Source: Bacillota bacterium (GTDB lineage: Bacteria; Bacillota; Clostridia; Christensenellales; SZUA-584). Taken from it: DNA of 64,000 bases. This document shows positions 1 to 64,000 of the stretch, one piece after another. The translations under genes were made by a program, and so were the position numbers. The DNA lies in contig JAEYPO010000016.1 of the NCBI GenBank assembly GCA_023410595.1, positions 17,121 through 81,120 of the forward strand. Direction: 5' to 3'. Positions within the stretch are counted from its first letter, which is position 1. The number at the start of each line of letters is the position of its first letter. The notes beneath the pieces were generated by a model. The model saw only the letters and a program-made list of their open reading frames with translations. It did no database searches and was not told where the DNA came from.

Positions 1-791
1 TTCTTCTTCGCGTTTTCAAACATGTCCCTCACGCGCGAAGCGCCCACGCCCACGAACATCTCCACAAAGTCCGAGCCGCTTATCGAGAAGAACGGAACGC
101 CCGCCTCGCCCGCGACGGCCTTGGCAAGCAGCGTCTTGCCGCCTCCCGGAGGCCCTACAAGCAGTACGCCCTTGGGTATGCGCGCGCCCAGCTCCAAAAA
201 CCTTTTGGGGTTCTTTAAAAATTCGACTATTTCCGCGAGCTCCTCTTTTTCTTCGTCCGCTCCCGCTACGTCCGCGAACGTCTTCTGATTCTTACCGCCC
301 ACCTGCATGCGCGCTCTCGACTTGCCGAACGACAACGCCTTGTTGCCCGCTCCCTGCTGCTGGCGCATTATGAAATAGAACGCCAGCACGAGCAGCACCA
401 TGGGTATCAGGTAAGGAAGCAGCGACTCCAAAAACGACATCTGCGGCACGGGCGCATACTTAAGCTCAAAACCGTACTCCGTAGTGTTTTTCGCCCCCGT
501 TATAGCCATTATGTCCCTGTCGAACGCTTCCTGATCGGGTATGTACGCGTGAAAATCGTATTCGTTCGGGAACGATGCAACGTCGACCTGCGTGCCTGTT
601 TTCAGCGCGTACAGATCGTGCTCCACTATTACAACCTTACTGATGTTTTTGTCTTTAACGTTCTGCAAAAAATCAGGATAAGAAATATCGCGCTTATCGA
701 GTGGAGTGCCGCCGTTAAGCCACGTTATCAGCAATAATATAAGTGCAAAACCTATTAAATATATCAGCGGTCCTCTTGCCGACCTTTTCAA
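1..791 (-). CDS. ftsH: ATP-dependent zinc metalloprotease FtsH, N-terminal part (3' end lies beyond the window start)
   Basis: Missing from the ORF track because it runs off the window edge. Reverse translation from TTG at 791 (AAGGAGG 7 nt upstream) gives a TM-anchored N-terminus. It then reaches the AAA Walker A region [41 protein letters not shown]. The tilS-hpt-ftsH order matches Bacillus. Confidence 0.9.
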
Positions 792-889
792 ACTGTCATC
801 CTCCTTAATGCTTTGTTTGACATTCTATCATATCAATATATACTTTTCAATTTACTCTGGCCGCGGCCTTAAGCGCGGAATTATCTCTT

Positions 890-1432
890 TTATTTGTATA
901 TCTGCTCTTTCAGTTCGCCGATATACTTTAAGTTCCTGTATTTCTCCGAATAGTCGAGGCCGTAACCCACTATAAACACGTCGGGAACCTTAAAGCCTAT
1001 GTAATCGGGCTTAAAATCTGTCTTCCTCCTGCTCGGCTTGTCGAACAGGCAGCAGACTTTAAGAGACTTTGGGTTTCTAGACGCGAGCGTTTTTGTAAGG
1101 TAATGCAGCGTAAGCCCCGAATCCACGATGTCTTCCACTATTAGCACGTCCTTGCCGGATATGTCCTGCTCTAAGTCGTACTGTATACGCACGACGCCGG
1201 TGGACACAGAGGATGCTCCGTAGCTTGAGAGCACCATGAAATCGAGCGTTACATCAAGATCCATCTCGCGCACAAGGTCGGAATAGAACACCACGGCGCC
1301 TTTGAGTATCCCCACCGTCAGCAGATTACTTCCGCTATAATCCCGGCTTATCTCGTCCGCGAGTTCCTTAACGCGCGCCTTTATCTGCTCTTCCGAGTAC
1401 AATATACGCTCTATGTCGTTATGCATACCCAT
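890..1432 (-). CDS. hpt: hypoxanthine phosphoribosyltransferase
   Basis: 180 aa with the PRPP-binding motif VLIVEDIVDSGLTL and a typical Hpt length. It overlaps the tilS stop by 14 nt. Confidence 0.9.
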   Translation of the reverse strand: MGMHNDIERILYSEEQIKARVKELADEISRDYSGSNLLTVGILKGAVVFYSDLVREMDLDVTLDFMVLSSYGASSVSTGVVRIQYDLEQDISGKDVLIVEDIVDSGLTLHYLTKTLASRNPKSLKVCCLFDKPSRRKTDFKPDYIGFKVPDVFIVGYGLDYSEKYRNLKYIGELKEQIYK

Positions 1433-2777
1433 TCCCCCAATAACATATTCTTATTATTTTCGAACCGGTTTTCAGCTTTGATGTCTCGGATACGCCGACT
1501 CCCACCGCCCAGAGCACTTCGCTTCCCTTTGCGAGCAGCGCGAGCGAATCGCGCCTTAAAAGAGGCACTTTCCTGTCGGAGAGATAATCTGAAAGGCGCT
1601 TTTTGCCGCTCATACCGAGCGGACAGATATAATCCCCCTCCAGCCTGGCCCTGAACGCCGCGCCCTCCAGCGCCGCGGCGTCGAAATATTCCGCTCCGCC
1701 GCTATATACGGGCTCACCGTTATATTCGCCGCAATCAAACTCAAAACCTGCAAACGAAAGCCTGCCGCAGCGAAAAACAATCAAGTGTTTATTATACTGC
1801 TTTTCTGCTTTTTTGCCAACAAGCAGTTTGCCGTACACAACCGACGCAAAGAGGCCGTGCGCAAGGTCTATGCTCTTGCCTGATTCCGCTTTTTCGGCAA
1901 GTTCCAAAAGACTCTTTATATGCACGCGCTCTAAGTCGGCAAGCTCTCCAACCTGCGCTGTCGCGAGGCGGATTACACGCTTTTTTACGGCGGGCATAAG
2001 CGCTGAAAGCTTAGGGAGGTCTATGTACGCGCCATCGTCTTTTATCTCTATGCAGTCAGCGTCTTTTGCCGCCGCAATTAGAGCTTCTTCATCCTCTGAA
2101 AGCAGCGCCGCCGTCCTTGCTATGTTCGCCGCCGCCGCCTCATTAATCCGCCTGAGTCCCGGCAGTATTTCCTTGCGTATATAATTCCTCGTATAAGCCG
2201 TATCCTCGTTAGTTGCGTCGCTTACATAAGGTATGCCGCGGCTCTTAACGTACTCCTCTATTTCCTTCCTTGATATACCAAGCATAGGCCGCAGAAATCT
2301 GCCCCGCTTTTCCGGTATGCCGCAAAGTCCCGCAAGCGCGCTGCCCCTCGTAAGGTTCATAAGCACCGTTTCGGCGTTGTCGTCCATATGGTGCGCCGTC
2401 GCTATATAGTCAGCCTCCGCGCTTTCCAGGAATTCGTACCTCGCCTGCCTTGCCGCCGTTTCGATGGAAACACCGCACGCTTTGGCGATGGCAGGCACGT
2501 CTGAGCGCTTCACTGAGCACTTAACACCTAAAGCTTTGCATTGCTCTTTTACGAATTCCATGTCGGCCACAGAAGCTTCGCCTCTTATGCCGTGTTCCAT
2601 GTGGTACACAACTATTAGTATGTTCATGTCTGCGCGTAAATTGCACAGACAATGAAGCAGCGCCATGGAGTCCATCCCGCCGCTTACCGCCGCGCCAACG
2701 CTGTCGCCCGTCTTGACGCCCAGCCGTATGAGGTTTTGCTTCACGCGCTTTTCAATCTCTATCATTTTAATATACAT
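1419..2777 (-). CDS. tilS: tRNA(Ile)-lysidine synthase
   Basis: 452 aa with the N-terminal PP-loop SGGMDS. Conserved position directly upstream of hpt-ftsH. Confidence 0.9.
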   Translation of the reverse strand: MYIKMIEIEKRVKQNLIRLGVKTGDSVGAAVSGGMDSMALLHCLCNLRADMNILIVVYHMEHGIRGEASVADMEFVKEQCKALGVKCSVKRSDVPAIAKACGVSIETAARQARYEFLESAEADYIATAHHMDDNAETVLMNLTRGSALAGLCGIPEKRGRFLRPMLGISRKEIEEYVKSRGIPYVSDATNEDTAYTRNYIRKEILPGLRRINEAAAANIARTAALLSEDEEALIAAAKDADCIEIKDDGAYIDLPKLSALMPAVKKRVIRLATAQVGELADLERVHIKSLLELAEKAESGKSIDLAHGLFASVVYGKLLVGKKAEKQYNKHLIVFRCGRLSFAGFEFDCGEYNGEPVYSGGAEYFDAAALEGAAFRARLEGDYICPLGMSGKKRLSDYLSDRKVPLLRRDSLALLAKGSEVLWAVGVGVSETSKLKTGSKIIRICYWGNGYA

Positions 2778-3001
2778 TGCGCCTTTACGTCGGTGCCAAA
2801 GTCACATATACCTTTATATATGAATGCTACAATATTAACAACAATGCCATTGAGCCGCAATACTGTTAGCGTTTAATTCACAGTTTCGACAAGATTTGTT
2901 TTCACCCCTGCCAATAAATCGCTTAAGGCTCGGAATGACAACAGAAACTTTTCAGCGGCCATAATTCCCTGAAGTGAAAGTCTCTTTTAGACGCCACTTC
3001 T

Positions 3002-3072
3002 ATCACCCCAACGGACTTTGTTCGCCAGAGACCCCGATTGGGGAGCTGGCTCCGTCAGGCGATTGAAGGGTG
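3002..3072. repeat. structured intergenic repeat, copy A (flanking degenerate TTCACCC-type material spans about 2890-3129)
   Basis: The 23-mer CACCCCAACGGACTTTGTTCGCC (3003-3025) matches 59756-59778 at 22 of 23 positions. Both copies share the outer inverted repeat TCACCC...GGGTGA and the inner hairpins CGGAC-TTT-GTTCG and CCCC-GATT-GGGG. Confidence 0.5.
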
Positions 3073-3133
3073 ATGCTAATTCATTCACCACCCTATCGGC
3101 GCTCCGCTCCACTTCTCCTATAAGGAAGCTATT

Positions 3134-4993
3134 TCAGTCGCCCCTTTTGGAAGAGAAATAAACAGTAAGCACCGCTATGTCCGCGGGAGATACGCCCGAT
3201 ATTCTCATCGCCTGTCCTATCGTCTCGGGACGCACCGCGCTAAGCTTCGCCGCCGCCTCGAGCCGCAGCCCTTTAAGACTCTTATAATCAAAATCAGGCG
3301 GCAGCTTCTTCTTTTCGAGCGACGCGAATTTCTCCACCTGCTTTTGCTGCTTATCTATATACCCCTGATACCTTATTTCCGTCTCGACGCAGTATTCTAC
3401 GTCCCGCTCGAGCTCTTTGCCGCACACCGGCTTAATGTCGGCGTAACCTACTCCCTGCCTCATCAGCAGGCTGTCCGCCTTAACGGGCGCCTTAACGGGC
3501 GGCAGCCCTTTAGCTTCGAGCAGCGCGCTCGCCTGCTCAATGCTCACCGTCAGCCGTCCAAGCCGCCGCTTTTCGTTCTCCACAGCCTCACGTTTCTTCA
3601 TATACATATCGTAGCGCTCATTCGTTACGAGCCCCACTCTTTTTCCCATCTCAGTAAGGCGCGCGTCCGCGTTGTCCTGCCGCAGCAGCAGACGGTACTC
3701 CGCCCTCGCTGTCATCATACGGTACGGCTCGCTTGTGCCCTTCGTCACAAGGTCGTCGATGAGCACTCCCGCGTACGCGTCACTCCTTGAGAGTATCAAA
3801 GGCTCGTCGCGCTTTATGTACTGTACGGCGTTTATGCCCGCAACTATGCCCTGCGCAGCCGCCTCCTCGTACCCGGAAGTTCCGTTTATCTGCCCCGCGC
3901 AAAAGAGCCCCGGCACGTCCTTAATCTCCAGCGACGCCTTTAATTGCCTCGGGTCTATGCAGTCATACTCTATTGCGTACGCCGTGCGCATGAATACGGC
4001 GTTCTCCAGCCCCGGCACCGTCGCGTAAACAGCCTTCTGCACGTCCTCGGGCAGCGACGAGCTTAATCCCTGTATGTACATCTCGTTCGTCCACACGCCC
4101 TCCGGCTCTATGAATATCTGGTGACGCTCCTTGTCGGGGAATTTTACTACCTTATCCTCTATCGACGGGCAGTAGCGCGGCCCCGTGCCCTTTATCTGTC
4201 CGCTGTAAAGCGGGCTTCTGTGCAGGTTAGCGCGTATTATATCGTGCGTCTTATCATTAGTGTAAGTTAAAAAGCATGGGTGCTGCTCTCTCGGTTCGCC
4301 CTTCGTCAGGAACGAAAAATACTCGGGGCGCTCGTCGCCGTACTGCGGAATAGTTTTTGAAAAATCTATCGTGCGCTTGTCCACTCTCGCGGGCGTGCCT
4401 GTCTTAAAACGCTGCAGCTTTAGCCCCAATTCGCTTAAGTCGAGCATGTCCGCGGGCTGCAGCCCCGACGGCCCGGACGAAACCCTGTGCTCGCCAATTA
4501 TCACGCGGCCTTTAAGGTAAACGCCCGTGCAAAGCACTACGGCCTTGGCGCCGTATTCGGCCCCAAGATGCGTCTCGACGCCGGCGACGCGGCCATTTTT
4601 CGTTATTATGCGCGATACCTCCGTGCTCATTATATAAAGATTATCGGCGTTTTCCAGCGTCCACTTCATTACGCGCTGGTAGAATTTTTTATCCTGCTGG
4701 GAGCGCAGCGACTGAACGGCCGCGCCCTTAGACGTGTTGAGCATACGTATCTGCATATACGCCGCGTCCGCCGCAAGCCCCATCTGGCCGCCCAGCGCGT
4801 CAACTTCGCGCACGAGATGCCCCTTGCTGGTGCCGCCTATGGCCGGGTTGCACGCCATCAGCGCTATGCTGTCAAGATTTATTGTGAGCAGCAGCGTTTT
4901 TTGCCCCATACGGGCACAGGCAAGCGCCGCTTCACAACCCGCGTGCCCCGCGCCTACAACTATAACGTCATAATCTCCTGCAAAATACCCCAT
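3134..4993 (-). CDS. mnmG: tRNA uridine-5-carboxymethylaminomethyl modification enzyme MnmG (GidA)
   Basis: 619 aa with the N-terminal FAD motif [15 protein letters not shown]. Full-length GidA-like sequence directly downstream of mnmE. Confidence 0.95.
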
Positions 4994-4994
4994 G

Positions 4995-6335
4995 CTATTT
5001 CCCCAGACAAAACTTATCGAATATGCTGTTAATTATCTCTTCCGTCACCGTAACGCCCGTTATCGCGCCAAGGCCGGTCCAGGCTTCCTTCAGATCCACG
5101 GCCACGCAATCGAGGTCGGCCGAGTCAAACGCGTCTATCGCAAAGTCAAGGCTCTCTTTTACCGAAGCGAGTATATCAAAATGCCGCTCGTTTGTTATTA
5201 TGACGTCTTCCGCCTCGCTTACCTCGGGCGGCGTTATGAGGCCTAGAAGCTTATCCCTTCCCTCGCCTTTAAGCGCGCTCACCGTTACAGCTTCCTTTGC
5301 GAACGTACGCTTCACCTCGTCCGTCGACGTAATATCCGGCAGGTCGCTCTTGTTGAGCACTATTACCGTATCGCCGCCTAGCGCGGAGAAAATCTGCTTG
5401 TCCTCGTCCGTTATGCCCTCCGAAGCGTCGAGCACGAACAGCGTCATATCCGCTTTTTTTACGGCTTCCTTCGCCCTTGAGATGCCTATGTTCTCCACCA
5501 CGTCGGCGCTCTCTCTGAGCCCCGCCGTGTCTATGAGCCGTATCAGCACGCCGTTTTTATAAAGCGTATCGTCCACGGCGTCCCTCGTCGTGCCGGGAAT
5601 GTGGGTGACTATCGCCCGTTCCTTATCGAGCAGCATGTTAAAAAGCGACGACTTCCCTACATTGGGCCTGCCCGCTATTACAACGCTATACCCTTCACGC
5701 AGCATCCTGCCCGAACCGAACGTGTCATGGAGCCGCTTTGTCTCGTCCCTTGCCGCCAGAATGAGCGGCAGAGCGTCGCGCTTTACGTCCGCTTCTATGT
5801 CGTCCTCCGGGTAGTCGAGCCCCGCCTCTATTATGGCAAGCGCATCCGTAAGCTTTCCCTGTATCGCCGTTATCCTGTCAAACAGCCCTCCCGAGAGCTG
5901 CCGAAGAGCCGCGCCCGCGCCCGCCGCGGAGCTTGCTCCTATAAGTTCCATCACCGCTCCCGCCGCGGACAGATCCATCTTGCCCGCGAGAAACGCGCGC
6001 TTGGTAAACTCGCCCGGCTCGGCGAGCCTTGCGCCCCTGTCCCTTAATGCCCGCATAACGAGCGACGTTGTAACTCCGCCGCCGTGGCAGTGTATCTCCG
6101 CCATGTCCTCGCCGGTGTAAGACTTAGGCGCGTAAAAATAAACGGCCATCACCTCGTCAATGCGTTTTCCCTCATGCTCTATATAGCCGTGGTAAAGCTT
6201 TGCGTGCTCCCTGCCGCTGCTGCTGAACACTGCGTCCATTATGCCGTGCGCATTTTCGCCCGATATCCTGATAACGGATATCGCGCCTCCGCCCGGCGTG
6301 GCCGGCGCGAATATCGTCTCGCTGTCGTGATCCAT
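4995..6335 (-). CDS. mnmE: tRNA modification GTPase MnmE (TrmE)
   Basis: 446 aa with G-domain motifs GRPNVGKSS and DTAG, and the C-terminal CLGK end typical of MnmE. Confidence 0.95.
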
Positions 6336-6517
6336 GTAATATCCTTAGTTTACTTCGCATTCTACGTCAATTTTGACGCGCATATCATACCATAAGTTTA
6401 ACCGTTTTGCACATATTATGATGTTTTTGAGCGCCTTTGGGGCGCCGTTTTTTACGCTCTTTTGCTTACAGCAAAAAAAGGACGGTTTCCCGCCCTCCCC
6501 GGCTTTGTCTTTAGAAT

Positions 6518-7432
6518 CTATTCCAGCATGTTCTCGAATTCTTCTTCACCCGATATCTTTATGGGCGTACCGTATGCCGGTATGCCCGCGAGCGGATCGG
6601 ACATGCTGTTTACAAACCACCTGCCGCCATACTGTATGACCGTGAATCCGCCCATATAATAGCCGCCGTTGTACTTATAAAGCACAGACCTGAACTGCTC
6701 GTCTTCCGCGCCGAACGTCTTCGCCATTTTCATTTGGTTCTCGCGGTTGTTCTCGTTGTCGTGCATACCCATCTTTCCTATTTTAATTAACTCCAGATCG
6801 TTTATCTTCGACGGGTCGAGCGCGTCCATCAGGTCGCCGGGGAATTTCTTGTCAGGAAGAGGCACCGTCGTTCCCGTAAACATGCCGCCGTACTCCTCGG
6901 GCAGGTTTAGTGAAATTGTAAAGCAGGACATCTGCATCATTATCTGCTGCGTCAGCCTCGCCTTGTTCAATTCCAGATACGGCTTATACTCTGAAGGCAG
7001 GAACGACGTCATGATAGGGAGCAGCGTCTGAACGCGCTCCACATACGCCTTATAGTCGAAACCGCCTGCAGTCTCGTTTATGCCGCACGCGGCGAGCGCG
7101 CCGTTAAAGTCGCTTGTCTTCAGGCAATCCACGAAATAGTTTATAGCGTCCTCGGGACTTGCAAAGCTCTTAGACGCGGCGCCGAACGTTCCCGCCGCTC
7201 CGCCGAACACGCCCAAAAACGTAAGCATGAGCGCCGCTGCCAGCATAACCGACAATACGCCGAGCGCTATTGCCGGCGCGTTCCTCTTTTTTGCGGGCCT
7301 AACCGCGGGCTGCTCCGCGCACGGATGGGCCTGCGGCGGCGGAGTATAAGGCTGCGCCTCAAGTTTCACTCCGTAGCTTACGCAAAACGCCGCGCCATGT
7401 GCGTTCTCTTTCCCGCAACTCCTGCAAAACAT
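6518..7432 (-). CDS. zinc-ribbon-like membrane-anchored protein, function unknown
   Basis: 304 aa. The N-terminus MFCRSCGKEN...FCVSYG resembles a zinc ribbon, but the fourth Cys position is Tyr. A Pro-rich linker, one TM helix and an extracytoplasmic domain follow. A hairpin with a T-run lies 3' at about 6473-6505. Confidence 0.6.
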   Translation of the reverse strand: MFCRSCGKENAHGAAFCVSYGVKLEAQPYTPPPQAHPCAEQPAVRPAKKRNAPAIALGVLSVMLAAALMLTFLGVFGGAAGTFGAASKSFASPEDAINYFVDCLKTSDFNGALAACGINETAGGFDYKAYVERVQTLLPIMTSFLPSEYKPYLELNKARLTQQIMMQMSCFTISLNLPEEYGGMFTGTTVPLPDKKFPGDLMDALDPSKINDLELIKIGKMGMHDNENNRENQMKMAKTFGAEDEQFRSVLYKYNGGYYMGGFTVIQYGGRWFVNSMSDPLAGIPAYGTPIKISGEEEFENMLE

Positions 7433-7650
7433 ATTCGTTCCTCCTTATAATCTTCATAGGAGATAATGTATTCTGGCTTCTAACAATTGTGTCTTTATGT
7501 ATAATTTTATTATATTATGCACAGGCTTTCAATAACGCCGTATATATTTGTTAAAAAAGGCGGCGAAAGTCTTGATAATCACCGAGCAAAAAAATTACCG
7601 CCTTTTACAGCGGTGTTCCGGCTCCTGCAAAGCCTCTTTATCCTTCGAGC

Positions 7651-8235
7651 TTACACCTCGCTTTTTTCGGCGAGCACTAATATCTTCTCCGCAATATCAC
7701 GCATCGCCACGCGCGAGTCCATGCTCATCTTCTGTATCCTGCGATACGCCTCGGCTTCGGATATGCTCTTGCGCTTCATAAGTATGCCCTTGGCCTTCTC
7801 TATTACCTTCCTGTCGTCAAGCTCGCGCTTGAGTTTACTTAGCTCGCGCTCCAGCCTGCCCATGCGCCGCCTGTTCTGCACTATAACTTCCAGCGTGTTT
7901 AAGAGCTTGTCTGCGCTCACCGGCTTGGGAAAAAGCGTTATGTCGTAATCATCCACCACGTCGGTGCAAAACTCCCGCTGCATATTGGTAACAAACAGCA
8001 GCACGCTGCACAGATTCCCGTCGCCCACAATGGTCGCGACCTCCAGCCCCGTCATATCGGGCATGTCAAAATTGATGAGCAGTATGTCTATCGAACCCGA
8101 CCTTATCCTCCTCAAGGCTTCGCTGCCCGAAGTGCATACCTCTTCCACCGCGTAACCGTTGCGCTGCAGCGCGTACTTTATTTTCTCCGCCGCCTCGTTG
8201 TTTGCAAGTGCTATTGCTATTCTCGCCTTTTCCAT
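7651..8235 (-). CDS. ANTAR-domain RNA-binding regulator with a degenerate (pseudo-)receiver domain
   Basis: The C-terminal ANTAR signature is ...IEKAKGILMKRKSISEAEAYRRIQKMSMDSRVAMRDIAEKIL. Start chosen at ATG 8235 (MEKARIAIA) because AGGAG lies 5 nt upstream. The ORF-track start at 8319 adds 28 unsupported residues. Confidence 0.8.
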   Translation of the reverse strand: MEKARIAIALANNEAAEKIKYALQRNGYAVEEVCTSGSEALRRIRSGSIDILLINFDMPDMTGLEVATIVGDGNLCSVLLFVTNMQREFCTDVVDDYDITLFPKPVSADKLLNTLEVIVQNRRRMGRLERELSKLKRELDDRKVIEKAKGILMKRKSISEAEAYRRIQKMSMDSRVAMRDIAEKILVLAEKSEV

Positions 8236-8412
8236 ATTGCTCCTATATCTTAGCAGAGAATCGTCTTTATATTCTATATCGCAGTAATAGACTATATAAC
8301 ATGTTCGTAATATATACAAAAAAAGACGTTTATTACGATAAACGTCTTTGTATATCTATGTAATTATATCATACGCATATGTATTTGCAATAAAAAATAT
8401 TGCTCAGCGATA

Positions 8413-9396
8413 TCAGATATCCTCGACAACCTTTTTGGGCACCCTTGAAAACAGCGGGCTTACCGATTCCTTCTCATGTATGCGCAGCACGGCTTCCGCA
8501 AACAGCGGCGCTACGGATATGACGACAAACTTTTCGCAGCCCGCGATATACGGGTTTTTCACGCTGTCCGTCCCAATAACCATCTCTATAGGACTGTTAT
8601 CTATGGCTTTTATGCCTTTTTCGCGCACTATCACGTGCGATATGCCCGCTATTATACGCCTGGCGCCGTTGGCTTTGAGCATCTTGGCTATATCGATGAG
8701 CGTGCCGCCCGAAATTGTGAAGTCGTCGACTATAAGGCAGTTCTTGCCGTTAACGTCGCCTATTACGTTCAAAACCTTGGCGTCTTCGTCGTGCCCCGCC
8801 CTAACCTTGTCGCCTATCGCTACGGGGACGCCCAGGTAATCGGCGTACTTCCTCGCGGTCTTGGCATAACCCGCGTCAGGCGATACTACGCACAGGTTGT
8901 CCACTATATCGAGGCCTTTAATGTATTCGCAGATTATTGGCAGCGATAAAAGATGGTCGACGGGCTTTTTGAAAAACCCCTGAACCTGCGGGCTGTGCAG
9001 GTCCATAACTACTATCCTGTCCGCGCCCGCGAGCTCTATGCTTTCGGCGCACACCCTCGCGCGTATCGAGACCCTTGGCTCGTCCTTCTTATCGCCTTTT
9101 GCGTAACTGAAATATGGAATGATTGCGGTGACGGAATTCGCGCTGGCGCGCTTTAACGCGTCCATCCAAAAAAGTATCTCGACGAAATCGTCGTTAGGGG
9201 TCATACCTATAGGCTGTACTACGTAAACGTCCTTGTTGCGTACAGTCTCTTTGATCCTTAAAAAAATGTTTCCGTCCGAAAAATTAATGACTTCCGAATC
9301 CCCAAGATCGTTACCCAAGTATTTGCACATCTTCTTGGCAAACCCTATCCCCGAAGATCCTGCAAATATCTTGATGTCGCTAACAAAAGATTCCAA
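8413..9396 (-). CDS. prs: ribose-phosphate pyrophosphokinase (PRPP synthetase)
   Basis: 327 aa with Prs-like blocks ...YFSYAKGDKKDEPRVSIRARV..., ...VVSPDAGYAKTARKYA... and the PRPP loop LIVDDFTISGGTL. TTG start with AAGGGG upstream. Confidence 0.9.
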   Translation of the reverse strand: MESFVSDIKIFAGSSGIGFAKKMCKYLGNDLGDSEVINFSDGNIFLRIKETVRNKDVYVVQPIGMTPNDDFVEILFWMDALKRASANSVTAIIPYFSYAKGDKKDEPRVSIRARVCAESIELAGADRIVVMDLHSPQVQGFFKKPVDHLLSLPIICEYIKGLDIVDNLCVVSPDAGYAKTARKYADYLGVPVAIGDKVRAGHDEDAKVLNVIGDVNGKNCLIVDDFTISGGTLIDIAKMLKANGARRIIAGISHVIVREKGIKAIDNSPIEMVIGTDSVKNPYIAGCEKFVVISVAPLFAEAVLRIHEKESVSPLFSRVPKKVVEDI

Positions 9397-9523
9397 TCTT
9401 CTACCCCTTTTATGTTTTCCCGTATTATGCTGATTATTTTAACATTAAAACCGCACACAATCAATATCAAGCCCTAAAAAGTCTTGTGTCTTTTTGGGAG
9501 CACGATAATTACACATCATATGC

Positions 9524-10345
9524 TTAATTGAACAAAATGCCTGTAAGCGCCTCCACACTGCGCCTGAGGTAGTCCCCGCCCCGAGTTTCCGAGCCAATCC
9601 CGACGCCGGGCTTAGCGCTGCCGTGAAAATCGCTGCCCGCCGTAACATACAGGCCGCCGCGCCTCGCGAGGCTTTCAAATTCCCTGCACTGCCCGTCCGT
9701 ATGAGCAGGGTGATAAGCTTCTACGCCCCAGAAGCCCATTCCGGCAAGCTTTGGAAAAAGCGCGCTTCTTACATCATCCTTCATAAGGCCGGGGTGCGCA
9801 AGCACGGCTTTACCGCCTGCGCCGGATATCAGCCGCGCCGCCTGCTCTATGCTTATCTTGTCGTACGGCACGTAAAACTGCGTGTGCTTTGAAAGGTATA
9901 CCGCGAACGCCTCTCTTACGTCGGTCGCGTATCCCTTCTTTACAAGCGCCGCCGCGATATGCGGACGCCCTATTATGCCGCCGCAGCCTTCGCGCACGTC
10001 CTTAAGAGTAATGCCGACTCCCGCTGCGCGCAGCTTTTCTATCATGCTGCTTGCTCGCTCTTCGCGCAGCGATGACGCCGACTCTATATGCGCTATGAGC
10101 TCCGGGCTGCGCCAGTCGATGCCGAGCCCCAAGACGTGCACTTCTCCCTCATACCGCGCGGCAAGCTCTATGCCGGGAAGTACGAGTATGCCTTTTTCAT
10201 CCGCAACTTTCCCATAGCCGCGGCACTCGTCGTGATCCGTTATCGCTATTATTTTAAGTCCCTTTTGCTTTGCCGCTTCTATGGTCTCACGCGGCGTAAA
10301 GTCCCCGTCCGAAAACGTCGTATGCACATGCAGATCAAGCTTCAT
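9524..10345 (-). CDS. PHP-domain metal-dependent phosphoesterase (TrpH/YciV-like)
   Basis: 273 aa with the N-terminal MKLDLHVHTTFSDG and ITDHD motifs typical of PHP phosphoesterases. Confidence 0.8.
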   Translation of the reverse strand: MKLDLHVHTTFSDGDFTPRETIEAAKQKGLKIIAITDHDECRGYGKVADEKGILVLPGIELAARYEGEVHVLGLGIDWRSPELIAHIESASSLREERASSMIEKLRAAGVGITLKDVREGCGGIIGRPHIAAALVKKGYATDVREAFAVYLSKHTQFYVPYDKISIEQAARLISGAGGKAVLAHPGLMKDDVRSALFPKLAGMGFWGVEAYHPAHTDGQCREFESLARRGGLYVTAGSDFHGSAKPGVGIGSETRGGDYLRRSVEALTGILFN

Positions 10346-10818
10346 TTCGTTTCCCTATTGTTGTGTCCGCAGGCCGAAGGGTACACGACGTCGCCCTTTT
10401 TCAGCGACATAGGTATATGCGGCAGCCCCGCGTCCATAAACTCTTCGCCTGTTTCCTTAAACCCGAACTTTTTGTACATCTCTTTAATATAGACCTGCGC
10501 GTTTACGAAAAGCTCCTCCGCGCCCGAGTTGAACGCCTTGTATAAAAGCAGCCGCAGCGCGAGGTCTCCTATCAGCTGCCCTCTGTATTGCTTTCTCACC
10601 GCGAGGCGGCCTATGCGGAACACGCTGCCGTCGTGCCATATACGCCCCGTCGCGGCCGGCGTTTCGTCTACGTATACTATAAGATGCAGCGCCGCTTCGT
10701 CCATGCCGTCCCTGTCTTCGCTTTCGGGGCAGCCCTGCTCCTCTATGAACACCTCGCGCCGTATCATTAGCGGCTCGCTTATGTCTTCGTTCCCTGCCAG
10801 AAATGCGCTCGTAATCAT
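10342..10818 (-). CDS. GNAT family N-acetyltransferase
   Basis: 158 aa with the acetyl-CoA binding block RLAVRKQYRGQLIGDLALRLLL. 4-nt overlap (ATGA) with the downstream PHP gene. Confidence 0.75.
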   Translation of the reverse strand: MITSAFLAGNEDISEPLMIRREVFIEEQGCPESEDRDGMDEAALHLIVYVDETPAATGRIWHDGSVFRIGRLAVRKQYRGQLIGDLALRLLLYKAFNSGAEELFVNAQVYIKEMYKKFGFKETGEEFMDAGLPHIPMSLKKGDVVYPSACGHNNRETK

Positions 10819-10979
10819 GCCGTTCTCCTTTTACGTTTATAATACCAATATTTCCGGGCGAGCGGGGAGTGCGTGCTTAAGTTTCTTTCATATTTAGGTC
10901 TATGTGTCCGCGCGCTGACTCTTCCCGAAAGATCACATGCTCCTTCGTGGTACAAGGACGCCCTCCCCTGCAATTTTTT

Positions 10980-13001
10980 TCACGGCGTAAGCAGCGCCTT
11001 TGCTATATCGAATTTCACCGTTCCTTTTTCCGCCGCGGTATCCACCATCACGACGACTAATCTGTCGTAATTGCCGTCCATCCAGTACGCCGCATACCAC
11101 GATATCTCTCTCGCTTTGCTCTGGCCTATCTCCGCCGTACCCGTCTTTCCCGCTATCCTTATGCCGGGTATCTTTGCGGTATACGCCGTACCGTGGCTAA
11201 CTACATTCTCCAGCATAGGCAGCAGCGTCTGTACCGTGCTCTGCGAAACCGCGCCTTCCTTCCATACCTCGGGCTGCCTGTCCGTTACTGTAACATAGTC
11301 TATACCTTCCGTGCGCTTAGTTTCCTTAACGAGTATGGGCTTCATCATGTTGCCCGTGCCGTTCGCGAGAGCCGTATACATCACGGCGAGCTGCAAGGGC
11401 GTAACAATCAGGTTACCCTGGCCGTAGCCCATGTCCGCGAGAATCTTCTTGTTTATGCTTTCGTTCTCGTTTTTTATATTCGCATCTTTTACGGGCAGAT
11501 CGAACGGCACCGCTTCATCCATGCCTATACTATCAAGGTATTCTGTGAGTTTCTCTTCGCCCATTTTCATCGCAACATACGCGAAGTATATATTGTCCGA
11601 GCTTTTTATGGCGTTGGCAAGCTTTATAGGCCAGCCTGAATCGCTCACGCGCTTAATATACCAGCCGTTGCCCTCAGGGTACCACTTGTTTTCGGTTATC
11701 GTGCCTTCAAATTCCGTTTCGGGGGTTATTACGCCCCCTTCCAGCGCGGCCGCCGCGGTAAAGGGCTTGATAACGCTGCCCGGAGGGTAGCCGCCTTGCG
11801 TCGCCCACGGGAAAAGCGTCATAGTTTTAAACACGTCTTCAGGCACGGGGAACGTGAACAGGTTATCATCGTATGAAGGGTACGCAGTCATCGCCTCCAC
11901 ATGCCCCGTTTCCGCGTCCATGACTATAGCTACGCCCGTCTGCTCCGGCGTAAGGTAAGTCGTCAGCGCGTTGTACGCCCTTTGCTGCAGCTCGGGCTTT
12001 ATGGTGAGCCAAAGGTCCTGCCCCTGCTCGTCCTTGACTTCATACAACGTGCGTATGTTCTCGCCCCATTTGTTCTCAATATATACTATCTTACCGTCCT
12101 TACCGCGCAGCTGCTCCTCAAACGCCGACTCCAGCCCGGCCTTGCCCGCCTTGTCGGTGTCTTTGTACCCTTCCGGAACGTTTTCCGGGTCAACAAGCCC
12201 GGTGTAACCCGCTATCTGCGCCGCCGCTTCCTTGAGCGGGTAGTTGCGTATGGGCGTGTACATCTTATCGTCAATACCCAGCCCCGGCACGGCTTCTATG
12301 CTCTGCCGCTGCTGCTCAGTAAGCTTGTCGTGGAAATACGCGCCCAAAGGTATCGCCTGCGTGCCGTTCTTTACCGCCTTGTTGAACATGTCAACAAGCT
12401 CCGTCTGCGAAACGCCCGTTATCGGGCTAACCGCCGCCGCGACTGCTCCTATGTCCTGTACCTTAGCAATTTCCATGTATATCGTGTCCGCATAGGCGTT
12501 CTCGGCTATAAGCTCCCCGCCCGCTCCGAACATTTCGCCGCGCTGCGCCTTCAACGTTTTTACGCGCACGCCGCCGCCTTCCTCAAGGTCGGGGAATATC
12601 AGAGAATAGTCCCATAGCACGAGGCACTTATCCTCCTTAAAACCCGTCCTCAGCGTAAAGTCATTGGTAAAGTCTCCGTACTCCTCCGTCTTGTACGTTG
12701 CCGTATACGTAAACACTCCTATGTCGTCCGGGCCCGTTATGTTGTCTATGGATATCTCCTTAACGCCGAGTCCCTCCATTATATCGCTGTATTTCTTTAT
12801 GAACGCCTCTTCCTTTATCTTTACGGCGGGAGCGCAAAGCGAATACATTGTCTTGTAATCCTTTGCCTTGAAGCTCTCAATATATTGCGTTATATCGCTC
12901 TTGGAAAAATCGTAAGGTTTGCCCACCTGCGCGCATGAGCACAAGAAAACGCAGGCAATAAAGGCTGATATAATCTTAATAATACTACGCTTCATTTTCA
13001 T
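10980..13001 (-). CDS. class B penicillin-binding protein (transpeptidase) with lipoprotein signal and NTF2-like N-terminal domain
   Basis: 673 aa. The lipobox is FLCSC. The three transpeptidase motifs are present: SVIKPF (SxxK), SSDN (SxN) and KTGTAE (KTG). Confidence 0.85.
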   Translation of the reverse strand: MKMKRSIIKIISAFIACVFLCSCAQVGKPYDFSKSDITQYIESFKAKDYKTMYSLCAPAVKIKEEAFIKKYSDIMEGLGVKEISIDNITGPDDIGVFTYTATYKTEEYGDFTNDFTLRTGFKEDKCLVLWDYSLIFPDLEEGGGVRVKTLKAQRGEMFGAGGELIAENAYADTIYMEIAKVQDIGAVAAAVSPITGVSQTELVDMFNKAVKNGTQAIPLGAYFHDKLTEQQRQSIEAVPGLGIDDKMYTPIRNYPLKEAAAQIAGYTGLVDPENVPEGYKDTDKAGKAGLESAFEEQLRGKDGKIVYIENKWGENIRTLYEVKDEQGQDLWLTIKPELQQRAYNALTTYLTPEQTGVAIVMDAETGHVEAMTAYPSYDDNLFTFPVPEDVFKTMTLFPWATQGGYPPGSVIKPFTAAAALEGGVITPETEFEGTITENKWYPEGNGWYIKRVSDSGWPIKLANAIKSSDNIYFAYVAMKMGEEKLTEYLDSIGMDEAVPFDLPVKDANIKNENESINKKILADMGYGQGNLIVTPLQLAVMYTALANGTGNMMKPILVKETKRTEGIDYVTVTDRQPEVWKEGAVSQSTVQTLLPMLENVVSHGTAYTAKIPGIRIAGKTGTAEIGQSKAREISWYAAYWMDGNYDRLVVVMVDTAAEKGTVKFDIAKALLTP

Positions 13002-13238
13002 GGGGATATTATACTATGTGCTTTGTGTCATTGTACAGAAATACCCAAAATTAAGGTTTCGAAAGTTTACATTTAACACATCCCCCGCCGGAGCGTCAGA
13101 TGCTTCCATGCCGCGTATTTATTATCATTGCAGCATATAACAGAGTTTTTGTCTGTTTGCTACTATAAATACTATTTAATGTTGTAATATGTAATATATA
13201 TGCTATAATTGGTATAGCATAATCAAGAGGTAACGTAT

Positions 13239-13508
13239 ATGTCGGTAAAAATAGTATCGTGCGATCTGAAAGGCCCCCGACAGTACTACAGGAGCCTTAT
13301 CAGCGCTATTGAAGCGTATGAAAACGTAAAGATGACGGATTCTTTCTGGTTCTTAAACACCGAGGAGGACTGTGATTATATTTATAAGAACCTCGAGATC
13401 TATCTTGAAAAAGACGACCGGCTTCTGATACAGGACCTTAAAGGGGAAGAGATCGTCGGCAGCAACCTTTTATCCACCGAGGAACAGCTGCAAACACTAT
13501 TCCAATGA
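13239..13508 (+). CDS. small hypothetical protein (89 aa) in an AT-rich pocket
   Basis: RBS AGAGG lies 8 nt before the ATG. Upstream are TTGTAA, a 16-nt spacer and an extended -10 TGCTATAAT (about 13178-13208). The gene is compositionally AT-rich compared with its neighbours. I recognise no family. Confidence 0.5.
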   Translation: MSVKIVSCDLKGPRQYYRSLISAIEAYENVKMTDSFWFLNTEEDCDYIYKNLEIYLEKDDRLLIQDLKGEEIVGSNLLSTEEQLQTLFQ

Positions 13509-13569
13509 TATTCCATTACCACCGGCAAGCCTCACGTATTGCCAGTGACCCGTATGAAAAAAGAGCGCT

Positions 13570-14067
13570 TTAAGCGCCCTTTATCTTCTGACCTTCTTTG
13601 GATATCCGCATCAGCGCCTTGTCTATCGCCTCGGATATCTGGTCCCTCGCCTCGCGGTAAACGTCTATATCTTCCTTATAAGGATCGGTTATATCGAACC
13701 CCGCTTCGCCGGGATATCCGTCCACGCCCTGCGCGTACCCTAAGAGCGTGTGCATCTTGTGCTCCTCGTCGGGAGCCATTGCTTCCATTTCCTCTATGTG
13801 CCTTGCTTCCATGGCGAGTATTATATCAGCCCATTCCGCGAGCTCTTTTGTAAACTGCTGGGCCTTGTGTTTCTCCAGGTCAAGACCCAACTCCTGCATC
13901 ACTTCTATAGCCTCTTCGGACGCCGGCTCTCCCTCGCAGGCGAATGTTCCGGCCGAATCGAATGAAATGTCGTCATAGTGAATACTTCGGCCAGCCGCAT
14001 CGTCTGCAACTTCTTCCGCCATTGGACTTCTGCATGTATTGCCCGTACATACAAAAAGAACGTTCAT
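13570..14067 (-). CDS. low-molecular-weight phosphatase, YwlE-type (probable protein-arginine phosphatase)
   Basis: 165 aa. The active-site loop VCTGNTCRSPMAE is identical to that of B. subtilis YwlE, including the Thr in CTGNTCRS. Adjacent to the ywlC/tsaC homolog, as in Bacillus. Confidence 0.85.
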   Translation of the reverse strand: MNVLFVCTGNTCRSPMAEEVADDAAGRSIHYDDISFDSAGTFACEGEPASEEAIEVMQELGLDLEKHKAQQFTKELAEWADIILAMEARHIEEMEAMAPDEEHKMHTLLGYAQGVDGYPGEAGFDITDPYKEDIDVYREARDQISEAIDKALMRISKEGQKIKGA

Positions 14068-14077
14068 GAACTTCCTC

Positions 14078-15097
14078 CTAAACCTTAACTATATTATATG
14101 CAGCCGCTTTGTAAACCCTGTTCATAACGGCAAATCCTATACCTGTCTTCGGTATGGCCTCGAAATATATGCCGGTATACGACTTTTCGTCCGCTTCGCG
14201 CAGCAAGCCGTAAAGACTCCTTGCCGCCTCGCGCGGGTCGTCAATGCTTCCCGTAACAACAACTTCCCTTTTGCCGTAATACTTTCTGTTCTCACGGCTG
14301 ACCATAACAAGGGGGCTGTCCCCCTTTTTCACGTCCTTGTCGTAAAGGTACTTGATTGCTTCCGACACGGACGTTTCGCTGCCTTCCACCACCGTTATCG
14401 GCGCTTTGGGCGCGTAGTGCCTGTACTTCATGCCCGGCGCGGGCGGCGGCCCGTCGCCCGCGAACGAAGCGGAAGCGGCCTGCGCATCGCCAAGGCACTC
14501 TTTTATCATATCGAGCGTAATCGCCCCCGGCCTTAGTATCACGGGAACGTCCTTCGTCATATCGACAACAGTCGACTCAACGCCTATGCTGCATTCACCG
14601 GCGTCGAGTATCAGTAATTCGTCGCCGAAGTCGCTCCTCACATGCCCGGCGCTAGTGGGGCTCGGGCTGCCCGATTTGTTCGCGCTGGGCGCCGCTATGG
14701 GCACGCCCGACGCGGATATGAGCGAGAGCGCGGCGTCGCTGTCCGGCATTCTCACGCCCACGGTATCGAGCCCCGCCGATACCGATTTCGGTATGCCAAC
14801 GCCAGGAAGCACCATAGTAAGCGGCCCCGGCCAGTACGCGGCCGCCAGTTTTTCCGCCTTGTCGTTGAACTCCGCTATCTGACGGGCGGCTACAGTCGAA
14901 TCCACATGGACTATCAAAGGGTTGTCCTGCGGCCTTCCCTTCATTTCGAATATACGCCTTACAGCGTTTTCGTCGAGCGCGTTAGCGCCGAGGCCGTAAA
15001 CCGTCTCGGTTGGAAAAGCGACGAGCCCGCCGTTTCTTATCACTTCCGCCGCTTTTAATATATTTTCTTTATATTCACCGTTCAAATGCAATATCAT
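14078..15097 (-). CDS. tsaC: L-threonylcarbamoyladenylate synthase (Sua5/YwlC type)
   Basis: 339 aa with the YrdC-domain block GGLVAFPTETVYGLGANA plus a C-terminal Sua5 domain. Confidence 0.9.
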   Translation of the reverse strand: MILHLNGEYKENILKAAEVIRNGGLVAFPTETVYGLGANALDENAVRRIFEMKGRPQDNPLIVHVDSTVAARQIAEFNDKAEKLAAAYWPGPLTMVLPGVGIPKSVSAGLDTVGVRMPDSDAALSLISASGVPIAAPSANKSGSPSPTSAGHVRSDFGDELLILDAGECSIGVESTVVDMTKDVPVILRPGAITLDMIKECLGDAQAASASFAGDGPPPAPGMKYRHYAPKAPITVVEGSETSVSEAIKYLYDKDVKKGDSPLVMVSRENRKYYGKREVVVTGSIDDPREAARSLYGLLREADEKSYTGIYFEAIPKTGIGFAVMNRVYKAAAYNIVKV

Positions 15098-15175
15098 CTA
15101 TATTTTTTTATTTTACACTGGTAATAATAAAAAAGCAATATTTGCCGTCTCTTCAGGCTTCCTTAAGGGGCTTGC

Positions 15176-15910
15176 CTAAAGGCTTGCCAGTTCTATGTCG
15201 CCTATAGCGCCGCATTTGCCGCCGACTATAGCGACGGCGCCCATTACGCCTTCTATGGCGTAAACGGTTTTTAGCGCGCTTTGTATGTCGTCTTCTGTTT
15301 TGAGCTCGTTGCCCAGCCTTGTGGCGCATGCGTCCGCAAGGCACGCGTCGCGCGAAACGACTGCGGCAGCGTCCGCGTTGCCAAAGCTAAGCGACGGCCC
15401 CACCGTGCCCGACGACGTGCATATGGAAACGGGCATTTCCCGGGAATCCGCCTTTATGCCAACCTTCATATTTAAAGGGCTAGCCCCCGCGTATACCGCG
15501 ACGGTGCGCATATCGCCCGTCTTCATGTATATGTCGCCGCCGTTTTCCACGATAACCTTATCGGTATGTTTTAGCAGTTCGTCCGCTACGCAGGCCGAAA
15601 ACGCGCCCGCCACCGCAGCCATAGGCCCGACGGCTGCGGCTTTGCCCGCCGCGCACATCGCGGCAATTATTGCGTTCGCGCCCGCTTCCGGCTCAAGCGG
15701 CGAAAGCGCCGTCTTGAATTCCGGGTACTTTTCTATGTATTCGTCCAGCACGCGCCGCAATTTAAGCACGGCGGCAAGCGCCTCTTCTTTAAGCTCGCGC
15801 CCCGCGCATATGAGCAGCTCCGTCTCGAGGTGCTGCATTCGCCAGCATTCAAGGTCGGATACTACCCTGTTCCTGTATACGTCCCTGTCGGTATAATCAG
15901 AGGGCTTCAT
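15176..15910 (-). CDS. UPF0280 / ApbE-like protein (COG2122-type)
   Basis: 244 aa with the GPMAAVAGA block typical of ApbE-superfamily UPF0280 proteins. It overlaps the NIL-ferredoxin gene by 14 nt. Confidence 0.7.
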   Translation of the reverse strand: MKPSDYTDRDVYRNRVVSDLECWRMQHLETELLICAGRELKEEALAAVLKLRRVLDEYIEKYPEFKTALSPLEPEAGANAIIAAMCAAGKAAAVGPMAAVAGAFSACVADELLKHTDKVIVENGGDIYMKTGDMRTVAVYAGASPLNMKVGIKADSREMPVSICTSSGTVGPSLSFGNADAAAVVSRDACLADACATRLGNELKTEDDIQSALKTVYAIEGVMGAVAIVGGKCGAIGDIELASL

Positions 15911-16319
15911 CTTCGAAGTTCTTTATTGCTCTCGCGGGACAGGCGCGCACGCAATACCCGCACAGCACGCACTTGTCCATATCGAATTCCAGCTCCCACG
16001 TCTGCTGGTTCATCGTTAGCGCTCCCGTCGGGCAAACGGACGTGCACGCTCCGCAGTGCACGCACTTTTCCTCGTATCTTAACACGCTGTCCGAAAACAC
16101 CGTGACTTCGATGTCTTCACGCTTCAAAAAATCTATGCCCTTGTTTACATCCCGCTCGCTGCCGGAAAGCTCTAAAACCATATGCCCCGTCTTGCCGGGC
16201 GAGATATAGGCGCGCAGTATGTTGAAATCGAGGCCGAACCCTACTAGCACGGTCACGACTGGTCTGTTAGCTTTTTCAGGCGGAAACTTAAGCCCTACCT
16301 TCACGCTTGTCTGTTTCAT
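15897..16319 (-). CDS. NIL-domain / 2x[4Fe-4S] ferredoxin protein
   Basis: 140 aa. An N-terminal NIL-like domain is followed by two cluster motifs, CVHCGACTSVCP and CVLCGYCVRACP. 4-nt overlap with the upstream COG1900 gene. Confidence 0.8.
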   Translation of the reverse strand: MKQTSVKVGLKFPPEKANRPVVTVLVGFGLDFNILRAYISPGKTGHMVLELSGSERDVNKGIDFLKREDIEVTVFSDSVLRYEEKCVHCGACTSVCPTGALTMNQQTWELEFDMDKCVLCGYCVRACPARAIKNFEDEAL

Positions 16320-17473
16320 TTGTTACCCCTCTTCAGCACGTTTAAGCTCTTCCTGTGCGGCAGCATGGACGCGGGCCGCGTCATTACGAACTCGCCGTTT
16401 AATAGCTTGGCTTTCAGTTCGTCCGCTATCTTTCTCGCCTTAAACAGGCTGGAAAGCGGCGCCGTCTTTATCTTCCTGCCCTCAATCTCCACCTCACCCG
16501 AGCGCAGCTCGGCGTATGAAACGGTCTTTATCACCTTTCTCGAGCGCTCGCTGTAGCCGTAGTCGTATATGTTCGTGTAAAGATGCTCATTGGATACCGC
16601 GAGGTCGGCCATCATGTCTTCGTCAATAACGGGCAGCGGTATGCCTATGCCGACATACAGCGTGCAGCCGTAGCCTTCAAAAGTCGCCGCTTTTATATAC
16701 TCGCTCTTCATGCCCTTTAAATCGCCTATCACAGCAAGCGTATAGCCCGCGTAAGTCTTGTCTCCGTTTTCGAGTTTCGTAACTCCGTTTACTGCCTGCG
16801 TGCCTTCAAACGCGACAAACCCCTCGCCGCCGCACAACAGTATCTTAGTGCCTATGCCTATTGTGCGCAGATTAGGGTCTTTTAGCAACGGCGACAGTTC
16901 GCCCGCCGTCGTGTACGTCACATTTCCCATGCGCGGCAGCAGCGTGCCCATGTAGGTGCGTTTAATGGAGCTTGTGGTGTTCGTTGCCGCCGAGTAGTTC
17001 TGATATGCGTTCCTCGGGTTGAAAAGGTACGCCTGATTTAAGTCCTTCAGCCTTAGCTTAGACTTGAACTCCTTCGTTATATAGCAGTCCGTGCCTCCCG
17101 AGCGCGCTTCGAGCGCTATCTCCTTGCCCGCGATAAGATCTTCTATGACATGCGCGCCGCCGTACTCTATGCCGGTGTCGCGCCCCGGCTGTGTCGCGCC
17201 TATGTATGTGTCGACCGCCGCGAGGCCGCCGTACGCCTCAACGCCGTTCAGAGTTATCTCGGCCATGCGTATGGGCGGGTCGCTATGCCCGAAGTTAAGC
17301 ACCGCTCCCGACGAGCACATCGCGCCGAACGTAGCGCTTGTCACTACGTCTATCTCGCTCGCGCACTTCTTGACGCCCTGCTCTTTGGCCATGCTCACCG
17401 CTTCCTCAGCGGTAAACACCACAGCCTTGCCCTTCTTTAGCTTCTCGTTGATCTCTTCGATTGTTTTAGCCAC
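16316..17473 (-). CDS. COG1900 (DUF39) homocysteine-biosynthesis-type protein
   Basis: Resembles the COG1900 family (...KAVVFTAEE...IDVVTSATFGAMCSSGA...). Start set at GTG 17473 because GGAGG lies 8 nt upstream. The ORF-track TTG at 17488 overlaps that RBS. Confidence 0.8.
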   Translation of the reverse strand: MAKTIEEINEKLKKGKAVVFTAEEAVSMAKEQGVKKCASEIDVVTSATFGAMCSSGAVLNFGHSDPPIRMAEITLNGVEAYGGLAAVDTYIGATQPGRDTGIEYGGAHVIEDLIAGKEIALEARSGGTDCYITKEFKSKLRLKDLNQAYLFNPRNAYQNYSAATNTTSSIKRTYMGTLLPRMGNVTYTTAGELSPLLKDPNLRTIGIGTKILLCGGEGFVAFEGTQAVNGVTKLENGDKTYAGYTLAVIGDLKGMKSEYIKAATFEGYGCTLYVGIGIPLPVIDEDMMADLAVSNEHLYTNIYDYGYSERSRKVIKTVSYAELRSGEVEIEGRKIKTAPLSSLFKARKIADELKAKLLNGEFVMTRPASMLPHRKSLNVLKRGNK

Positions 17474-17754
17474 CGCAACAGCCTCCAAAACTCTATGTAT
17501 AAATTATAAATTAATCTGCAAATATTAATAAGTTATTGTACTACTTTTCGCCGTGAGTCACAACCGTATATTTTAACCATAGACAGGCTAATGTGTAATG
17601 TGTTTTGGCTGTTAACAGTTAATACAGCGCAATTGTTACATCTTGTTATACCAACCAGAGAATAAATTCATTGCATTGTTATATGTGTTTTTGATAAGTT
17701 CTCTGGCAGCGCCTGCTTAGAAGGGCATGCTTTATACCTTTTACCGCCATCATG

Positions 17755-17783
17755 TTGAAAAAACCGCTTTCAGGCCTTATAAT
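17755..17783 (+). promoter_or_regulatory. sigma-A type promoter for ychF
   Basis: TTGAAA (17755-17760), a 17-nt spacer, then TATAAT (17778-17783), about 30 nt upstream of the ychF ATG. Confidence 0.5.
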
Positions 17784-17813
17784 ACTTGCATTATCTGAAA
17801 CAAGGGTGAAAAC

Positions 17814-18905
17814 ATGAAACTTGGCATCGTAGGCCTGCCCAATGTGGGCAAATCGTCGCTTTTTAACGCGCTGACCTGCTCGGGCGCGGCGAGCGAGAAC
17901 TATCCATTCTGCACAATAGACCCAAATATAGGCATCGTTTCCGTGCCGGACGAGCGCTTGGACTTTCTGGCGGATATGTACCATCCAGTTAAATTCACGC
18001 CGGCCATAATAGAGTTCGTGGACATAGCGGGATTAGTCAAGGGTGCGAGCAAGGGTGAGGGACTGGGCAATAGATTCCTGTCGCATATACGAGAGGTGGA
18101 CGCAATACTCCATGTCGTGCGCTGCTTTGAGAGCGGCGACGTAACGCACGTCGAAGGAAGTGTCGGCGCCGTGCGGGACGCCGAGACCGTGAACTTCGAG
18201 CTTATATTCGCCGATATGGAGACAATAGAAAAGCGCCTCTTAAAGTCGTCGAAGATGATAAAGTCGGGCGACAAGAAATATAAGCAGGAATGCGACGCTC
18301 TCGAAAAGGTAAAAGCAAACCTCGAAAAGGGCATATTTATAAGCGGCATGGACTTAGAAGATTTCGAGCGCGAAATAATATCCGAGCTGTTTTTATTGAC
18401 GGACAAGCCCATACTTTATGTCGCGAACGTATCGGAGGACGACGCCGCAGGAACGGACAACCCCCAGGTAGAAGCCCTCAAATCAATCGCCGCTTCTCAG
18501 AACGCCGAGGTAATGGTCGTGTGCGCCAAGCTCGAGGAGGAGCTTTCAAAGCTCGAGCCGGACGAGCGCGACATGTTTTTGCATGAGATGGGCATAGAGC
18601 GCAGCGGCCTTGCGACGCTGGTACAGAAAAGCTATAAGCTGCTTAGCCTTATCAGCTTTCTGACGGCGGGCAAGGACGAGGTACGCGCGTGGACGATTAA
18701 AAACGGCACTAAGGCGCCGCAAGCCGCGGGCAAGATACACACAGATTTCGAGCGCGGCTTCATACGCGCGGAGATAGTGGGCTTTGAAGATTTAAAAGCG
18801 TGCGGCGACATGGCAGCCGCCAAGGCTAAAGGCCTCGTGCGCCAGGAGGGCAAGGAATACGTTATGCGGGACGGCGACGTCACGCTTTTCAGGTTTAATG
18901 TGTAA
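17814..18905 (+). CDS. ychF: ribosome-binding ATPase YchF
   Basis: 363 aa with the P-loop [15 protein letters not shown], the YchF-specific coiled insert and the C-terminal TGS-like end ...DGDVTLFRFNV. Confidence 0.95.
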   Translation: MKLGIVGLPNVGKSSLFNALTCSGAASENYPFCTIDPNIGIVSVPDERLDFLADMYHPVKFTPAIIEFVDIAGLVKGASKGEGLGNRFLSHIREVDAILHVVRCFESGDVTHVEGSVGAVRDAETVNFELIFADMETIEKRLLKSSKMIKSGDKKYKQECDALEKVKANLEKGIFISGMDLEDFEREIISELFLLTDKPILYVANVSEDDAAGTDNPQVEALKSIAASQNAEVMVVCAKLEEELSKLEPDERDMFLHEMGIERSGLATLVQKSYKLLSLISFLTAGKDEVRAWTIKNGTKAPQAAGKIHTDFERGFIRAEIVGFEDLKACGDMAAAKAKGLVRQEGKEYVMRDGDVTLFRFNV

Positions 18906-19106
18906 ATACCGAAATACGATGCATGACTATAAAAGACTACTGACATACGGCTGGACGAAACGAAACAACGTAAACTATTGTTCGCTGAGCCTTGACGGGA
19001 TCGGCTAACGTGCCGCCGCAATTGGCAAGCGGCAATTTTATTGATATAATCGATATAATATAATGAGATCAAGGCACACGACAGATAATTTGAATGGGGT
19101 GGAGTT

Positions 19107-19670
19107 TTGTTGAGCAGAATACCTTGGAATATACCTAACATACTTACAATGGTCAGGTTTTTACTTATACCTGTGGCAGTGGTGCTCGTGTATTTCGGCA
19201 TCACTATACCGGCGCTCGTAGTGTTTCTCACGGCGTGCATAACCGACCTGCTCGACGGTTATATCGCCCGCAAATACGACCTTAAGACAAGCGAAGGCAC
19301 GCTGCTCGACCCTCTTGCCGACAAGCTTATGGCCATATTCGTTATTGTGGCGTTTACAGTAACGGGCGTGGTGCCGCTATTTATACTCATAATACTGCTC
19401 GTTAAAGAGCTGCTGATGATAGGCGGCGGCATATTCCTTTACTTCCGCGATATCGTGGCGCCCGCGAACGTATTCGGCAAGATAGCGGCTTTTATATTAA
19501 ACACCGCCATAGCTTTTACGTTCCTGCACGAATACGTCGCGCCGTGGCACGTTTACTTTCTCTGTTTCGCGCTCGGCCTTATGATATTTGCGCTGCTGCA
19601 ATACGCTTACCTAAATATGTACAAAAAGCTCAAGGGCAGGAAGGACGCTGATAAATTAAAATCTGCATAA
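19107..19670 (+). CDS. pgsA: CDP-diacylglycerol--glycerol-3-phosphate 3-phosphatidyltransferase
   Basis: 187 aa with the CDP-alcohol phosphatidyltransferase motif DLLDGYIARKYDLKTSEGTLLDPLADK. TTG start. Confidence 0.85.
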   Translation: MLSRIPWNIPNILTMVRFLLIPVAVVLVYFGITIPALVVFLTACITDLLDGYIARKYDLKTSEGTLLDPLADKLMAIFVIVAFTVTGVVPLFILIILLVKELLMIGGGIFLYFRDIVAPANVFGKIAAFILNTAIAFTFLHEYVAPWHVYFLCFALGLMIFALLQYAYLNMYKKLKGRKDADKLKSA

Positions 19671-19740
19671 ATTCTTCTATTTTAGTATACAGCCAAGCTG
19701 CATTATTACATAAACAAATAACATAAAGCTTAGTAATATA

Positions 19741-19764
19741 AAAGGGCCGCCGCGGCAGCCCTTT
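19741..19764. terminator. bidirectional hairpin between convergent pgsA and hpf
   Basis: AAAGGGCCGCCGCGGCAGCCCTTT: a GC-rich near-palindrome with an A-run on one side and a T-run on the other. Confidence 0.5.
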
Positions 19765-19788
19765 GTTTATATCTGTTTCTTATAGTCT

Positions 19789-20322
19789 TCAGTCAATATC
19801 CGGCTCTATAAGCCCTAAATCCCCGTCCTGCCTCCTGTAGAGCACGTTTATCTCGTTCGTCTTATCATTCCTGAAAACGAAGAATTCGTGTCCCAACAGC
19901 TCCATTTGCATCTGGGCTTCCTCTAAGTCCATAGGCTTCACGACAAACCTCTTCGTGCGGACTATTTTGGGGCTTTTCTCGTCCATTGCTTCCGCACCGT
20001 ACTCATAGCCTTCCTTGGAAAACGCGCCCTCGCGAAGTCGCCGTTTAAGAGCCGTGCGGTGTTTGTGTATCTGCTTTTCCAGCTTTTCGAGAACGCCGTC
20101 TATGGAAGCATACATGTCCCCCGTGGCTTCTTCGCCGCGGAGAACGACACCATCGAAAGGAATCGTCACCTCCACAATATGTCTTGACTTTTGAATAGAC
20201 ATCGTTATGTGCGCCTCGGTGTCTTCTCCGAAATACCTCCTTAACTTCATGACCTTTTTCGTCACCATATCTTTTAAGTAATCGGATACTTCCATGCCCT
20301 TGCCAGTAATAATGACGCGCAT
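19789..20322 (-). CDS. hpf: ribosome hibernation promoting factor (long HPF)
   Basis: 177 aa. The N-terminal S30AE/YfiA domain begins MRVIITGKGMEVSDYLKDMVTKKV. The C-terminal dimerisation domain (...FVVKPMDLEEAQMQMELLGHEFFVFRN...) is also present. Confidence 0.9.
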   Translation of the reverse strand: MRVIITGKGMEVSDYLKDMVTKKVMKLRRYFGEDTEAHITMSIQKSRHIVEVTIPFDGVVLRGEEATGDMYASIDGVLEKLEKQIHKHRTALKRRLREGAFSKEGYEYGAEAMDEKSPKIVRTKRFVVKPMDLEEAQMQMELLGHEFFVFRNDKTNEINVLYRRQDGDLGLIEPDID

Positions 20323-20512
20323 AATTTTGCCCCCTTTCTATGTATTTTTAGCCCAATGGATTGAGCAATACTATTCTATATATTACCTCCTTTAAGGGAT
20401 TATAATCAGTTTAATCTTATTAATATTTTATTCTCCGGCGCAGCCCTGTTTTCCTGCATATAAAGAAGCGTTAAAAGAAAGTTCATAATCAGGGGCACAC
20501 GCCCCATTCACT

Positions 20513-20947
20513 TTAAAAGCTTCTGTTATAGTAAACTTTAAGCGTGCCTTTCACAAGAGAGGCAAACAGCGCGCCTCCAAACAGCGAAAACGACACGACG
20601 TCGCTGAAAAAGCCTGCAATAACAGCAGCAAGAATGAGGCCCAAGACCACTATGTTGATTGCAGCGCCTCCGGTTTTTGAGGCGATAACTTTGCGACGCT
20701 CATCGTTTTCTACTATATAAAGGCGCTTTATACTTTCCTCATCCCTCATTGCAAGCGCGTACCTGCGCAAAAAGAAAACAGCAAGCACCAGCGTCCCCGC
20801 GCATGCCCCAAGAGTAAAGCTTAAAGCATTTGAATCTTTGTACCCAATAACGCTATAAACATCCATTATCAAAAGAGCTGCAACCGCGAGAGCATACAGC
20901 CTCATTGCTATAATGCGCATTCTAAGCTCAGACTTGAATTTATCCAT
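20513..20947 (-). CDS. four-TM membrane protein, function unknown, coupled to the XRE regulator
   Basis: 144 aa and hydrophobic. Its ATG directly abuts the stop codon of the upstream HTH gene. Confidence 0.6.
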   Translation of the reverse strand: MDKFKSELRMRIIAMRLYALAVAALLIMDVYSVIGYKDSNALSFTLGACAGTLVLAVFFLRRYALAMRDEESIKRLYIVENDERRKVIASKTGGAAINIVVLGLILAAVIAGFFSDVVSFSLFGGALFASLVKGTLKVYYNRSF

Positions 20948-21154
20948 TTAAAAATCCTCCACCTCTGAAAAATCAAAAATATCCTCTATTGTGGTACCAA
21001 AGTATTTTGCTATCTTGTAAGCCAGTATTAATGACGCGGTGTATTTTTCACATTCTATTGAGGTTATCGTCTGTCTCGTTACGCCTACGGCCAGCGCCAG
21101 CTCCTCCTGCGAGATTCTATTTTTCTTCCGCAATTCCTGAATTTTAGATTTCAA
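20948..21154 (-). CDS. XRE-family helix-turn-helix transcriptional regulator (short, YozG-like)
   Basis: The HTH block is ISQEELALAVGVTRQTITSIECEKYTASLILAYKIAKYF. Start set at TTG 21154 with AGGAGG 7 nt upstream. The ORF-track start at 21175 includes that RBS. Confidence 0.8.
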   Translation of the reverse strand: MKSKIQELRKKNRISQEELALAVGVTRQTITSIECEKYTASLILAYKIAKYFGTTIEDIFDFSEVEDF

Positions 21155-21193
21155 CCATACACCTCCTAAATGCAATGCATGCTTTGCATATTT

Positions 21194-21222
21194 AGCATAG
21201 TGTGCTTTGCGCTAATTGTCAA
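21194..21222 (-). promoter_or_regulatory. promoter of the XRE operon with interleaved GCTTTGC repeats
   Basis: The minus strand reads TTGACA (21222-21217), a 17-nt spacer, then TATGCT (21199-21194). The 7-mer GCTTTGC begins at 21181, 21204 and 21227, an exact 23-nt spacing. Confidence 0.5.
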
Positions 21223-21527
21223 GTTGGCTTTGCAATATTATTTTTGATAAAGGATAGAAGCAGAAAGCCGGTTTTACACGAGGGCAGCATTAATATAGCC
21301 GCGTTAAGCCGGCATAAAAGCAGAGCCGCAAATAAAGAGAAATTAGTGGGAGTATGTGTCTATAAAAGTGCAGTCACGGCGGCAATAAACCTTTCTGCCT
21401 AATTTGATACCATCTGTCAATGAAGTCTTGCCGTCGAAATCGGGATCGGACGTCAAAGTGTGTCAGATACTCCTTTATAACTTCGCGGCACTTACGAGCA
21501 AAATATCGGCTCGATTGCCCAATTGAG

Positions 21528-21946
21528 TTAATACCCCCAGTCGTCAACATTCCACTCACCTGCTTCGCTGTCTCTTATCAGTATCCAGTTCCAGTCATAA
21601 TAAGTGGAGTCAGGGTTAAAGCCGCTATCAGCACCCGAGGCGTCAACTTTAAAGTCCGATAAAGCACAATTGTATTTTCAGCGGTCACTCCGTTTACCGA
21701 ACCTCTGCCGCTTTCCAAATACCCTTTAATAAACGAATCTGATTTTTCCTCATCGTACCGCAAATTAATAAGCTCGCACCCTCTGAAATCCTCGAACTTT
21801 TCTTTTACGCGCTGGGCAGCGTTTTCTATTTCCTCTCTGCTGAATTTTGACGATGTGCCTGTTACGGACACATTGACGTTATTACCGCAGGCGGCGAGCA
21901 GCAGGCCCAAAACAATTCCGATAACAGCCTTATACACTTTTTTCAT
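21528..21946 (-). pseudogene. lipoprotein gene (DUF4829-like, from memory) interrupted by a 1-nt frameshift
   Basis: The 21578-21946 ORF has the lipobox LLAACG and ends in implausible sequence. Shifting frame near 21658-21666 restores ...VLLSDFKVDASGADSGFNPDSTYYDWNWILIRDSEAGEWNVDDWGY with a stop at 21528. The total length is 419 nt, one short of a multiple of 3. Confidence 0.65.
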
Positions 21947-22145
21947 TTTTTCGCCTCCATATGAAAAGTACGTAACAGCCGCTCCGCGCTATGAGCGCCT
22001 TAGATTTGCGGAGCTTACTACGCATATTATATTAATAATATTAAGCTTAACTGCATTTCTTGTGGGTTAATATAAATTATATTACAATGTTTGGCAGGCA
22101 TCTATATTGTTCAATACAAAAAGAGGTTTTCAGACAAAATTAAAA

Positions 22146-22415
22146 GCCGTGCACCCGGAGATCGAAATAGCGCTACAAGAGGTATCACGGCAGGTTGCTC
22201 TGAGCAGACTTATCCGAGGCACACATCCAAAACCGCTTACTGCTGCTACCGTCAGGTCCTGACAGGGTTCACGGCTGTCCGTTGCACGGGGCCCACTCTT
22301 CAACGCCCCTTACCGTTTCCATACCTTACAACGCTATGCCTCAAACCGGGGATCAAACCCTGCTATAGCGGATTGCAGGTTCAGGGCACCGCTGGCTCCC
22401 CGTCTGGCACGGCAA
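22146..22415 (-). ncRNA. ffs: signal recognition particle RNA, long Bacillus-type with Alu domain
   Basis: The minus strand reads GCCGTGCCAGACGGGGAGCCAGCGGTGCCCTGAACCTGCAATCCGCTATAGCAGGG... This closely parallels the remembered B. subtilis scRNA 5' Alu domain. The domain IV core is GTCAGGACCTGACGGTAGCAGC. The 5' GCCGTGC pairs with the 3' GCACGGC, and a T-run follows. Confidence 0.85.
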
Positions 22416-22536
22416 ACTTTATTATCTTATTTTATTGTACCCATATTGTACCCAAAAAGCGCTGCGTTTGCTATAAATTATTTTTAACAATTGTGTATCT
22501 TAATTACATCAGCTTTTTAGGCTCTCTTGCAGAGAA

Positions 22537-23949
<1,413 letters not shown>

Positions 23950-23996
23950 CTAGCAGATAAAAACGCATGCGTCAACACATTAATTGCTGTCAAGCA

Positions 23997-24608
23997 TCAG
24001 TCGCCGTACGTACCTTTTGCAACCTCGTCCATTATTTCCACAACAGTTTCCTTCGGCAAAAGCCCCGCAAATCCCGTAACGACCGCCCCGTTTGCATCGA
24101 ATATGATTTGGCTTGGATACGCGTTTACGCCAAAGTCGTTTATTATCTGCCAGTCCTCGTCTATGAGCACGGTAAGGTTGTTATATCCCTGCTGCCTGTA
24201 CCACTCTATAAAGTCCTCCTTGCCCATTTCGCCCGACGCTCCGGGCGACACTACGCTCAGCACCGCAAAATCGTGCGATTCTCCGGCGAACTTATCAAGG
24301 TCGGGAAGCGACGACACACACACGCTGCACCACGAGCCCCATATCTCAAGGAATACAGGCTTTCCTGAATAATCGGATAGGCTGTGCACATTCCCGTCCA
24401 CATCCTCGAATTCAAAGCTATACGCGGGCTCCTGAGTCTGAGCGCTTTGAGTTGTTTGCGGAGCGGCCGTCTGAGAGCCGGCCGACGCGGCGCTTTGGGG
24501 CGGCGCGCTTGCAGGGCCGCCCGCGGACGGCTGTGGGCTGCCGTCCGAACACGCTGCCAGCGCCAAGACGAGTACTGCCGATATTATTATCAATAAAGTT
24601 CTTTTCAT
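23997..24608 (-). CDS. TlpA/ResA-like thiol-disulfide oxidoreductase lipoprotein
   Basis: 203 aa with the lipobox LALAACS, a low-complexity linker and the thioredoxin-fold active site WGSWCSVC. Confidence 0.8.
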   Translation of the reverse strand: MKRTLLIIISAVLVLALAACSDGSPQPSAGGPASAPPQSAASAGSQTAAPQTTQSAQTQEPAYSFEFEDVDGNVHSLSDYSGKPVFLEIWGSWCSVCVSSLPDLDKFAGESHDFAVLSVVSPGASGEMGKEDFIEWYRQQGYNNLTVLIDEDWQIINDFGVNAYPSQIIFDANGAVVTGFAGLLPKETVVEIMDEVAKGTYGD

Positions 24609-24618
24609 ATGCTCCTCC

Positions 24619-25317
24619 TTATTGCGCGATGCCCGAGAACAGATACAGGCTGTCCGTGAGCAAAAACACGCCCATGATGATTATGATTACGCCCCCGACT
24701 ATTTTTATAACTCCGAGGTGCTTGTATATGCCTTTTATGCTGTTTGTCAGCAGCTGCGAAAACACCGTAAACACAAGGAACGGTACGAGCAGTCCCAGCG
24801 AATAGACCGCCATGTACAGCATTCCGGTAACAGCCCCTCCCCTGCTAGCCGTGAGCGCCAGCACAGAAGCGAGCAGGGGTCCCACGCACGGCGTCCAGCC
24901 GAAGCTGAAAGTGAAGCCCAGTAAAAACGAGCCCAAAATACCGCTTCCGCGTCTCGCTTCCAGCTTCTTTTCGCGCATCAGAAACGGAATTTTAACGAGT
25001 CCCGTCTGATATATGCCCAGCAGTATAACGATAACGCCGCAGACAGTAAGAAACACCCTCGAATTTATCACCCTGCCCAGCGCCCCGAAAGCGAGCCCAA
25101 GTATCACAAAGCTTACCGAGAGCCCCAGCACAAAAAGCGCTACGTTGCCAATAGGTTTTAAATATATGCGCAGCCTGCCCAGCTTAAGCTCTTTTTCCTG
25201 CTGCCCCGCACTGCCCAGCAGCGTTGATATAAACACGGGAATAACGGGCAATATACACGGCGAAAAGAACGACAGCGCGCCCGCCAACAGCACTCCTCCT
25301 ATTTCTATTCCCTGCAT
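24619..25317 (-). CDS. ccdA: cytochrome c biogenesis protein CcdA (DsbD-family thiol-disulfide transporter)
   Basis: 232 aa and polytopic. It has the conserved FFSPCILPVIP and GWTPCVGP Cys motifs. Confidence 0.85.
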   Translation of the reverse strand: MQGIEIGGVLLAGALSFFSPCILPVIPVFISTLLGSAGQQEKELKLGRLRIYLKPIGNVALFVLGLSVSFVILGLAFGALGRVINSRVFLTVCGVIVILLGIYQTGLVKIPFLMREKKLEARRGSGILGSFLLGFTFSFGWTPCVGPLLASVLALTASRGGAVTGMLYMAVYSLGLLVPFLVFTVFSQLLTNSIKGIYKHLGVIKIVGGVIIIIMGVFLLTDSLYLFSGIAQ

Positions 25318-25486
25318 AGTATTACTCCAAGTTATAAATTTTCATAAACTATTATACATCATCGCGGTATATAGATATGTATCAAAGTCACCATAACTTA
25401 TCCTGTACAAATAATCCGCTTTTTAGTAGAATAATTTTGTTCAGATATAAAACATGCGTATATTATTGGTTTTAAGGGGTGGGGTC

Positions 25487-26377
25487 ATGTATTACCTGAT
25501 ATTCAATCCTGCCGCGGGGGCGGGGCGTTCACGCAAGGCGCTCGAAACCGTCGAAGGGATATTAAAAGAAAAACACAAAGAATATATCATTAAAACAACA
25601 CAGTACAAAGAACACGCCACCGCTCTCGCAAGCGAAGCCGTAGGCAAAGGCTACGAGGGTATAATAAGCGTAGGCGGCGACGGTACGCTACACGAAATCG
25701 CCTGCGGCCTGCAGGATACGGAGGAGATACTGGGCGTGATACCCGCAGGTACGGGCAACGATTACCGCGACGCCATAGGAGTGAGCGCCGACCCGGCGGA
25801 AGCGATGGACGTTATACTCGCCGGTCATTCGCGAAGCATGGACATAGGGCTGATGAGCAACGGCAAAAGCTTCATCAACTTAGCGGGTACCGGCTTTGAC
25901 GTATGCGTGCTTAAAAACGCGAACAGGGTTCGCAAGGTGTTTACGGGCGGCATTGCGTATATACTTGGAATAGTGATGTCGCTACTCGGCTTTAAGAGCA
26001 TCGACATTGACATAACGATGGACGGCAAGCCGATGAAAAGGACGGTGCTGCTAATAGCCGTGGCTAATGGAACATGCTTCGGCGGCGGGCTTCGCATATC
26101 ACCTGATTCGGACACCGAGGACGGGCTGTTCAACGTAATTATAATAAACCGGGTATCGCGGCCGCGCATACTTATTGAGCTGCCGAAGCTTAAAAAAGGC
26201 AGGCTCGATAAGATATCCGTAGCGGAGCAGTTTAAATGCCGAGAAATAACGGTAGACTGCGAAACGAAACAGCCGCTCGATATCGACGGTGAGATCGCCT
26301 GCGAGACGCCCATGACGTTTACATTAAAGCCTCGTGCGCTTCGTGTATTCTGTCCGGAAAAGTCCACAATTTGTTAA
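25487..26377 (+). CDS. diacylglycerol/lipid kinase family protein (YegS/DagK-like)
   Basis: Motifs NPAAGAG..., GGDGTLHE and IPAGTGND. Start at ATG 25487 after AGGGGTGG. The ORF-track start is at 25454. Confidence 0.8.
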   Translation: MYYLIFNPAAGAGRSRKALETVEGILKEKHKEYIIKTTQYKEHATALASEAVGKGYEGIISVGGDGTLHEIACGLQDTEEILGVIPAGTGNDYRDAIGVSADPAEAMDVILAGHSRSMDIGLMSNGKSFINLAGTGFDVCVLKNANRVRKVFTGGIAYILGIVMSLLGFKSIDIDITMDGKPMKRTVLLIAVANGTCFGGGLRISPDSDTEDGLFNVIIINRVSRPRILIELPKLKKGRLDKISVAEQFKCREITVDCETKQPLDIDGEIACETPMTFTLKPRALRVFCPEKSTIC

Positions 26378-26474
26378 CTTTTTTCACTTTCACTACAAAG
26401 CATGGCCGGCTATGGTATAATATATTACTATAAACCGACGCTTAAGAGTCTTATCATTAGGGTTGAGGTGCAGT

Positions 26475-27578
26475 GTGTACTTAAACGCAAAAACAAAAAA
26501 GCGGATCCCGAGACGGACCGTTTTGTTTTTATCAATAATACTCATTGTAGTCATAGTGTTCATAACGGGCATCGTGATGCTGCTTACGAGAGGAAAAGAG
26601 ATAAAGGATACTCTCGTGCAGATGCCGTTCGGCAGAGCTGATACTTACTTCACCGCAGGCGGTAACATCGTATACGCGAAAGATGGGTTGCTTACATGCG
26701 TCGACGCGTCTTCAAAAGACTTATGGAAGGTGCAGCTCGACGCGGGCGACTGGACGTATACCTCGGAAGGCACGCTCGTGGCTGCTTCGGGCACAGACGT
26801 GATGACCGTTATAAGCGCTAAGGGCGAAAATCTTTTTTCCGCGCGCATTGACGGCAGCATACAGTCTATACGCCTCGGCAAAGATAAGGTGGCCGTATGC
26901 GCCAACCAGACGCTTACAGACAAGACTCTTTCATATATCGTGATATTCGACCTTACGGGCAGCAGCCTTTATCAGATAGATATAACAGGCAAGCACATGC
27001 TCGACTACGGGTTCGATTACGCCGGAGACCAGCTATATGTACTCGAACTCGACGTTTCGGGCTCGGCGCCGCTCTCAAGGATATCGACATACAGGCCGGA
27101 AACGCAGGCCATGACGGGTATAAAGGAGTTAAAAGACCAGCTCGTCGAAAGCGTATATTTCAGCGAGGATTCGGTATTCACACTGGGCACGAACAGCCTT
27201 GCGCAATATTCGTCGCTCAACTCGGCACCTACCGAAGTGCTTGTTTACGGCTGGGTGCTCGAGGATATCTGCAGCGACAGCGACACTAAATTTGTATACG
27301 TCCCGGGCAATGACGGCAGCACATACGATATAGCCCGCGTCATTAAATCATCGGGCAGCGAGATAAAGATAAACCTCCCCCCCGGCGTGTTTAAAATAAT
27401 GCATATGGGAGAAAAAATATATTGCTTTGCATCAAACAGTATTTTCGTTTATACTAGTGACGGCAAATATTCCCGCAGCTATACGCTTCCGCTGGCGATT
27501 GACGGAGCAAAAAGGGCGTTTGGCAGCAATGTATTTCTGACTGCGGGCGAGACTGTTTACCTCTTGCCGCTGCCATAA
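26475..27578 (+). CDS. membrane-anchored protein with a repeat-rich (possibly beta-propeller-like) ectodomain, function unknown
   Basis: A basic N-terminus and one TM helix (LFLSIILIVVIVFITGIVMLL) precede about 330 aa of extracytoplasmic sequence. The start is ambiguous: GTG 26475 after GAGG, or TTG 26463. Confidence 0.6.
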   Translation: MYLNAKTKKRIPRRTVLFLSIILIVVIVFITGIVMLLTRGKEIKDTLVQMPFGRADTYFTAGGNIVYAKDGLLTCVDASSKDLWKVQLDAGDWTYTSEGTLVAASGTDVMTVISAKGENLFSARIDGSIQSIRLGKDKVAVCANQTLTDKTLSYIVIFDLTGSSLYQIDITGKHMLDYGFDYAGDQLYVLELDVSGSAPLSRISTYRPETQAMTGIKELKDQLVESVYFSEDSVFTLGTNSLAQYSSLNSAPTEVLVYGWVLEDICSDSDTKFVYVPGNDGSTYDIARVIKSSGSEIKINLPPGVFKIMHMGEKIYCFASNSIFVYTSDGKYSRSYTLPLAIDGAKRAFGSNVFLTAGETVYLLPLP

Positions 27579-27594
27579 TATCAGGAGGAACCTG

Positions 27595-28302
27595 GTGAAC
27601 CTTGTAAACGTACTGCTATTTATATTGATACTAATCGCGGTCTTTGAGGGCATATACAGAGGCTTCCTTCATTCCGCCTTAAGCCTTGGCGCGCTGTTCC
27701 TTTCCACGATAACATCTTACATATTCTATCCCGCCGTATCCGCCGCCGTTAAAGCGAGCCCCTCACTTTTTAAGTTTCTGACATATTACACCGAAGGCGC
27801 GGAGAAAATTTTAAACTTCGAGCACGCCTCGCTTTTGGTAAACGGGCTTTCGCCCGATAAACTTAATGAGATCGTTTCTACCTCTACAGCGGCCGAACCG
27901 TTTAGAACTCTCATCATCCAAAACGTGCAGACGCAGGCGTTCCAATCACAGGGGCTTACGACTATCGGCCAGTACTTCAATATGACGATAGTCTGCACCG
28001 CGCTCAACATACTTTCTTTTTTGCTCGTATTCGTTATCGCGAGGGTACTTTTCGCGTTCGTACTGGGCGCCGTCAATTATACGGTGCAGTTTCCTGAACT
28101 TAAGCGCTACGACAGAACTACGGGCGCGCTGTTCGGGGCAACGCGGGGCTTATACATATGCTTTGTTATCGTGACTATAGTTCCTGTTTTGTTTCTTGTA
28201 ATGCCGGTGGACAAGATTACAGAATACTTCCAGAGCTCTTCTTTGGGCATGTTCTTTTTCAACAACAACTTCCTGCTGCACCTTATAAGAGGTATAGTAT
28301 AA
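27595..28302 (+). CDS. CvpA-family membrane protein
   Basis: 235 aa with a CvpA-like N-terminus (NLVNVLLFILILIAVFEGIYRGFL) and four or more TM helices. GTG start with AGGAGG 6 nt upstream. Confidence 0.65.
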   Translation: MNLVNVLLFILILIAVFEGIYRGFLHSALSLGALFLSTITSYIFYPAVSAAVKASPSLFKFLTYYTEGAEKILNFEHASLLVNGLSPDKLNEIVSTSTAAEPFRTLIIQNVQTQAFQSQGLTTIGQYFNMTIVCTALNILSFLLVFVIARVLFAFVLGAVNYTVQFPELKRYDRTTGALFGATRGLYICFVIVTIVPVLFLVMPVDKITEYFQSSSLGMFFFNNNFLLHLIRGIV

Positions 28303-28327
28303 CTCTCGCTATTCACGCACTATATAT

Positions 28328-28343
28328 TGTTTCACGTGAAACA
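28328..28343. promoter_or_regulatory. parS centromere site
   Basis: Perfect 16-bp palindrome TGTTTCACGTGAAACA, which fits the Firmicutes parS consensus TGTTNCACGTGAAACA. Confidence 0.85.
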
Positions 28344-28477
28344 TTTTTAGAATTTTTGCGGAACAGCTGATATTTCCACGGGAATCTTCATTTATCAAAT
28401 CGGCCTTCTTTTAAACTATAACAAAGCCTTTACGAGTTCTTCGCAAAGGCTTAAATTGCGGCGTTATACGCGTTACT

Positions 28478-28493
28478 TGTTTCACGTGAAACA
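28478..28493. promoter_or_regulatory. parS centromere site
   Basis: A second identical TGTTTCACGTGAAACA. It begins 5 nt beyond the parB stop codon and lies exactly 150 bp from the first site. Confidence 0.85.
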
Positions 28494-28497
28494 ATTA

Positions 28498-29352
28498 TTA
28501 CTTGCTGGAAATAAGGAAATCGTAAAGGCTCTGCAGCTGGTCCTGATTGTAGTAGGAAAGCGTTATCTTGCCGCGGCGCATATCCCCCGTTATCTGTACC
28601 TTTGTGCCCAGTGCTGAGGAAAGCGCGTTCTGCGCGGATTCTATCTCGGGTATGCTTCTCTTTTGCGGCTTTGGCTTGCGCTGCGCCTTAGTATCGAGAC
28701 TTTTTATCAGCTCTTCGGTGGCGCGCACTGACAGACCGAGCTCCACTATCTTTTTCGCTATTCTTGTTTTCTCTGAGTCGCTCGCAAGCACTACAAGGCA
28801 GCGCGCGTGGCCGCTTGTTATCTCGCCGGAAACGACGAGTTCTCTGACGTCGGCAGGCAGCGACAGCAGCCTGAGTGTATTCGCTATCGCGCTTCTCGAC
28901 ATTCCGAGCCGCTCCGATAAATCCTCCTGCTTTAATTTGTATTCGTCCATGAGCATGCGCATCGCTTCCGCTTCCTCAATAGGGTTAAGATCCTCTCTCT
29001 GCAGGTTTTCCACCAGCGATACTTCCATGAACGCCTGCCGGGAGTATTCCTTTACAACGACGGGCACGGTCTCCAGCCCGGCGAGCCTGGCCGCGCGGTA
29101 ACGGCGCTCGCCTGCTATTATCATGTACCGCTCTCCGCTGCGCTGTACTATTATTGGCTGCACAATTCCGTATGTTTTGACGGACTGCGCAAGTTCGTTA
29201 AGTCTTTCGTCGTCAAACTTCTTTCTCGGCTGGTTCATGTTTGGGTCTATATCGTATACGCTCAGTTCCAGCACGCTGTCCCCCGCGGGAGCGGGCTGCG
29301 TTTCTTCACCAATGAGCGCGCCGAGGCCCTTTCCCAGTCTCTGCTGTTTCAT
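28498..29352 (-). CDS. parB: chromosome partitioning protein ParB/Spo0J
   Basis: ParB boxes LGKGLGALI and ...[31 protein letters not shown]... Start at ATG 29352 overlaps the parA stop (ATGA). The ORF-track start at 29421 lies inside parA. Confidence 0.9.
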
Positions 29353-30125
29353 ACGTTCTCTCCTTCGTTGTATTCTATTACCTCGCCCGCCAGCTCGTTG
29401 TAGCACTGCGCCCCGAGACATGCCGCGTCGTATTTTATCACGGGCAGCCCGAAGCTCGGCGCTTCGCCCAGCCGCACGTTGCGGGGTATTATCGTCCTGT
29501 ATACCTTGTTTTTGAAATACTTCTTCACTTCGTCCACGACCTGAATGGAGAGGTTCGTGCGGCCGTCGAACATCGTGAGCACTACGCCTTCAACCTCGAG
29601 TCCGGGATTCAGGTTCGTTTTGACCAGCTTTATAGTGTTTATTAATTGCGATAAGCCCTCGAGCGCATAGTATTCGCACTGTATCGGCACAAGTATCTTG
29701 TCCGCGGCGGTAAGCGCGTTTACGGTAATAAGCCCAAGCGACGGCGGGCAGTCCATAAATATATAATCGTAATCGTTCCTTATTTCTTTAAGCGCCTGCT
29801 TCAGTATCTGCTCGCGCGCTATCCTCGCTACAAGCTCGACCTCGGCGCCCACGAGATCTATATTTGCGGGTATCACATCGAGCGTATCCACCATCGTACC
29901 TACTATTGTCTGCCGCGGGCTTACGCCGTTGATAAGTATATCGTAAGACGACGTTTTCAGCGTATGCTTGTCGATGCCAAGGCCGCTTGTTGAGTTGCCC
30001 TGCGGGTCAATGTCTATAAGCAGAACTTTTTTCCCTTTTTCGGCGATACATGCGCTGAGGTTCACGGCAGTAGTAGTCTTACCCACGCCGCCCTTCTGAT
30101 TAGCTATGGCTATAACTTTTGCCAT
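29349..30125 (-). CDS. parA: chromosome partitioning ATPase ParA/Soj
   Basis: Deviant Walker [16 protein letters not shown]. Start at ATG 30125 ([13 protein letters not shown]) with a G-rich RBS. The ORF-track TTG is at 30137. Confidence 0.9.
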
Positions 30126-30358
30126 ATTTACCCCCAATAATCATATTGATAAATTTCATTATAAATCAAAAGATAAATATTTGAAAGATAAAAAGTTGCA
30201 CCAGAATTCACATATAGTTTATATTTGGAACGTTGCTTTGGAAAAGCTTGAATGATATTATCACATCGTATATCAGTTAAATTTACGTATACGCTGTTTG
30301 TTTAAAAACGGCGCCGATGTGCAATGCTATATATGACGGACTTAAAGGAAGTGGCTTT

Positions 30359-31072
30359 ATGGAAAAGATACTCGTAGTGGGCGATTCGCTCTCAAAGGGC
30401 GTCACGCTGGATGAAAACAAGAAAAGGTACACGCTGCTTGACGGCTGCTTTTTTAATCTGCTCGCCAAAAACCTGAATGCAGAGATGTACAACGCGTCGC
30501 GTTTCGGCTCGACTATAGTGCAGGGGCAAAAACAGCTTGAGAGCAAATTCGAAAAATACGATCCAGATATAGTGGTGCTCGAGTTCGGCGGAAACGACTG
30601 CGATTTCGCGTGGGACGAGATAGCAAAGGACCCTTCTATAGACCATATACCCAAGACGCCGCTCGACGTGTTTGAGAACATACTCAACTCAATGATAGAT
30701 TATATTAAGAGCAAGGGGAAGAAGGCCGTTGTAACTACTCTTCCTCCCCTTTACGCGGACAGCTACTTTAAATGGTTCACAAACAACGACAGGGAAAAGG
30801 GCTTAAGCATATTGAAGTGGCTCAAGGACGTATGGCACATATACTGGTGGCACGAGCGGTATTCCAACTGCGTGCAGTATATCGCCCGCGAACGCAACAT
30901 TGGCTGCATAGACATAAGGCGCGAATTCTTAAAGCGCAGGGATTTTGCACAGTACATATGCTCGGACGGCATACATCCCAACGAATCCGGGCACAGGCTG
31001 ATATTTGACGCTGCGATAGGCTATATAAAAGAATACGCTTCTTACCTGCTTCCTTCCTGCACTCACGCCTGA
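30359..31072 (+). CDS. SGNH/GDSL-family hydrolase
   Basis: Block I is LVVGDSLSKG, with GGND and a C-terminal DGIHPN catalytic block. Start at ATG 30359 after AGGAAG. Confidence 0.75.
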   Translation: MEKILVVGDSLSKGVTLDENKKRYTLLDGCFFNLLAKNLNAEMYNASRFGSTIVQGQKQLESKFEKYDPDIVVLEFGGNDCDFAWDEIAKDPSIDHIPKTPLDVFENILNSMIDYIKSKGKKAVVTTLPPLYADSYFKWFTNNDREKGLSILKWLKDVWHIYWWHERYSNCVQYIARERNIGCIDIRREFLKRRDFAQYICSDGIHPNESGHRLIFDAAIGYIKEYASYLLPSCTHA

Positions 31073-31147
31073 TAGGGTATATTATACTTTCGGACATAAC
31101 GTGAGACGTTTTGGCTGTACGCAAAATTCGGTCAGATGAAACAACGT

Positions 31148-31175
31148 AAAACCGGCAAATACCGGTTTTGTTTTA
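31148..31175 (+). terminator. intrinsic terminator after the SGNH hydrolase gene
   Basis: AACCGG-CAAATA-CCGGTT followed by TTGTTTT. Confidence 0.6.
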
Positions 31176-31185
31176 CACTTGTAAA
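31172..31185. promoter_or_regulatory. candidate BlaI-family operator
   Basis: Perfect inverted repeat TTTACA-CT-TGTAAA containing the TACA/TGTA core typical of BlaI/MecI operators. It lies about 100 nt upstream of the blaI-like ATG. A second imperfect repeat GACGTAAAG...TTTTGCGTC lies at about 31212-31255. Confidence 0.4.
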
Positions 31186-31288
31186 AATTCCATAAAATGC
31201 TTGACACTGTTGACGTAAAGTTGTAGTCTCGTTTTAAAGACGTAAGTTTTGCGTCGTTATATAAAATTATTTGTGGGAGGTGATTATC

Positions 31289-31675
31289 ATGGGCAGATAT
31301 CCCAACCTTACGGAAGCGGACAGCGTGATAATGGAGATACTTTGGCGGGACGGCGAATGCAGCAGTTCGGATATGCAAAAGGAAATTGAAGACAAGCTCG
31401 ACTGGTCGCGGCAGACCGTACGCACTTATCTCGTGCGCCTTGTGGAAAAAGGGCTTGTCGGTACAAAAGAGCTTAGCAAAAGGACGTTCCTGTATTACCC
31501 GAAAGTATCAAAGGCGGAATACGCAGCCGATAAGTCAGGAAGTATACTCAATAGATATTACGGCTCGCTTTCCCATATGGTAGCGGGCCTTTTGCAGCAG
31601 GAAAACGTATCCGACGAAGAACTGGACGAACTGGAGAATCTCATACGCCGCGCACGCAGCAAAGAGGTGAAGTAA
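31289..31675 (+). CDS. BlaI/MecI/CopY-family transcriptional repressor
   Basis: Winged-helix block LTEADSVIMEILWRDGECSSSDMQKEIEDKLDWSRQTVRTYLVRLVEKGLV. ATG 31289 with GGGAGG 8 nt upstream. Confidence 0.85.
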   Translation: MGRYPNLTEADSVIMEILWRDGECSSSDMQKEIEDKLDWSRQTVRTYLVRLVEKGLVGTKELSKRTFLYYPKVSKAEYAADKSGSILNRYYGSLSHMVAGLLQQENVSDEELDELENLIRRARSKEVK

Positions 31676-31677
31676 CA

Positions 31678-34191
31678 ATGGCCGGTATATTTAAGCCGAT
31701 ACTGGAGGCAAGCGTTATGGCGTCCGTTATGATATGCCTGGTGCTGCTCATACGCGCGCTGCTTGCTAGAAGCATGCGTCCGGGCGTAATGCTTATGCTG
31801 TGGGGATTGGTGCTTTTGCGCCTTTTCCTGCCTCTTACTCTTACAAGCCCCGTTAATCTGATAACAATACCGCGGCAATCCACAGCTATAGAGTCGGACT
31901 ATGCGCCCACGGCAGCGCAGGATTTTACGCCTGCAGCTGAAAGCGACGCGAGCGCGCCTCAAATGAGCGCCGTCCGCGGCAGCAGTGATACTGTCGAGCC
32001 TGCAGTAAGAAAGTCCGCTGATACGGGCGGCAGTACAGCGAATGCCCCTGCATGGAACATATCGTATCATATCTGGGACGTAGCTGCCGCAGCATGGGTG
32101 GCGGGCATACTTGCGACGCTGCTGCTGTTCGCAAGAAAGGCGCGTATTTTCTCAAAACACTTAAAACTGTGCGCTCCGGTAACGGACGCCGCAGTGCTTG
32201 ATATGATTCGCCGACACAGCGACGAAGCCGGGATAAGAACGGCCGCAGCCGCGCTTGTATGCGACTTTTTTCACGCCCCTATGGTATATGGGTATTTCAG
32301 GCCGCGCATTCTTATTCCCACCATATTCCTTAACATGGGAAGAGGAAGCCTGGGTGCCATATTGCTGCATGAAGTCATCCATATACGTCGCCGCGACATA
32401 CTTAAGAACTACATATGGCTCGTGGCCAAGGCGCTGCACTGGTTCAACCCGCTCGTATGGCTCGCGTTCGAACTGTACGAAGACGATATAGAGCTGTGCC
32501 GCGATTACAACGTAGCGTATATGCTCAATACTGACGGCGCGTTCGTTTACAGCATGTCTCTGCTCGAAGCCGCGCGGTTATCCCGGCGGACGGCCTATCC
32601 TCCTTCGCAGGCCGTGGCGTTGTTTGAAAGCACTGGCTCTCTTAAAACAAGGATATTCCGCCTCATGAAGCCCGTTAAACATAAAAAAACAGCTGCCATC
32701 CTTTCTGTATTGCTCGCGCTCGTCATGACTGTCACCTGCTTTACGACGGCCTGCCAGCCGACGCCCGTAACGCCGCCTGTACCCAATAAGAACGTCGATA
32801 TAGTTGAGCAGGTCGTGGATGCAAATAAAGAGGAAAACAAGCCGAAACTTAGCGAATATAAACAAGCCGTCGACGAGCAGATAAAAGCACTGGGCTCACA
32901 CCTCGACATGGAGATGCAGCCGAATAAGCAGGTCAAAATAGTCGTGAACGCGGATATCGTCTCGCCGGGAAATATAAAGATACCCGTTATGCGCCTAAAG
33001 CCCAAGAATTTTTCTAAAGAACAGTTTGAAGCGTTTGTGAAATACCTGACAAATGGGGAGCCTCTATATTATCAGACGTTCAACAAGCAGACCGGAGAAA
33101 TGTTTTCCAAAGAGGAAATGACTGCAATAATCGCGCGGATTAAGGGTCTACTTAATAACAAAGACCTTCCGGGCAATACGAGAAGCGCTTGGAAATCGAG
33201 GATCAGAGAAATGGAAAATGCCTACGACGGCGCTCCGACACAATCGGAGGAAAAGCTGTACGATGGCACTCTTACCGTTACACAGAGTGCGGAAGAGGAT
33301 TCCGACGGAACTATTACCTATTATGACAGCGGTTCGTACACAGACTTAAAATGTTATCTGGGAAAAGACAGGGCGGCTTATATAAACCTTATACAGTCCG
33401 AAAAAGAAGCCAGCACCCAGATGGTTTTCGACAACGGCAACTACGGTTTCGGGTACAATACGTTCAAGCCGTACGACGGCGCGGACGCGGAACGCCTGAA
33501 TATGACGTATGAAGAAGCAAAGGCCAAAGCGGAGGAATTCGTGCGTGCAATGGACGGCGAGGACACGAATATGGTGATGCATAGTTCCTCAATAGGGTAT
33601 GACCTTGGCACGATAACAAACTATACGAAGGAAACGTCGCCCCAATGCTATTCGTTCAGCTTTGCGAGAAGCTACAACGGTTTCGTGCTGAAGCCTGTGG
33701 GTCACCTGTGGGGCACACTTGACATGCAAAAGGATTCCGAAGCTTACGCCAAACGGGTAAGTCCTGAAAGCATGTTCGTAACCATCGACGACGAAGGTAT
33801 ATGCAGCACGGGCTGGCTAAACCAGACGGAATATATCGAGACAGTAACAGAGGATACGCCGCTGCTCGATTTCAATACCGTGGTAGATAATTTCGAGCAG
33901 TACTGCAAGCAGAAGTTTACATGGATACCCGACGATGATACGACGCCCCACGGCCTTACGGTATCGTTCAACGTAAAGCGCGTGGAAATGAACCTGATGG
34001 CCATACCAGAAAAAGACAACCTTGAGAACCTCGTTACTGTGCCGGTGTGGGATTTCATAGCAGACGAGGAGTTCGACGACAAGGAAGCCGTCGACGTGGA
34101 GGGGTTTGCGCTGGAAGGGGAAAAAGACATAAGCATAGTAACGGTAAACGCGATAAACGGAACTATTATAAACCGCGAGCAGGGGTATTAA
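31678..34191 (+). CDS. BlaR1/MecR1-like M56 peptidase-domain signal transducer with a large uncharacterised ectodomain
   Basis: 837 aa. N-terminal TM helices precede the zinc-protease motif LLHEVIHIRRRD (HExxH). A further TM ends ...FTTAC, and a ~480-aa extracytoplasmic domain follows. That domain lacks the SxxK/KTG motifs of a penicillin-sensor domain. Confidence 0.8.
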   Translation: MAGIFKPILEASVMASVMICLVLLIRALLARSMRPGVMLMLWGLVLLRLFLPLTLTSPVNLITIPRQSTAIESDYAPTAAQDFTPAAESDASAPQMSAVRGSSDTVEPAVRKSADTGGSTANAPAWNISYHIWDVAAAAWVAGILATLLLFARKARIFSKHLKLCAPVTDAAVLDMIRRHSDEAGIRTAAAALVCDFFHAPMVYGYFRPRILIPTIFLNMGRGSLGAILLHEVIHIRRRDILKNYIWLVAKALHWFNPLVWLAFELYEDDIELCRDYNVAYMLNTDGAFVYSMSLLEAARLSRRTAYPPSQAVALFESTGSLKTRIFRLMKPVKHKKTAAILSVLLALVMTVTCFTTACQPTPVTPPVPNKNVDIVEQVVDANKEENKPKLSEYKQAVDEQIKALGSHLDMEMQPNKQVKIVVNADIVSPGNIKIPVMRLKPKNFSKEQFEAFVKYLTNGEPLYYQTFNKQTGEMFSKEEMTAIIARIKGLLNNKDLPGNTRSAWKSRIREMENAYDGAPTQSEEKLYDGTLTVTQSAEEDSDGTITYYDSGSYTDLKCYLGKDRAAYINLIQSEKEASTQMVFDNGNYGFGYNTFKPYDGADAERLNMTYEEAKAKAEEFVRAMDGEDTNMVMHSSSIGYDLGTITNYTKETSPQCYSFSFARSYNGFVLKPVGHLWGTLDMQKDSEAYAKRVSPESMFVTIDDEGICSTGWLNQTEYIETVTEDTPLLDFNTVVDNFEQYCKQKFTWIPDDDTTPHGLTVSFNVKRVEMNLMAIPEKDNLENLVTVPVWDFIADEEFDDKEAVDVEGFALEGEKDISIVTVNAINGTIINREQGY

Positions 34192-34262
34192 GCGTCTATG
34201 GATTAATAGTTATATACCCCTTGGGGCGCGCGCTCAGCGATATATTGATTATTCACGACAGT

Positions 34263-34287
34263 AAAAAACCGGCCCAAGGCCGGTTTT
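34263..34287. terminator. bidirectional terminator between convergent genes
   Basis: AAAAAACCGGCC-CAA-GGCCGGTTTT. Confidence 0.65.
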
Positions 34288-34301
34288 ATCGTTGCTTTTT
34301 A

Positions 34302-35513
34302 TTACGGCACCTCAATGTGCCACACTACGTCGCCCGCCTCGCTGGCGCTGTCCGTCGTGTCGTACCACAGTACGTCTTTGCCGTTTACGCCTATAAGCAC
34401 GGCCTTCGTTGTATCGCCTGACAGCGTGCCTGACGAACCGTCCTTGAAGTAATAGATGTGTATCACTTCGTCCTTCGTGTACGCGACGAACCCGTCGCCT
34501 ATATGGTAACTCAGCACGTCCTTTGCTATTTCGACGGGCTGCGAAAGGCTGTCGCCTTCCTTCTTCATATACATCAGCGAGCTGTTTTCATCGCCCGCGC
34601 CGTTTAAAAACACGATATCGTTTCCGTCTATCATCGGATTGTACACATACATGCCGGGCAGATACGTCGCGCGCTGCGTATCCCCGTTGTTTACAAGAGG
34701 AACTATGCTTATCTGTGTATTAAGCGACGCCGACGAGCCTTTTAATATCTGGCTCTCGCCTTCGGGCTGCACGTATATTATCGCTTCGTCCGACATATAC
34801 GGAGCGCTAATCGAGAACGGAGTATTGATAAACTCCTCTATAGTCACGGCTTCTTTAGTCTCAAGGTTGTAAAGGTACAGCTTGTCCGTGCCCGTGCCCG
34901 TCTGCTGCATCCACAGCGCGTAGTTGCCCGACAGCGTTACCTTCGGCTTGCCGAAGAGATACTCCCTTATTACAAACTGTGTGCCCGCCGCCCGGTCGTA
35001 TCCACACAGCGCGCCGCCGTTCTCCATCTTGCAGTCAAGATAAACGATGTATTTATCGTTCATTTTGGGCTCAAACAGGCTGTCGTTCTTCTTTGTGATG
35101 CCCGGAACCTCGTTTAACTGCCCCGACGTCATATCGAATATATCTATTTTGTTTATTTCGGGGGCCGCCTCTGCTTCGTTCCCTGTCGTGAACACGACCT
35201 CCGTTCCATATACAAACGGGTCGTTTATGGATTTAGGAGTAATCTGAAGCTGCGCAGCCTTATCCGAGATGCTGCCTGTAATAACGGGCGTAGCGCTGGG
35301 TGTGGGCGTGTGCGATACTTCGGGAGTCGGCTCGGGTTTCTTGCCGGCAAACAGCGGCACTATAACAAAAATGATAAGCACCGCCAGCACGCCGGCCGCT
35401 GCCAGCGCCAGCCCTCCTATCTTAAGTATAGAACCGTAATCGCGCAAGATCGACCTTCTGCGCCCTCTGCCTCTTAAGCTGCTCCTTCTTCTGTACTTTC
35501 TTCTTGAAATCAC
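34302..35513 (-). CDS. membrane-anchored protein with repeat-rich ectodomain, function unknown
   Basis: Arg-rich N-terminus, one TM helix, a Pro/Thr linker and a ~330-aa ectodomain. Start at GTG 35513 with GGAGG 7 nt upstream. The ORF-track TTG at 35528 overlaps the RBS. Confidence 0.6.
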   Translation of the reverse strand: MISRRKYRRRSSLRGRGRRRSILRDYGSILKIGGLALAAAGVLAVLIIFVIVPLFAGKKPEPTPEVSHTPTPSATPVITGSISDKAAQLQITPKSINDPFVYGTEVVFTTGNEAEAAPEINKIDIFDMTSGQLNEVPGITKKNDSLFEPKMNDKYIVYLDCKMENGGALCGYDRAAGTQFVIREYLFGKPKVTLSGNYALWMQQTGTGTDKLYLYNLETKEAVTIEEFINTPFSISAPYMSDEAIIYVQPEGESQILKGSSASLNTQISIVPLVNNGDTQRATYLPGMYVYNPMIDGNDIVFLNGAGDENSSLMYMKKEGDSLSQPVEIAKDVLSYHIGDGFVAYTKDEVIHIYYFKDGSSGTLSGDTTKAVLIGVNGKDVLWYDTTDSASEAGDVVWHIEVP

Positions 35514-35623
35514 CGGATTAACCTCCAAGTGTTTTTATCCTGAAAACGCAGGTTTGCGGGGTCTTTTTATGTAGCTCAACAAAGCGGACTTATATGACCA
35601 TACTTAATTATATCAAAAATCTG

Positions 35624-36573
35624 TTAATAATCAACCAACTCCCGCTGGTATCTTCTGCTCAGCACCGGTATTTCCGCTTCTTCCCGGGTTTTAAGGAACT
35701 TTACCGACTCGGCGTTGAACTTGGAATATTTCTCTTCGTGCACGAGATGGCCGCAGTTTCGTATGCGTATATGCTTCGAGCCGGGTATTCCGGCATACGC
35801 CCGCGCGGAGCCTAAGTCGTGTATCCTGTCTTCCGTGCCCGAGAATATTAGCGTTTCATTCTTTACGCTTTTAAGCAGCGACAGCGCATACTCGTCGTTG
35901 AAATGCTTCATACAGGAAATCAGCGTCTCCCGTGCCTCTTTGCTGCGCAGCGGCGCATAGTAGCCTTCGACTACTTCTTTCGTCATCTGCGTAGCGTCAA
36001 AGTACGCGCGCTGCAATACGCTTCGCAAGGAAGTTTCGCTTAAATACAGTTTGAAAGCCGCACCGCCAAGCGATGTGGCAAGCAGCCTTAAGCCAAGCGG
36101 GTAACCCGGGCTGGGCGCGCCCGGCGAAACAAGCACGAGCCTATTAGCGCGCTCAGGGTATGCCGCCGCGAAGCATACCGCTATGGCACAGCCCGTAGAG
36201 CAGGCCGCGATATGCGCCTTTCTTATATTCAGCGAATCTAAAAACGCTTTTAATATCAATGCATATTCTTCGGCGGTGTAGTATATATTGGGATGTCCGC
36301 TGTAACCGAAGCCTGCAAGGTCAACAGCTATGACCCTGTATCCTTCGCTTATATAGTAATCAACATTTCTACGCCATGTGTACAACGACTGGCCTATGCC
36401 GTGCACCAGCAGCAACGGCTCGCCTTCGCCTATATCGACATAGTGTATGTCAGTCTCAAAAAAGATGTTTTCCCTGCCGAGTTCGGTGTGTCCTGTTATT
36501 TGAAAGCTGATGCTGGTATACGAGCCTAAATCCCTGCCGTTTCTGAACCGCCGTAGCATGCTGCGCCTGTTCA
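35624..36573 (-). CDS. alpha/beta-fold hydrolase
   Basis: Oxyanion region LLLVHGIGQS, nucleophile elbow ACSTGC (GxSxG-like) and a C-terminal His region NCGHLVHEE. ATG 36573 with GGAGG 7 nt upstream. Confidence 0.8.
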
Positions 36574-36705
36574 TGCTACCACCTCCAACAGTGCGCCGCA
36601 GCACATTTATGTAATTTTCAACACAAATAAGTGTCGTACGGTTATAATACTACGGTTATTTTCACATTACAAGTAAAAATTAATATTTCCGAAATATATG
36701 TAATA

Positions 36706-38103
36706 TTACGGTAACAGGTCGCCGGAACGCGAGAGCGCAAGGCTTTTAAGTTTGGTCGGATTGTTGTATTCGGGGCGTGCGACGCACTCGCGCCATAACA
36801 TATCGAGTATTTTCCCTACGTCAGGCGACGGCTGTATATTAAGAAGCTTCATAATGTCGTTTCCGGAAATGCTGAGCTCCTTAACGCTCCACGGCACGCG
36901 CGTCTTTATCATGCGCTCATATTCTTTCTGCCAGCTGTCGGCGGACTTGACCGGCCCTTCATGCAGGCCCGATCCCCAGAAATCCGCCTTTCGCAGCTCT
37001 ATAAGTAGTGGGAAAAGGCCTTTGCCCACCTTTACGGCGCGGCGGCGGATAGCCTTTGGCTTTGCCCTGCCTTCGAGGTCGAACATATGGTTTCGCACGA
37101 GCGGCGGCACAACGGACTTAACGCTGTTCTCGAACCGCAGGCGCTCAAGCTCTTCTGCTGCCAGCGTCTCGCCTATTATCTCGTGGCGATACATATTGCC
37201 GCCCGAGCGCAGCGCCGCGGGCTTTCCTATATCATGCAGTAACGCGGCGAGGCGCAGCACCAAAGCAGCAGGCGCGCACGCGCACGCGTGTATGCCGTGG
37301 CCCAGCACGTCGTATTTATGATATGTTTCCGACTGACCTACGCCGTCGCCTTCCCAAAGGCGAGGCAGTATATACGGTATCGCACCCGCTTCGCGCAGTA
37401 TCTGAAGGCCTCTTTCAGGAGCGTCTTCGCTATTCAGCGTTTCATACTTAACATCCGCCATCAGTATCTTCTTAAGCTCGTCTCTCTTGCGCTCGGCGGA
37501 GATATCGGCAAGAAGCCCCGCCCTTGCCTTTGCAGCCTCCATTAAATCTGCGCTTACTGAAAACCCCAGCTCGGCGGCGAAGCGCGCCATACGCATTATC
37601 CTGAGGCCGTCGTCGCTTATCGTTATATCCGGATCGGCGGCGGCGCGTATTATGCCTTGCTCCGCGTCCGCAAGTCCGCGCCCCGTAGGGTCTATCGTTT
37701 CTCCCGTTTCGAGGTCGAGGTAGAGCGCGTTCACCGTAAAATCACGGCGCGCTGCGTCCTCCCTCATATCGCCGGTGAATTCGACTCTTTTTGGCCTGTG
37801 TTCGCCGCCCGGCGGATAAAAATCCCTGCGGAACGTCGTATGCTCGAACGCGTACTTCCTGCCTCCCTGCGTTAAATGCACCTCTATCGTTCCCAGCTCG
37901 GGCGCCTTTTCTATTACGGTAAGCCCCTCGGCACGTAAAAAAAGCGCGGCCGCCTCAGGCAGCGCGCGCGAACACACATCTAAGTCTCCTCCGGAAAGAG
38001 AAAGAGCCATATTCCTCACATATCCGCCAACGAGATACAGCTTGTACCCGTTATCGGCAAATATACTTGAAAGCTTAAGTACACTTTCGGGCAGGCCGTT
38101 CAT
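36706..38103 (-). CDS. cca: CCA-adding tRNA nucleotidyltransferase with HD domain
   Basis: Class II nucleotidyltransferase motif LVGGYVRN...GGDLDVC and a later HD block LLHDIGK. Start at ATG 38103 overlaps the dapF stop (ATGA). The ORF-track start at 38211 lies inside dapF. Confidence 0.8.
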   Translation of the reverse strand: MNGLPESVLKLSSIFADNGYKLYLVGGYVRNMALSLSGGDLDVCSRALPEAAALFLRAEGLTVIEKAPELGTIEVHLTQGGRKYAFEHTTFRRDFYPPGGEHRPKRVEFTGDMREDAARRDFTVNALYLDLETGETIDPTGRGLADAEQGIIRAAADPDITISDDGLRIMRMARFAAELGFSVSADLMEAAKARAGLLADISAERKRDELKKILMADVKYETLNSEDAPERGLQILREAGAIPYILPRLWEGDGVGQSETYHKYDVLGHGIHACACAPAALVLRLAALLHDIGKPAALRSGGNMYRHEIIGETLAAEELERLRFENSVKSVVPPLVRNHMFDLEGRAKPKAIRRRAVKVGKGLFPLLIELRKADFWGSGLHEGPVKSADSWQKEYERMIKTRVPWSVKELSISGNDIMKLLNIQPSPDVGKILDMLWRECVARPEYNNPTKLKSLALSRSGDLLP

Positions 38104-38924
38104 ACGCAGAGCTTCGCCGTATACACGCAGGCCGCCGGCCCCGTCATCATCACCCGTCCATCCTCTAAGCACTCTATCATCAGCTCGCCCCCCGTTAAAT
38201 GCACCTTGCACTTCGCGTCTACGAGGCCTTTTTTATATAGCAGCGCCACGCTGCCGCTCGCGCCCGTGCCGCACGCCAGCGTCGGGCCCGCGCCGCGCTC
38301 CCAAACACGGTTCTTTATATTCTGCCTGTCCAGTATCTGCACGAAGTCTACGTTAGTTTTCCTGGGGAAAATCTCATGCTTTTCTATCGCGGGGCCAAGA
38401 GCCTCGAAATCTATTGCCTCCGTATCATCGACCAGCATTATCGTATGCGGCACGCCCATAAGCACAGATGAAACGGTAACGTTTATACCCGCGGCGACGA
38501 TATCCACATCAAACGGGCTACCTTCGCCCCTCATGGGTATCTGGGTGCGTTCAAAAGACGGCTTGCCCATGTCCACCCTTACGCCCGTAACGATGCCGTC
38601 CTGCACATAAAGCCTCGGGTGCATGATCCCCGCGAGCGTTTCTACGGCTAGATTCGTCTTACTGGCTATGCCTTTTTCATAGACGTACTTGGCAAAGCAG
38701 CGAATTCCGTTGCCGCACATCTCCGCCTCACTGCCGTCCGCGTTTATTATGCGCATTTTAAGGTCGGCCGTCTCGGAGGGAAGCACGACGAGTATTCCAT
38801 CCGCGCCGACGGACAAGCCCCTTTGGCAAAGCTGCTTTGCAAGAGCGTTCCAGTCCCTTTCCGTATCGTCGTCCTCGAATATCAGAAAGTCGTTTCCAAG
38901 CCCATGCATCTTGGTAAATTCCAT
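38100..38924 (-). CDS. dapF: diaminopimelate epimerase
   Basis: 274 aa with the N-terminal FTKMHGLGNDF and both catalytic Cys regions (EMCGNGIRC and LACGTGASG). Confidence 0.9.
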   Translation of the reverse strand: MEFTKMHGLGNDFLIFEDDDTERDWNALAKQLCQRGLSVGADGILVVLPSETADLKMRIINADGSEAEMCGNGIRCFAKYVYEKGIASKTNLAVETLAGIMHPRLYVQDGIVTGVRVDMGKPSFERTQIPMRGEGSPFDVDIVAAGINVTVSSVLMGVPHTIMLVDDTEAIDFEALGPAIEKHEIFPRKTNVDFVQILDRQNIKNRVWERGAGPTLACGTGASGSVALLYKKGLVDAKCKVHLTGGELMIECLEDGRVMMTGPAACVYTAKLCV

Positions 38925-39079
38925 AACAGTCCTCCAATCGTTCTTCTACTGCCATTATACTTGCCAAGTAGCGCTACTGCAACATTCCCATGGTTTTTTG
39001 AGCGTTTTATTTGACGCATGCCGCTTTGTGGTATATATTTCTGCTGTAGCAAAAAAACACTTTTCAGGAGGTGCGCTCC

Positions 39080-40378
39080 ATGCGGATGTACGACGTGATA
39101 CTCAAAAAACGTAACGGTGGCCGACTCTTGCGCGAAGAGATAGAATTCTTTATATCCGGTTATGTTAAGGGCGATATTCCCGACTATCAGGCGTCGGCAT
39201 TCATGATGGCCGTCTATTTTCGCGGCATGGACGACGAGGAGACGTTCTATCTGACGGACGCCATGACGCGTTCGGGCGATACGGCGGACCTCTCCTCTTT
39301 AGGAACCGTGGCCGACAAGCACTCTACGGGCGGAGTCGCGGACACCACTACGCTTATCGTTGTTCCTCTCGTCGCGGCGTGCGGCCTGAAAGTCGCCAAG
39401 ATGTCGGGGCGAGGCCTCGGGCACACCGGCGGCACGCTCGACAAACTGGAGTCCATACCCGGCATGAATATATCTCTTACAATGGAAGCGTTTTTAAAAC
39501 AGATAAACTCGGTGGGCGCGGCAGTGATGGGACAGACTATGAAGCTCTGCCCCGCCGACAAGATGCTTTATTCGCTGCGTGACGTAACGGCTACGGTCGA
39601 AAGCATACCGCTAATAGCGAGCAGCATAATGAGCAAGAAAATAGCTTCGGGCGCGAATATCATAATGCTGGACGTTAAGACGGGCAGCGGCGCTTTTATG
39701 GGCAGTTTTGAGGATTCTAAGGCGCTTGCCAAAAAGATGGTCGCCATAGGAAAGCGATCGGGCAAAAACACCGCGGCGCTCATAACCGATATGAGCCAGC
39801 CGCTCGGAAATGCCGTGGGAAATGCTCTCGAAGTAGAGGAGGCCATAGAGATTCTTCAGGGAAAGACAAAAGGCGACCTTTTAACCGTCGCCATGGCGCT
39901 CGCTTCAGGCATGCTTAAGCTCGCTGGGATAGCAGAAAACGAAAGCGCCGCGCTGCAAATGCTTGAAAACGCGCTCTCTTCGGGCAGGGCGCTTGATAAG
40001 CTCGGTGAGATAATAAGCGCCCAAGGGGGTAACGCGGACATAGTTCGCGACGTATCGCTGCTGCCGCGTGCGGCGTTCATTGATAATGTGTACGCCGACA
40101 AAGAGGGGTATTTAAGCGAAGTGGATTGCCGGGCTCTGGGCACCGCAGCCAGCCTGCTGGGCGCGGGACGCATCAAAAAGGACGACAGCATTGATTTGTC
40201 CGTTGGGTTTATAATGAAGAAGCGCATAGGCGACCGCATAAACAGGGGCGATAAGCTCTGCGAGGTGCACGCAAACGACAAGTATAAGCTGGAGCAGGCA
40301 AAGCGCGATATATCAAATTGTATTACGATAACGCACGAGACGACAAGCCCCGTGCTTATATATGAGTATATAGCATGA
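39080..40378 (+). CDS. pdp: pyrimidine-nucleoside phosphorylase
   Basis: Motifs DKHSTGGVADTTTL and SGRGLGHTGGTLDKLESIPG. ATG 39080 with AGGAGG 8 nt upstream. Confidence 0.9.
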   Translation: MRMYDVILKKRNGGRLLREEIEFFISGYVKGDIPDYQASAFMMAVYFRGMDDEETFYLTDAMTRSGDTADLSSLGTVADKHSTGGVADTTTLIVVPLVAACGLKVAKMSGRGLGHTGGTLDKLESIPGMNISLTMEAFLKQINSVGAAVMGQTMKLCPADKMLYSLRDVTATVESIPLIASSIMSKKIASGANIIMLDVKTGSGAFMGSFEDSKALAKKMVAIGKRSGKNTAALITDMSQPLGNAVGNALEVEEAIEILQGKTKGDLLTVAMALASGMLKLAGIAENESAALQMLENALSSGRALDKLGEIISAQGGNADIVRDVSLLPRAAFIDNVYADKEGYLSEVDCRALGTAASLLGAGRIKKDDSIDLSVGFIMKKRIGDRINRGDKLCEVHANDKYKLEQAKRDISNCITITHETTSPVLIYEYIA

Positions 40379-40395
40379 TATTGGCGGGCATGTTC

Positions 40396-40425
40396 TGTGG
40401 ATAACGTGGACAATTCGGTGGATAA
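40396..40425. promoter_or_regulatory. DnaA-box cluster I (three co-oriented boxes)
   Basis: TGTGGATAA (40396-40404, perfect), cGTGGAcAA (40405-40413) and gGTGGATAA (40417-40425). Confidence 0.7.
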
Positions 40426-40747
40426 CCTTGCGTTTACGCGTGCATAACCGCCATAATACTCTATTATTCGCCAAAATATCACACGTCGGCCGTTTATTTC
40501 TCTCCGGCTGACATCGGCTATATAGGGGTAAAAAAACAGCAGACATAACGTTTTTTTCCTTAAAGTATGCAATACTAACGAAAACTAAAGAAAAACGGAC
40601 ATAATCCTATGAATATTAATATTTATTTAATATTTCCGTAATAAACTAAACAGATTATTCATTTCGGCGCTTTTCGGCTTTGTTTACAAATTGATAACAT
40701 GCCAAAGTAAGGTTTATACTTGAATCATACTGTAAAAAGGGGCTGCT

Positions 40748-41950
40748 ATGAGTAAAAGGCTGGTTACGTGCTTTCTTTCGATTATCCTTGCGCTGATTCT
40801 TTTTCCTTCCGGCGCGTTAGCTACCGATAGATACGAAATACTTAAACTTGGCGATCAGGACGAATATGTTGAGCAGCTTCAGGAACGGCTTCTGGAGCTT
40901 GGATATATGACCGGCAAAGCGACCGGTTATTTTGGTACGGTAACGCAGCGCGCCGTAATGGAGTATCAGAAAGACAAGGGTCTCGCAATAGACGGCAAGG
41001 CAGGCCCCAAGACGCTGTCTTCGCTGATGGGCAAAGGCTTTTCGCTGCCGCCCGGCAGGCTTGTCACGCAAAACAAAGCAAGCGAGGTGGGCCCCGGTGA
41101 CAGAGGCGACGAAGTGGTAAGCATACAGCAGCGCCTTAAAGACCTTGAATGTTACGAATATTCCAGCATAACGGGATTTTATGGGCCGGTTACCGAGCAG
41201 GCGCTCGCGCGGTTTCAACGTACGAACGGGCTTGACGAGACGGGTGTGGCGGACATAAAGACCTCCTCGCTGCTTTTTTCGGAAGACGCTAAATACTTCT
41301 GCATCTACCCGGGCGACAGGGGCGACGACGTTTCGGCGCTGCAGAAGCGGCTTTCTGAGCTGGGATATTACACTTTCGGCAGAATAACGGGATATTTCGG
41401 CCCGGTGACGGAACAGGCATTAATGGAATTTCAGGCGCAAAGCGGCATTTCCGTGGACGCGAAGGCGGGCAAAAACACCCGGTCGATTCTTTACTCCGGT
41501 TCGGCCGCAGCATGGGACGGCAAAGACAGGGTGGCTGGCAAGCCCGCTGCCGAAAAGAGTGAAGAAGCCGTCGACAGGATGCTGAATTTTGCAAAACAGC
41601 AGCTCGGTAAAAAGTATTCGTACTCCTCGGAAGGCCCGGCGGCTTTCGACTGTTCGGGGCTCGTGTATTACGTGCTTAAGTATATGGGCATATCTACGGC
41701 AAGGTACAGCGCGAGCGGATTTTCGGGTGTGGACAGTTGGATAAGGATATCGAACAAAAACGCGCTGCAGCCCGGGGATCTTTTGTTCTTCAAGTCGGAC
41801 AAAAGCGAGCGCATTTCTCACACCGGCATATATTTGAGCGGCGGGGAGTTCATCAACGCAAGCTCCAGCGACGGGCAGGTAAAGATAAGCTCGCTCGAAG
41901 GATATTACGACAGGAATTTTAAGCTGGCGAGAAGAGTGAGCTTCAATTAA
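40748..41950 (+). CDS. secreted cell-wall hydrolase: four PG_binding_1-like repeats plus a C-terminal NlpC/P60 (C40) peptidase
   Basis: Signal peptide, then four repeats of ...GDxGDxVxxLQxRLxxLGYxxxxxTGYFGxxTxxAxxxFQ... The C-terminal block is FDCSGLVYYVL...HTGIY. Confidence 0.85.
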   Translation: MSKRLVTCFLSIILALILFPSGALATDRYEILKLGDQDEYVEQLQERLLELGYMTGKATGYFGTVTQRAVMEYQKDKGLAIDGKAGPKTLSSLMGKGFSLPPGRLVTQNKASEVGPGDRGDEVVSIQQRLKDLECYEYSSITGFYGPVTEQALARFQRTNGLDETGVADIKTSSLLFSEDAKYFCIYPGDRGDDVSALQKRLSELGYYTFGRITGYFGPVTEQALMEFQAQSGISVDAKAGKNTRSILYSGSAAAWDGKDRVAGKPAAEKSEEAVDRMLNFAKQQLGKKYSYSSEGPAAFDCSGLVYYVLKYMGISTARYSASGFSGVDSWIRISNKNALQPGDLLFFKSDKSERISHTGIYLSGGEFINASSSDGQVKISSLEGYYDRNFKLARRVSFN

Positions 41951-41983
41951 GAAAGCGCATTGCCATACCGAAAAACATTTTTG

Positions 41984-42287
41984 TTATCCCCGTTAAAATA
42001 AAATATCCGGGGTTTTTTTATCCACTTAATATACACAATTATGGACTTAATAAGATTAAGCAATTCGCAGACGCACGCGCTAAACGCTGCAAAGCGGCAG
42101 TATTATTCGTACATCAGTAAATACGAATAATTTTTATGTGGAAAGCGTGTGGATGTGGATAATGTGGAAAGAAATACGTACTGAAAATAATTAAAAACGT
42201 GGACAAAGTTTGTACCAGTGATGCTATTGTGAGGGCAGAATTATTGTGATAGAATATACGAAGTTAGGGGTGATATGTTTATCCGTA
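41984..42287. promoter_or_regulatory. DnaA-box cluster II (oriC, dnaA-upstream part, includes the dnaA promoter region)
   Basis: TTATCCcCg (41984), TTATCCACt (42018), four head-to-tail boxes TGTGGAaAg / TGTGGATgt / TGTGGATAA / TGTGGAaAg (42137-42171), cGTGGAcAA (42198) and TTATCCgta (42279). AT-rich tracts lie between them. Confidence 0.7.
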
Positions 42288-42407
42288 TTCGGATAGCTTC
42301 GCGGAAACAGCGGAAGAACGTCATTAAAGCAAGCAAAAACGGCCTTTCTTTCGCTTTTCACATTTTACAGCATATTTTCCGCTAAATATTTCTGAGGTGC
42401 TTTTTTT

Positions 42408-43763
42408 GTGGATACTTTTTTGATACTTTGGGAAAAAGCTTTGGAAATACTGAAGCAAGACCTGGTCAGCGTGAGGTACGACACGTGGATAAAAACACTG
42501 TCTCCGGTGAAGAAATCCGATGGAATCTATTATTTTCAGACACTCAACCCCATACATAAAGAGCTTGTCGAAAAAAGTTACCGTAACATCATAATAAACG
42601 CCATGGACATGGCGATGCAGTCTTTAGGGCTCGACGTTGAAAACATCAGCGTCGTGTTTCTCGATACCGAAGAAGCTGCGAAAATAAAGCAGCCGCAGTC
42701 TTTAGGCGATTCTTCTTCAATAAAAACCACGCTCAATCCCACATATACTTTTGACTCGTTTGTCGTTGGCTCGTCTAACGAGTTCGCGCACGCTGCCGCC
42801 GTCGCGGTCGCGGAAAATCCCGGGCGAACATACAATCCTCTGTTCATATACGGCAAGACAGGGCTTGGCAAGACACACTTGATGCAGGCAATAGCCAACC
42901 ATATATCTGAGAACAAGGAAAGCTATACGGTAATGTTCGTAAAGAGCGAGCCGTTTTTAAATGACCTCATACACGCGATAAGGACTTCAAAAACCGAAGA
43001 ATTCCGCAAAAGGTACAGAAAAGCGGACGTGCTGCTCATTGACGATATACAGTTCATAGCCGGCAAAGAGAGTACGCAGGAGGAATTTTTCCATACTTTC
43101 AATGATCTGCACGAGAACAACAAACAGATCATACTTTCTTCCGACAAGCCGCCGAAGGAGATACCGCTCTTAGAGGAACGGCTGCAGTCGCGGTTTGAGG
43201 GCGGCCTCATAGCCGACATACAGCCGCCGAACTACGAAACTAAGCTTGCGATACTTATTAAAAAAGCAAAAGACATAGCCGCGCGCGACGGGTTTAAGTA
43301 TGAAATAAACCAGGAGATATTGGATCTTATAGCGACGAAGGTGTCTTCCAATATACGCTCGCTTGAAGGCGCGCTCAACAAGATAATAGCTTATACCGTG
43401 CTTAACGGCAGAACGCCCAACGTAATAGAAGCGGAGATTGCTATACGCGATTTTCTTACCACAACGACGACGAAGAAGATATCCGCAAAGCAGATACTGC
43501 AGCTTGTGTGCGAGTATTACGAGATATCCGAAGACGAGATAACGAGCAACAAAAAGAATCAGAACATAGCTTACCCGCGGCAGATAGCGATGTTTTTAAC
43601 GCGCAAGCTAATGGACATGTCGTATAAATCCATAGCCGAGATGTACGGCAAGAGCGATCATACGACCGTAAAGCACGCGTACGATAAAATAGAGCGCGAG
43701 CTCAAGAAAAATCTTGAGGTAAGGACGCTTGTGGATGACTTCATCGCAAAGCTGCGCGAATAG
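42408..43763 (+). CDS. dnaA: chromosomal replication initiator protein DnaA
   Basis: 451 aa with Walker A GKTGLGKTHL, the DDIQF box and the C-terminal DNA-binding end ...DHTTVKHAYDKI. GTG start with GAGGTG 8 nt upstream. Confidence 0.97.
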   Translation: MDTFLILWEKALEILKQDLVSVRYDTWIKTLSPVKKSDGIYYFQTLNPIHKELVEKSYRNIIINAMDMAMQSLGLDVENISVVFLDTEEAAKIKQPQSLGDSSSIKTTLNPTYTFDSFVVGSSNEFAHAAAVAVAENPGRTYNPLFIYGKTGLGKTHLMQAIANHISENKESYTVMFVKSEPFLNDLIHAIRTSKTEEFRKRYRKADVLLIDDIQFIAGKESTQEEFFHTFNDLHENNKQIILSSDKPPKEIPLLEERLQSRFEGGLIADIQPPNYETKLAILIKKAKDIAARDGFKYEINQEILDLIATKVSSNIRSLEGALNKIIAYTVLNGRTPNVIEAEIAIRDFLTTTTTKKISAKQILQLVCEYYEISEDEITSNKKNQNIAYPRQIAMFLTRKLMDMSYKSIAEMYGKSDHTTVKHAYDKIERELKKNLEVRTLVDDFIAKLRE

Positions 43764-43967
43764 TGGACAGGCTGTTTACAAAGGTGGATTAAGATCATTA
43801 AGCCAAAAGAAGTTTTGCACGCGTTTTAATATGCTCATACACGGTGTGTGCAAAAAAACTGTGCGGCAGAAAACATAGAAAGCTCTCTTTCCATGCGGCT
43901 TAAATGGGTTGTCCACGCTATATACATTACTACTATTACTGTTACTACTTAATAAACAAGTGGAAAT
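43762..43967. promoter_or_regulatory. DnaA-box cluster III / predicted unwinding region (oriC, dnaA-dnaN part)
   Basis: Degenerate boxes aGTGGAcAg (43762), gGTGGATtA (43782), TTgTCCACg (43909) and aGTGGAaAt (43959), plus an AT-rich tract up to the dnaN RBS. Confidence 0.65.
43918..43950. repeat. DnaA-trio array
   Basis: The array starts immediately after box TTGTCCACG. The top strand reads CTA TAT ACA TTA CTA CTA TTA CTG TTA CTA CTT. The bottom strand, written 3' to 5', reads GAT ATA TGT AAT GAT GAT AAT GAC AAT GAT GAA. Seven of 11 triplets fit the 3'-[G/A]AT-5' trio motif. The core closely resembles the remembered B. subtilis CTACTATTACTTCTACTA. Confidence 0.6.
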
Positions 43968-44007
43968 ATAATTACACAACAATGAACTTACTTTCAAGGA
44001 GAACGGA

Positions 44008-45111
44008 ATGAAACTGGTCTGTGAAAAGAACGAACTTCAGAAAAACGTAAATATTGTGACAAAGGCCGTAGCGCCCAAGTCGCCCGTATATGTGCTCGAA
44101 GGTGTATATATAAAAGCCGAAGACAAAGGGATAACGATGTTTGGCAGCGACGGCACGCTTTCCATAAAGTGCTCTTTGGAGGCGACCGTACTCGAGCCTG
44201 GAGATATAGTGCTGCCCGCGAGGCTGCTTGCAGAAATACTCGCCAAGTTTGAAGACTGCGAGATATCGATGTATACGGAAGGCAATAACATGATAATGCA
44301 GTGCGGCCATTCCACGACGACGCTGTGTTATATGGACCCGTCCTCTTACCCCGCGTTCCCGGCCTGCGACAGGACAAAGGGAGTTACTGCGTTTTCCAAT
44401 CAGATAGTTTCAATGATAGACCAGACGGTGTTCGCGACGTCGGTGAGCGAAGACAAGCCCATACTTACGGGAATACTGCTTGAATTCGAAAGTGAAAAGC
44501 TTAAAATGGTGGCGCTCGACGGCTACCGTCTCGCCGTAAGGCAGGAAAGGATACAGTCGGGGACGGACGCGGGTGAAGTCGTTGTGCCCTCAAGGTCGAT
44601 GCGCGAGATAGCGCGCATACTGCCCGAGGAAGAGGAGACAGTTAAGCTTTATGCGGGCGACAGCCTTGTTACCGTCGTTTGCGGCGATATAGAGATAGCG
44701 ACGAGAGTGCTTCAGGGCGACTATGTAAAATACAAAAACATACTGCCCACGGAACATACGACGAGGGTAATTATAAACACGCTTAATTTTTTAAGCAGCC
44801 TCGAGCGGGCGAGCATACTGGCGAGGCAGTCGAAGACTAACCTTGTCAACCTCTCCATGGAGGGCTCGCTGATGACTATAACGTCGGATTCTGAGATAGG
44901 CAAGGCGCGCGAAGAGGTGGATATTGCTCTTACTGGAAAGAGCCTCGATATATCGTTCAACTCGCGATACCTGCTGGATGTTTTAAAAGAGGTAAAGGAC
45001 GACGAGATAGTGCTCGATTTGAATACAAATATAAGCCCGTGCATGATACACCCTGTGCAGGGCGGCAGCTTTTTGTATCTCGTACTGCCTGTGAAAACGA
45101 GCAATGGCTGA
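44008..45111 (+). CDS. dnaN: DNA polymerase III beta sliding clamp
   Basis: 367 aa with typical DnaN length and sequence (MKLVCEKNELQKNVNIV...DGYRLAVR...). Immediately downstream of dnaA. Confidence 0.95.
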   Translation: MKLVCEKNELQKNVNIVTKAVAPKSPVYVLEGVYIKAEDKGITMFGSDGTLSIKCSLEATVLEPGDIVLPARLLAEILAKFEDCEISMYTEGNNMIMQCGHSTTTLCYMDPSSYPAFPACDRTKGVTAFSNQIVSMIDQTVFATSVSEDKPILTGILLEFESEKLKMVALDGYRLAVRQERIQSGTDAGEVVVPSRSMREIARILPEEEETVKLYAGDSLVTVVCGDIEIATRVLQGDYVKYKNILPTEHTTRVIINTLNFLSSLERASILARQSKTNLVNLSMEGSLMTITSDSEIGKAREEVDIALTGKSLDISFNSRYLLDVLKEVKDDEIVLDLNTNISPCMIHPVQGGSFLYLVLPVKTSNG

Positions 45112-45164
45112 TAGTATGAAATTACTCAAGGCTCTCTTTTAAGAGGGCCTTTTACATTGATATA

Positions 45165-45420
45165 AAAGCGGGCGGACAGTGACGGTCCTCTATTCGTATG
45201 GGCAATAAACTTCACTGACGTTCGTTTATCACCTCATACCATACAGCTAACGCTAGTCACAGAACATTCATCTCGCTTTATCCGCCACTGGCGGCGCTTG
45301 CTTACGGTTCCGCCCCTATGGATATTAAACAACCACTATTTAATAACTTTATATAAAATAGCACCTCATCCGGCGTTTAGCGCCGCCTTCACCTTTAGGA
45401 GAAGGCTTATGACGTAATAT
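45165..45420. other. hairpin-rich non-coding segment downstream of dnaN (possible degenerate relative of repeats A/B, or an unannotated RNA)
   Basis: Nested complementary pairs GGGCGGA (45173)/TCCGCCC (45311), GTGAC/GTCAC and GTATGG/CCATAC. Local hairpins CCGCC-ACT-GGCGG and CGGCG-TTTAG-CGCCG. No convincing ORF. Confidence 0.3.
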
Positions 45421-45553
45421 ATTTTTTTCAAATGAATTGGGGATTGTCTAAAGAAAAAGAAAGTTATAGTATATAATCGGCATGTTTGTAATTAATTATC
45501 ATTAACGTTACTTTTATTTGATGATTTACTAATAACGATTTTAGGAGAGTTAG

Positions 45554-46942
45554 ATGAAAAAGATAAAACTTATTTATACGGTATTAGTTATTATGTTAAT
45601 AATGACTGCATGTCGGTCTACGCCGGAAGAACCGATTGTAATAGATAAAGGTGATGACAATATGGATTTTGTACAAAGCAATTCCATAAGTACTTCTATA
45701 AGCAGCCAATATCCGTCTAGCTGGACGGAGAAAATACAGAACAACGAAGGATCAGACTTTATAGATATAAATGCGACGGTTAAATTTCCTGCTATCAACT
45801 CAATACCGATAATTTGTGTGAAGCCTCATGCATTCTCACAGGGAGAAGTAGAAAATCTTGTACAATATTTTTCTCAAGGAAAACCTCTTTATTCAACAGA
45901 TGAAACTATGACAAAATCAGATATTGAGATGCACGTAATTGAGTTAAGGGGGATTCTTGAAGAGGCAAAGGATGGGAATGAAGACTTGGGCACACCTGAA
46001 GAAATACAGAAACAGATTGATTCACTTGAAGAGCAATATGAGAATGCTCCTGAAACACGAAATAATACCATAGTTGATTCAACGTTGAAAATACAGCCCG
46101 GAACTTCAAGAGAAGTACTGGATGTGGCTATTGACATAAGTAACGGTGAATATGCAAGAATAAGCCTAATTAATTGCAATGAATCTAATTATAATACCGT
46201 TTTTACTTATCAAAATGGTCAATTATATAAACCGGTGGAAGAGTTATATGGAAAAGACGCTGAAGGACTAAATACTACACTTATTAAAGCCACTCAAGAG
46301 GCAGAAGCAATGTTAAAAAATTTGGGCATAGTTGAATATGAAGCTGTTTCAATAGAGACAGGTGCAAAGCAATTAAACTCAGATAGTCTTGATCTAGAAC
46401 AGCAAGGCTATATTATTAAATATAGGTTGAAGAAAAATGATTTAATGTATTTATTTTGTGAAGGACGAGATTACACCGGTATTACTATTGATGAAAAAAC
46501 GGGCTTTTATGTATATGAAAGTACTAGAGAAATCGTAGAAGAATTTGCACCGACTTGGAGCATCAGCGAAATAAGCATTAATATTGATGACTCTGGTGTA
46601 ACATTTTTTAACTGGAATAATCCTGTTGAAATTGTTGAAAGCATAAGTGATAATGTAGGTCTTTTGCCTTTTAATGAAGTACAGCGAATTTTTACTCAGC
46701 AAATGAAGTCTGCTTATATATATAATAGCAATGGCTTGTTATATCATGTTGACAAGATTGAGCTTGGTTTGGCAGCAACAGCCCATAAAGATAATATCGG
46801 ACAATTTCTAATGGTTCCAGTTTGGATTTTCTATGGATATTGCGAAGATACAAATATGCCGGATGCATATCAAGAAGCAAAAACAAAGGGGTATACATCA
46901 ATTTTAGTGTTAAATGCCGTCAACGGGAGCATAATTAAATAA
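45554..46942 (+). CDS. lipoprotein, paralog of the BlaR1-like ectodomain, encoded in an AT-rich islet
   Basis: 462 aa with the lipobox LIMTAC and RBS AGGAGA. It shares blocks with 31678-34191: INATVKFPAINSIPIICVKPHAFS...GKPLY vs VNADIVSPGNIKIPVMRLKPKNFS...GEPLY. The C-terminal blocks MVPVWIF...LNAVNGSII match TVPVWDF...VNAINGTII. Confidence 0.75.
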   Translation: MKKIKLIYTVLVIMLIMTACRSTPEEPIVIDKGDDNMDFVQSNSISTSISSQYPSSWTEKIQNNEGSDFIDINATVKFPAINSIPIICVKPHAFSQGEVENLVQYFSQGKPLYSTDETMTKSDIEMHVIELRGILEEAKDGNEDLGTPEEIQKQIDSLEEQYENAPETRNNTIVDSTLKIQPGTSREVLDVAIDISNGEYARISLINCNESNYNTVFTYQNGQLYKPVEELYGKDAEGLNTTLIKATQEAEAMLKNLGIVEYEAVSIETGAKQLNSDSLDLEQQGYIIKYRLKKNDLMYLFCEGRDYTGITIDEKTGFYVYESTREIVEEFAPTWSISEISINIDDSGVTFFNWNNPVEIVESISDNVGLLPFNEVQRIFTQQMKSAYIYNSNGLLYHVDKIELGLAATAHKDNIGQFLMVPVWIFYGYCEDTNMPDAYQEAKTKGYTSILVLNAVNGSIIK

Positions 46943-47013
46943 TTAATATTTAGCCCATCCGAACTTTTAAGCAATAAAAACGGTATAAGTCTTGCCACAG
47001 AATGAAATTCGTA

Positions 47014-47739
47014 TCAGTTGTCGTGATGTTCTTTTGACTTTAAGAATGTCCGCTCGAGCCAGCTTTTGAGGCGGTCTTCTATCAAGGGAGCGTATTTAAT
47101 TGAGAGTATGAACACGACCACGGCGGCGCAGACTATAGCGATCCAGCCCCATTCGGGTATTTCTATCATGCCGGAGCCCAGCATAGCGGAAAACAGCAGG
47201 CCCCATGGGCGGGTCAGTATTACCAAGAGCGCGAAATACGGCACGCTCATCGCCGAAAGCCCCGCGAGCAGGCACAGCACGTCGTCAGGAAAAAACGGCA
47301 TAATGAACATTATTATCAGTACGACCTTCTGCCGCGAAGACACGACCGTCATGTATTTTTCAATCACAGTTTTGCCCACTATGCGCTCCACAAGCGGCTT
47401 GCCGAACAGCCTGCCCAGCAGAAAAGCTACTAAAGAGCCTAAAAAAATGGCGCCGGTAGATATGAGAAACGCCGGAAAGAAACCGAACAGCATGCCGCCC
47501 GCGATCGTAGTGACGTTGCCGGGTATGGGCGACACAATTACCTGAAAGAATTGCAGCAGGAAAAACGCGAGCGGAGCGAGCGCGCCGAACGAGGCTACGT
47601 ATTTGCGCACCTCTTCGTTGGATTCAAAAAGACGGAACCAGCCGGCCCCCTTGCCAATGTAATAAAGTATTATGAGGGCCGCGACGAGAGCGACCAGCAC
47701 GCAGCACCATATAATCTGCTTCTTAGTAAATTTTCTCAT
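47014..47739 (-). CDS. TVP38/TMEM64 (DedA/SNARE-associated) family membrane protein
   Basis: 241 aa and polytopic, with a typical family block ...VSPIPGNVTTIAGGMLFG... Confidence 0.8.
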   Translation of the reverse strand: MRKFTKKQIIWCCVLVALVAALIILYYIGKGAGWFRLFESNEEVRKYVASFGALAPLAFFLLQFFQVIVSPIPGNVTTIAGGMLFGFFPAFLISTGAIFLGSLVAFLLGRLFGKPLVERIVGKTVIEKYMTVVSSRQKVVLIIMFIMPFFPDDVLCLLAGLSAMSVPYFALLVILTRPWGLLFSAMLGSGMIEIPEWGWIAIVCAAVVVFILSIKYAPLIEDRLKSWLERTFLKSKEHHDN

Positions 47740-47883
47740 GCAGACAGTATAACATATGCTATGCTAAACTTTCACTATTTTTGTTTGCAGTAACAACGGG
47801 AAAGAGTCTTAAAATATAGTGTTACATTAAGAGGGCTATCAACGGTTGTCTCCCTTTGAGATATATGATGACTATTAAAATAA

Positions 47884-47910
47884 ACAGAGAAGGCGCACAC
47901 TGTGCGCCTT
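47884..47910 (-). terminator. intrinsic terminator after purL
   Basis: The arms AAGGCGCACA and TGTGCGCCTT are perfectly complementary. On the minus strand they are followed by CTCTGTTTATTTT. Confidence 0.65.
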
Positions 47911-47943
47911 TCATATCCCTTCAGGCAAGGGAGGCATTAAAAA

Positions 47944-50900
47944 TCATAGAAAGTACCTGACGCCCGCCTCGAATATGCGCTGGTCCTTATTGCCGGGTAT
48001 GTTTTTCATGTTGCCGGGAGTAAAGCGCTCGCTGTGCGCCATCTTGCCCAGTACTCTGCCGTCGGGAGACATAAGGCCTTCCACCGCCAGCATAGAGCCG
48101 TTGGGGTTGCCCTCTCCCATCGTGGGAACCCCCAATTCGTCCACATACTGCGTGGCTACCTGGCCGCGCTGATACAATGACAGCGCCTCTTCCCCGGACG
48201 CTACGAATCGCCCCTCGCCGTGGGAGACTGCGACGGCGTGTATATCTCCGGGCGAGCAAAGCGAAAGCCACGGCGATAAGTTTGACGTTATTCGCGTTCT
48301 TACCATGCGCGAAACATGTCGGCCTATGGCGTTGAACGTGAGTGTCGGGCTGTCTTCTCTCATGTCGCGTATCTCGCCGTACGGCACAAGCCCCGACTTT
48401 ATCAGCGCCTGAAAGCCGTTGCAGATGCCCAAAATGAGCCCGTCGCGCGCAAGCAGGCCTTCTATGTCCCGCCTTATTTTCGGGGCGCGCAGCACGGCTG
48501 TTATAAACTTGCCCGAGCCGTCGGGTTCGTCGCCGCCCGAGAAGCCGCCGGGTATCATCAGTATCTGGCTGCTTTCTAAAAGCCGGGCCAGCTCATCTAT
48601 GCTGTAATCAATATCGCCCGCAAGTATGTTGCGCATCACGAAAACAGAGGTCCGCCCGCCCGCTTGCTCAAACGCGGCGGCCGAATCGTACTCGCAGTTA
48701 GTGCCCGGAAACACGGGTATTACTATGCGCGGTTTTGCTTTTTCTCCCGAGTATACGCGTATATTTTTACACTCGTATAACATATCTGGTATCTTTTCGC
48801 CGCTTGCGGCAGAAATGGGATATACGCCAGCCAAAGTCGCCTCATACGCCTTGCGGACTAAGTACAGCTCTACCGACTCGCCGCTAAAAGTTATAGAGCT
48901 TCCTCCCGTCTCCCCTATGCGCTCGAATGGAAGATCGTCTCCCTCGAGTATGAGGTCGCCGTACGCTTTTTGGCAAAGGTCATTGATATCGCCTCTAAGC
49001 TCAGCGCCGATCGAATTGCCGAGAGCCATCTTCGCTGCCGCCGCGAGCGCGCCGCCGCGCTCTATGGCATACGCGGAGATAATACGCTTTTGTTTAATAA
49101 GTTCGTAAACTTTTGCGTATACCGACTTTATGCTTTCAAAGTCGGGCATGCCGCTGGCGTCGCGCGATATACGCGCGCGGTATATTCCGCTGCCTTCCCG
49201 CTTGAATTCAGGCGAGATTATATTATCCACGTTTTCCGTGCACAGGGCGAACGAAACGAGTGTGGGCGGCACGTGAATATGTTCAAACGAACCGGACATC
49301 GAATCCTTGCCGCCTATTGCCGGAACCTTTAGATTCTTTTGCGCCCACCACGCGCCCAGCAGCGCCGCAAGCGGTTTACCCCACGCATCCTCCCCGCCCA
49401 TGCGCTCGAAATACTCCTGCAGCGTAAGGTACGCGCGCGATATATCGCCGCCCGATGCCGCTAATTTTGCGAGCGATAAAACTATAGAATATACCGCGCC
49501 CAGTAAAGGGTTGCTTTCCATCAGATACGGATCGAAGCCGTATGAGAAAAGCGTCGAAGTATCGCACTGCCCTTCGGCGGCAACCTTTGCAGCCATGGCC
49601 TGCACGGGCGTAAGCTCATGCCTGCCTCCGAGAGGCATGCTGACGGTGTTTGCGCCTATCGTAGAGTCGAACATCTCAATTAGGCCTTTTTTGGAGCATA
49701 TGCTGAGGTCGGAGACAAGCGACAGAAGCGTATCCTTAAATGTATCAGCGACATGCTCGCTGAAAAGCCCGTCGGTATTGAGACCGGAGACGCGTGCGTT
49801 TGCCGTCGCCGTCGCACCGTTGGTGTTTAAAAATTCCCGCTTTATGCTGACTATTGGCTTGCCGCGCCAATACAGCTCCATGCGGGCGTCGTCCGTCACT
49901 TCAGCGACAAGGTCCGCGTGAAGATTCTCTTCTCCTGCGAGCTCAAGAGCTCTGCTTAAGTCTTTCGGGTCTATCACGACGGCCATGCGCTCCTGGCTCT
50001 CGGATATAGCGAGCTCCACGCCGCCGAGGCCTTCGTATTTTCTGCGCACGGAGTCTAAATTAACGCGCACGCCGTCCGCGAGCTCTCCTATGGCCACGCA
50101 TACGCCACCCGCGCCGAAGTCGTTGCAGCGCTTTATTAGCGTGGAAAACTCCTTGTTTCTATAAAGCCGCTGAAGCTTGCGCTCCGTTAGCGGGTTGCCC
50201 TTTTGCACCTCCGCGCCGCATGTGTCTATAGACTGCTTATCGTGCGCCTTTGATGAGCCGGTGGCGCCGCCGCAGCCGTCGCGCCCCGTCGCTCCGCCCA
50301 GCAGCAGTATAACGTCGCCCGGCTGTGGCTCCATTCGCACTACGTTTTCCGCGGGCGCCGCCCCTATTACGGCGCCTATCTCCATGCGCTTCGCCTTATA
50401 GCCCTCGTGGTATATTTCGTCGACAAGGCCGGTTGCGAGACCAATCTGGTTGCCGTAGGATGAATAGCCGTGCGCGGCCTCTTTGCATATTTTCCTTTGA
50501 GGCAGCTTGCCGGGCAGAGTGTCTTTTACGCTCTCGCGCGGGTCGCCGCTGCCTGTTACGCGCATGGCGTGGTAGACGTACGAGCGCCCCGAAAGCGGGT
50601 CGCGTATAGCTCCGCCAAGGCACGTCGCCGCGCCGCCGAACGGCTCTATCTCCGTCGGGTGGTTGTGCGTCTCGTTCTTGAACATTATGAGGTAATCTTG
50701 CAGCTTGCCGCCCACGGATACGCTCTCGCGTATCGAGCACGCGTTTATCTCGTCGGATATATCGAGGCCGGGATGCCCCTCTTTTATAGCCTGCTTCGCA
50801 TAAAGTGTCGCTATATCCATGAGGCAGATATCCTTTTGTTTTTCCCCATGAACCGATTTGCGTGTTTTCAGGTATTCGCCGTATATGTTCCGGGCAGTTT

Positions 50901-51633
50901 CAGCAGTTTCATCGAACGACACGTTATCGAGCCTTGTCAGAAACGTCGTGTGGCGGCAGTGATCCGACCAGTATGTGTCTATTACGCGTATCTCGGCAAG
51001 CGTCGGGTCGCGCTTCTCGTCATGTTTAAAATAATTTTGCACGAACGATATGTCCTCAAAGCTCATCGCGAGGCCGTATGACGTTATGAATGTCTTTAGC
51101 TCGCCGGCAGCATATTCGCAAAAGCCGTAAAGTATCTCCACGTCGGCGGGAGCGGGAAGGTTTTCCCTGAGCGTTTCGGGCAGCGCTTCGCCCGCCTCGC
51201 GCGAGTCGACGGGGTTTATTACATAACGCTTTATGTCCTCCGCGTCCACTTCGCTTGCGCCCGACAGCACGTAGACAGTCGCGCACCGCACGACAGGGCT
51301 AATCTTAAGCGAAGGCAGCAGCAGCCCGATGCACTGCGCGGCGCTGTCCGCCCGCTGGTCGTACTGCCCCGGCAGGTATTCTGTGGCGAATAGTATATCG
51401 CCTTTGTCTGCGGAAAACGCGCCGCAGTAAACGGCGTCGGCAGCAGGCTCCGAAAACACGTTTTTAACTGCCGACCCAAACTCCTCTTCGCCGAGACCCT
51501 CTATATCGTAACGTATCAGTATGCGTACGTTTTGCAGCGCTTTTTTGCCCAGTGTGTCGCGAAAATCAACCAAAGCCGCTTTCGCGCTGATATCAAAGCC
51601 GGGTTTTTTCTCCACATATATGCGTCTTACCAT
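47944..51633 (-). CDS. purL: phosphoribosylformylglycinamidine synthase, single-chain large form
   Basis: About 1229 aa containing the PurS-like, FGAM synthetase and C-terminal glutaminase (ICNGFQAL) regions. ATG 51633 with AAGGAG 6 nt upstream. The ORF-track start is at 51678. Confidence 0.95.
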   Translation of the reverse strand: MVRRIYVEKKPGFDISAKAALVDFRDTLGKKALQNVRILIRYDIEGLGEEEFGSAVKNVFSEPAADAVYCGAFSADKGDILFATEYLPGQYDQRADSAAQCIGLLLPSLKISPVVRCATVYVLSGASEVDAEDIKRYVINPVDSREAGEALPETLRENLPAPADVEILYGFCEYAAGELKTFITSYGLAMSFEDISFVQNYFKHDEKRDPTLAEIRVIDTYWSDHCRHTTFLTRLDNVSFDETAETARNIYGEYLKTRKSVHGEKQKDICLMDIATLYAKQAIKEGHPGLDISDEINACSIRESVSVGGKLQDYLIMFKNETHNHPTEIEPFGGAATCLGGAIRDPLSGRSYVYHAMRVTGSGDPRESVKDTLPGKLPQRKICKEAAHGYSSYGNQIGLATGLVDEIYHEGYKAKRMEIGAVIGAAPAENVVRMEPQPGDVILLLGGATGRDGCGGATGSSKAHDKQSIDTCGAEVQKGNPLTERKLQRLYRNKEFSTLIKRCNDFGAGGVCVAIGELADGVRVNLDSVRRKYEGLGGVELAISESQERMAVVIDPKDLSRALELAGEENLHADLVAEVTDDARMELYWRGKPIVSIKREFLNTNGATATANARVSGLNTDGLFSEHVADTFKDTLLSLVSDLSICSKKGLIEMFDSTIGANTVSMPLGGRHELTPVQAMAAKVAAEGQCDTSTLFSYGFDPYLMESNPLLGAVYSIVLSLAKLAASGGDISRAYLTLQEYFERMGGEDAWGKPLAALLGAWWAQKNLKVPAIGGKDSMSGSFEHIHVPPTLVSFALCTENVDNIISPEFKREGSGIYRARISRDASGMPDFESIKSVYAKVYELIKQKRIISAYAIERGGALAAAAKMALGNSIGAELRGDINDLCQKAYGDLILEGDDLPFERIGETGGSSITFSGESVELYLVRKAYEATLAGVYPISAASGEKIPDMLYECKNIRVYSGEKAKPRIVIPVFPGTNCEYDSAAAFEQAGGRTSVFVMRNILAGDIDYSIDELARLLESSQILMIPGGFSGGDEPDGSGKFITAVLRAPKIRRDIEGLLARDGLILGICNGFQALIKSGLVPYGEIRDMREDSPTLTFNAIGRHVSRMVRTRITSNLSPWLSLCSPGDIHAVAVSHGEGRFVASGEEALSLYQRGQVATQYVDELGVPTMGEGNPNGSMLAVEGLMSPDGRVLGKMAHSERFTPGNMKNIPGNKDQRIFEAGVRYFL

Positions 51634-51753
51634 TCGTGTCTCCTTTTGAGCCTGATAATAAAGAGAGTATATATGCATTCAGAGCCGTATACAATAGAAA
51701 AGGCAGATAAAAAACAAGATGAAAGACAAAATGTTCGGGATTAATAAATTTTA

Positions 51754-51762
51754 TGTGGATAA
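51754..51762. promoter_or_regulatory. isolated perfect DnaA box between purL and the remB-like gene
   Basis: TGTGGATAA in the divergent intergenic region. A single box, so functional status is uncertain. Confidence 0.35.
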
Positions 51763-51895
51763 ATTGCGGAAGAAATTCAAATCCCTCTTTTAATATCCAT
51801 AGAATTTGATATAATATATATATTATATAGTAGATTTATTTCGGGTTTCGCATAAAGTTACTTTATTGGTATTTTAAAAGAAGGCAGGGGAATTG

Positions 51896-52144
51896 ATGGT
51901 GCTGCACATAGGAAAAGACGCAATGGTCCCGCTTAAGGACGTCGTGTTCATACTCGACTACAAGGAAGCAAAGACTAACGACGATACGAACAACGCTCTG
52001 AAGCGTCTGGGAGACACAGCGCACAACATATACATAGAGAAGTATAATATAAAATCCATAGTCGTGACGCGATTCCTCGATAAGTTTTTCATATACTATT
52101 CGCCCATCTCCCCCGCGACGCTATATAAACGTTCAAGGTCATGA
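51896..52144 (+). CDS. remB: DUF370 / RemB-like small protein
   Basis: Resembles B. subtilis YaaB/RemB: (MVLHIGKD..VVFILDY...IKSIVVT...IYYSPISPATLYKR). Conserved position directly upstream of gyrB. Confidence 0.8.
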   Translation: MVLHIGKDAMVPLKDVVFILDYKEAKTNDDTNNALKRLGDTAHNIYIEKYNIKSIVVTRFLDKFFIYYSPISPATLYKRSRS

Positions 52145-52166
52145 TATTTAATTTCTTATAGATTAA

Positions 52167-54083
<1,917 letters not shown>

Positions 54084-54101
54084 GTTTTGAGGTGAAATAT
54101 A

Positions 54102-56597
54102 TTGGACAACATAAGAAAAGCAATACAGCCTATAGATATTGAAAAAGAGATGAAGACGTCGTTCATATCGTACGCGATGGCGGTAATAATTAACCGCGCG
54201 CTGCCTGACGTGAGGGACGGCCTTAAGCCGGTGCACAGAAGGATACTGTATTCCATGAGCGAGCTGGGGCTCTCGCCCGACAAGCCGTTCAGAAAGAGCG
54301 CGAGGATAGTGGGCGACGTGCTCGGCAAGTACCATCCTCACGGCGACAGCGCCGTGTATCTTTCAATGGTGCGCATGGCGCAGGATTTCTCTATACGGCA
54401 CCCTCTGGTGGAAGGGCACGGCAACTTCGGCAGCGTGGACGGAGACTCGCCCGCGGCTATGCGTTACACCGAGGCGCGGCTCTCGCCCATATGCATGGAG
54501 CTGCTGCGCGATCTTGAAAAGAACACGGTCGATTTTTTTCCGAATTTCGACGAGACGCTGATGCAGCCTTCCGTGCTGCCCGCAAAGTTCCCGAACCTTT
54601 TGGTTAACGGCACGGGCGGCATAGCTGTGGGCATGGCGACGAACATACCGCCGCATAACCTCGGCGAGACGATAGACGCGGCAGTGCGCCTTATAGACGA
54701 CCCGGAATGTACGGTGGACGATTTAAGGGAGCATATTAAAGGGCCCGACTTCCCCACCGGCGGCATAATAATGGGCACGGCGGGCATAACGCAGGCTTAC
54801 AACACGGGTCGCGGCAAGATATGTGTGCGCGCGAAGGCCGAGATAGAGGAATTCAAGGCAGGCAGGCAGCGCATAATTGTTACCGAAATACCGTATCAGG
54901 TAAACAAGGCGGCGCTTATTACGCGCATAGCCGAGCTCGTGCAGGATAAGAGCCTCGAGGGCATATCCGACATACGCGACGAGAGCGACAAATCGGGCAT
55001 GCGCATAGTCATAGAGCTGAAACGTGACGTGAACTCAAACGTAATACTCAACAGGCTGTATAAACACACGCAGATGCAGGACACGTTCGGAGTAATAATG
55101 CTGGCGCTTGTGGACGGCGAGCCCAAAGTGCTTAACCTTAAGGAGATACTTTACCATTACCTTGAGCACCAAAAGGTAGTCATAGTGCGCCGCACGAAAT
55201 ACGAGCTGGAGAAGGCGGAAGCGCGCGCGCACATACTCGAAGGCCTCATAATAGCGCTCGACAACATTGACGAAATAGTCGAGCTGATTAAAAAGTCGCC
55301 CGATGTGCCTACCGCGAGGGATTCGCTGATGTCAAGGTTCGGCCTATCGCAGATACAGGCGCAGGCCATACTCGACATGAGGCTGCAAAGATTGACCGGC
55401 CTTGAGCGCGACAAGATACTCGAAGAATACAGGAAGCTTTTGGAGCGTATAGCCTACTTAAAGAGCATACTCGCGTCGCCGCAGATGGTGCTTGACATCA
55501 TAAAGCAGGAACTATTAGAGATAAAGGCTAAGTACGCCAACGAGCGCCGCACGGAAATAACGTTCAGCGCGGACGACATAGACCTCGATGAATTGATACA
55601 GGAAGAGGAGATGGTAGTGACGCTGACGCACTTTGGTTACATAAAGCGTCTGCCCTCCGACACGTATAAGACGCAGCGCAGAGGCGGGCGTGGCGTAACG
55701 GGGCTGTCCACGCGCGAGGAAGACTTCGCGGAGCATGTGATGGTCACGTCGACTCACTCCAACCTGCTGTTCTTTACGAACAAGGGGAAGGTATATCGCC
55801 GCAAGTGCTACGATCTGCCTGAAACGGGGCGTACGGCAAAGGGCATGGCTATAGTCAACCTGCTGCAGCTTGACGCGGATGAGAAGGTGTCCGCGGTGCT
55901 CGCCGCACGCAGCTACGACTCAACCGCTATGCTCGTGCTCGCGACGAAGAACGGCTTCATAAAAAAGACGCGGGTAAGCGAGTTCAGGAACATACGCCAG
56001 AACGGGCTCATCGCTATAGGCATGCGCCAGGGCGACGAGCTTATAGGCGTGCTTGAGACGAACGGCACCGACAACCTTATTATAGGCACGTCAAAGGGCA
56101 TGTGCGTTATGTTTTCTGAAGAGGACGTGCGCGATATGGGCAGGGGCGCCATGGGCGTCAAGGCCGTAACACTGCGCGAGGGCGACAGTGTCGTCGGCAT
56201 GTCGATAGCGCGGCCGGAGGGCGAGGTGCTCGTAATATCCGAGAACGGCTACGGCAAACGCACGCCGGTATCCGAATACAACCTGCAGCACAGAGGCGGC
56301 ATAGGCGTAAAGACTCTGCGCGTCACCGACAAGACAGGCAGCGTGTGCACGTTAAAAGTCGTGGACGGCAGCGAGGATCTGATGATAATAAATGACGCGG
56401 GCGTAATAATACGCATGAAGGTCAGTGAGATAAGCGTAATAGGACGCGACACACAGGGCGTGAGGCTTATGAACTTAAGCGAGGATTCGCGCGTAGTATC
56501 GGTGGCGCTCGTCAATCCGGACGAAGAGTCCGACGAAGAAGCCGCGGACGCGGGCGGCGAACAGGAAGTGAAGCCGGAAGAGCAGGGTGTGGAATAA
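54102..56597 (+). CDS. gyrA: DNA gyrase subunit A
   Basis: 831 aa with the active-site/QRDR region [12 protein letters not shown], the catalytic Tyr context [10 protein letters not shown] and an acidic C-terminal tail. TTG start with GAGGTGA upstream. Confidence 0.97.
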
Positions 56598-56831
56598 TAA
56601 GATTTGTATGCAGGCGGGCGGATATAAAAATCCGCCCGTCTGCGTATATAAGAGACTTAAGATTGGATAGGCAGGGACGATATACCCAACGGAACGTGAA
56701 TAGCCGGCCTGTTACAGGGCAGCCGGATGCGGTATATCCCCTGAATGCAAAGGCGATATAAAAGCCTATTGAACGCTCAGGCATAATATTGTACAATCTG
56801 GTAAACAGTAAACTTACGGGGATGGAGCAGT

Positions 56832-57716
56832 TTGAGAACAGGAAGAAACCGTCTTTTTAATATAAACAAAAAGTATTTCAGGATAGCGGTTGCGGCGGTT
56901 GTGGTTGTGATCGCTATAGTTATAATTGTGCTTGTCGCGTCGGCGAACAAGAAAACAGCGGAGAAGCAGTCGTCAATCGACGCCGTTGCGAAGACGGGCG
57001 TTTTCAACATAGGCCTGCGCGGCGACATCGGCACACTCTGCGCGTACGACGAACAAACGAAGACGTACACCGGTCTTGAAAAGGATATCGCGGACGAGCT
57101 GGCCGGGCGGCTGTTCCCTGACGGCGGCGTCATAGTCAACTTTGTAAACGTCAACTCGGAGACTAAAGACGCGATGCTGCAGCAGGGTACGCTGGATATT
57201 TCGCTGGGTGCGTCCGTTACAGGCTCGGTGAGCGGCATAAAATATTCGCAAGTCTATTATTCCGACGCGTGCGCGTTTCTTGTGCGCGAAGGGGAGATGA
57301 CGAGCGGGGACGCTCTCACGGGCGGAAAGATAGCGGTTATACAGGGAACGTATCCCGCGACAAAGCAGAAGAAGGACAAGAACCTCACGTACCTTGACGA
57401 GTATCTTTCAGAAAACGGCATAAAGGCATTCGTCAAGCTGTACGCCTCATACCCCGAGGCGATAGAGGCGCTTAAGGACGGCTTTATTAACGGCGTCTGC
57501 GCGAACGAGATAAACTTAAAGCTTTTCGGCAAGACGGGTATGCTCATACTGCCCGAACGGTTCATGCCTATTAGTTATTGCGTGCAGGTAAGAGGAGCAT
57601 TGGGCATGTTTATAGACGCGGTGAACGATTGCTTGTCAGAAATGAAAAGCGACGGTACTATGAGCGCGCTGCTGGATAAATACGGACTTGTGGATTACGG
57701 CGAACTTATCGAATAA
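56832..57716 (+). CDS. membrane-anchored family-3 solute-binding protein (amino-acid ABC type), orphan
   Basis: 294 aa with an N-terminal TM anchor and then an SBP_bac_3-like fold (...VFNIGLRGDIG..., ...IAVIQGTY...). No permease or ATPase gene is adjacent. TTG start. Confidence 0.65.
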   Translation: MRTGRNRLFNINKKYFRIAVAAVVVVIAIVIIVLVASANKKTAEKQSSIDAVAKTGVFNIGLRGDIGTLCAYDEQTKTYTGLEKDIADELAGRLFPDGGVIVNFVNVNSETKDAMLQQGTLDISLGASVTGSVSGIKYSQVYYSDACAFLVREGEMTSGDALTGGKIAVIQGTYPATKQKKDKNLTYLDEYLSENGIKAFVKLYASYPEAIEALKDGFINGVCANEINLKLFGKTGMLILPERFMPISYCVQVRGALGMFIDAVNDCLSEMKSDGTMSALLDKYGLVDYGELIE

Positions 57717-57774
57717 TATATGACGTCTCTTATGTGATGAGTGGAATCACAGCGCCAGTGAAACGGAGGAAAAC

Positions 57775-59673
57775 ATGAACAGCGGGCTATTAAGGGTTGC
57801 GGCGGCGGTGCCGGCGGTGTCCGTCGGCAATGTTGTAAAGAATAAGGACAGCATAAGGAATATGATAGGCGAGGCCGAGGAGCAGGGCGCAAGCATCGTG
57901 GCGTTCCCCGAGCTATGTATAACGTCGTACACGCTGGGCGATCTTTTCCGGCAGCGCGGCGTGCTCGAACAGAGCGACGAGGCGCTGCGCTGCCTCATAT
58001 CGGAGACGAAAAATACAAAAGCGCTCGTAATCGTCGGCATGCCGGTATACTCTTCCGATAAGCTTTACAACTGCGCCGTGGTGTTCCAGTCGGGGCGCAT
58101 ACTAGGCGTGGCGCCCAAGGCGTATATACCCAACTATTCGGAGTATTACGAGCAGCGCTGGTTCGCGTCGGGCAAGGATATAAAAAACACTGCGGTTAAA
58201 ATAGCGGGGCAGGAAGTGCCGTTTGGCAGCGATCTGCTGTTTGAGTGTGAAAGCATAAAGGGGCTGACCGTCGGTGTCGAGCTCTGCGAGGATCTGTGGG
58301 TGCCGTTCCCTCCGCACGCTTACCAGGCTACGGCGGGCGCGACGCTGCTTTTTAACATATCGGCGAGCAACGAACTTGCGGGCAAGTGCGAATACCGCGA
58401 GGAGATGATAAAGCAGGAGTCGGGGCGTTATATATGCGGCCTTACTTACGTATCCGCGGGGCCGGGCGAATCGACGACGGACACGGTATTCGGCGGGCAT
58501 ATGGTGATAGCGGAAAACGGAAATATTCTTGAGAGCTCAGAAAGGTTCAGGTTTGAGCCGCGTATGAGCTTCACGGAATTCGACCTGCACAGGCTTATGC
58601 ACGACAGGATACTAAAAAACACGTTCATATCCAAAAGCCCCGAGCTGTCATACAGGAAGATAGGCTTTGCCGCGAGCGAAACGGAGCCTAAGTTCAGGCG
58701 CATTGAACGCATGCCGTTTGTGCCGGGCGGCGCCGCCCAGCGGGACGCCCGCTGCCGCGAAGTTTTTAACATACAGGTGAGCGCGCTTATGCGCCGTCTT
58801 AAGCACACGAGCGCGCAGCGAGTGGTGATAGGCGTGTCGGGCGGGCTCGATTCGGCGCTCGCACTTATGGTGTCGTGCGAGGCAATGAAGAGGCTGGGAA
58901 AGAAAAGCAGCGCCGTGTTAGGCGTGGTGATGCCGGGATTCGGCAGCACGCAGGCGACGCAGGACCTGGCGCGCAGGCTCGTTATTGCGACTGGCGCGGA
59001 GCTTAGGGAGATAAGCATAGTGGAGGCCGCCAAAGCGCACCTTGAAGATTTGGGGCACAGCGGTCAGGCGGATGTAACGTACGAGAACGCGCAGGCGCGG
59101 GAGCGTACGCAGGTGCTGATGGACCTTGCCAACCAAATTGGCGGTCTCGTCGTGGGCACGGGCGATCTTTCCGAGCTGGCGCTGGGGTTTTGCACGTACG
59201 CCGGAGACCAGATATCCATGTACGGCGTGAACGCGGGAGTCGCCAAAACGCTGATAAAAGAGATGGTGTTGTACGTTTCAAGGGAAGACGAGAGGCTCTG
59301 CGGCATTGCGCGGGAAATAGTCGCGATACCGCCGTCGCCCGAGCTGCTGCCGCCCACCAAAGGCGAGAGGCAGGACACGCAGCAGCAGATAGGACAATAT
59401 GATTTAAACGACTTTTTTATGTACTACGTGCTGCGCTTTGAGATGGCGCCCGAAAAGATACTGCTGCTGGCAAAGACGGCGTTTGGCGAATACAGCGAAG
59501 ATGATATTAAAGAGCAGCTTAAAAAGTTTTACAGGCGGTTCTTCGCGTCGCAGTTCAAGCGCTCGTGCATGCCTGACGGCCCTAAGGTGGGCAGCGTGTC
59601 ATTGTCGCCAAGAGGCGACTGGCGCATGCCGTCCGACGCGGAGGCGGACATGTGGATAAAGAGTCTGGAATAA
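57775..59673 (+). CDS. nadE: glutamine-dependent NAD+ synthetase
   Basis: 632 aa. An N-terminal CN-hydrolase domain (...AFPEL..., ...VELCEDLW...) is followed by an NAD synthetase domain with the PP-loop GVSGGLDS. Confidence 0.9.
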   Translation: MNSGLLRVAAAVPAVSVGNVVKNKDSIRNMIGEAEEQGASIVAFPELCITSYTLGDLFRQRGVLEQSDEALRCLISETKNTKALVIVGMPVYSSDKLYNCAVVFQSGRILGVAPKAYIPNYSEYYEQRWFASGKDIKNTAVKIAGQEVPFGSDLLFECESIKGLTVGVELCEDLWVPFPPHAYQATAGATLLFNISASNELAGKCEYREEMIKQESGRYICGLTYVSAGPGESTTDTVFGGHMVIAENGNILESSERFRFEPRMSFTEFDLHRLMHDRILKNTFISKSPELSYRKIGFAASETEPKFRRIERMPFVPGGAAQRDARCREVFNIQVSALMRRLKHTSAQRVVIGVSGGLDSALALMVSCEAMKRLGKKSSAVLGVVMPGFGSTQATQDLARRLVIATGAELREISIVEAAKAHLEDLGHSGQADVTYENAQARERTQVLMDLANQIGGLVVGTGDLSELALGFCTYAGDQISMYGVNAGVAKTLIKEMVLYVSREDERLCGIAREIVAIPPSPELLPPTKGERQDTQQQIGQYDLNDFFMYYVLRFEMAPEKILLLAKTAFGEYSEDDIKEQLKKFYRRFFASQFKRSCMPDGPKVGSVSLSPRGDWRMPSDAEADMWIKSLE

Positions 59674-59698
59674 AGCGGTGATAAGGTTTTATTAATCT

Positions 59699-59729
59699 GC
59701 GCCCGGCTGAACTTAGGCCGGGCGTTTTA
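59699..59729 (+). terminator. intrinsic terminator after nadE
   Basis: GCGCCCGGC-TGAACTTAG-GCCGGGCG followed by TTTTAT. Confidence 0.65.
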
Positions 59730-59740
59730 TGTGTTGTAAA

Positions 59741-59840
59741 GCTTCCCCTTTCACCCACCCCAACGAACTTTGTTCGCCGGGGGCCCCGGCAGGGGAAGCG
59801 GCGCGAAGCGTCGATAGGGTGAAAACCTGACAAGGGGAGC
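59741..59840. repeat. structured intergenic repeat, copy B
   Basis: The outer inverted repeat GCTTCCCCTT...AAGGGGAGC encloses a core at 59751-59822. The core has TCACCC...GGGTGA, the hairpin CGAAC-TTT-GTTCG and the palindrome GCCGGGGGCCCCGGC. The 23-mer at 59756-59778 matches copy A at 22 of 23 positions. Confidence 0.5.
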
Positions 59841-59875
59841 CTATATTGATGCGCACTGCGTACGCCTCAAAGCTT

Positions 59876-60292
59876 TTATGCGTTTACCTTTCTTGTCAGC
59901 GCCATTATGCCGCCTATGAAGAACAGCACGGAAATGATTGTGCCGAAAGGGCCGTGACCCATATAGGAGGGCAGCAGCATTAAGCCGCCCGCTACTATGA
60001 GCAGTATGCCGCCCTGCTTGCGTCCGCTGCGCAGCTGAGATGTGCCGACAAAGCCGAGTATGACGGACGCGGCGGTTACCATGAGACCGAAGACCGCAGC
60101 CAGTATTATCGCCCCTCCGAATATAGTGCCTCCCGTTTCGGCGAACGGGCCAAAGAAGCTCAGCATCCTTGAGCCCATGAATATCGTCCATCCGAGCAGC
60201 CTGAATACCAGCGAGAAAATAAACGTAAAAGACGCGGATATAACGGCGATTATCGAACCTATAAGGCCGAGCGCTGATTCCGTTTTGTACAT
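59876..60292 (-). CDS. small polytopic membrane protein (DUF4064-like, from memory), paralog 1
   Basis: 138 aa beginning MYKTESALGLIGSIIAV. It shares GGILLIVAGGLMLL and FFIGGIMALTRK blocks with the neighbouring gene. Confidence 0.6.
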   Translation of the reverse strand: MYKTESALGLIGSIIAVISASFTFIFSLVFRLLGWTIFMGSRMLSFFGPFAETGGTIFGGAIILAAVFGLMVTAASVILGFVGTSQLRSGRKQGGILLIVAGGLMLLPSYMGHGPFGTIISVLFFIGGIMALTRKVNA

Positions 60293-60412
60293 GAATTGCC
60301 TCCCATCAATATTAAACAGCTGACGTTAAGTATATCCGTATTTACGGATAATCTTCACCGGTAAGCCTCACTGCTTGGGCCGCCGCTAAAGCGATGAAGG
60401 GACCCGGTTAGC

Positions 60413-60439
60413 AAAACAGCCGGACTGCCCGGCTGTTTT
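60413..60439. terminator. bidirectional hairpin terminator after paralog 2
   Basis: AAAACAGCCGG-ACTGC-CCGGCTGTTTT. Confidence 0.65.
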
Positions 60440-60445
60440 AAGATG

Positions 60446-60895
60446 CTAGACTGTTCCCGGATCTTGCGGAGCGGCGAGCTCTGCGGGGCTCGGTTTTTTG
60501 GTAACCGCCATTATGCCGCCTACAAGGAATAGCACGAACGGTATTAACGCGAATATTGAGAGTAGCGACAGCGCTCCCGCGATGATGAGCAGTATACCGC
60601 CGCTTTTGTCGTCCCTTTTAAGCCTTGCCGTGCCGAGGAAGCCAAGAATGAGCGAAGCCACGGCCAATACAAGCCATATGGCCGCGATGACTATAAACGC
60701 GGGCAGCGCGAGCTGTATGGCGACGTCGTACGTCCAGCCCCAGGGAGCCGCGTATGTATCGATAACGTGCTGAATAAACGGCGAGAGCACGTTGAAGTAA
60801 AGCGCGACTATAAGCGAACCGGCCAGTATGAAGAACGCGCATATTGAGCTTAAAACTGACGCAACGAGTCCAAGCGTGGATTCTGATTTATACAT
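60446..60895 (-). CDS. small polytopic membrane protein (DUF4064-like), paralog 2
   Basis: 149 aa beginning MYKSESTLGLVASVLSS, with the blocks GGILLIIAGALSLLS and LFLVGGIMAVTKK. Confidence 0.6.
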   Translation of the reverse strand: MYKSESTLGLVASVLSSICAFFILAGSLIVALYFNVLSPFIQHVIDTYAAPWGWTYDVAIQLALPAFIVIAAIWLVLAVASLILGFLGTARLKRDDKSGGILLIIAGALSLLSIFALIPFVLFLVGGIMAVTKKPSPAELAAPQDPGTV

Positions 60896-61015
60896 GATAT
60901 CACCTCTAAAAAATATATATGATTGCTTTATATAAAGATAGTATAACAGGGTAAAATATGCAAGATATGTTTTATTAAGAAAGCCTTAATTAGAGGTTAA
61001 GAACATGTTTGCGCG

Positions 61016-62122
61016 TCACTGCGGAGTCTCGTTGTAATAAACTTGGAGAAGCAGCTTTAAGCTTTCTTCCTCGTCCGGAAAAAAGAAATAGTCGCCGTTT
61101 TTTAACCGCCCTTCGCCGGGTATCGTGTATTTTTTTATGCCGCCCAGGTCAACTTTTTTGAGTATCTTCGCGAGGTCCACCATCTGCGTCGTTGTAAGGT
61201 TAGTGGTTACGTACTTTTGCAGATCGTCCCATAAACTGAGTATAATATCGGCGGCGCCCATGCTTTTAATCTTCTTCGCGAGCAAAACAAGGAAATCCTG
61301 TTCCTTTTTAGCTCTGCCCATGTCTCCGCCCGGCGTGTTGTAACGGTCGCGCAGGTAGTTTTCGGCAGAGGCGCCTTTAAGCAGCACCGTTTCGCCCTTG
61401 CTGCCCACTTCGGGTATGGTGTATTCCAGAGTTACCTCTACGCCGCCTACCGATTCCGCCACGGGCGCTATACCGTCTATGTCTATGCCCGCGTATAGGT
61501 ACACCGGTATGTCGAGCGAGAAGTCGAGCGGTTTACTAAGCTTGCATTTGCGCTGAAGAAACAGCGCGACGCAAGCCATCTCGTTGTCGTATCCGTAGCC
61601 TTTCGGGCCGCCGCCAAACGCGAAAGCGGCGTTTACTCTGTTCTGGCGCGTCTTTGTAACCGCGCCTGTCTTCTGGTCTATGTGATAAACCGTAGTATAC
61701 GTATCGCGCGGCAGAGAGATAAGTGTCGCGGTATTTTTTTTCGTGTCTACCGCGCAGATGAGCACGACGTCGCTGCGGTAGCCAAGATTTAATTCTTTGC
61801 GCGCCTGTGTATAGTCGACGCCGAGAAACAATATATTGACGATGTCGGGATTTTTCTCGTACGTCTTGCCTTCATAAGTTATCTTATGTAAAGGGGCTGC
61901 GGGCGGGCCGCTTGCTCCCGCCATATTCGACGAGACGGGAGCATAGGATCTGTCGGGACGGGGAAAAAGCGATTCCGCTTTATCGTCTGTTAAGCTGTTG
62001 TATATTACATAGATGGATATGCCCGCAGCCGCTATCAGCAGAAACATCACGCCGAGCAGCACTCTCAGCTTTCTTCTGTTACGGTTTCGCCCGTTTGGCG
62101 TTTTACTTTGAGCGTCGTTCAA
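61016..62122 (-). CDS. LytR-CpsA-Psr (LCP) family cell-envelope glycopolymer transferase
   Basis: 368 aa with an N-terminal TM anchor and the LCP core NILFLGVDY...RSDVVLICAVDTKKNTATLISLPRDTY. TTG start. Confidence 0.85.
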   Translation of the reverse strand: MNDAQSKTPNGRNRNRRKLRVLLGVMFLLIAAAGISIYVIYNSLTDDKAESLFPRPDRSYAPVSSNMAGASGPPAAPLHKITYEGKTYEKNPDIVNILFLGVDYTQARKELNLGYRSDVVLICAVDTKKNTATLISLPRDTYTTVYHIDQKTGAVTKTRQNRVNAAFAFGGGPKGYGYDNEMACVALFLQRKCKLSKPLDFSLDIPVYLYAGIDIDGIAPVAESVGGVEVTLEYTIPEVGSKGETVLLKGASAENYLRDRYNTPGGDMGRAKKEQDFLVLLAKKIKSMGAADIILSLWDDLQKYVTTNLTTTQMVDLAKILKKVDLGGIKKYTIPGEGRLKNGDYFFFPDEEESLKLLLQVYYNETPQ

Positions 62123-62246
62123 TTTAATGTTCCTCTTTTAACAATTAAAAACACCTGTCACGCCAAATAAACGGCTTAACAGGTGTCAACAGCTTAGAAC
62201 AGCGAAGTAATCAATGCATCGCATTAAGCCCTAAACGATATTATAA

Positions 62247-63287
62247 TCAATAATTTTCGTAATAATCGCCGCGGCGGTAATCATATACCGTGCCGTTGGC
62301 GTACAGATCCATATTATCGAGAGCGAGGCCTGTGCCTATGGCTACGCAGGATATGGCGTCTTCCGCTGCATAGCAGGGTATGCCCGTCTTTTCGCTGAGC
62401 ATGCGGTCGAGGCCGTAAAGCAGCGAGCCTCCGCCCGTCATGCATATACCGTTTTCAGCGATGTCCGACGAGAGCTCGGGCGGGCAGCGCTCGAGTACGC
62501 CGTGCAGCAGCTCCATTATGGCGTTAAGAGGCTCTTCAAACGCCTCAATTGTTTCGTTGGAGCTTAATGTCACCATCTTTGGAAGCCCGGATATGAGGTT
62601 GCGCCCGGCTACTTCCATATATATCTGCTCTTTGCGCGGGAACGCGGAGCCTATGTTTATCTTGATTTCCTCGGCAGTTCTCTCGCCTATGAGCATGTTG
62701 TGCTTCTTTTTCATATAGCGCACGAGCGCTTCGTCGAACTTGTCGCCCGCTATTTTGGCGGAGTCGCTTATGACTATGCCCCCGAGAGAGATTATGGCAA
62801 CGTCCGTAGTGCCGCCGCCGATGTCTATTACCATGTTGCCATACGGTGCTGAGATATCTATGCCCGCGCCGATTGCCGCCGCCATGGGTTCTTCTATAAG
62901 CGCGGTATGGCGCGCGCCCGCTTCTTCGGTAGCCTCTATTACAGAGCGGCGCTCGACTTCAGTTACGCCCGAGGGCACGCATACTATGACGCGGGGCTTG
63001 AAGAACAGCCGCCTTCCTATGACTTTACGCAGAAAATACCGCAGCATGCGCTCGGTGTCGTGAAAATTGGATATGACGCCGTTGCGCAGGGGGCGTACCG
63101 CTACGATGTTGCCCGGCGTCCTGCCAAGCATTATGCGCGCTTCCTCGCCTATCGCAAGCAGGTCGCCTGTGTTCCTGTTTACTGCGACGACTGACGGTTC
63201 GCGCAGCACTATACCCTTTCCTTTGACATAGACAAGCACGCTTGCTGTGCCAAGGTCTATTCCTATATCGTTAAACTCAAAAGCCAT
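62247..63287 (-). CDS. mreB: rod-shape-determining actin homolog MreB/Mbl
   Basis: 346 aa with the motifs IGIDLGTASVLVY, VIDIGGGTTDVAIISLGG and GICMTGGGSLL. Confidence 0.9.
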   Translation of the reverse strand: MAFEFNDIGIDLGTASVLVYVKGKGIVLREPSVVAVNRNTGDLLAIGEEARIMLGRTPGNIVAVRPLRNGVISNFHDTERMLRYFLRKVIGRRLFFKPRVIVCVPSGVTEVERRSVIEATEEAGARHTALIEEPMAAAIGAGIDISAPYGNMVIDIGGGTTDVAIISLGGIVISDSAKIAGDKFDEALVRYMKKKHNMLIGERTAEEIKINIGSAFPRKEQIYMEVAGRNLISGLPKMVTLSSNETIEAFEEPLNAIMELLHGVLERCPPELSSDIAENGICMTGGGSLLYGLDRMLSEKTGIPCYAAEDAISCVAIGTGLALDNMDLYANGTVYDYRRGDYYENY

Positions 63288-63424
63288 TTATATGCTCCCC
63301 TACATTTATTTCCACCACAAAGCAAATATACAGACTATCATATACTATAATATAAACGTAATCAATTTTCAACCTGATTTATGCGCAGAATTTTCATTGC
63401 TGTTACGCGAAAATGCTGCTATAT

Positions 63425-64000
63425 TCAGGCATTTCCCGGGAAAACTTCACTAAGCAGGTCTTCGAGCTCACAAAGCGTGGAAAGCCGCACCGCCGCCTCG
63501 CGCACTTTGGCAGCGTTTTTTACACCTTTTAAATACCAGGCGGCGTGCTTGCGTATCTGCAGCATCGCCAATTTTTCGCCTTTTAAGGACACTGCAAGCC
63601 GCGCGTGATAGAGCAGCGTGGCTGCCCGCTCGCGCGGCGCAGCCTGCGCTATCGTTTTTCCTTCAGTTAACAGCGCGCTGATCTCGCGGAATATGAACGG
63701 ATTGCCCAGTGCCCCGCGCGCTACCATAATAGCATCGCAGCCCGTTCTTTCAAACATGTTTTTTGCGTCCTGAGCAGTAAAAATATCACCGTTTCCTATT
63801 ACGGGCACGCTTACGGCGTTTTTGACGTCCGCTATTACGCTTAAATCCGCCCTGCCGCTGTAGAACTGCGCCCGCGTGCGGCCGTGCACTGCGACGGCGC
63901 TCGCGCCTGAACCTTCAGCCATTTTCGCGAACTCAACCGCATTGGGGCTATTTTCATCCCAGCCCTTGCGGAACTTTACGGTGACGGGCAGCCTTGATGC
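63425..64000 (-). CDS. dusB: tRNA-dihydrouridine synthase, C-terminal part (5' end beyond the window end)
   Basis: The reading frame stays open from the ORF-track Met at 63922 up to base 64000 (...LPVTVKFRKGWDENSPNAVEFAKMAEGSGASAVAVHGRTRAQFYSG...PVIGNGDI...IMVARGALGNPFIF). Confidence 0.85.
   Translation of the reverse strand, partial: ASRLPVTVKFRKGWDENSPNAVEFAKMAEGSGASAVAVHGRTRAQFYSGRADLSVIADVKNAVSVPVIGNGDIFTAQDAKNMFERTGCDAIMVARGALGNPFIFREISALLTEGKTIAQAAPRERAATLLYHARLAVSLKGEKLAMLQIRKHAAWYLKGVKNAAKVREAAVRLSTLCELEDLLSEVFPGNA

Follow-up and report, generated by a model that had tools for sequence, protein, structure and literature searches.

A modular family of palindromic intergenic repeats in Christensenellales-like Clostridia, probably non-autonomous and mobile

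Two intergenic loci in a 64,000-nucleotide stretch of Bacillota DNA (the window) carry related structured sequences, copy A and copy B. They are genuine members of a structured intergenic repeat family, and their similarity is not due to chance. The family is probably a non-autonomous palindromic repeat of the REP/BOX/MITE kind, mobile now or recently, with recent activity read from the differences between relatives in the few genomes that carry it. This reading is favored because the units are intergenic palindromes, form inverted doublets and modular variants, have terminal inverted repeats and mixed orientation, turn over and decay, and have no linked gene. Most likely, then, the family is a fresh example of an ordinary repeat type rather than a novel functional RNA. 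Both kinds of explanation had been raised in the original prediction, and the REP/MITE-like one is the better supported.

The relationship between the two loci was evident from direct comparison. The original prediction of a shared core of ~71 nt is borne out by a local alignment of 3004-3073 with 59756-59822, which gave 55/72 identity. Within it the 23-mer CACCCCAACGRACTTTGTTCGCC, at 3004-3026 and 59756-59778, is identical at 22 of 23 positions; no further site was found in the whole 64-kb window when up to 3 mismatches were allowed, and none of 100 shuffles yielded a 23-mer match. A whole-window repeat scan recovered the pair as family D6 (41 nt at 83%), with no other intergenic repeat pair of similar length among the matches listed. 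The hairpins CGRAC-TTT-GTTCG and CCCC-NNNN-GGGG, and the closing inverted repeats, were all found in both copies as had been claimed. The closing repeat of copy A is ATCACCC (3002-3008) with GGGTGAT (3068-3074), and that of copy B is TTTCACCC (59749-59756) with GGGTGAAA (59817-59824). With 15 distinct long copies now in hand and their stems maintained, the claim of a repeat family rather than a chance likeness holds. The units and their surroundings in the window are as follows.

2778..2904, minus strand: conserved tilS-proximal upstream region, outside the repeat (116/127 identity to locus L020, no gaps)
2989..3075, plus strand: copy A, a long-form unit (covariance model R1 66.1 bits, E 5e-14; nhmmer E 1.9e-21)
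3006-3030, plus strand: central hairpin of copy A, CCCC-AA-CGGAC-TTT-GTTCG-CC-AGAG
3032-3043, plus strand: copy A hairpin CCCC-GATT-GGGG
3086..3129, minus strand: inverted short ("mini") unit directly after copy A (mini HMM, nhmmer E 6.4e-10)
45237..45301, plus strand: fragment of a longer associated repeat, "M4", adjoining 45362-45406 (54/67 identity to L008 4525-4589, 39/53 to L021 8871-8923)
45362..45406, minus strand: short unit at a third locus, in the spacer after dnaN (28/32 positions shared with the longer L007 repeat at its left end)
59699..59725, plus strand: intrinsic terminator of nadE, just upstream of copy B and outside the repeat (terminator scan)
59741..59845, plus strand: copy B, a long-form unit with a terminal inverted repeat (R1 82.4 bits, E 4e-18)
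59741-59748 and 59792-59799, plus strand: hairpin 1 arms of copy B, GCTTCCCC and GGGGAAGC
59758-59782 and 59784-59787, plus strand: loop insert of copy B, consisting of TTTCACCCA, the hairpin CCCCAACGAACTTTGTTCGCCGGGG (59758-59782) and CCCC (59784-59787)
59800-59812, plus strand: hairpin 2 of copy B, GGCGC-GAA-GCGTC
59813-59824, plus strand: tail of copy B, GATAGGGTGAAA
59832-59842, plus strand: 3' inverted repeat of copy B, AAGGGGAGCCT

Copy A lies in the 356-nt spacer that separates mnmG (3134-4993, minus) from tilS (1419-2777, minus), in the gene order mnmE-mnmG-repeat-tilS-hpt-ftsH. The conserved region at 2778-2904 bounds the repeat-filled part of this spacer. Copy B follows nadE (57775-59673, plus); on its other side is a convergent 138-aa gene in which no Pfam family was found.

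The family is built from a basic short unit of ~47 nt. Hairpin 1, formed by GCTTCCCC, a loop of 4-5 nt and GGGGAAGC, is followed by one base, hairpin 2 and a G-rich tail that reads GATAGGGTG or GATGAGGTG. The shape of hairpin 2 is conserved, and its sequence and length vary. One short-unit subtype has GTCGCC-GATA-GGCGAC followed by TGATGAGGTG, and a second has GGCGC-GNA-GCGCC followed by GATAGGGTG or GGATGAGG. The conserved ends of the aligned units are GGCTTCCCC on one side and GATAGGGTG or GATGAGGTG on the other. Short units occur in L009, L001, L021, L026 and the window. The flanks of the units are A/T-rich, with TATTTAA, TATA and TTTAT.

The long form, to which the ~71-nt core belongs, is a short unit whose hairpin-1 loop carries an extra ~50 nt. 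This insert consists of TTT-(C)ACCCA, the hairpin CCCC-AA-CGAAC-TTT-GTTCG-CC-GGGG (CCCCAACGAACTTTGTTCGCCGGGG), one base and CCCC-NNNN. The two forms differ in the content of the hairpin-1 loop and nowhere else. In a model-based alignment the short unit at L021:8721-8771 matches both ends of the long form with the entire middle gapped. Other parts are exchanged as well; in L007 and L008 hairpin 2 has been swapped wholesale for unrelated, longer stems, and in L007 the central hairpin is partly duplicated. The 5' arm of hairpin 1 is degenerate in copy A. In copy B the terminal AAGGGGAGCCT is complementary to the 5' AGCTTCCCCTT, giving terminal inverted repeats (59737-59750 with 59832-59845) of 14 nt at 79%.

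Units occur singly, form inverted doublets, or flank a core of ~110 nt. Inverted doublets of a long and a short unit are found at 2989-3129 in the window, at L009 7363-7498 and at L026 3593-3735. The window doublet joins copy A to the unit at 3086-3129(-), and 3067-3075 forms an inverted repeat with 3086-3094. The core-bearing arrangement is the M4 repeat, which outside the window is ~170-230 nt long; it starts with an inverted mini unit, continues with the ~110-nt core and ends with hairpin 1. Full M4 copies are visible in L002, L007, L008 and L021. In L021 the M4 ends, CACCTCATCCGGCGC... and ...GCGCCGGATGAGGAG, pair with each other as inverted repeats of ~30 nt.

Two of the window units, 3086-3129(-) and 45362-45406(-), had not been recognized before. 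The first coincides with what had been described as a TTCACCC-like fragment near 3085 and proved, by its mini HMM match, to be an inverted short unit of the copy A/B family. On the minus strand it reads GCTTCC-TTATA-GGAGAAG-T-GGAGC-GGA-GCGCC-GATAGGGTGGTG, and the pattern GGCGCGNAGCGNCGATAGGGT matches 3090-3110(-). The second, in the spacer after a gene identified as dnaN from Pfam, reads GCCTTCTCC-TAAA-GGTGAAGGC-GGCG-CTAAA-CGCC-GGATGAGGTG on the minus strand. Two hairpins are predicted in it, and its model matches taken alone are weak (nhmmer E 0.18, R1 E 0.15). Further relatives that had been proposed fared less well. The TTCACCC-like fragment near 2905 lies inside the tilS-upstream sequence conserved in relatives and is not clearly a unit, and the supposed weaker relative at 18966-18990 was matched by neither HMM nor the covariance model. 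A match to the TGTCATTC...GAATGACA repeat at 2930-2940 covers 11 nt, too little for a call.

The family is lineage-restricted, in Christensenellales-like Clostridia, and had not been catalogued before. The window itself, which is bases 17135-81134 of ENA contig k141_54385, falls with Christensenellales/Eubacteriales-like Clostridia, judging by the named sources of TilS and NadE homologues. When 185,579 species-representative genomes were scanned for an exact pattern, just two assemblies yielded true relatives, namely MAG137 with 6 exact 21-mer matches (L002, L003, L004, L007, L008) and the Bacillota MAG OH_CDB_211 with 2 (loci L001 and L009); two further genome matches were due to chance. Searches with the HMM and R1 added L009 7363-7448, a diverged copy in L019 (a JGI metagenome contig from a relative at 82% TilS identity), and L026 3593-3680 and 3753-3840, which are just outside the window in the same genome. 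The 15 distinct long copies thus come from the window's own genome, OH_CDB_211, MAG137 and this one metagenome contig. L001-L009 were recovered by an exact 21-mer, so their nearly invariant central hairpin reflects ascertainment bias; the copies found later by models vary in this hairpin.

Other collections gave no members. A JGI metagenome scan with a 19-base pattern returned 6 matches, none related to the repeat, and no match was found in the viral contigs scanned or, by blastn, in plasmid and phage records. The literature, searched by sequence strings and by topic, held no description of the copy A/B family. Rfam 15, scanned against the window and 10 related loci, gave no match to the repeat at the gathering threshold; an Rfam comparison had been proposed with the original prediction, and no described family matches copies A or B. 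The sole Rfam matches were an SRP RNA at 22147-22412, a SAM riboswitch in L008 and a chance snoR126 at E=4. The label "Burkholderiales MAG137" had suggested spread across phyla. The label is doubtful, since the MAG137 contigs have 49-54% G+C like the window. In addition, metK is preceded in them by an S-box riboswitch and a LytR_cpsA_psr gene is present, which points to Bacillota-like DNA.

The hairpins have been maintained in the family. Among the 15 distinct copies, in an alignment that was fitted to the structure and so inflates pairing, 88.4% of stem cells are paired against 81.6% in shuffles, and 0/500 shuffles reach this value. In the same structure-fitted alignment 13 pairs are changed on both sides, against 4.1 in shuffles (0/500) and 3-6 in slid controls; these compensatory changes fall in three helices. 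It is from the paired fraction and the double changes together that maintenance of the hairpins follows.

Such a pattern could arise if the element were a functional structured RNA made from the plus strand, that is, a small RNA, a cis-regulatory element or a small ribozyme. Its active fold would be a multi-stem junction, with a possible pseudoknot in which the hairpin-1 arms cross a CACCC/GGGTG pair. Besides the changes in three helices, the constant shape of hairpin 2 despite changes in its sequence and length is in line with this, as is the tail GAGGTG/GGGTGA, which resembles a Shine-Dalgarno sequence to which CACCC is the complement. At the one position where the two 23-mers differ, the plus strand can still form a G-U pair, and the original prediction had taken this as a pointer to plus-strand RNA. 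The full set of copies speaks otherwise, as stem mismatches on the element strand are 6 of the G-U type and 10 of the A-C type, showing no strand bias, and the units are in mixed orientation both relative to neighboring genes and to each other. The argument that helices kept while loops differ signify a functional RNA fares similarly; the pattern is real, but it is equally expected for palindromic DNA repeats.

Predicted folding does not single out the plus strand either. For copy B (59738-59848) it is -49.8 kcal/mol with z -3.2 on one strand and -50.4 with z -3.0 on the other, and both copy B and the 45.4-kb unit fold about equally on the two strands. For the copy A doublet the more stable fold is that of the minus strand, at -58.3 vs -44.2 kcal/mol. 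Copy A is antisense to mnmG-tilS, and no promoter-like sites were seen upstream of copies A and B. The 356-nt spacer gave no relevant Rfam family even at E<=10. A hammerhead ribozyme was considered on account of CTGATGAGG in the MAG137 copies. These copies carry CTGATGAGGTG followed by a stem that has no GAAA after it; the window copies lack the motif, reading TTGAAGGGTG and GATAGGGTG. Rfam gave no hammerhead match in the window or the related loci.

Comparison with relatives weighs further against an RNA. The relatives at 82% and 88% TilS identity have diverged, decayed repeats in the mnmG-tilS spacer. In L020, the one at 88%, the part corresponding to copy A is 83/135 (61%) identical with 31 gap columns, whereas identity is 91% over the neighboring 127 nt on the tilS side and 87% in tilS. 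The L020 orthologue has lost the central hairpin, which argues against a constrained RNA. Copies are absent from close relatives and have no conserved gene neighbor. Taken together, a dedicated functional RNA is unlikely, and the mobile palindromic repeat is the reading to which the same comparisons point.

The turnover is seen at several loci. Strain-level relatives retain copies A and B. In L017, at 67% TilS identity, the mnmG-tilS spacer is 53 nt long and has no element; the covariance model found no match in L017 or L023. In L021, whose NadE is 93% identical, the same nadE terminator and downstream gene are present without copy B, and a different palindromic repeat occupies the site. L021 also lacks the cluster that the window's genome has at L026 3593-3840, and its gyrA spacer holds short units where the window's has none. 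Between the window and L021 there was no empty site aligning cleanly with a filled one, the spacers being otherwise unalignable. The copies had been proposed to sit at synteny junctions or rearrangement breakpoints. The relatives do not support this, since mnmG and tilS adjoin with no element between them in L017, and nadE has the 138-aa gene as its neighbor in L021, where copy B is missing. Since both gene adjacencies occur without it, the element filled existing spacers and marks no breakpoints.

The position of the copies raises the question of use by the host, as a terminator, a stabilizer of RNA 3' ends or a site for nucleoid or topology proteins, like some REP/BIME elements. Copies are found just past gene ends or terminators; that of nadE precedes copy B, and L001, L002, L008 and L026 give further cases. 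On the opposite strand a T-rich run often comes after hairpin 1, as with CTTCCCCTGCAAGGGGAAGCTTTTTTAT in L001 and GGGGAAGGCTTTATTTTTG in L007. However, the terminator scan calls none at the window units and finds just that of nadE, so the units are not themselves identified as intrinsic terminators. In L001, L002 and L008 an ordinary terminator already stands between the gene and the repeat, and close relatives do without the copies. Host use is unlikely as the explanation of the family, and it would in any case be a secondary role that supplies no alternative origin.

A coding remnant, either a pseudogene fragment or a small peptide gene, scarcely deserves credence. The minus strand of the core does read ...ANKVRWG, and an identical 20-mer encodes the MANKVRWG N-terminus that opens a real gene in unrelated genomes (L005, L006, L010, L011, L014, L015); most of the JGI metagenome matches are likewise the 5' end of this unrelated gene. 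The likeness to these genes stops at the 20-mer, however, and indels put the repeat copies in different reading frames. A six-frame chimeric peptide of the repeat, searched against 5.8 billion proteins, gave 121 word candidates, 0 of them significant. Chance matches are expected at ~1 (genomes, 20 bases) to ~8 (metagenomes, 19 bases) by our estimate, which assumes a size for the metagenome collection. The ANKVRWG reading noted in the original prediction is a coincidence.

The mobile-repeat reading places the family beside several known systems. REPINs are non-autonomous and are thought to be dispersed by single-copy RAYT transposases, of which one group (Group 1) has also been reported in Clostridia (PMC5581495). 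Like the REP, BIME and REPIN elements of Proteobacteria, the units here are short extragenic palindromes, every one of them intergenic, and they form inverted doublets that would fold into a long hairpin (copy A with 3086-3129; L009; L026). They also form clustered mosaics with other small repeats, have no transposase within the unit and vary in copies between close relatives. Unlike a REP, which is one hairpin, the unit here has two hairpins and a tail, and the GTAG-type head is absent from the aligned units. As for copy number, 4 clusters (4 long and 3 short units) were counted in 82.4 kb of the window's genome, a density of ~1 cluster per 20 kb measured over these 82 kb.

MITEs share with the family a size of 50-250 nt, a non-coding and multi-copy nature and A/T-rich flanks. 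They also share terminal inverted repeats, 14 nt in copy B and ~30 nt in the M4 form, and a presence that differs among relatives (copy B, the L026 cluster, the L021 gyrA units, L017). As a difference, the ~220 kb of DNA examined contained no insertion sequence whose ends match and which could be the parent of the units.

BOX elements of Streptococcus pneumoniae are intergenic repeats of a Gram-positive host with a modular boxA-boxB-boxC organization, stable predicted stem-loops and no known transposase. The family here is alike in its Gram-positive host, in having no known transposase, in having optional inner modules between complementary outer modules, in being intergenic and in forming stem-loops. 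It differs in having no sequence similarity to BOX and in carrying its optional module in a hairpin loop, where BOX has tandem boxB copies. The bcr repeats of the Bacillus cereus group are also interspersed Firmicute repeats, some with conserved predicted RNA structure and compensatory changes, and they are unrelated in sequence.

From these likenesses we infer that the units would be spread by an enzyme whose gene lies elsewhere in the genome and which recognizes their hairpin-forming ends, on the model of REP/REPIN-RAYT, IS200/IS605-derived elements or MITEs. The units would then build up in insertion-tolerant spacers, often past terminators between convergent genes, and decay. Effects on the host, such as stabilization of RNA 3' ends or weak termination, would be secondary. 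Among the annotated neighbors no transposase or other recurrent gene was found beside any copy, and there was no Y1 transposase among the genes annotated around the copies.

The family adds undescribed structured intergenic repeats for poorly studied uncultured anaerobes, with a clear modular anatomy in four forms: the short unit, the loop-expanded long form, the inverted doublet and the longer core-bearing form. Its importance is modest, and it opens no long-standing question. The covariance model and HMMs can be used to mask the repeats in RNA-motif screens, since their compensatory changes, left unmasked, would produce false riboswitch or small-RNA candidates. Differences among close relatives are usable as strain-level markers. 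Finding a mobilizing enzyme would carry the REPIN/RAYT-type relationship over to this clade.

The ~50-nt loop insert invites a bolder suggestion, of decidedly low probability, in two versions; either of them, if true, would make the family the first REPIN-like system described in Christensenellales-like Clostridia. The insert might be an independent micro-element with the hairpin-1 loop as its target, and so nested mobile DNA at hairpin-loop resolution. Alternatively, judging from the sequence, the insert might make the unit a switching RNA in which three CCCC runs may compete for two GGGG runs. Here the anti-Shine-Dalgarno-like CACCC may also pair with the tail, which is Shine-Dalgarno-like, and together with hairpin 1 this pairing would make a pseudoknot.

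A longer repeat, ~170-230 nt, usually has a long or short unit of the family 20-90 nt or less away. An inverted short unit (CACCTCATCCGGCGC..GCGCCACCTTCC) opens it, a conserved core of ~110 nt follows, and hairpin 1 and TTTAT close it. The longer repeat was located in three MAG137 loci (L002, L007, L008) and in a relative with 93% NadE identity (L021), and a fragment of it in the window:

L002:1090-1255, longer repeat
L007:7040-7205, longer repeat
L008:4445-4620, longer repeat
L021:8790-8965, longer repeat
window 45237-45301, fragment of the longer repeat

A second palindromic repeat of ~85 nt (TGTCATTC..GAAGGAGC...GAATGACA), unrelated to the family of copies A and B, was also seen. In L021 it occupies the nadE-downstream spacer at the exact place of the window's copy B; the two OH_CDB_211 loci, L001 and L009, carry both it and the copy A/B family.

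L021:11995-12078, ~85-nt palindromic repeat
L001:3565-3660, ~85-nt palindromic repeat
L009:7530-7570 and 7693-7725, ~85-nt palindromic repeat
window 2930-2940, match of 11 nt only to this repeat

Where nadE meets the small membrane-protein gene, the gene content varies independently of the copy A/B repeat. In one relative, whose NadE is 88% identical, two additional genes, a PK_C-like gene of 184 aa and an HxlR regulator, separate the two (L023:6222-7413). The window has two adjoining small membrane-protein genes, one of 138 aa and the other, a DUF4064 gene, of 149 aa; they appear to be tandem paralogues, because they share a 42-nt stretch that is 81% identical (59889-59930 and 60495-60536).

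The ANKVRWG peptide that the original prediction considered on the reverse strand of both copies is a coincidence, since the reverse strand of the 20-mer CCCAACGNACTTTGTTCGCC is the conserved 5' end, ATGGCGAACAAAGTNCGTTGGGG, of a gene encoding MANKVRWG elsewhere, in Acidobacteriota, Anaerolineae and soil metagenomes (chance matches L005, L006, L010, L011, L014, L015).

The contigs of JBLNCA01, 'Burkholderiales bacterium MAG137' (L002, L003, L004, L007, L008), have a G+C content of 49-54%, with a LytR_cpsA_psr gene and an S-box (SAM-I) riboswitch before metK (L008 6070-6157). This DNA resembles that of Bacillota, and there may therefore be an error in the taxonomic label or in the binning.

After the PEPCK gene, the window's genome has an A/T-rich segment of ~300 nt (L025:18050-18400), in which two small ORFs are called; the segment is missing in the strain-level relative GCA_023426525.1 (L024) and is not a member of the copy A/B family.

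The region around the chromosomal replication origin is probably covered by the window; dnaN, gyrB and gyrA lie at 44008-45111 and ~52000-56600, and the same 64 kb holds mnmE and mnmG. The window also contains an SRP RNA:

window 22147-22412, (-) strand, large bacterial SRP RNA (Rfam RF01854, 185.8 bits)

Two copies of a perfect 18-nt palindrome, ATTGTTTCACGTGAAACA(AT), lie 134 nt from each other (28326-28343 and 28478-28495) and may represent a pair of regulator-binding sites.

Follow-up and report, generated by a model that had tools for sequence, protein, structure and literature searches.

Repressor-protease pairs of the BlaI/BlaR1 type are usually read as antibiotic-resistance regulators; here the same transducer-repressor chassis carries a different input domain, raising the question of what such a module senses and what it controls. 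In the window (the whole 64-kb stretch of DNA analysed), a 128-aa BlaI/MecI-family winged-helix repressor (31289-31675, + strand) is followed by an 837-aa M56 protease with an HEVIH motif (31678-34191, +). The repressor TAA ends at 31675 and the protease ATG lies at 31678, leaving a gap of 2 nt, and the protease gene is probably translationally coupled to the repressor gene. A ribosome-binding site (GGGAGG, 31275-31280, +) lies 8 nt 5' of the repressor ATG. The operon promoter, read from the sequence, would consist of a -35 hexamer TTGACA (31201-31206, +), found at the equivalent position in nearly all of 91 family promoters, and, 17 nt past it, a -10 hexamer TAGTCT (31224-31229, +) that is invariant in the promoter alignment (A3); because this -10 is weak, a consensus scan missed the promoter. 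A bidirectional terminator-like hairpin (AAAAAA-CCGGCC-caa-GGCCGG-TTTT, 34263-34287), likewise read from the sequence and not listed by the scan, closes the two-gene operon and is shared with the convergent gene at 34302-35528. Adjacent, co-directional genes for a repressor and an M56 transducer in one operon are also the arrangement of BlaI/BlaR1 and MecI/MecR1 in S. aureus and Bacillus licheniformis.

The genes around the operon encode two hydrolases, one of GDSL and one of alpha/beta type, and an unknown membrane protein of 408 aa. As the original prediction held, no resistance gene of the blaZ or mecA type was found adjacent to the pair, and the sole class B penicillin-binding protein (PBP) of the window (MecA_N, PBP_dimer and Transpeptidase domains; 10980-13001) lies about 18 kb away. 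No conserved neighbour or effector gene was seen beside the pairs across the compared loci, and neither the window nor the nearest few kb of related loci yielded another target for the repressor. The output of the repressor may be limited to its own operon.

Coordinates and profile matches both bear out the proposed architecture of a BlaI-like repressor and an M56 transducer. The repressor matches Pfam PF03965 (Penicillinase_R; E = 1.9e-29, 102.8 bits against a cut-off of 22.6) over profile positions 1-114 of 115, and MecI (1OKR aa 8-122) with E = 1.6e-15. With the family profile matched over its full length, it comprises an N-terminal winged helix and a C-terminal helical dimerisation domain, as in BlaI and MecI. 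Its recognition helix, WSRQTVRTYL (aa 39-48), contains a QTVRT segment resembling KTIRT of MecI. The scissile pair of MecI/BlaI, N101-F102, aligns with G100-L101 of the repressor and with a family consensus of [S/C/G]-M, and the cleavage site, if any, therefore differs. With tblastn, the fetched loci and the window gave 101 BlaI-like matches, and in 97 of them an M56 gene follows directly.

The transducer part (aa 1-335; 31678-32682, +) matches Pfam PF05569 (Peptidase_M56) over aa 8-327 with E = 2.4e-45. The A1 profile matches BlaR1 (8EXP aa 3-316; E = 1.8e-29) across the whole transmembrane and protease region, with HExxH and ExxxD aligned, and the predicted fold superposes on 8exr_A (Foldseek, TMt 0.61, rmsd 3.4). 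Hydropathy gives four hydrophobic segments, the first three at about aa 3-29, 35-57 and 132-153, and the loop at 56-130 is disordered. The zinc-binding motif HEVIH (aa 231-235; codons 32368-32382, +) contributes H231, E232 and H235 to a set of cytoplasmic zinc-protease residues, with D240, WFNP 255-258, E272 and D276, that is invariant in 42 fused homologues. By sequence and homology, the transducer is an M56 zinc protease with four transmembrane segments, and its active site is intact. BlaR1 and MecR1 share this plan of four transmembrane segments, a cytoplasmic HExxH/ExxxD zinc protease and a C-terminal extracytoplasmic domain.

The extracytoplasmic domain (aa 359-837 plus the stop codon; 32752-34191, +) had been considered unassignable to any family; this does not hold, as aa 348-837 match Pfam PF19499 (DUF6034; E = 3.1e-47, 162 bits against a cut-off of 27) over profile positions 10-481 of 481. 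A literature search found no paper mentioning DUF6034. A phmmer search of 1.84 billion representatives returned 1401 relatives at E ≤ 1e-3, and the M56 plus DUF6034 architecture recurs in about 40 of the matches of the first search. In the AlphaFold2 model of the ectodomain (pLDDT 90.2, pTM 0.90), a flexible tether (aa 358-371) leads into alpha/beta modules that are arranged in tandem and fold like PepSY/YycI. In the full-length model (pTM 0.60) the tether has low confidence and the ectodomain is not confidently docked on the transducer. Foldseek matches to the ectodomain include PDB 5coz (E = 6e-13, TMt 0.55), YycI (2o3o, 3.8e-5) and YpeB (5boi, 5.6e-4). The best of these, 5COZ (EUBREC_2869 from Eubacterium rectale, a gut Clostridium-class organism), is uncharacterised, shorter (347 aa) and without a sequence-level match to the ectodomain. 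TM-scores to YycI and YpeB are low (0.21-0.41) because the domain stack superposes only in part, and no PepSY (PF03413) or YycI/YycH Pfam match to the ectodomain was found even at E ≤ 1. On the strength of the models, we describe the ectodomain as PepSY/YycI-like alpha/beta modules stacked one on another and joined to the membrane part by a flexible tether.

The profile and structure searches that had been recommended thus return DUF6034 and a PepSY/YycI-like fold rather than anything transpeptidase-like, and the claim that the sensor is not a penicillin-binding domain is upheld. The ectodomain has no Pfam match to Transpeptidase (PF00905 or related), and its fold matches include neither a PBP nor a class D beta-lactamase. 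The further claim that SxxK, SxN and KTG motifs are all absent is correct for K[ST]G and incorrect for the others: SxxK (S392, S503, S523) and SxN (S665, S763) occur by chance, outside conserved columns. YycH/YycI and YpeB, the best characterised fold relatives, likewise consist of stacked alpha/beta modules, with no detectable sequence similarity to the ectodomain. They are extracytoplasmic proteins tethered to the membrane. The partner that they regulate is a membrane signalling protein for YycH/YycI (the kinase WalK) and a hydrolase for YpeB (the lytic enzyme SleB), in neither case an M56 protease. These fold relatives suggest that the cue is a peptide, a protein or an envelope-derived molecule rather than a beta-lactam.

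We consider it fairly probable that the two genes form a self-contained module of the BlaI/BlaR1 type, one that regulates itself and works by regulated proteolysis, each step being modelled on BlaR1/BlaI and MecR1/MecI. A repressor dimer would bind two 17-bp dyads, O1 (31212-31228) and O2 (31239-31255), which overlie the -10 and the start of transcription in its own promoter, TTGACA-17-TAGTCT. An extracellular ligand would bind the ectodomain non-covalently, TM4 would relay the event to the cytoplasmic zinc protease, and the protease would cut the repressor in its dimerisation domain, derepressing the operon.

The candidate operators are drawn from sequence and class conservation. O1, GACGTAAAGTTGTAGTC (GAC-N11-GTC), spans the promoter spacer and the -10, and its blocks GACGTA and TGTAGTCT are invariant in five SRQTV-class promoters. 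O2, GACGTAAgttTTGCGTC, is a near-perfect dyad over the inferred transcription start with one mismatch to GACGTAANNNTTACGTC; its counterpart in the orthologous locus L008 forms a palindrome of 9+1+9 without mismatch. Over the -10 and start, the dyads conserved in the class take the forms GACGTAA-N3-TTACGTC and GACGTAA-N3-TGTAGTC. With at most one mismatch, GACGTAA-N3-TTACGTC occurs in all seven WSRQTV(R/N)TYL-class promoters and nowhere else in the loci then compared and the window. Across 91 repressors, the recognition-helix class covaries with the dyad that overlaps the -10 and transcription start. We infer that the WSRQTVRTYL repressor has these GACGTAA-type dyads, O1 and O2, as its own candidate operators. 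The covarying helices and dyads make the family a set of natural repressor/operator pairs, raw material for a DNA-recognition code of the BlaI/MecI/CopY fold and for orthogonal genetic parts.

The junction between transducer and ectodomain bears on how many proteins this open reading frame yields. TM4 and an internal lipobox (KKTAAILSVLLALVMTVTCFTTA/C359 followed by QPTP; aa 336-359; 32683-32754, +) comprise KHKK, an 18-residue hydrophobic stretch and TTA/C359, and the FTTA/C359-QPTP motif has the layout of a lipoprotein signal peptide, internal rather than N-terminal and buried inside the fused protein. Although the 42 fused proteins share only 15-25% ectodomain identity, T357, A358 and C359 are invariant in them, just like the zinc ligands, and C354, F355, T356, Q360 and P361 are at least 90% conserved. 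Third positions of the lipobox codons vary freely, so that conservation acts on the protein rather than the DNA. The internal lipobox is present in 27/31 fused-size DUF6034 representatives and an N-terminal one in 96/101 standalone-size representatives, whose signal peptides end ..AC/QPTP. The ectodomain derives from a large family of free lipoproteins, whose signal-peptide-like transmembrane segment and lipobox are retained at the junction of the fused protein.

This layout admits a possible, though less probable, refinement of the proteolytic module, which it would not exclude: the encoded protein may be a precursor that is split post-translationally, Lgt lipidating C359 and LspA cutting before it. 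This would yield two proteins, the M56 protease with its four transmembrane segments and a DUF6034 lipoprotein with its own lipid anchor, either a co-sensor or itself the induced product. Beyond the conservation just described, the segment has a K/R-rich n-region before its hydrophobic stretch and lipobox, with the N-in/C-out orientation of BlaR1 TM4; the free homologues are classical lipoproteins starting at the identical Cys-Gln-Pro-Thr-Pro; and residues 358-371 are modelled as a tether of low confidence, a usual feature behind the cysteine of a lipoprotein. However, the conserved motif could have another role, in relaying the signal between the sensor and TM4. To our knowledge, internal cutting of a polytopic protein by signal peptidase II is not documented, and a literature search on internal lipoboxes returned no paper. 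Processing of the internal lipobox, if it occurs, would be an unusual way to make a two-part sensor. It would be the first case of a detachable lipoprotein sensor in a BlaR1-type system and, so far as we are aware, the first of a signal-peptidase-II site inside a polytopic protein. A somewhat more speculative extension is that, with the M56-DUF6034 precursor split by Lgt and LspA, free DUF6034 lipoproteins, including the one encoded in the window at 45554-46942, may plug into the same transducers, giving combinatorial sensing through dozens of mutually orthogonal repressor/operator pairs.

A different operator had been proposed at the outset, the palindrome TTTTACAcTTGTAAAA (31171-31186; core TTTACACTTGTAAA, also written TTTACAcTTGTAAA, TTTACA-CT-TGTAAA, at 31172-31185), which lies 5' of the -35. 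BlaI/MecI operators have a TACAnnTGTA core, which the palindrome fits. The CopY operator has the same core (PMC7253601). A search of the 64-kb window for TACAnnTGTA found the palindrome as the sole occurrence, against 0.47 expected. It is kept in the syntenic orthologues L002, L007 and L008, with protein identities down to 71%; in the 71%-identity L008 the flanks are kept as well, though sequence further upstream has diverged, including a terminator-like hairpin (AAAACCGG-caaata-CCGGTTTT; 31148-31169, by scan and sequence) that abuts the palindrome 3' of the upstream GDSL-hydrolase gene. These features and the MecI-like QTVRT helix fit an operator through which the repressor controls the operon, but we regard that role as unlikely. 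The palindrome centre lies about 57 nt before the inferred transcription start, and a repressor bound 5' of the -35 would not occlude RNA polymerase, whereas the TACA-type box overlaps the -10, at +23 from the -35 start, in 25/29 family promoters that have one. The TACA palindrome is confined to close syntenic orthologues: it is missing from L003, L006a and L009 despite their identical WSRQTV(R/N)TYL helix, and GACGTAA dyads are present there. The palindrome was thus correctly identified, and it is conserved; it is probably not the cognate autoregulatory operator, its position being unlike that of the family operators. Possibly a paralogous repressor binds it, or it acts as a UP-like element. 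A canonical TACAnnTGTA box beside the promoter, conserved in close orthologues, counts against the autoregulated proteolytic module, which does not explain it.

The wider family raises a further reading, that DUF6034 is the product of the module rather than its sensor. The operon would then serve to produce a lipoprotein for the cell surface, such as one for binding or immunity, and the M56 part would answer another cue or just turn over the repressor. DUF6034 is found mainly in free lipoproteins, whose genes are sometimes arrayed (at least six in L109) and some of which adjoin ABC exporter genes (L001, L038 and others); the pairs have no conserved adjacent effector gene and no second operator copy nearby. 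All this is compatible with a product, yet we think that role improbable: the C-terminal extracytoplasmic domain of BlaR1 is its sensor and DUF6034 occupies the equal position, and ectodomain swaps between transducer classes are expected of exchangeable input domains. Protease and sensor modules are shuffled among family members: some relatives share 54-61% identity with the window protein in the M56 core and only 15-22% in the ectodomain, and others 20-33% in the core and 41-53% in the ectodomain. DUF6034 thereby gains a first structural and contextual description, as a PepSY/YycI-like, lipoprotein-derived domain shuffled between transducers.

The pair belongs to a family that spans Christensenellaceae and other Clostridia, has many paralogues per genome and has multiplied in gut and anaerobic-digester members. 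The pairs are often tandem (four in L005, three in L006), with 8-9 motif-bearing copies in single assemblies and at least nine in one.

NCBIfam models of BlaI, MecI and CopY all score the repressor under their cut-offs (BlaI_of_BCL, 74.2 versus 180; MecI_of_mecA, 58.7 versus 250; CopY TIGR02698, 71 versus 121.95), and blaR1_generic scores the transducer at 103.6 versus 400, matching only positions 3-323 of 585. A beta-lactam or copper sensor, that is, a true BlaR1/MecR1 or CopY orthologue, is very improbable: both proteins are homologous at family level and the class B PBP 18 kb away is PBP2a-like, but these scores are far under cut-off, the ectodomain lacks a transpeptidase or class D beta-lactamase domain by sequence and by fold, the repressor has a single cysteine (C24, none in the C-terminal part) and no CxCxxxxCxC motif, and no beta-lactamase or cop genes are adjacent.

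The module thus resembles BlaI/BlaR1 and MecI/MecR1 in its predicted autoregulation through dyads over its own promoter. It differs in having no resistance gene, in the GACGTAA-type half-sites of its candidate operators and in the unconserved N-F scissile pair. BlaR1 and MecR1 sense through an acylatable domain of the PBP/class D beta-lactamase fold, in place of which this transducer has a PepSY/YycI-like DUF6034 domain, with an internal lipobox at the TM4-sensor junction and several to many paralogues per genome. Atypical BlaIR pairs of unknown signal have been described in M. tuberculosis (Rv1845c/Rv1846c), M. abscessus (BlaIR) and P. aeruginosa (PvmSR) (bioRxiv 10.64898/2026.08.03.742534). 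These too combine an M56 protein with a BlaI-family repressor and do not sense beta-lactams through a PBP domain; their transducers lack any sensor domain, whereas the present one carries an alternative, well-folded ectodomain of about 480 aa in a family expanded in Clostridia.

Both genes of the pair encode intact family members; all the catalytic residues are present and the topology is like that of BlaR1. The repressor ORF (31289-31675, plus strand; ATG start, TAA stop at 31675, 128 aa) has GGGAGG 8 nt upstream of its ATG and matches the whole Pfam Penicillinase_R profile (E 1.9e-29) as well as MecI (1OKR, E 1.6e-15). The 837-aa M56-DUF6034 ORF starts on the same strand at 31678, two bases past the repressor stop, with a Peptidase_M56 match at aa 8-327 (E 2.4e-45) and HEVIH at aa 231-235, so that the predicted BlaI-type repressor and HEVIH-bearing M56 protease with a 2-nt gap were both recovered. 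Terminator-like hairpins (31148-31169 and 34263-34287) bound the operon, and an Rfam scan of its leader gave no match. Its neighbours are genes for a GDSL hydrolase (30317-31072), an alpha/beta hydrolase (35624-36604) and, convergent with the sensor gene, a 408-aa single-pass membrane protein (34302-35528, minus strand) with an Arg-rich N-terminus, one transmembrane (TM) helix, a linker rich in Pro and Thr, and a large extracytoplasmic domain. The last has no match in Pfam or PADLOC and is syntenic with the pair in the orthologous loci L002, L007 and L008. No beta-lactamase or PBP gene adjoins the pair, in agreement with the original prediction, and the class B PBP that it mentioned lies at 10980-13001 (minus strand; MecA_N, PBP_dimer and Transpeptidase domains), with an NTF2-like MecA_N and a PBP2a-like architecture. 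PADLOC returned no defence-system match for the protease or either DUF6034 protein of the window. The window spans the chromosomal origin region, with parB and parA (minus strand), dnaA, dnaN, gyrB and gyrA at 28498-30137, 42408-45111 and 52176-56597; the pair lies between parAB and dnaA, a placement kept in L002, L007 and L008.

The ectodomain belongs to DUF6034, a named but uncharacterised family, and has a predicted PepSY/YycI-like fold. The Pfam match (PF19499, residues 348-837) scores 162 bits (gathering score 27), which contradicts the initial view that the domain could not be assigned to a family. About 40 top hits of the initial protein search share the M56+DUF6034 architecture. When 1.84 billion cluster representatives were searched by phmmer with the ectodomain as query, 1401 relatives passed E<=1e-3 and 384 passed E<=1e-10. 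An AlphaFold2 model of aa 359-837, built on an alignment of 58 relatives (pLDDT 90.2, pTM 0.90), comprises a helical hairpin and, after it, several helix-plus-sheet modules. In the PDB, Foldseek matched it to the uncharacterised 5COZ from Eubacterium rectale (E 6e-13), to YycI, a regulator of WalK (2O3O, E 3.8e-5), and to the C-terminal portion of YpeB, which contains PepSY (5BOI, E 5.6e-4). In the full-length model (pLDDT 81.8, pTM 0.60), residues 358-371 form a low-confidence tether joining two well-folded halves. Neither model matched a PBP or beta-lactamase in Foldseek, and the ectodomain had no PepSY or YycI match at the sequence level. The motifs of penicillin-binding sensors had been described as lacking: K[ST]G is indeed absent, but three SxxK tetrapeptides and two SxN tripeptides occur by chance. 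Profile and structure searches thus identify neither a known transpeptidase-like domain nor a well-characterised sensor, because there is no PBP fold match, no PepSY/YycI sequence match and only a named, uncharacterised family. M56 transducers with a DUF6034 sensor are annotated in databases, and no study is known to treat them; neither DUF6034 nor 'internal lipobox' nor EUBREC_2869 was mentioned in the literature searched.

DUF6034 mostly occurs as free proteins about 450-530 aa in length, and those inspected start with a classical lipoprotein signal peptide that ends ...[LSA][AG]C/QPTPE; among new representatives, 96/101 standalone-size proteins have a lipobox within the first 60 residues. 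The last M56 TM helix of the fused proteins has the same layout, reading KHKK-TAAILSVLLALVMTVTCFTTA/C359-QPTPVTPP at the window junction. When 42 fused proteins are aligned, T357, A358 and C359 show no variation, and conservation is at least 90% at C354, F355, T356, Q360 and P361, levels that equal those of H231, E232, H235, D240, WFNP, E272 and D276. An unbiased search found the internal lipobox in 27/31 fused-size representatives. Gene conversion at the DNA level as the source of this invariance was rejected on the evidence of 112 distinct genomic copies, in which the third positions of four-fold degenerate codons are free to vary, so the constraint acts on the protein and not on the DNA. 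Homology with BlaR1 TM4 places the junction helix N-in/C-out, the orientation of a signal peptide. C359 may be lipidated, and LspA may cut at this point. These comparisons indicate that the ectodomain derives from lipoproteins and that the junction retains a lipoprotein look.

The family was surveyed with a degenerate DNA pattern for CFTTACQPTP in a species-representative genome collection, which returned 100 stretches, almost all from Bacillota MAGs (Christensenellaceae, Oscillospiraceae and 'Clostridia'), with one titled Cyanobacteria and one Rikenellaceae; a protein-pattern scan of genome contigs with a single protein as pattern gave no match. A single assembly can carry 8-9 copies with the motif (as in contig CAXXTQ010000001.1 and assembly JAEYLC), and pairs are frequently tandem, with four consecutive at L005:2512-14472 and three at L006:5613-14661, each with its own operator type. 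Arrays of free DUF6034 genes occur too: at L109:49-10511 lie six consecutive lipoprotein genes of this kind, one with a weak Pfam hit, and among them a 457-aa gene without a hit. Of the BlaI-like matches that tblastn gave in the window and the fetched loci, 97/101 are followed directly by an M56 gene, and no other gene was found consistently beside the pairs across loci. Against the window protein, one set of relatives (P0006-P0019) shows 54-61% identity in the M56 core and 15-22% in the ectodomain, and another (P0122-P0148) shows 20-33% in the core and 41-53% in the ectodomain; for free lipoproteins, identity to the ectodomain goes up to 57%. Sensor and transducer are thus shuffled modules, each with a history of its own.

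Operators were surveyed for 91 distinct BlaI-like proteins and their upstream DNA. In nearly every promoter TTGACA is followed by a 17-nt spacer, and an inverted repeat overlaps the -10 or start site; this repeat varies between paralogues and tracks the recognition helix: WN(x)SSYLTYL occurs with TCTACAnTTGTAGA, WKYNTYVTY with ACTACAATTGTAA, WSYRTYASYL with ATGATTAcAAT..TAATCAT, WSYTTYASYM with ATTACTATA..TAGTAAT, W(S/Q)YKTYHTYL with ATCTGTCG...CGACAGAT, WSRHTVKTYL with GAGGGA...TCCCTC and WTRHTVKTYL with AGAGTAA...TTACTCT. A further dyad among paralogues is of the TTTACAnnTGTAAA type. The window repressor has WSRQTVRTYL, and GACGTAA-N3-TTACGTC lies just 3' of the -10 in all seven WSRQTV(R/N)TYL loci (window, L002, L007, L008, L003, L006a and L009), the genomic contexts of which are otherwise unrelated; at one mismatch or fewer, no further site occurred in the loci collected to that point or the window. 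Five aligned promoters of this class share the invariant blocks GACGTA, TGTAGTCT, GACGTAA and CGTC. In the window, candidate operator O1 (31212-31228) overlaps the -10 TAGTCT (31224-31229), and candidate O2 spans 31239-31255.

By analogy with BlaR1/BlaI, the repressor would occupy O1 and O2, and a ligand bound outside would activate the cytoplasmic zinc protease, which would cleave the repressor and derepress the operon. The MecI scissile pair N101-F102 aligns to G100-L101 here and to [S/C/G]-M in the family, so the cut site must differ in sequence. The pair is not orthologous to BlaR1/MecR1 or BlaI/MecI/CopY; none of the curated NCBIfam models comes near its cut-off score. CopY-type metal sensing was rejected on its below-cut-off score and the lack of a Cys motif. 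M. tuberculosis, M. abscessus and P. aeruginosa are known to have atypical BlaIR pairs that lack a PBP sensor (bioRxiv 10.64898/2026.08.03.742534), in which the sensor domain is simply missing, whereas the window protein has DUF6034. To a specialist, the unexpected features are the invariant internal lipobox, the shuffled modules and the covariation of helix and operator across dozens of paralogues. The fold relatives of the ectodomain work via protein-protein contacts at the membrane, and a peptide, protein or envelope-derived cue is therefore tentatively favoured.

No further repressor target was found in the window. Matches to the O2 consensus numbered 5 against 2.66 expected, and the best outside the promoter, at 13227-13243 (GAGGTAACGTATATGTC; 3 mismatches, about 226 nt upstream of the PBP gene), was rejected as a regulon site since such matches fall within chance expectation. 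Any 12-mer of each blaI promoter, sought elsewhere in its own locus, gave chance-level matches only. In seven related loci (L038, L089, L041, L046, L061, L054 and L009) an ABC-exporter cluster follows the M56-DUF6034 gene (for example, L038:1328-5910 and L089:2821-5980), consisting of two membrane proteins without Pfam match (about 255 aa and 310 aa long) and two ABC ATPases, plus a CARDB protein in L038 and L041 only (2/7). Of the seven intergenic regions, four have, after the M56 gene, a terminator-like hairpin that sets the cluster apart from the pair (L054, L089, L038 and L046) and three a separate promoter-like region with TTACA repeats (L089, L038 and L041), in which direct repeats ATTACAA-N5-TTACAT are conserved, after the hairpin in L089 and L038. 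No such cluster flanks the window pair, so an exporter is not assignable as its output.

The predicted upstream palindrome, TTTACACTTGTAAA, was found at 31172-31185 and is the sole TACAnnTGTA in 64 kb (0.47 expected). It lies upstream of the -35 (31201-31206), a position seen for TACA-type boxes only in the window's orthologue group; in the family, 25/29 such boxes share one exact position, +23 counted from where the -35 starts. The palindrome is kept only in syntenic orthologues, including the 71%-identity L008, in which sequence further upstream has diverged. It resembles operators of other paralogue classes and may be a site through which a paralogous repressor from another part of the genome exerts cross-regulation.

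The window also holds a free-standing DUF6034 gene (45554-46942, plus strand; 462 aa, Pfam E 7.3e-56) directly after dnaN, whose product has a classical lipoprotein signal, MKK...IMTAC/RSTPEEP (in full, MKKIKLIYTVLVIMLIMTAC/RSTPEEP), and shares 26% identity with the M56 protein's ectodomain. Reading the region upstream of the gene revealed neither a GACGTAA nor a TACA dyad. The intergenic region between dnaN and this gene (45112-45553) is of unusual length (about 440 nt) and has GC-rich stretches, such as GGGCGGACAG..., and no Rfam match; similar GC-rich hairpins lie upstream of blaI in L008. The sole Rfam match in the window is a bacterial large SRP RNA (RF01854, 185.8 bits) at 22147-22412 on the minus strand.

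Follow-up and report, generated by a model that had tools for sequence, protein, structure and literature searches.

The window, which is the whole 64-kb stretch of DNA that was analyzed, contains a dnaA gene followed by dnaN, and the spacer between the two genes carries two DnaA box-like sequences, a run of triplets, and an AT-rich tract. The features of this locus are the following.

42408-43763, + strand: dnaA, 451 aa, with the Pfam domains Bac_DnaA, Bac_DnaA_C, and DnaA_N
43909-43917, + strand: box1, TTGTCCACG, 2 mismatches to TTATCCACA; the stronger, trio-distal half of a tandem pair, pointing at the trios
43918-43926, + strand: box2, CTATATACA, a decayed second DnaA box with 3 mismatches to the consensus
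43927-43929, + strand: gap TTA, occupying the "GC cluster" position
43930-43950, - strand: DnaA-trio array, top strand CTA CTA TTA CTG TTA CTA CTT, bottom strand 3'-GAT GAT AAT GAC AAT GAT GAA-5'
43951-43995, no strand assigned: AT-rich tract, ~75% AT, extending to the dnaN ribosome-binding site
43996-44001, + strand: dnaN ribosome-binding site AAGGAG, read from the sequence, with AGGAG kept in relatives
44008-45111, + strand: dnaN, 367 aa, with all three Pfam DNA_pol3_beta domains

Positions 43909-43967 read TTGTCCACGCTATATACATTACTACTATTACTGTTACTACTTAATAAACAAGTGGAAAT. After box1, the top-strand triplets are CTA TAT ACA TTA CTA CTA TTA CTG TTA CTA CTT, followed by AATAAACAAGTGGAAAT. An earlier note on this DNA had described the box TTGTCCACG at 43909-43917 with 11 triplets behind it, 7/11 of which are YTA (3'-[G/A]AT-5' on the complement), and our count agreed with it exactly. 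The note began the array at the edge of the box; we place it at 43930-43950, or at 43927-43950 if the TTA is counted. The shorter interval holds 7 triplets, with 5 YTA and a central T in 7/7, and the longer one holds 8. Read on the bottom strand, the trios have a central A in 7/7 cases (8/8 with TTA), and 5 of them (or 6) are [G/A]AT, the first two being GAT. The bottom strand of 43930-43950 is the strand that DnaA is expected to bind, and the gap TTA could be an extra trio (3'-AAT-5').

Box1 and the first trio are 12 nt apart (9 + 3), or 9 nt if TTA is taken as a trio. A GC-rich cluster (~4 bp) between the box and the trios is absent from the window, where the gap is TTA. The earlier note had reported AT-rich bases beside the box and no GC cluster; that absence stands, and what it took for a spacer (or for trios 1-3), CTATATACA, is a decayed box2. 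The AT-rich tract up to the dnaN ribosome-binding site, which it had also pointed out, was found at 43951-43995 and is probably where the duplex unwinds or the helicase enters.

The strand opposite the trios has been described as the DnaD recognition element (DRE), with pairs of 5'-TnnT-3' (PMC10201434). In the window, seven overlapping 5'-TnnT-3' starts lie on the + strand in 43927-43950 (the published minimum is two), a number that follows nearly automatically from the trio sequence, and the top strand opposite the trios is a possible candidate DRE.

The window DnaA aligned end to end with B. subtilis DnaA (8BTG, the cryo-EM entry for the basal unwinding system, or BUS; E 8e-111), and the protein is intact. 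The ssDNA-binding (ISM) isoleucine (I188 in the window, I190 in B. subtilis) and the arginine finger (R262 and R264, respectively) are both kept; the ISM residue and the arginine finger have roles in filament formation on trios (PMC8287927). The site lies where the GC skew of the window switches from negative to positive, the cumulative minimum being at ~38-40 kb. GC content is ~50% overall and 41-57% per 2-kb window, and the earlier description of the genome as GC-rich was overstated.

Parts of a probable basal unwinding system in the dnaA-dnaN spacer

A BUS consists of one or more DnaA boxes, a spacer, and DnaA-trios and was predicted in 1755/2070 origins (85%; Pelliciari 2021, PMC8287927). 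Among these predictions, a tandem box pair is present in 57%, the upstream box is the better match, and a second box is not obligatory (PMC8287927). The limits are ≤2 mismatches for the strong box, ≤4 for the weaker box, and ≤16 bp for the spacer, whose length peaks at 10-13 bp, with 13 bp the commonest (PMC8287927); the spacer is 12 nt in B. subtilis, S. aureus, and L. monocytogenes (PMC8287927). There are at least 3 consecutive trios, which have a central A on the bottom strand and the consensus 3'-GAT-5' and are strongest beside the box (PMC8287927). BUS activity has been demonstrated with DnaA from several Firmicutes (PMC8287927). The window contains each of these parts, namely a box in the proper orientation, a second box, a spacer, and trios, together with an AT tract, a location at the origin, and the DnaA residues named above. 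Box1 is the counterpart of B. subtilis DnaA-box#6, and box2 is the counterpart of DnaA-box#7.

The GC-rich cluster (~4 bp) was described in B. subtilis and many Firmicutes. The 2021 BUS search program asks only for a gap of ~4 bp and ignores its composition (PMC8287927), so a GC cluster does not define the BUS as it is currently delimited. Strand separation in vitro requires the upstream box only, whereas the downstream box lowers the DnaA concentration needed (PMC8287927), which makes a decayed box2 plausible. With 2 mismatches in box1 and 3 in box2, the affinity of the pair may be low. Reversal of box#6 or of box#6/7 inactivates incC, and a distal box works by looping (PMC6669920); in the window, the box orientation is the correct one, and several distal boxes are present (43730-43738, 43762-43770, 43783-43791, and the upstream clusters). 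Text searches of the 2019 EMBO J, 2022 bioRxiv, and 2023 Nat Commun papers turned up no relevant test of the GC cluster or of the distance between box and trios, so the effect of 12 versus 13 nt can be judged only from the published spacer distribution.

Conservation of the block among relatives

Relatives were identified by a protein scan with the window DnaA against one genome per species, which returned six MAGs with 71-80% identity (L001-L006), labeled Christensenellaceae, Christensenellales, or Clostridia. Five further contigs of the clade came from a metagenome pattern scan (DnaA identity 69-80% where the contig includes dnaA). The clade set comprises L001-L006, L081, L083, L104/L109, and L114, and 11 distinct relatives were compared.

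The dnaA-dnaN spacers of the six MAGs are of similar length and mostly cannot be aligned with that of the window. In a MAFFT alignment of the window and the six protein-found relatives, 24/41 invariant columns fall within a 43-nt block, 43910-43952, and the remaining ones are mostly at the dnaA stop codon (box-like TAGGTGGATAG) and the dnaN RBS/ATG. In all relatives, the layout is box1, box2 directly after it, a 4-nt gap, and CTA CTR NTA CTN NTN CTR YWW AAT. Box1 is kept in 11/11 relatives as TTGTCCACG, TTATCCACA, ATATCCACA, TTGTCCACA, and similar sequences, with ATATCCACA in L002 and L005. Box2 is TTATCAACA, TTGTCAACA, GTATCAACA, or TTATAAACA, and it aligns column for column with CTATATACA; since the box2 of the relatives lies at the same columns, CTATATACA is a box2 homolog with three substitutions.

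The gap is 4 nt in 11/11 relatives (CCCC, CCAC, TGCA, TAGT, TACA, TATA), compared with 3 nt (TTA) in the window, which places the first trio 9 + 4 = 13 nt from box1 in 11/11 relatives and 12 nt from it in the window. A spacing of 13 nt is not a multiple of 3, and the triplet phase that the earlier note saw running on from the box edge is a coincidence of 9 + 3. The note's proposed check, conservation of the triplets in related genomes, came out in its favor for the register and the central base, but not for the phase relative to the box edge.

Trios 1-6 have a central T in every one of the 11 clade sequences. The first trio is CTA throughout, the second is either CTA or CTG, and trio substitutions are confined to CTA, CTG, TTA, ATA, and CTT. 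The array has seven triplets followed by AAT in all clade sequences. In the five pattern-found contigs, trios 1-4 are partly fixed by the query, whereas the six protein-found relatives are unbiased there; in this unbiased set together with the window, the central T is present in 42/42 positions of trios 1-6. The 40 nt after the trios are 60-80% AT in the relatives, and their sequence is not conserved. These data demonstrate that the block is conserved in register and number of triplets within a spacer that has otherwise diverged.

The relatives and the window share the gene order, box1, the position of box2, seven triplets, and the terminal AAT; L081 is identical to the window in box1 and shares 6/7 triplets with it. 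The relatives differ from the window in having an intact TTATCAACA-like box2 and a 13-nt spacer; in the window, box2 carries three substitutions and the gap is 1 nt shorter. A same-species copy, which could serve as a check on sequencing error in this 1-nt difference, was found neither in the genome scan (best DnaA identity 80%) nor in the metagenome pattern scan.

The metagenome contigs were scanned with a bare DNA pattern, TCCACRNTRTMWACAN{3,4}CTACTRNTACT, which returned 35 contigs. A dnaN homolog lies ~70-120 nt downstream in the same orientation in 28/35 of these, and dnaA lies upstream wherever the contig extends that far. Because 28/35 contigs carry the pattern ahead of dnaN, the box-box-trio architecture marks this genomic position with high specificity. 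Gaps of 4 nt occur in 27 of the 35 contigs and gaps of 3 nt in 8, and the TTA gap of L088, which is like that of the window, indicates that a 3-nt AT-only gap occurs naturally elsewhere. The same layout was found by the DnaA scan in distant Firmicutes, including Clostridium spp. (ATATCAACA GCCC CTACTACTATTACTACTA), Staphylococcus cohnii (TAATCCACA AGCC CTACTACTATTACTA), and Enterococcus.

Seven of the 35 pattern contigs (L096, L102, L112, L094, L098, L103, and L115) have no detectable dnaA or dnaN nearby. Three of these are GC-rich (CTA CTG GTA CTG GGG...), and L103 has a long CTG/CTA repeat and a second copy of the box. Origins from distant phyla are one possibility for these seven contigs, and unrelated repeats are another.

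In the clade, dnaA sits in the order cca-dapF-pynp-nlpC/P60-dnaA-dnaN, after which come a VTT-domain gene and purL on the opposite strand. The arrangement (36706-51678 in the window; L001-L006, L081, L083, and L114) is kept across relatives and departs from the usual Firmicute order rnpA-rpmH-dnaA-dnaN-recF-gyrB. In the window, dnaN and the VTT-domain gene are separated by 45112-46942, which comprises 440 nt of non-coding DNA and a DUF6034 gene (45554-46942). Since the VTT gene directly follows dnaN in all relatives, 45112-46942 looks like a lineage-specific insertion adjoining the origin. Elsewhere in the window, the bacterial large SRP RNA (22147-22412, - strand, 185.8 bits) is the sole Rfam family at gathering score.

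Uniqueness, duplex stability, and alternative explanations

The triplet run has no equal in the window. When both strands of the 64 kb were searched for in-phase YTA triplets, the block gave 7/11, compared with 5/11 for the best site elsewhere, and 6/8, compared with 4/8. A BUS-style scan of both strands (a box with ≤2 mismatches, a spacer of 0-16 nt, and ≥3 triplets with central T) returned 47 candidates, with 43909 as the unique top one; it has 8 consecutive NTN triplets, including 6 YTA, and the runner-up has 3 YTA. Shuffling the window 100 times with dinucleotides preserved gave best scores of 1-4, and 0/100 shuffles reached 6. Across the 128 kb of strand scanned, neither the region upstream of dnaA nor any other part of the window contained a BUS candidate above 3 YTA.

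By nearest-neighbor calculation, 43918-43979 contains both the 30-mer and the 50-mer of lowest stability in the origin region 41950-44010 and ranks within the top 0.4% of the window; the 50-mer in question is 43926-43975. A tract upstream of dnaA, 42011-42060, is nearly as unstable (-53.3 versus -51.8 kcal/mol per 50 nt), and with a margin of only ~1.5, stability alone cannot choose between the upstream and downstream tracts.

Other DnaA boxes around dnaA are as follows.

42018-42206, no strand assigned: dnaA-upstream DnaA-box cluster (oriC1-like), 8 boxes with ≤2 mismatches
43730-43738, - strand: distal DnaA box TCATCCACA, 1 mismatch, within the dnaA 3' end, also in L083
43762-43770, - strand: weak box-like CTGTCCACT, 3 mismatches, overlapping the dnaA stop codon
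43783-43791, - strand: DnaA box-like TAATCCACC, 2 mismatches, not clearly conserved

Boxes with ≤2 mismatches occur at ~2.9 per kb in the window. The dnaA-upstream cluster includes a perfect TTATCCACA at 42154-42162 (-), and relatives keep a convergent box pair at the position of the cluster. In the BUS-style scan, no trio array was found behind any box of 42018-42206. The conservation of the box at 43730-43738 says little because it overlaps conserved coding sequence. The site at the dnaA stop (43761-43771) reads TAGTGGACAGG in the window and TAGGTGGATAG in relatives, which is CTATCCACC on the - strand; this box-like motif ranks second, after the box-trio block, among the conserved islands of the dnaA-dnaN spacer.

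A third cluster of three close minus-strand DnaA boxes (TTATCCACA, TTGTCCACG, and TTATCCACC) lies at 40396-40425, just past the pyrimidine-nucleoside phosphorylase gene and 2 kb upstream of dnaA, with the NlpC/P60 gene in between. It is kept in L002, L003, L004, L005, and L083, and 200 nt beyond its boxes is a stretch, 40601-40650, that is 86-90% AT. The origin region may be tripartite, or this cluster may be a DnaA-titrating one.

Another perfect DnaA box, TTATCCACA at 51754-51762 (-), adjoins 51790-51839 (88-93% AT), where the 30-mer and the 50-mer of lowest stability in the entire window lie. The stretch 51754-51839 lies in a divergent intergenic region, with purL on one side and a small ORF (51893-52144) on the other; a 635-aa ORF, 52176-54083, follows the small ORF and has a GyrB-like N terminus by eye. 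No trio run follows the box at 51754-51762.

Strand opening could take place in the dnaA-upstream intergenic region (41951-42407) or at 40396-40650 instead, with the dnaA-dnaN array being auxiliary or vestigial (for example, DnaA-titrating or dnaN-regulating). Outside the Firmicutes, many bacteria open their origin upstream of dnaA. In the window, the DnaA boxes upstream are also more numerous and better, including the perfect TTATCCACA at 42154 and 40396, and both 42011-42060 and 40601-40650 are about as unstable as the trio region or more so. However, the upstream boxes have no trio run behind them (the best are 1 YTA/5 at 42206(-) and 1/4 at 42145(-)), the downstream array is under tight purifying selection on register and length, unlike a vestige, and Firmicute and Clostridia precedents put unwinding downstream of dnaA (PMC8287927, PMC7561715). 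We consider opening upstream of dnaA to be improbable. The block, which lies 58-100 nt upstream of the dnaN start, could also be an expression element for dnaN, such as a promoter, a DnaA-autoregulation operator, a 5'-UTR structure, or a leader peptide. Its DnaA boxes could be an operator, the trio frame on the + strand is a run of Leu codons, and there is a 35-codon, ATG-started ORF (43905-44012), but no + strand sigma-70-like promoter was called in 43764-44007, and a gathering-threshold scan of the whole window gave no Rfam match in the block. In relatives, each of the frames through the block meets stops or has no start, and no ORF is conserved, since a gap that differs by 1 nt puts box and trios in a different frame relative to each other. 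A small ORF or leader peptide was rejected after three-frame translation of the window, L001, L003, L004, and L006, which contain no conserved frame or start. The invariant central base and free first base are the pattern of DnaA-trios and not of codons or a helix, and an operator role of the boxes is compatible with a BUS and is no replacement for it; an element serving dnaN expression is very improbable as the explanation of the block.

A chance trinucleotide microsatellite (a TAC repeat) beside a weak DnaA-box match is extremely improbable. Short period-3 repeats do arise by slippage, and 2-mismatch boxes are as frequent as stated above (~2.9 per kb), but 0/100 shuffles came near the score of the block, its length is fixed at 7 triplets in 11 relatives whose flanks have diverged beyond alignment, and the same architecture recurs upstream of dnaN across distant Firmicutes. 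The conservation data effectively refute such a chance origin.

Proposed opening mechanism and comparison with known systems

Based on the above results, it is very likely that 43909-43995 is the BUS of this chromosome's replication origin. The proposal of the earlier note, that a Bacillus-like DnaA-trio array beside a DnaA box marks the likely opening site downstream of dnaA, is supported by the anatomy, conservation, and stability of the sequence.

By analogy with B. subtilis, other Firmicutes, and C. difficile, DnaA would bind here, form a filament, and open the strands. ATP-DnaA would bind box1 (TTGTCCACG) as duplex DNA, with weaker binding at the decayed box2 (CTATATACA). A DnaA filament would then grow in a fixed direction onto the bottom strand, with one DnaA-trio per protomer, over 43930-43950 and possibly from the TTA gap. 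By stretching the bottom strand, the filament would open the duplex into the AT-rich 43951-43995, where the helicase would be loaded. The dnaA-upstream box cluster at 42018-42206 probably assists by looping, as in other bipartite Firmicute origins.

A more far-reaching reading is that, with the second box decayed and the GC cluster gone, the filament starts from just one box, itself with 2 mismatches, and runs onto sequence made up of A and T alone, in a register one base off that of close relatives. We consider this unlikely. If it were true and the origin normal, it would be a natural demonstration that box#7, the GC cluster, and the exact box-to-trio distance are all dispensable. The conserved third cluster at 40396-40425 may compensate.

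Taken as a BUS, the element is a well-conserved, ordinary copy of a known bacterial origin-opening element. Its lineage-specific points are only the decayed box2, the 3-nt all-AT gap in place of a 4-nt one, and the variable "GC cluster." The general picture is unchanged, since the element was already predicted in 85% of origins and shown experimentally in several Firmicutes. The analysis fixes the likely origin-opening site for an uncultured Christensenellales-type genome, and the clade provides a natural-variation series for the BUS model, in which box1, the central base, and the register and count of the trios do not change, whereas the "GC cluster" varies freely, with forms from CCCC to TATA or TTA, and decay of box2 is tolerated. 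The result is a comparative data point for DnaA-trio mechanics and origin annotation that leaves the model unchallenged.

With E. coli oriC (R1/DUE), the window shares polarity, in that TTATCCACA reads toward the unwinding element. According to Pelliciari Table S1/S2, E. coli has a trio-like TAG GAT TAT with a 10-nt spacer. Unlike the window, its origin lies away from dnaA and has 13-mer repeats, IHF-assisted ssDNA recruitment, a single proximal box, and only 3 weak trios.

In C. difficile, DnaA-dependent P1 sensitivity maps to the dnaA-dnaN region beside a closely similar trio string, CACCTACTACTATTACTACTATGA, and needs both oriC1 and oriC2 (PMC7561715). C. difficile oriC2 and the window both belong to class Clostridia, with box clusters on both sides of dnaA, and both have a trio array (CACCTACTACTATTACTACTATGA in C. 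difficile) ahead of the DUE in the dnaA-dnaN spacer. They differ in that unwinding in C. difficile was seen by P1-nuclease mapping, whereas in the window it is predicted, and in that the C. difficile neighborhood is rnpA-rpmH-dnaA-dnaN, compared with dapF-pynp-nlpC/P60-dnaA-dnaN in the clade of the window.

Among the closest known systems is B. subtilis incC, with DnaA-box#6/#7, DnaA-trios, and an AT-rich 27-mer (Richardson 2016/2019, Pelliciari 2021/2023). The row for B. subtilis 168 in Table S1/S2 is TTATCCACA/AATCCACA/GGCC/CTACTATTACTTCTACTA with a 12-nt spacer (Pelliciari 2021, PMC8287927), and the string CTACTATTACTTCTACTA that the earlier note gave for B. subtilis is correct by this table. 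The two systems differ in box1, which has 2 mismatches in the window and 0 in B. subtilis, in box2, which is more decayed in the window (CTATATACA), and in the gap, where a GGCC cluster in B. subtilis stands against TTA in the window, so that an 8-mer second box plus a 4-nt GC gap corresponds to 9 + 3. They are alike in their location between dnaA and dnaN, in tandem boxes directed toward the trios, in a 12-nt distance from the strong box to the trios, in trios on the complement of the dnaA coding strand, and in an AT-rich tract after the trios, and their trio strings, CTACTATTACTGTTACTA at 43930-43947 of the window and CTACTATTACTTCTACTA in B. subtilis, match at 16/18 positions.

Follow-up and report, generated by a model that had tools for sequence, protein, structure and literature searches.

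A strain-variable island beside dnaN encodes a predicted DUF6034 lipoprotein of probable foreign origin in an uncultured Bacillota

Results

A one-gene island separates dnaN from VTT in some strains

The window, a 64-kb stretch of DNA from an uncultured Christensenellales-like Bacillota, contains at ~3 kb from dnaA two convergent core genes, dnaN and a gene for a VTT/DedA-family membrane protein, with an island of one gene only between their stop codons (Table 1). Three Pfam DNA_pol3_beta domains were matched in dnaN on an identical contig. The window also encodes a BlaI-family repressor and an M56 metalloprotease fused to a DUF6034 ectodomain, referred to here as the M56 protein.

Table 1. 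Coordinates of the features discussed, as positions in the window
Feature	Position	Strand	Description
dnaN (DNA polymerase III beta clamp)	44008..45111	+	Core gene, left anchor of the island
Strain-variable island	45108..47013		All space between the stop codons of convergent dnaN and VTT
Non-coding left part of the island	45112..45410		Intermediate GC, ~0.45
Very AT-rich leader	45411..45553	+	GC 0.24-0.30
Predicted DUF6034 lipoprotein gene	45554..46942	+	462 aa; Pfam PF19499 over the full length
VTT/DedA-family membrane protein gene	47014..47739	-	Core gene, right anchor of the island; Pfam VTT_dom 4e-22
BlaI-family repressor gene	31271..31675	+	Native; Pfam Penicillinase_R 2e-29; partner of the M56 protein
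M56 metalloprotease::DUF6034 fusion gene	31678..34191	+	837 aa; native; resident distant paralogue

Using BLASTN, the match of dnaN to island-free conspecific strains (99.05% nucleotide identity) was found to extend to position 45107, with island breakpoints at 45107/45108 and 47029, i.e. at the stop codons of dnaN and VTT. The interval between the breakpoints is 1921 nt in the window versus 114 nt in island-free strains L062-L065, the 15-nt surplus at the right breakpoint being explained by a small indel that those strains have at the VTT stop. Island-free conspecifics have a spacer of ~100 nt instead, with a different dnaN terminator hairpin. Among contigs with identical DnaN, the island was present in 4/11 and missing from 7/11, while VTT directly follows dnaN, with no island at the junction, in 22/22 related species examined. 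Strains of the host species still differ in whether they carry the island.

The island edges carry only short, chance-level repeats, with no terminal inverted repeats or target duplications, and the island has no mobility gene. Plasmid and phage collections yielded no homologue of the lipoprotein, and one distant relative only was detected in 2.9 million viral contigs. Nothing was matched in PHROGs or PADLOC, and no tie to a mobile element or an established defence system emerged.

None of the six frames of 45112-45410 holds an ORF, and the region upstream of the lipoprotein gene shows no trace of a PG_binding_1 partner. A hairpin and T-run after dnaN (~45130-45153) were read by eye, although the terminator scan did not call the hairpin. 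A hairpin-rich motif at 45362-45408 shares 83% identity with intergenic DNA of a relative (L017). The motif CACCTCATCCGG of the left part of the island was considered as a lineage repeat and ruled out, as it has a single further copy across all DNA compared. Rfam gave no match at E<=1 for the 442-nt leader; across the entire window at the gathering threshold, the sole match was an SRP RNA at 22147-22412. A Shine-Dalgarno sequence, AGGAG, is located at 45543-45547, 6 nt 5' of the ATG of the lipoprotein gene, and a promoter scan of the + strand upstream of the gene detected no site above chance.

Composition and distribution point to horizontal acquisition

The lipoprotein gene has a GC content of 0.343 and a GC3 of 0.266, compared to ~0.53 and ~0.63 in 38 other long ORFs (z = -6.2 and -9.0, respectively), and is the lowest-GC gene of the window. 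GC ranges from 0.24 to 0.39 in 200-nt windows over 45400-47000, and no 1.5-kb window of the 64 kb falls below the one that starts at 45401 (0.335 versus a mean of 0.507, sd 0.043). The original prediction had contrasted an AT-rich gene and its flanks with dnaN, and windowed GC and GC3 reproduced that contrast, although dnaN is at ~0.50 GC (0.47-0.575 in 200-nt windows) rather than the 55-63% first given. The nearest homologue, P0002 (48% identity), is encoded on a contig that is natively 0.36 GC, and in a collection of 5.8 billion proteins none fell between 48% and 100% identity to the lipoprotein.

Recent horizontal acquisition near the origin had also been proposed. With the island absent from 22 species and 7 of 11 identical-DnaN contigs, and GC3 9 sd below the other ORFs, horizontal acquisition of the lipoprotein gene is strongly supported. 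The donor was probably an unsampled low-GC Firmicute, and in the recent transfer a single gene took the place of the short spacer that separates dnaN from VTT.

The island gene encodes a predicted lipoprotein consisting of a DUF6034 domain

Bacterial lipoprotein signals combine a basic n-region, a hydrophobic h-region, and a lipobox whose terminal Cys falls within the first ~15-35 residues. The N-terminus of the island protein, MKKIKLIYTVLVIMLIMTAC, has a predicted signal peptide at residues 1-19 and a lipobox, I-M-T-A-C, with the Cys20 codon at 45611-45613, and fits the pattern of an Lgt/Lsp substrate. Pfam DUF6034 (PF19499) matched at 7e-56 (190.5 bits versus a cutoff of 27), aligning residues 1-461 with model positions 1-475 of 481. 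DUF6034 is the sole domain identified by Pfam, with no M56 transducer domain. All family-invariant residues (A74, A236, Y299, G348, P422, W424, N454, A455, and G458) are kept, as are C20 and the N-terminal Cys-x-x-T-P tether motif of the family. The expectation of a free-standing, lipobox-bearing homologue of the M56 ectodomain was thus borne out by sequence and Pfam.

The lipoprotein is distantly related to the ectodomain of a resident BlaI/M56 system

In the M56 protein, Pfam placed Peptidase_M56 at residues 8-327 (2.4e-45) and DUF6034 at 348-837 (3e-47), with HEVIH at residue 231; its gene has the native composition (GC 0.51). Like BlaR1 and MecR1, it combines an M56 protease with an HExxH motif, a four-helix topology by homology, and a BlaI-family repressor encoded upstream. 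Since these parts are shared, its signalling is probably, by analogy, regulated proteolysis of the repressor. It differs in carrying a DUF6034 ectodomain where they have a penicillin-binding transpeptidase domain: PF00905 had no match, and NCBIfam blaR1_generic covered only residues 10-353 (103.6 bits versus a cutoff of 400). The island lipoprotein differs from BlaR1 and MecR1 in having no M56 domain. BlaR-like M56 proteins carry many different sensing domains, and true BlaR accounts for ~6% of M56 proteins (PMC13492132).

By BLASTP, lipoprotein residues 70-461 aligned with M56 protein residues 421-831 (E=6e-32, 26% identity, 433 columns), and tblastn over the whole window returned these two as the only DUF6034 copies. 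The proposed homology along the length of both proteins was confirmed by this alignment and by DUF6034 matching each end to end; the motifs quoted in its favor (TAC..TP..P.V..K, KP..FS...G.PLY, Y[DE].AP, VPVW.F, and NA.NG.II) are all present and fall on family-conserved columns. The lipoprotein had also been called a copy of the resident sensor domain, a description at odds with 26% identity and with its placement in an all-free clade (P0002, P0003, P0059, and others) separate from that of the resident ectodomain. Judged by sequence, it is only a distant paralogue of that ectodomain.

Island-free conspecific strains retain BlaI-M56::DUF6034, with the BlaI-family repressor gene conserved and, in one strain, an ectodomain that differs by 2 residues. 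This makes the suggested dedicated partnership with the resident M56 protein unlikely, and the presence of the BlaI/M56 system with or without the island points to a lipoprotein independent of M56. Mosaic allele exchange was observed in the M56 ectodomain between conspecific strains, and dN/dS of the variable ectodomain was 0.28.

DUF6034 proteins occur free and fused to M56, in diverse gene neighborhoods

Among 183 DUF6034 proteins compared, free forms (119; ~440-540 aa) outnumbered M56 fusions (56; ~770-860 aa) by ~2:1. A lipobox-like motif was found in the first 60 residues of 110/119 free proteins. In 56/56 fusions, the last TM helix has the form of a full lipoprotein signal with a basic n-region, h-region, lipobox Cys, and QPTPE tether. 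In the M56 protein of the window, TM helix 4 resembles a lipoprotein signal peptide from Met330 to the lipobox Cys359 (nt 32665-32754).

The neighborhood census covered distant relatives of the lipoprotein (19-32% identity). One or more DUF6034 genes followed a response regulator-histidine kinase pair (RR-HK-DUF6034) at 11 independent loci, DUF6034 genes were found beside ABC-type clusters at ~8 loci, and tandem arrays held 2-8 copies of divergent paralogues. At L004, a MacB/FtsX-type permease was in the neighborhood, and an RHS toxin gene and NlpC/P60 genes were near the P0059 array. Free genes were usually found in such settings or paired with a gene for a small PG_binding_1 protein. Of ~34 independent loci with a free DUF6034 gene, just 2 had M56 or BlaI at a distance of 10 kb or less, a count that goes against a link between the two. 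At metagenomic locus L032, a free DUF6034 gene is directly upstream of BlaI-M56::DUF6034, with the pair 28% identical. The operon neighbors do not discriminate between a co-sensor and a regulated effector.

Only two relatives of the lipoprotein share at least 47% identity with it. Its closest homologues adjoin PG_binding_1 genes or stand alone and are not beside M56; elsewhere in its subclade, the DUF6034 gene is paired with one for a small secreted PG_binding_1 protein. The order PG_binding_1 then DUF6034 was seen at L003, L069/L070 (twice), L039, L040, and L058, and the upstream PG_binding_1 partners have no hydrolase domain. Structurally, the lipoprotein is no different from other members of Pfam DUF6034; it stands out by its small, divergent, all-free subclade and its foreign, partner-less context. 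The original prediction knew of no described system of this kind, which goes too far, as both architectures were already in Pfam DUF6034 and free forms are the more common. The family is nonetheless uncharacterised, and we found no mention of DUF6034, EUBREC_2869, or 'internal lipobox' in the literature searched.

Predicted models resemble 5coz, YycI, and YpeB

AlphaFold2 modelled the lipoprotein as a multi-domain alpha/beta ectoprotein (pLDDT 76.6, pTM 0.68) and the M56 ectodomain with a pLDDT of 85.8. In Foldseek, the lipoprotein model matched 5coz (2.6e-12), the YpeB C-terminal domain (5boi, 7.7e-6), and YycI (2o3o, ~1e-4), while the M56 ectodomain model matched 5coz (1.2e-11) and YycI (1.3e-4). 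The comparison of models proposed at the outset gave 5coz and YycI as matches for both, with modest global TM-scores to YycI, YpeB, and 5coz (<=0.54). PDB sequence searches with the lipoprotein and with the family profile returned nothing meaningful, Pfam PepSY (PF03413) and YycH/YycI models did not match the lipoprotein at E<=0.1, and hhalign with family sub-alignments revealed no significant internal repeats.

The top match of both models, 5coz (EUBREC_2869 of Eubacterium rectale; TM 0.41/0.53), is shorter, at 347 residues, and has no detectable sequence match to the DUF6034 profile. YycH and YycI are extracytoplasmic accessory regulators of WalK that act via a TM helix, and their genes follow walRK. 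Similarly, distant DUF6034 genes come directly after the RR-HK pair in 11 loci, and YycI is membrane-tethered and extracytoplasmic, as predicted for the lipoprotein. Unlike YycH and YycI, the lipoprotein has a predicted lipid anchor rather than a TM helix, is much larger with extra domains, shows no sequence or Pfam similarity to them, and has no kinase gene near 45554-46942, where its neighbors are dnaN and VTT. The C-terminal helix and strands of the lipoprotein, ending in '..INA.DG.I', resemble a PepSY unit. The ypeB gene follows sleB, which encodes a protein with a PG_binding_1 domain, much as the DUF6034 gene follows a PG_binding_1 gene in the subclade; however, there is no Pfam PepSY match or sporulation context, and the TM-score is 0.20/0.34.

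Discussion

We favor the interpretation, with a probability of roughly 0.55, that the island encodes an orphan: a recently imported, predicted membrane-tethered binding or regulatory module of the DUF6034 family that lacks a partner. Following processing by Lgt and Lsp, the lipoprotein would be tethered by Cys20 at the outer face of the membrane, exposing a multi-domain alpha/beta body whose nearest solved folds, according to the models, are 5coz, YycI, and YpeB. DUF6034 may be a binding or sensing module of the wall zone that modulates a membrane-embedded partner, either a protease in cis (M56) or a kinase or transporter in trans; this functional reading rests on neighborhood and fold. It is plausible that a free DUF6034 lipoprotein would act in trans on a signal transducer of the membrane, which fits the RR-HK-DUF6034 operons seen at the family level and a possible YycI-like fold. 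Because the island copy came without a partner gene, it would be an accessory orphan, acting only via resident components if at all.

Among the alternatives, we consider it rather unlikely that DUF6034 lipoproteins are effectors, with a binding, immunity, or decoy role at the cell surface that counters some variable agent acting on the envelope (a bacteriocin, polymorphic toxin, or phage, for example). Adjacent two-component systems would regulate them and ABC-type exporters would cooperate with them, while M56 would sense the same class of agent via a homologous domain. The tandem arrays of 2-8 divergent paralogues, the RHS toxin and NlpC/P60 genes close to the P0059 array, and the strain-to-strain variation of a single acquired gene are consistent with this role, and neighborhoods with ABC ATPases, unclassified membrane proteins, two-component systems, and, at L004 only, a MacB/FtsX-type permease resemble peptide-immunity loci. 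An analogy is offered by BlaR1, whose sensor has relatives among free beta-lactam-binding (penicillin-binding) proteins. Mosaic allele exchange in the M56 ectodomain of conspecific strains also fits, although dN/dS of 0.28, being below 1, is what imported alleles would give, not positive selection in situ. Counting against an effector are the empty PADLOC and PHROGs searches, the lone distant viral relative, and the fact that no bacteriocin genes were seen beside the arrays. It is unlikely that the gene is instead a neutral passenger, meaning a piece of a donor PG_binding_1-DUF6034 operon, perhaps silent, which is functionless in the host and will be lost. The missing PG_binding_1 partner, which is the normal upstream neighbor in the subclade, the lack of a recognised upstream promoter, the unameliorated composition, and the minority status of the haplotype (4/11 contigs) would suit a passenger, but the ORF is uninterrupted and complete, every family-invariant residue is in place, its signal peptide, lipobox, and Shine-Dalgarno sequence are in good order, and AT-rich leaders often contain promoters overlooked by consensus scans.

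The partnership first suggested, in which the lipoprotein serves the resident M56::DUF6034 as a co-sensor, as a decoy, or by delivering ligand and tunes BlaI cleavage, seems to us improbable. The two proteins do have a domain family in common, L032 provides a precedent for a free gene next to BlaI-M56::DUF6034 with a similarly divergent pair, and retention of the lipoprotein-signal-like TM helix 4 in every fusion suggests that sensor and protease could be separable units. However, most conspecific strains have the M56 system without the island, proximity of free DUF6034 genes to M56/BlaI (<=10 kb) is rare, the closest homologues have other neighbors, and 26% identity is no indication of a common ligand or interface. 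A long shot is that DUF6034 serves as a 'plug-in' sensor lipoprotein that can be exchanged horizontally, with the fused ectodomain lipidated and cut off by Lgt/Lsp and free paralogues swapping in. Since all 56 fusions keep a complete lipoprotein signal, the fused ectodomain might be lipidated and cleaved in this way. If so, the M56 protease, and elsewhere histidine kinases, would be controlled non-covalently by a lipoprotein subunit, and free paralogues of the island type would re-tune the response of the BlaI/M56 switch; processing of a polytopic protein at an internal lipobox would be new, as would the exchange of sensor subunits through gene transfer.

Under the orphan interpretation that we favor, the island gene itself is an ordinary accessory gene, recently imported, from a catalogued but unstudied family. 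It nevertheless provides a clean natural experiment, with conspecific strains that differ by one gene. The family comprises several thousand sequence clusters, with no literature found, and the patterns described here give concrete hypotheses: M56 fusion in which the lipobox is kept, operons of the RR-HK-DUF6034 type, pairing of PG_binding_1 with DUF6034, a possible YycI/YpeB-like fold, and exchange of mosaic ectodomain alleles. The same domain forms the sensing end of the native BlaI/M56 switch, and the ligands of non-beta-lactam BlaR-like proteins are an open question (PMC13492132).

An internal translation start for the M56 ectodomain was also considered and was rejected, as no Shine-Dalgarno sequence precedes that ATG in the window. 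A Met is found 28-30 residues before the lipobox Cys in 46/56 M56 fusions.

The island beside dnaN carries an intact DUF6034 lipoprotein gene

The window represents the region around the chromosomal origin of an uncultured Christensenellales-like Bacillota, with recF and yaaA absent from their usual Firmicutes position. In the segment between the dnaN and VTT stop codons, here termed the island, we found an intact, exported-type lipoprotein gene. AGGAG lies 6 nt 5' of the ORF, and the product starts with a basic n-region followed by a hydrophobic core and, at residue 20, a lipobox Cys, such that the mature protein would be lipid-tethered to the outer face of the membrane. Pfam DUF6034 (PF19499) matched the protein end to end (7e-56). 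By every criterion tested, the gene belongs to DUF6034, as a new member of an already catalogued, uncharacterised family; our literature search found no paper mentioning it. The lipoprotein does not belong to the BlaR1, YycI/YycH or PepSY families, since it lacks features that define them.

Features of the window
Feature	Position	Strand	Description
Lipoprotein gene	45554-46942	+	462 aa, N-terminus MKKIKLIYTVLVIMLIMTAC
M56::DUF6034 gene	31678-34191	+	837 aa; Peptidase_M56 8-327, DUF6034 348-837 (3e-47)
BlaI-like repressor gene	directly upstream of M56::DUF6034		Pfam Penicillinase_R
Origin region, gene order			parB, parA, GDSL hydrolase, blaI-like, M56::DUF6034, several others, NlpC/P60, dnaA, dnaN, island, VTT(-), purL(-), remA-like, gyrB, gyrA
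dnaA to gyrA	42408-52300		dnaA, dnaN, island, VTT(-), purL(-), small remA-like gene, gyrB, gyrA; recF/yaaA absent
Signal-like helix of M56::DUF6034	32665-32754		Met330 to Cys359
Membrane-anchored protein gene	34302-35528	-	408 aa, convergent to M56 gene
Hairpin-rich motif	45362-45408		47 nt, left, intermediate-GC part of the island
VTT stop indel	47014-47028		about 7206-7250 in L062-L065 (island-free conspecifics)
Bacterial large SRP RNA	22147-22412	-	Rfam RF01854, 185.8 bits

The island is a strain-variable insertion of foreign composition

The original prediction placed the gene in an AT-rich islet, recently acquired by horizontal transfer next to the origin. The islet is real: GC in 200-nt windows fell to 0.24-0.39 over 45400-47000, the lowest 1.5-kb window of the whole 64 kb started at 45401, and the gene has a GC of 0.343 (z = -6.2) and GC3 of 0.266 (z = -9.0), versus about 0.53 and 0.63 across 38 other long ORFs. 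The dnaN estimate of about 55-63 percent was too high, the computed value being about 0.50.

Recent acquisition was strongly supported by this foreign composition and by the distribution of the island. We compared all relatives with retrieved DNA 3' of dnaN, 22 species with DnaN identities from 95% down to 64%. In all 22, the convergent VTT gene follows dnaN after a few to about 90 nt, and none has a DUF6034 gene in between. Presence also varies between strains: among 11 contigs encoding an identical DnaN, four carry the island, while in seven dnaN is followed directly by VTT. Positions 43001-48000 are 100% identical to ENA contig ERZ27268903:k141_54385. Alignment to island-free conspecifics, whose flanks are 99.05% and 98.5% identical at the nucleotide level, stops at 45107|45108 and restarts at 47029, with 1921 nt in place of 114 nt. 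The right-hand 15 nt of this interval stem from a short indel at the stop codon of VTT, whose product has 256 aa in island-free conspecifics but 241 aa in the window, as in the other species. Hence the island proper spans stop codon to stop codon. The ancestral dnaN terminator hairpin, common to contigs L008 and L009 and the island-free L062-L065, is replaced by another hairpin in the window.

There were no flanking repeats or mobility genes at the island, no Rfam match to its leader, and no homologue of it in plasmid or phage collections. The closest homologues of the lipoprotein are just 48% and 47% identical, and the contig of one of them (P0002) has a native GC of 0.36, matching the island. 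Together these values suggest that the donor was probably a low-GC Firmicute so far unsampled.

In L008, the relative with 95% DnaN identity (its record title, 'Burkholderiales bacterium', is probably a binning error), the DNA after the terminator (11100-11265, at the contig end) is unlike either haplotype of the window species and may represent a separate insertion at this dnaN-flanking spot. The hairpin-rich motif in the island shares 83% identity with intergenic DNA of the relative L017 (18619-18665), with no further copies in the collected DNA.

The lipoprotein is a homologue, not a copy, of the resident M56 ectodomain

A tblastn search found no DUF6034 copy in the window beyond the lipoprotein and the M56::DUF6034 protein. 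The former had been read as a free copy of the latter's ectodomain, on motifs aligned by eye. Those motifs are conserved DUF6034 family columns, and the pairwise alignment was significant (BLASTP, lipoprotein 70-461 versus M56 protein 421-831, E=6e-32, 26% identity, 433 columns). AlphaFold2 models from family alignments (pLDDT 76.6 and pTM 0.68 for the lipoprotein, 85.8 and 0.86 for the ectodomain) have the same helix/strand order and the same best PDB matches. The lipoprotein is a homologous free form of the domain. However, in a comparison of 177 sequences its nearest neighbours (P0002, P0003, P0059, P0056, P0119, P0058 and P0063) were all free proteins, and the ectodomain fell in a separate clade where free and fused forms interleave, which rules out a copy.

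The BlaI-M56::DUF6034 pair is kept at the same place in island-free strains, so the M56 system is independent of the island gene. One such strain (ERZ28597305 scaffold_149) encodes an M56 protein with 14 residue differences, 2 of them in the ectodomain, and a second (ERZ27268816 k141_37830) carries a different allele. Only the transducer half of the resident M56 protein is BlaR-like (NCBIfam blaR1_generic, 103.6 bits versus a cutoff of 400). In a 2026 study of C. difficile CenIR, which covered 254 M56 architectures, true penicillin-binding BlaR made up about 6% of M56 proteins, a BlaI gene lay near 96% of M56 genes, and the list of nine abundant architectures did not include DUF6034 (PMC13492132).

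Fold resemblance and gene context suggest a wall-zone module

Foldseek searches of the PDB returned 5coz, an uncharacterised Eubacterium rectale protein, as the best match of both models (E 2.6e-12 for the lipoprotein, 1.2e-11 for the ectodomain). Both also matched the WalK regulator YycI (about 1e-4), and the lipoprotein model matched the PepSY-containing YpeB C-terminal domain (7.7e-6). Because global TM-scores were modest (0.54 or below) and Pfam and PDB searches found no sequence-level link to 5coz, YycI or YpeB, we consider this a fold resemblance and not family membership.

A DUF6034 profile built from 24 members matched 4641 clusters at E<=1e-3 and 1617 at E<=1e-30 (50% identity clusters). 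The 183 proteins collected included 56 M56 fusions and 119 free proteins of 420-560 aa, 110 of which carry a lipobox-like motif close to the N-terminus. We read gene neighbourhoods at about 34 independent loci, where most free genes occur as 2-8 divergent copies in tandem (e.g. L004, L007, L036, L041, L046, L052, L054 and L069). At 11 loci they lie directly behind a same-strand response-regulator/histidine-kinase pair, as yycH and yycI lie behind walRK, and at about 8 beside ABC ATPases. A common block recurs at five of these latter loci (L004, L040, L043, L055, L058), where two unclassified membrane proteins are encoded together with ABC ATPases and a CARDB-like surface protein; L004 additionally has a MacB/FtsX-type permease. 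In the lipoprotein's subclade, a gene for a small secreted PG_binding_1 protein precedes DUF6034 (P0002 in L003, and P0059 twice, in L069/L070; their two upstream partner proteins share 54% identity), a pairing like that of ypeB with sleB. The window copy has neither this partner nor a remnant of it upstream. The L069 array is surrounded by RHS toxin, NlpC/P60 and ECF sigma genes.

Fusion to M56 at the sensor position of BlaR1, the kinase and PG_binding_1 neighbours, and the fold resemblance to YycI and YpeB lead us to infer, as the most economical model, that DUF6034 is a module for binding or sensing in the wall zone, through which a membrane partner is modulated. It would act in cis on M56 and in trans on kinases or transporters. 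The island copy, which arrived alone, would be an accessory orphan, exerting any effect via resident components.

The more specific proposal of a co-sensor, decoy or ligand-delivery partner dedicated to the resident M56 protein was not supported, as the M56 pair persists without the island and M56/BlaI lies within 10 kb of a free DUF6034 gene at just 2 of the about 34 loci. The broader idea, that a free DUF6034 lipoprotein works in trans with a membrane transducer, stays plausible. One of the two loci, the metagenomic L032 (6976-11380), is the sole example found of the arrangement this proposal imagined, with a free gene directly upstream of BlaI-M56::DUF6034 and 28% identical to the fused domain. 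In a less likely reading, prompted by the tandem arrays, the mosaic alleles and the neighbouring ABC and two-component genes, DUF6034 lipoproteins would be effectors at the cell surface that confer immunity to, or act as decoys for, a variable envelope-acting agent; by gene context alone, co-sensor and regulated effector are inseparable. The island gene could also be a silent passenger.

Additional features of M56::DUF6034 and its relatives

Between the window and conspecific L059 (98.4% identity over 22.5 kb), 213 of about 360 nt differences fall within 32676-34175, the stretch of the M56 gene that encodes the ectodomain. There, dS is 1.7-1.8 in some blocks (residues 486-585) and near 0.1 in adjacent ones, with an overall dN/dS of 0.28. 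This looks like mosaic allele import or gene conversion between strains or paralogues and not simple positive selection.

In 56/56 fusions, the last (fourth) transmembrane helix is lipoprotein-signal-like, with a basic n-region, h-region, lipobox (CFTTAC or LTAC) and QPTPE, and in 46 the lipobox Cys is preceded by a Met at a distance of 28-30 residues. These features raise the possibility of Lgt/Lsp processing within polytopic proteins. No Shine-Dalgarno precedes the internal ATG (Met330) of the window gene. The 408-aa membrane-anchored protein, which has no Pfam match, neighbours the M56 gene in conspecific strains too. A third family member, the free protein P0012 (493 aa), shares 51% identity with the resident ectodomain and is encoded at 8001-9482 of L005 (ERZ27268903 k141_58443) next to YkuD, SdpI and ABC-2 genes. 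This contig is from the same sample as the window and has a similar GC (0.53), and P0012 possibly belongs to the same genome.
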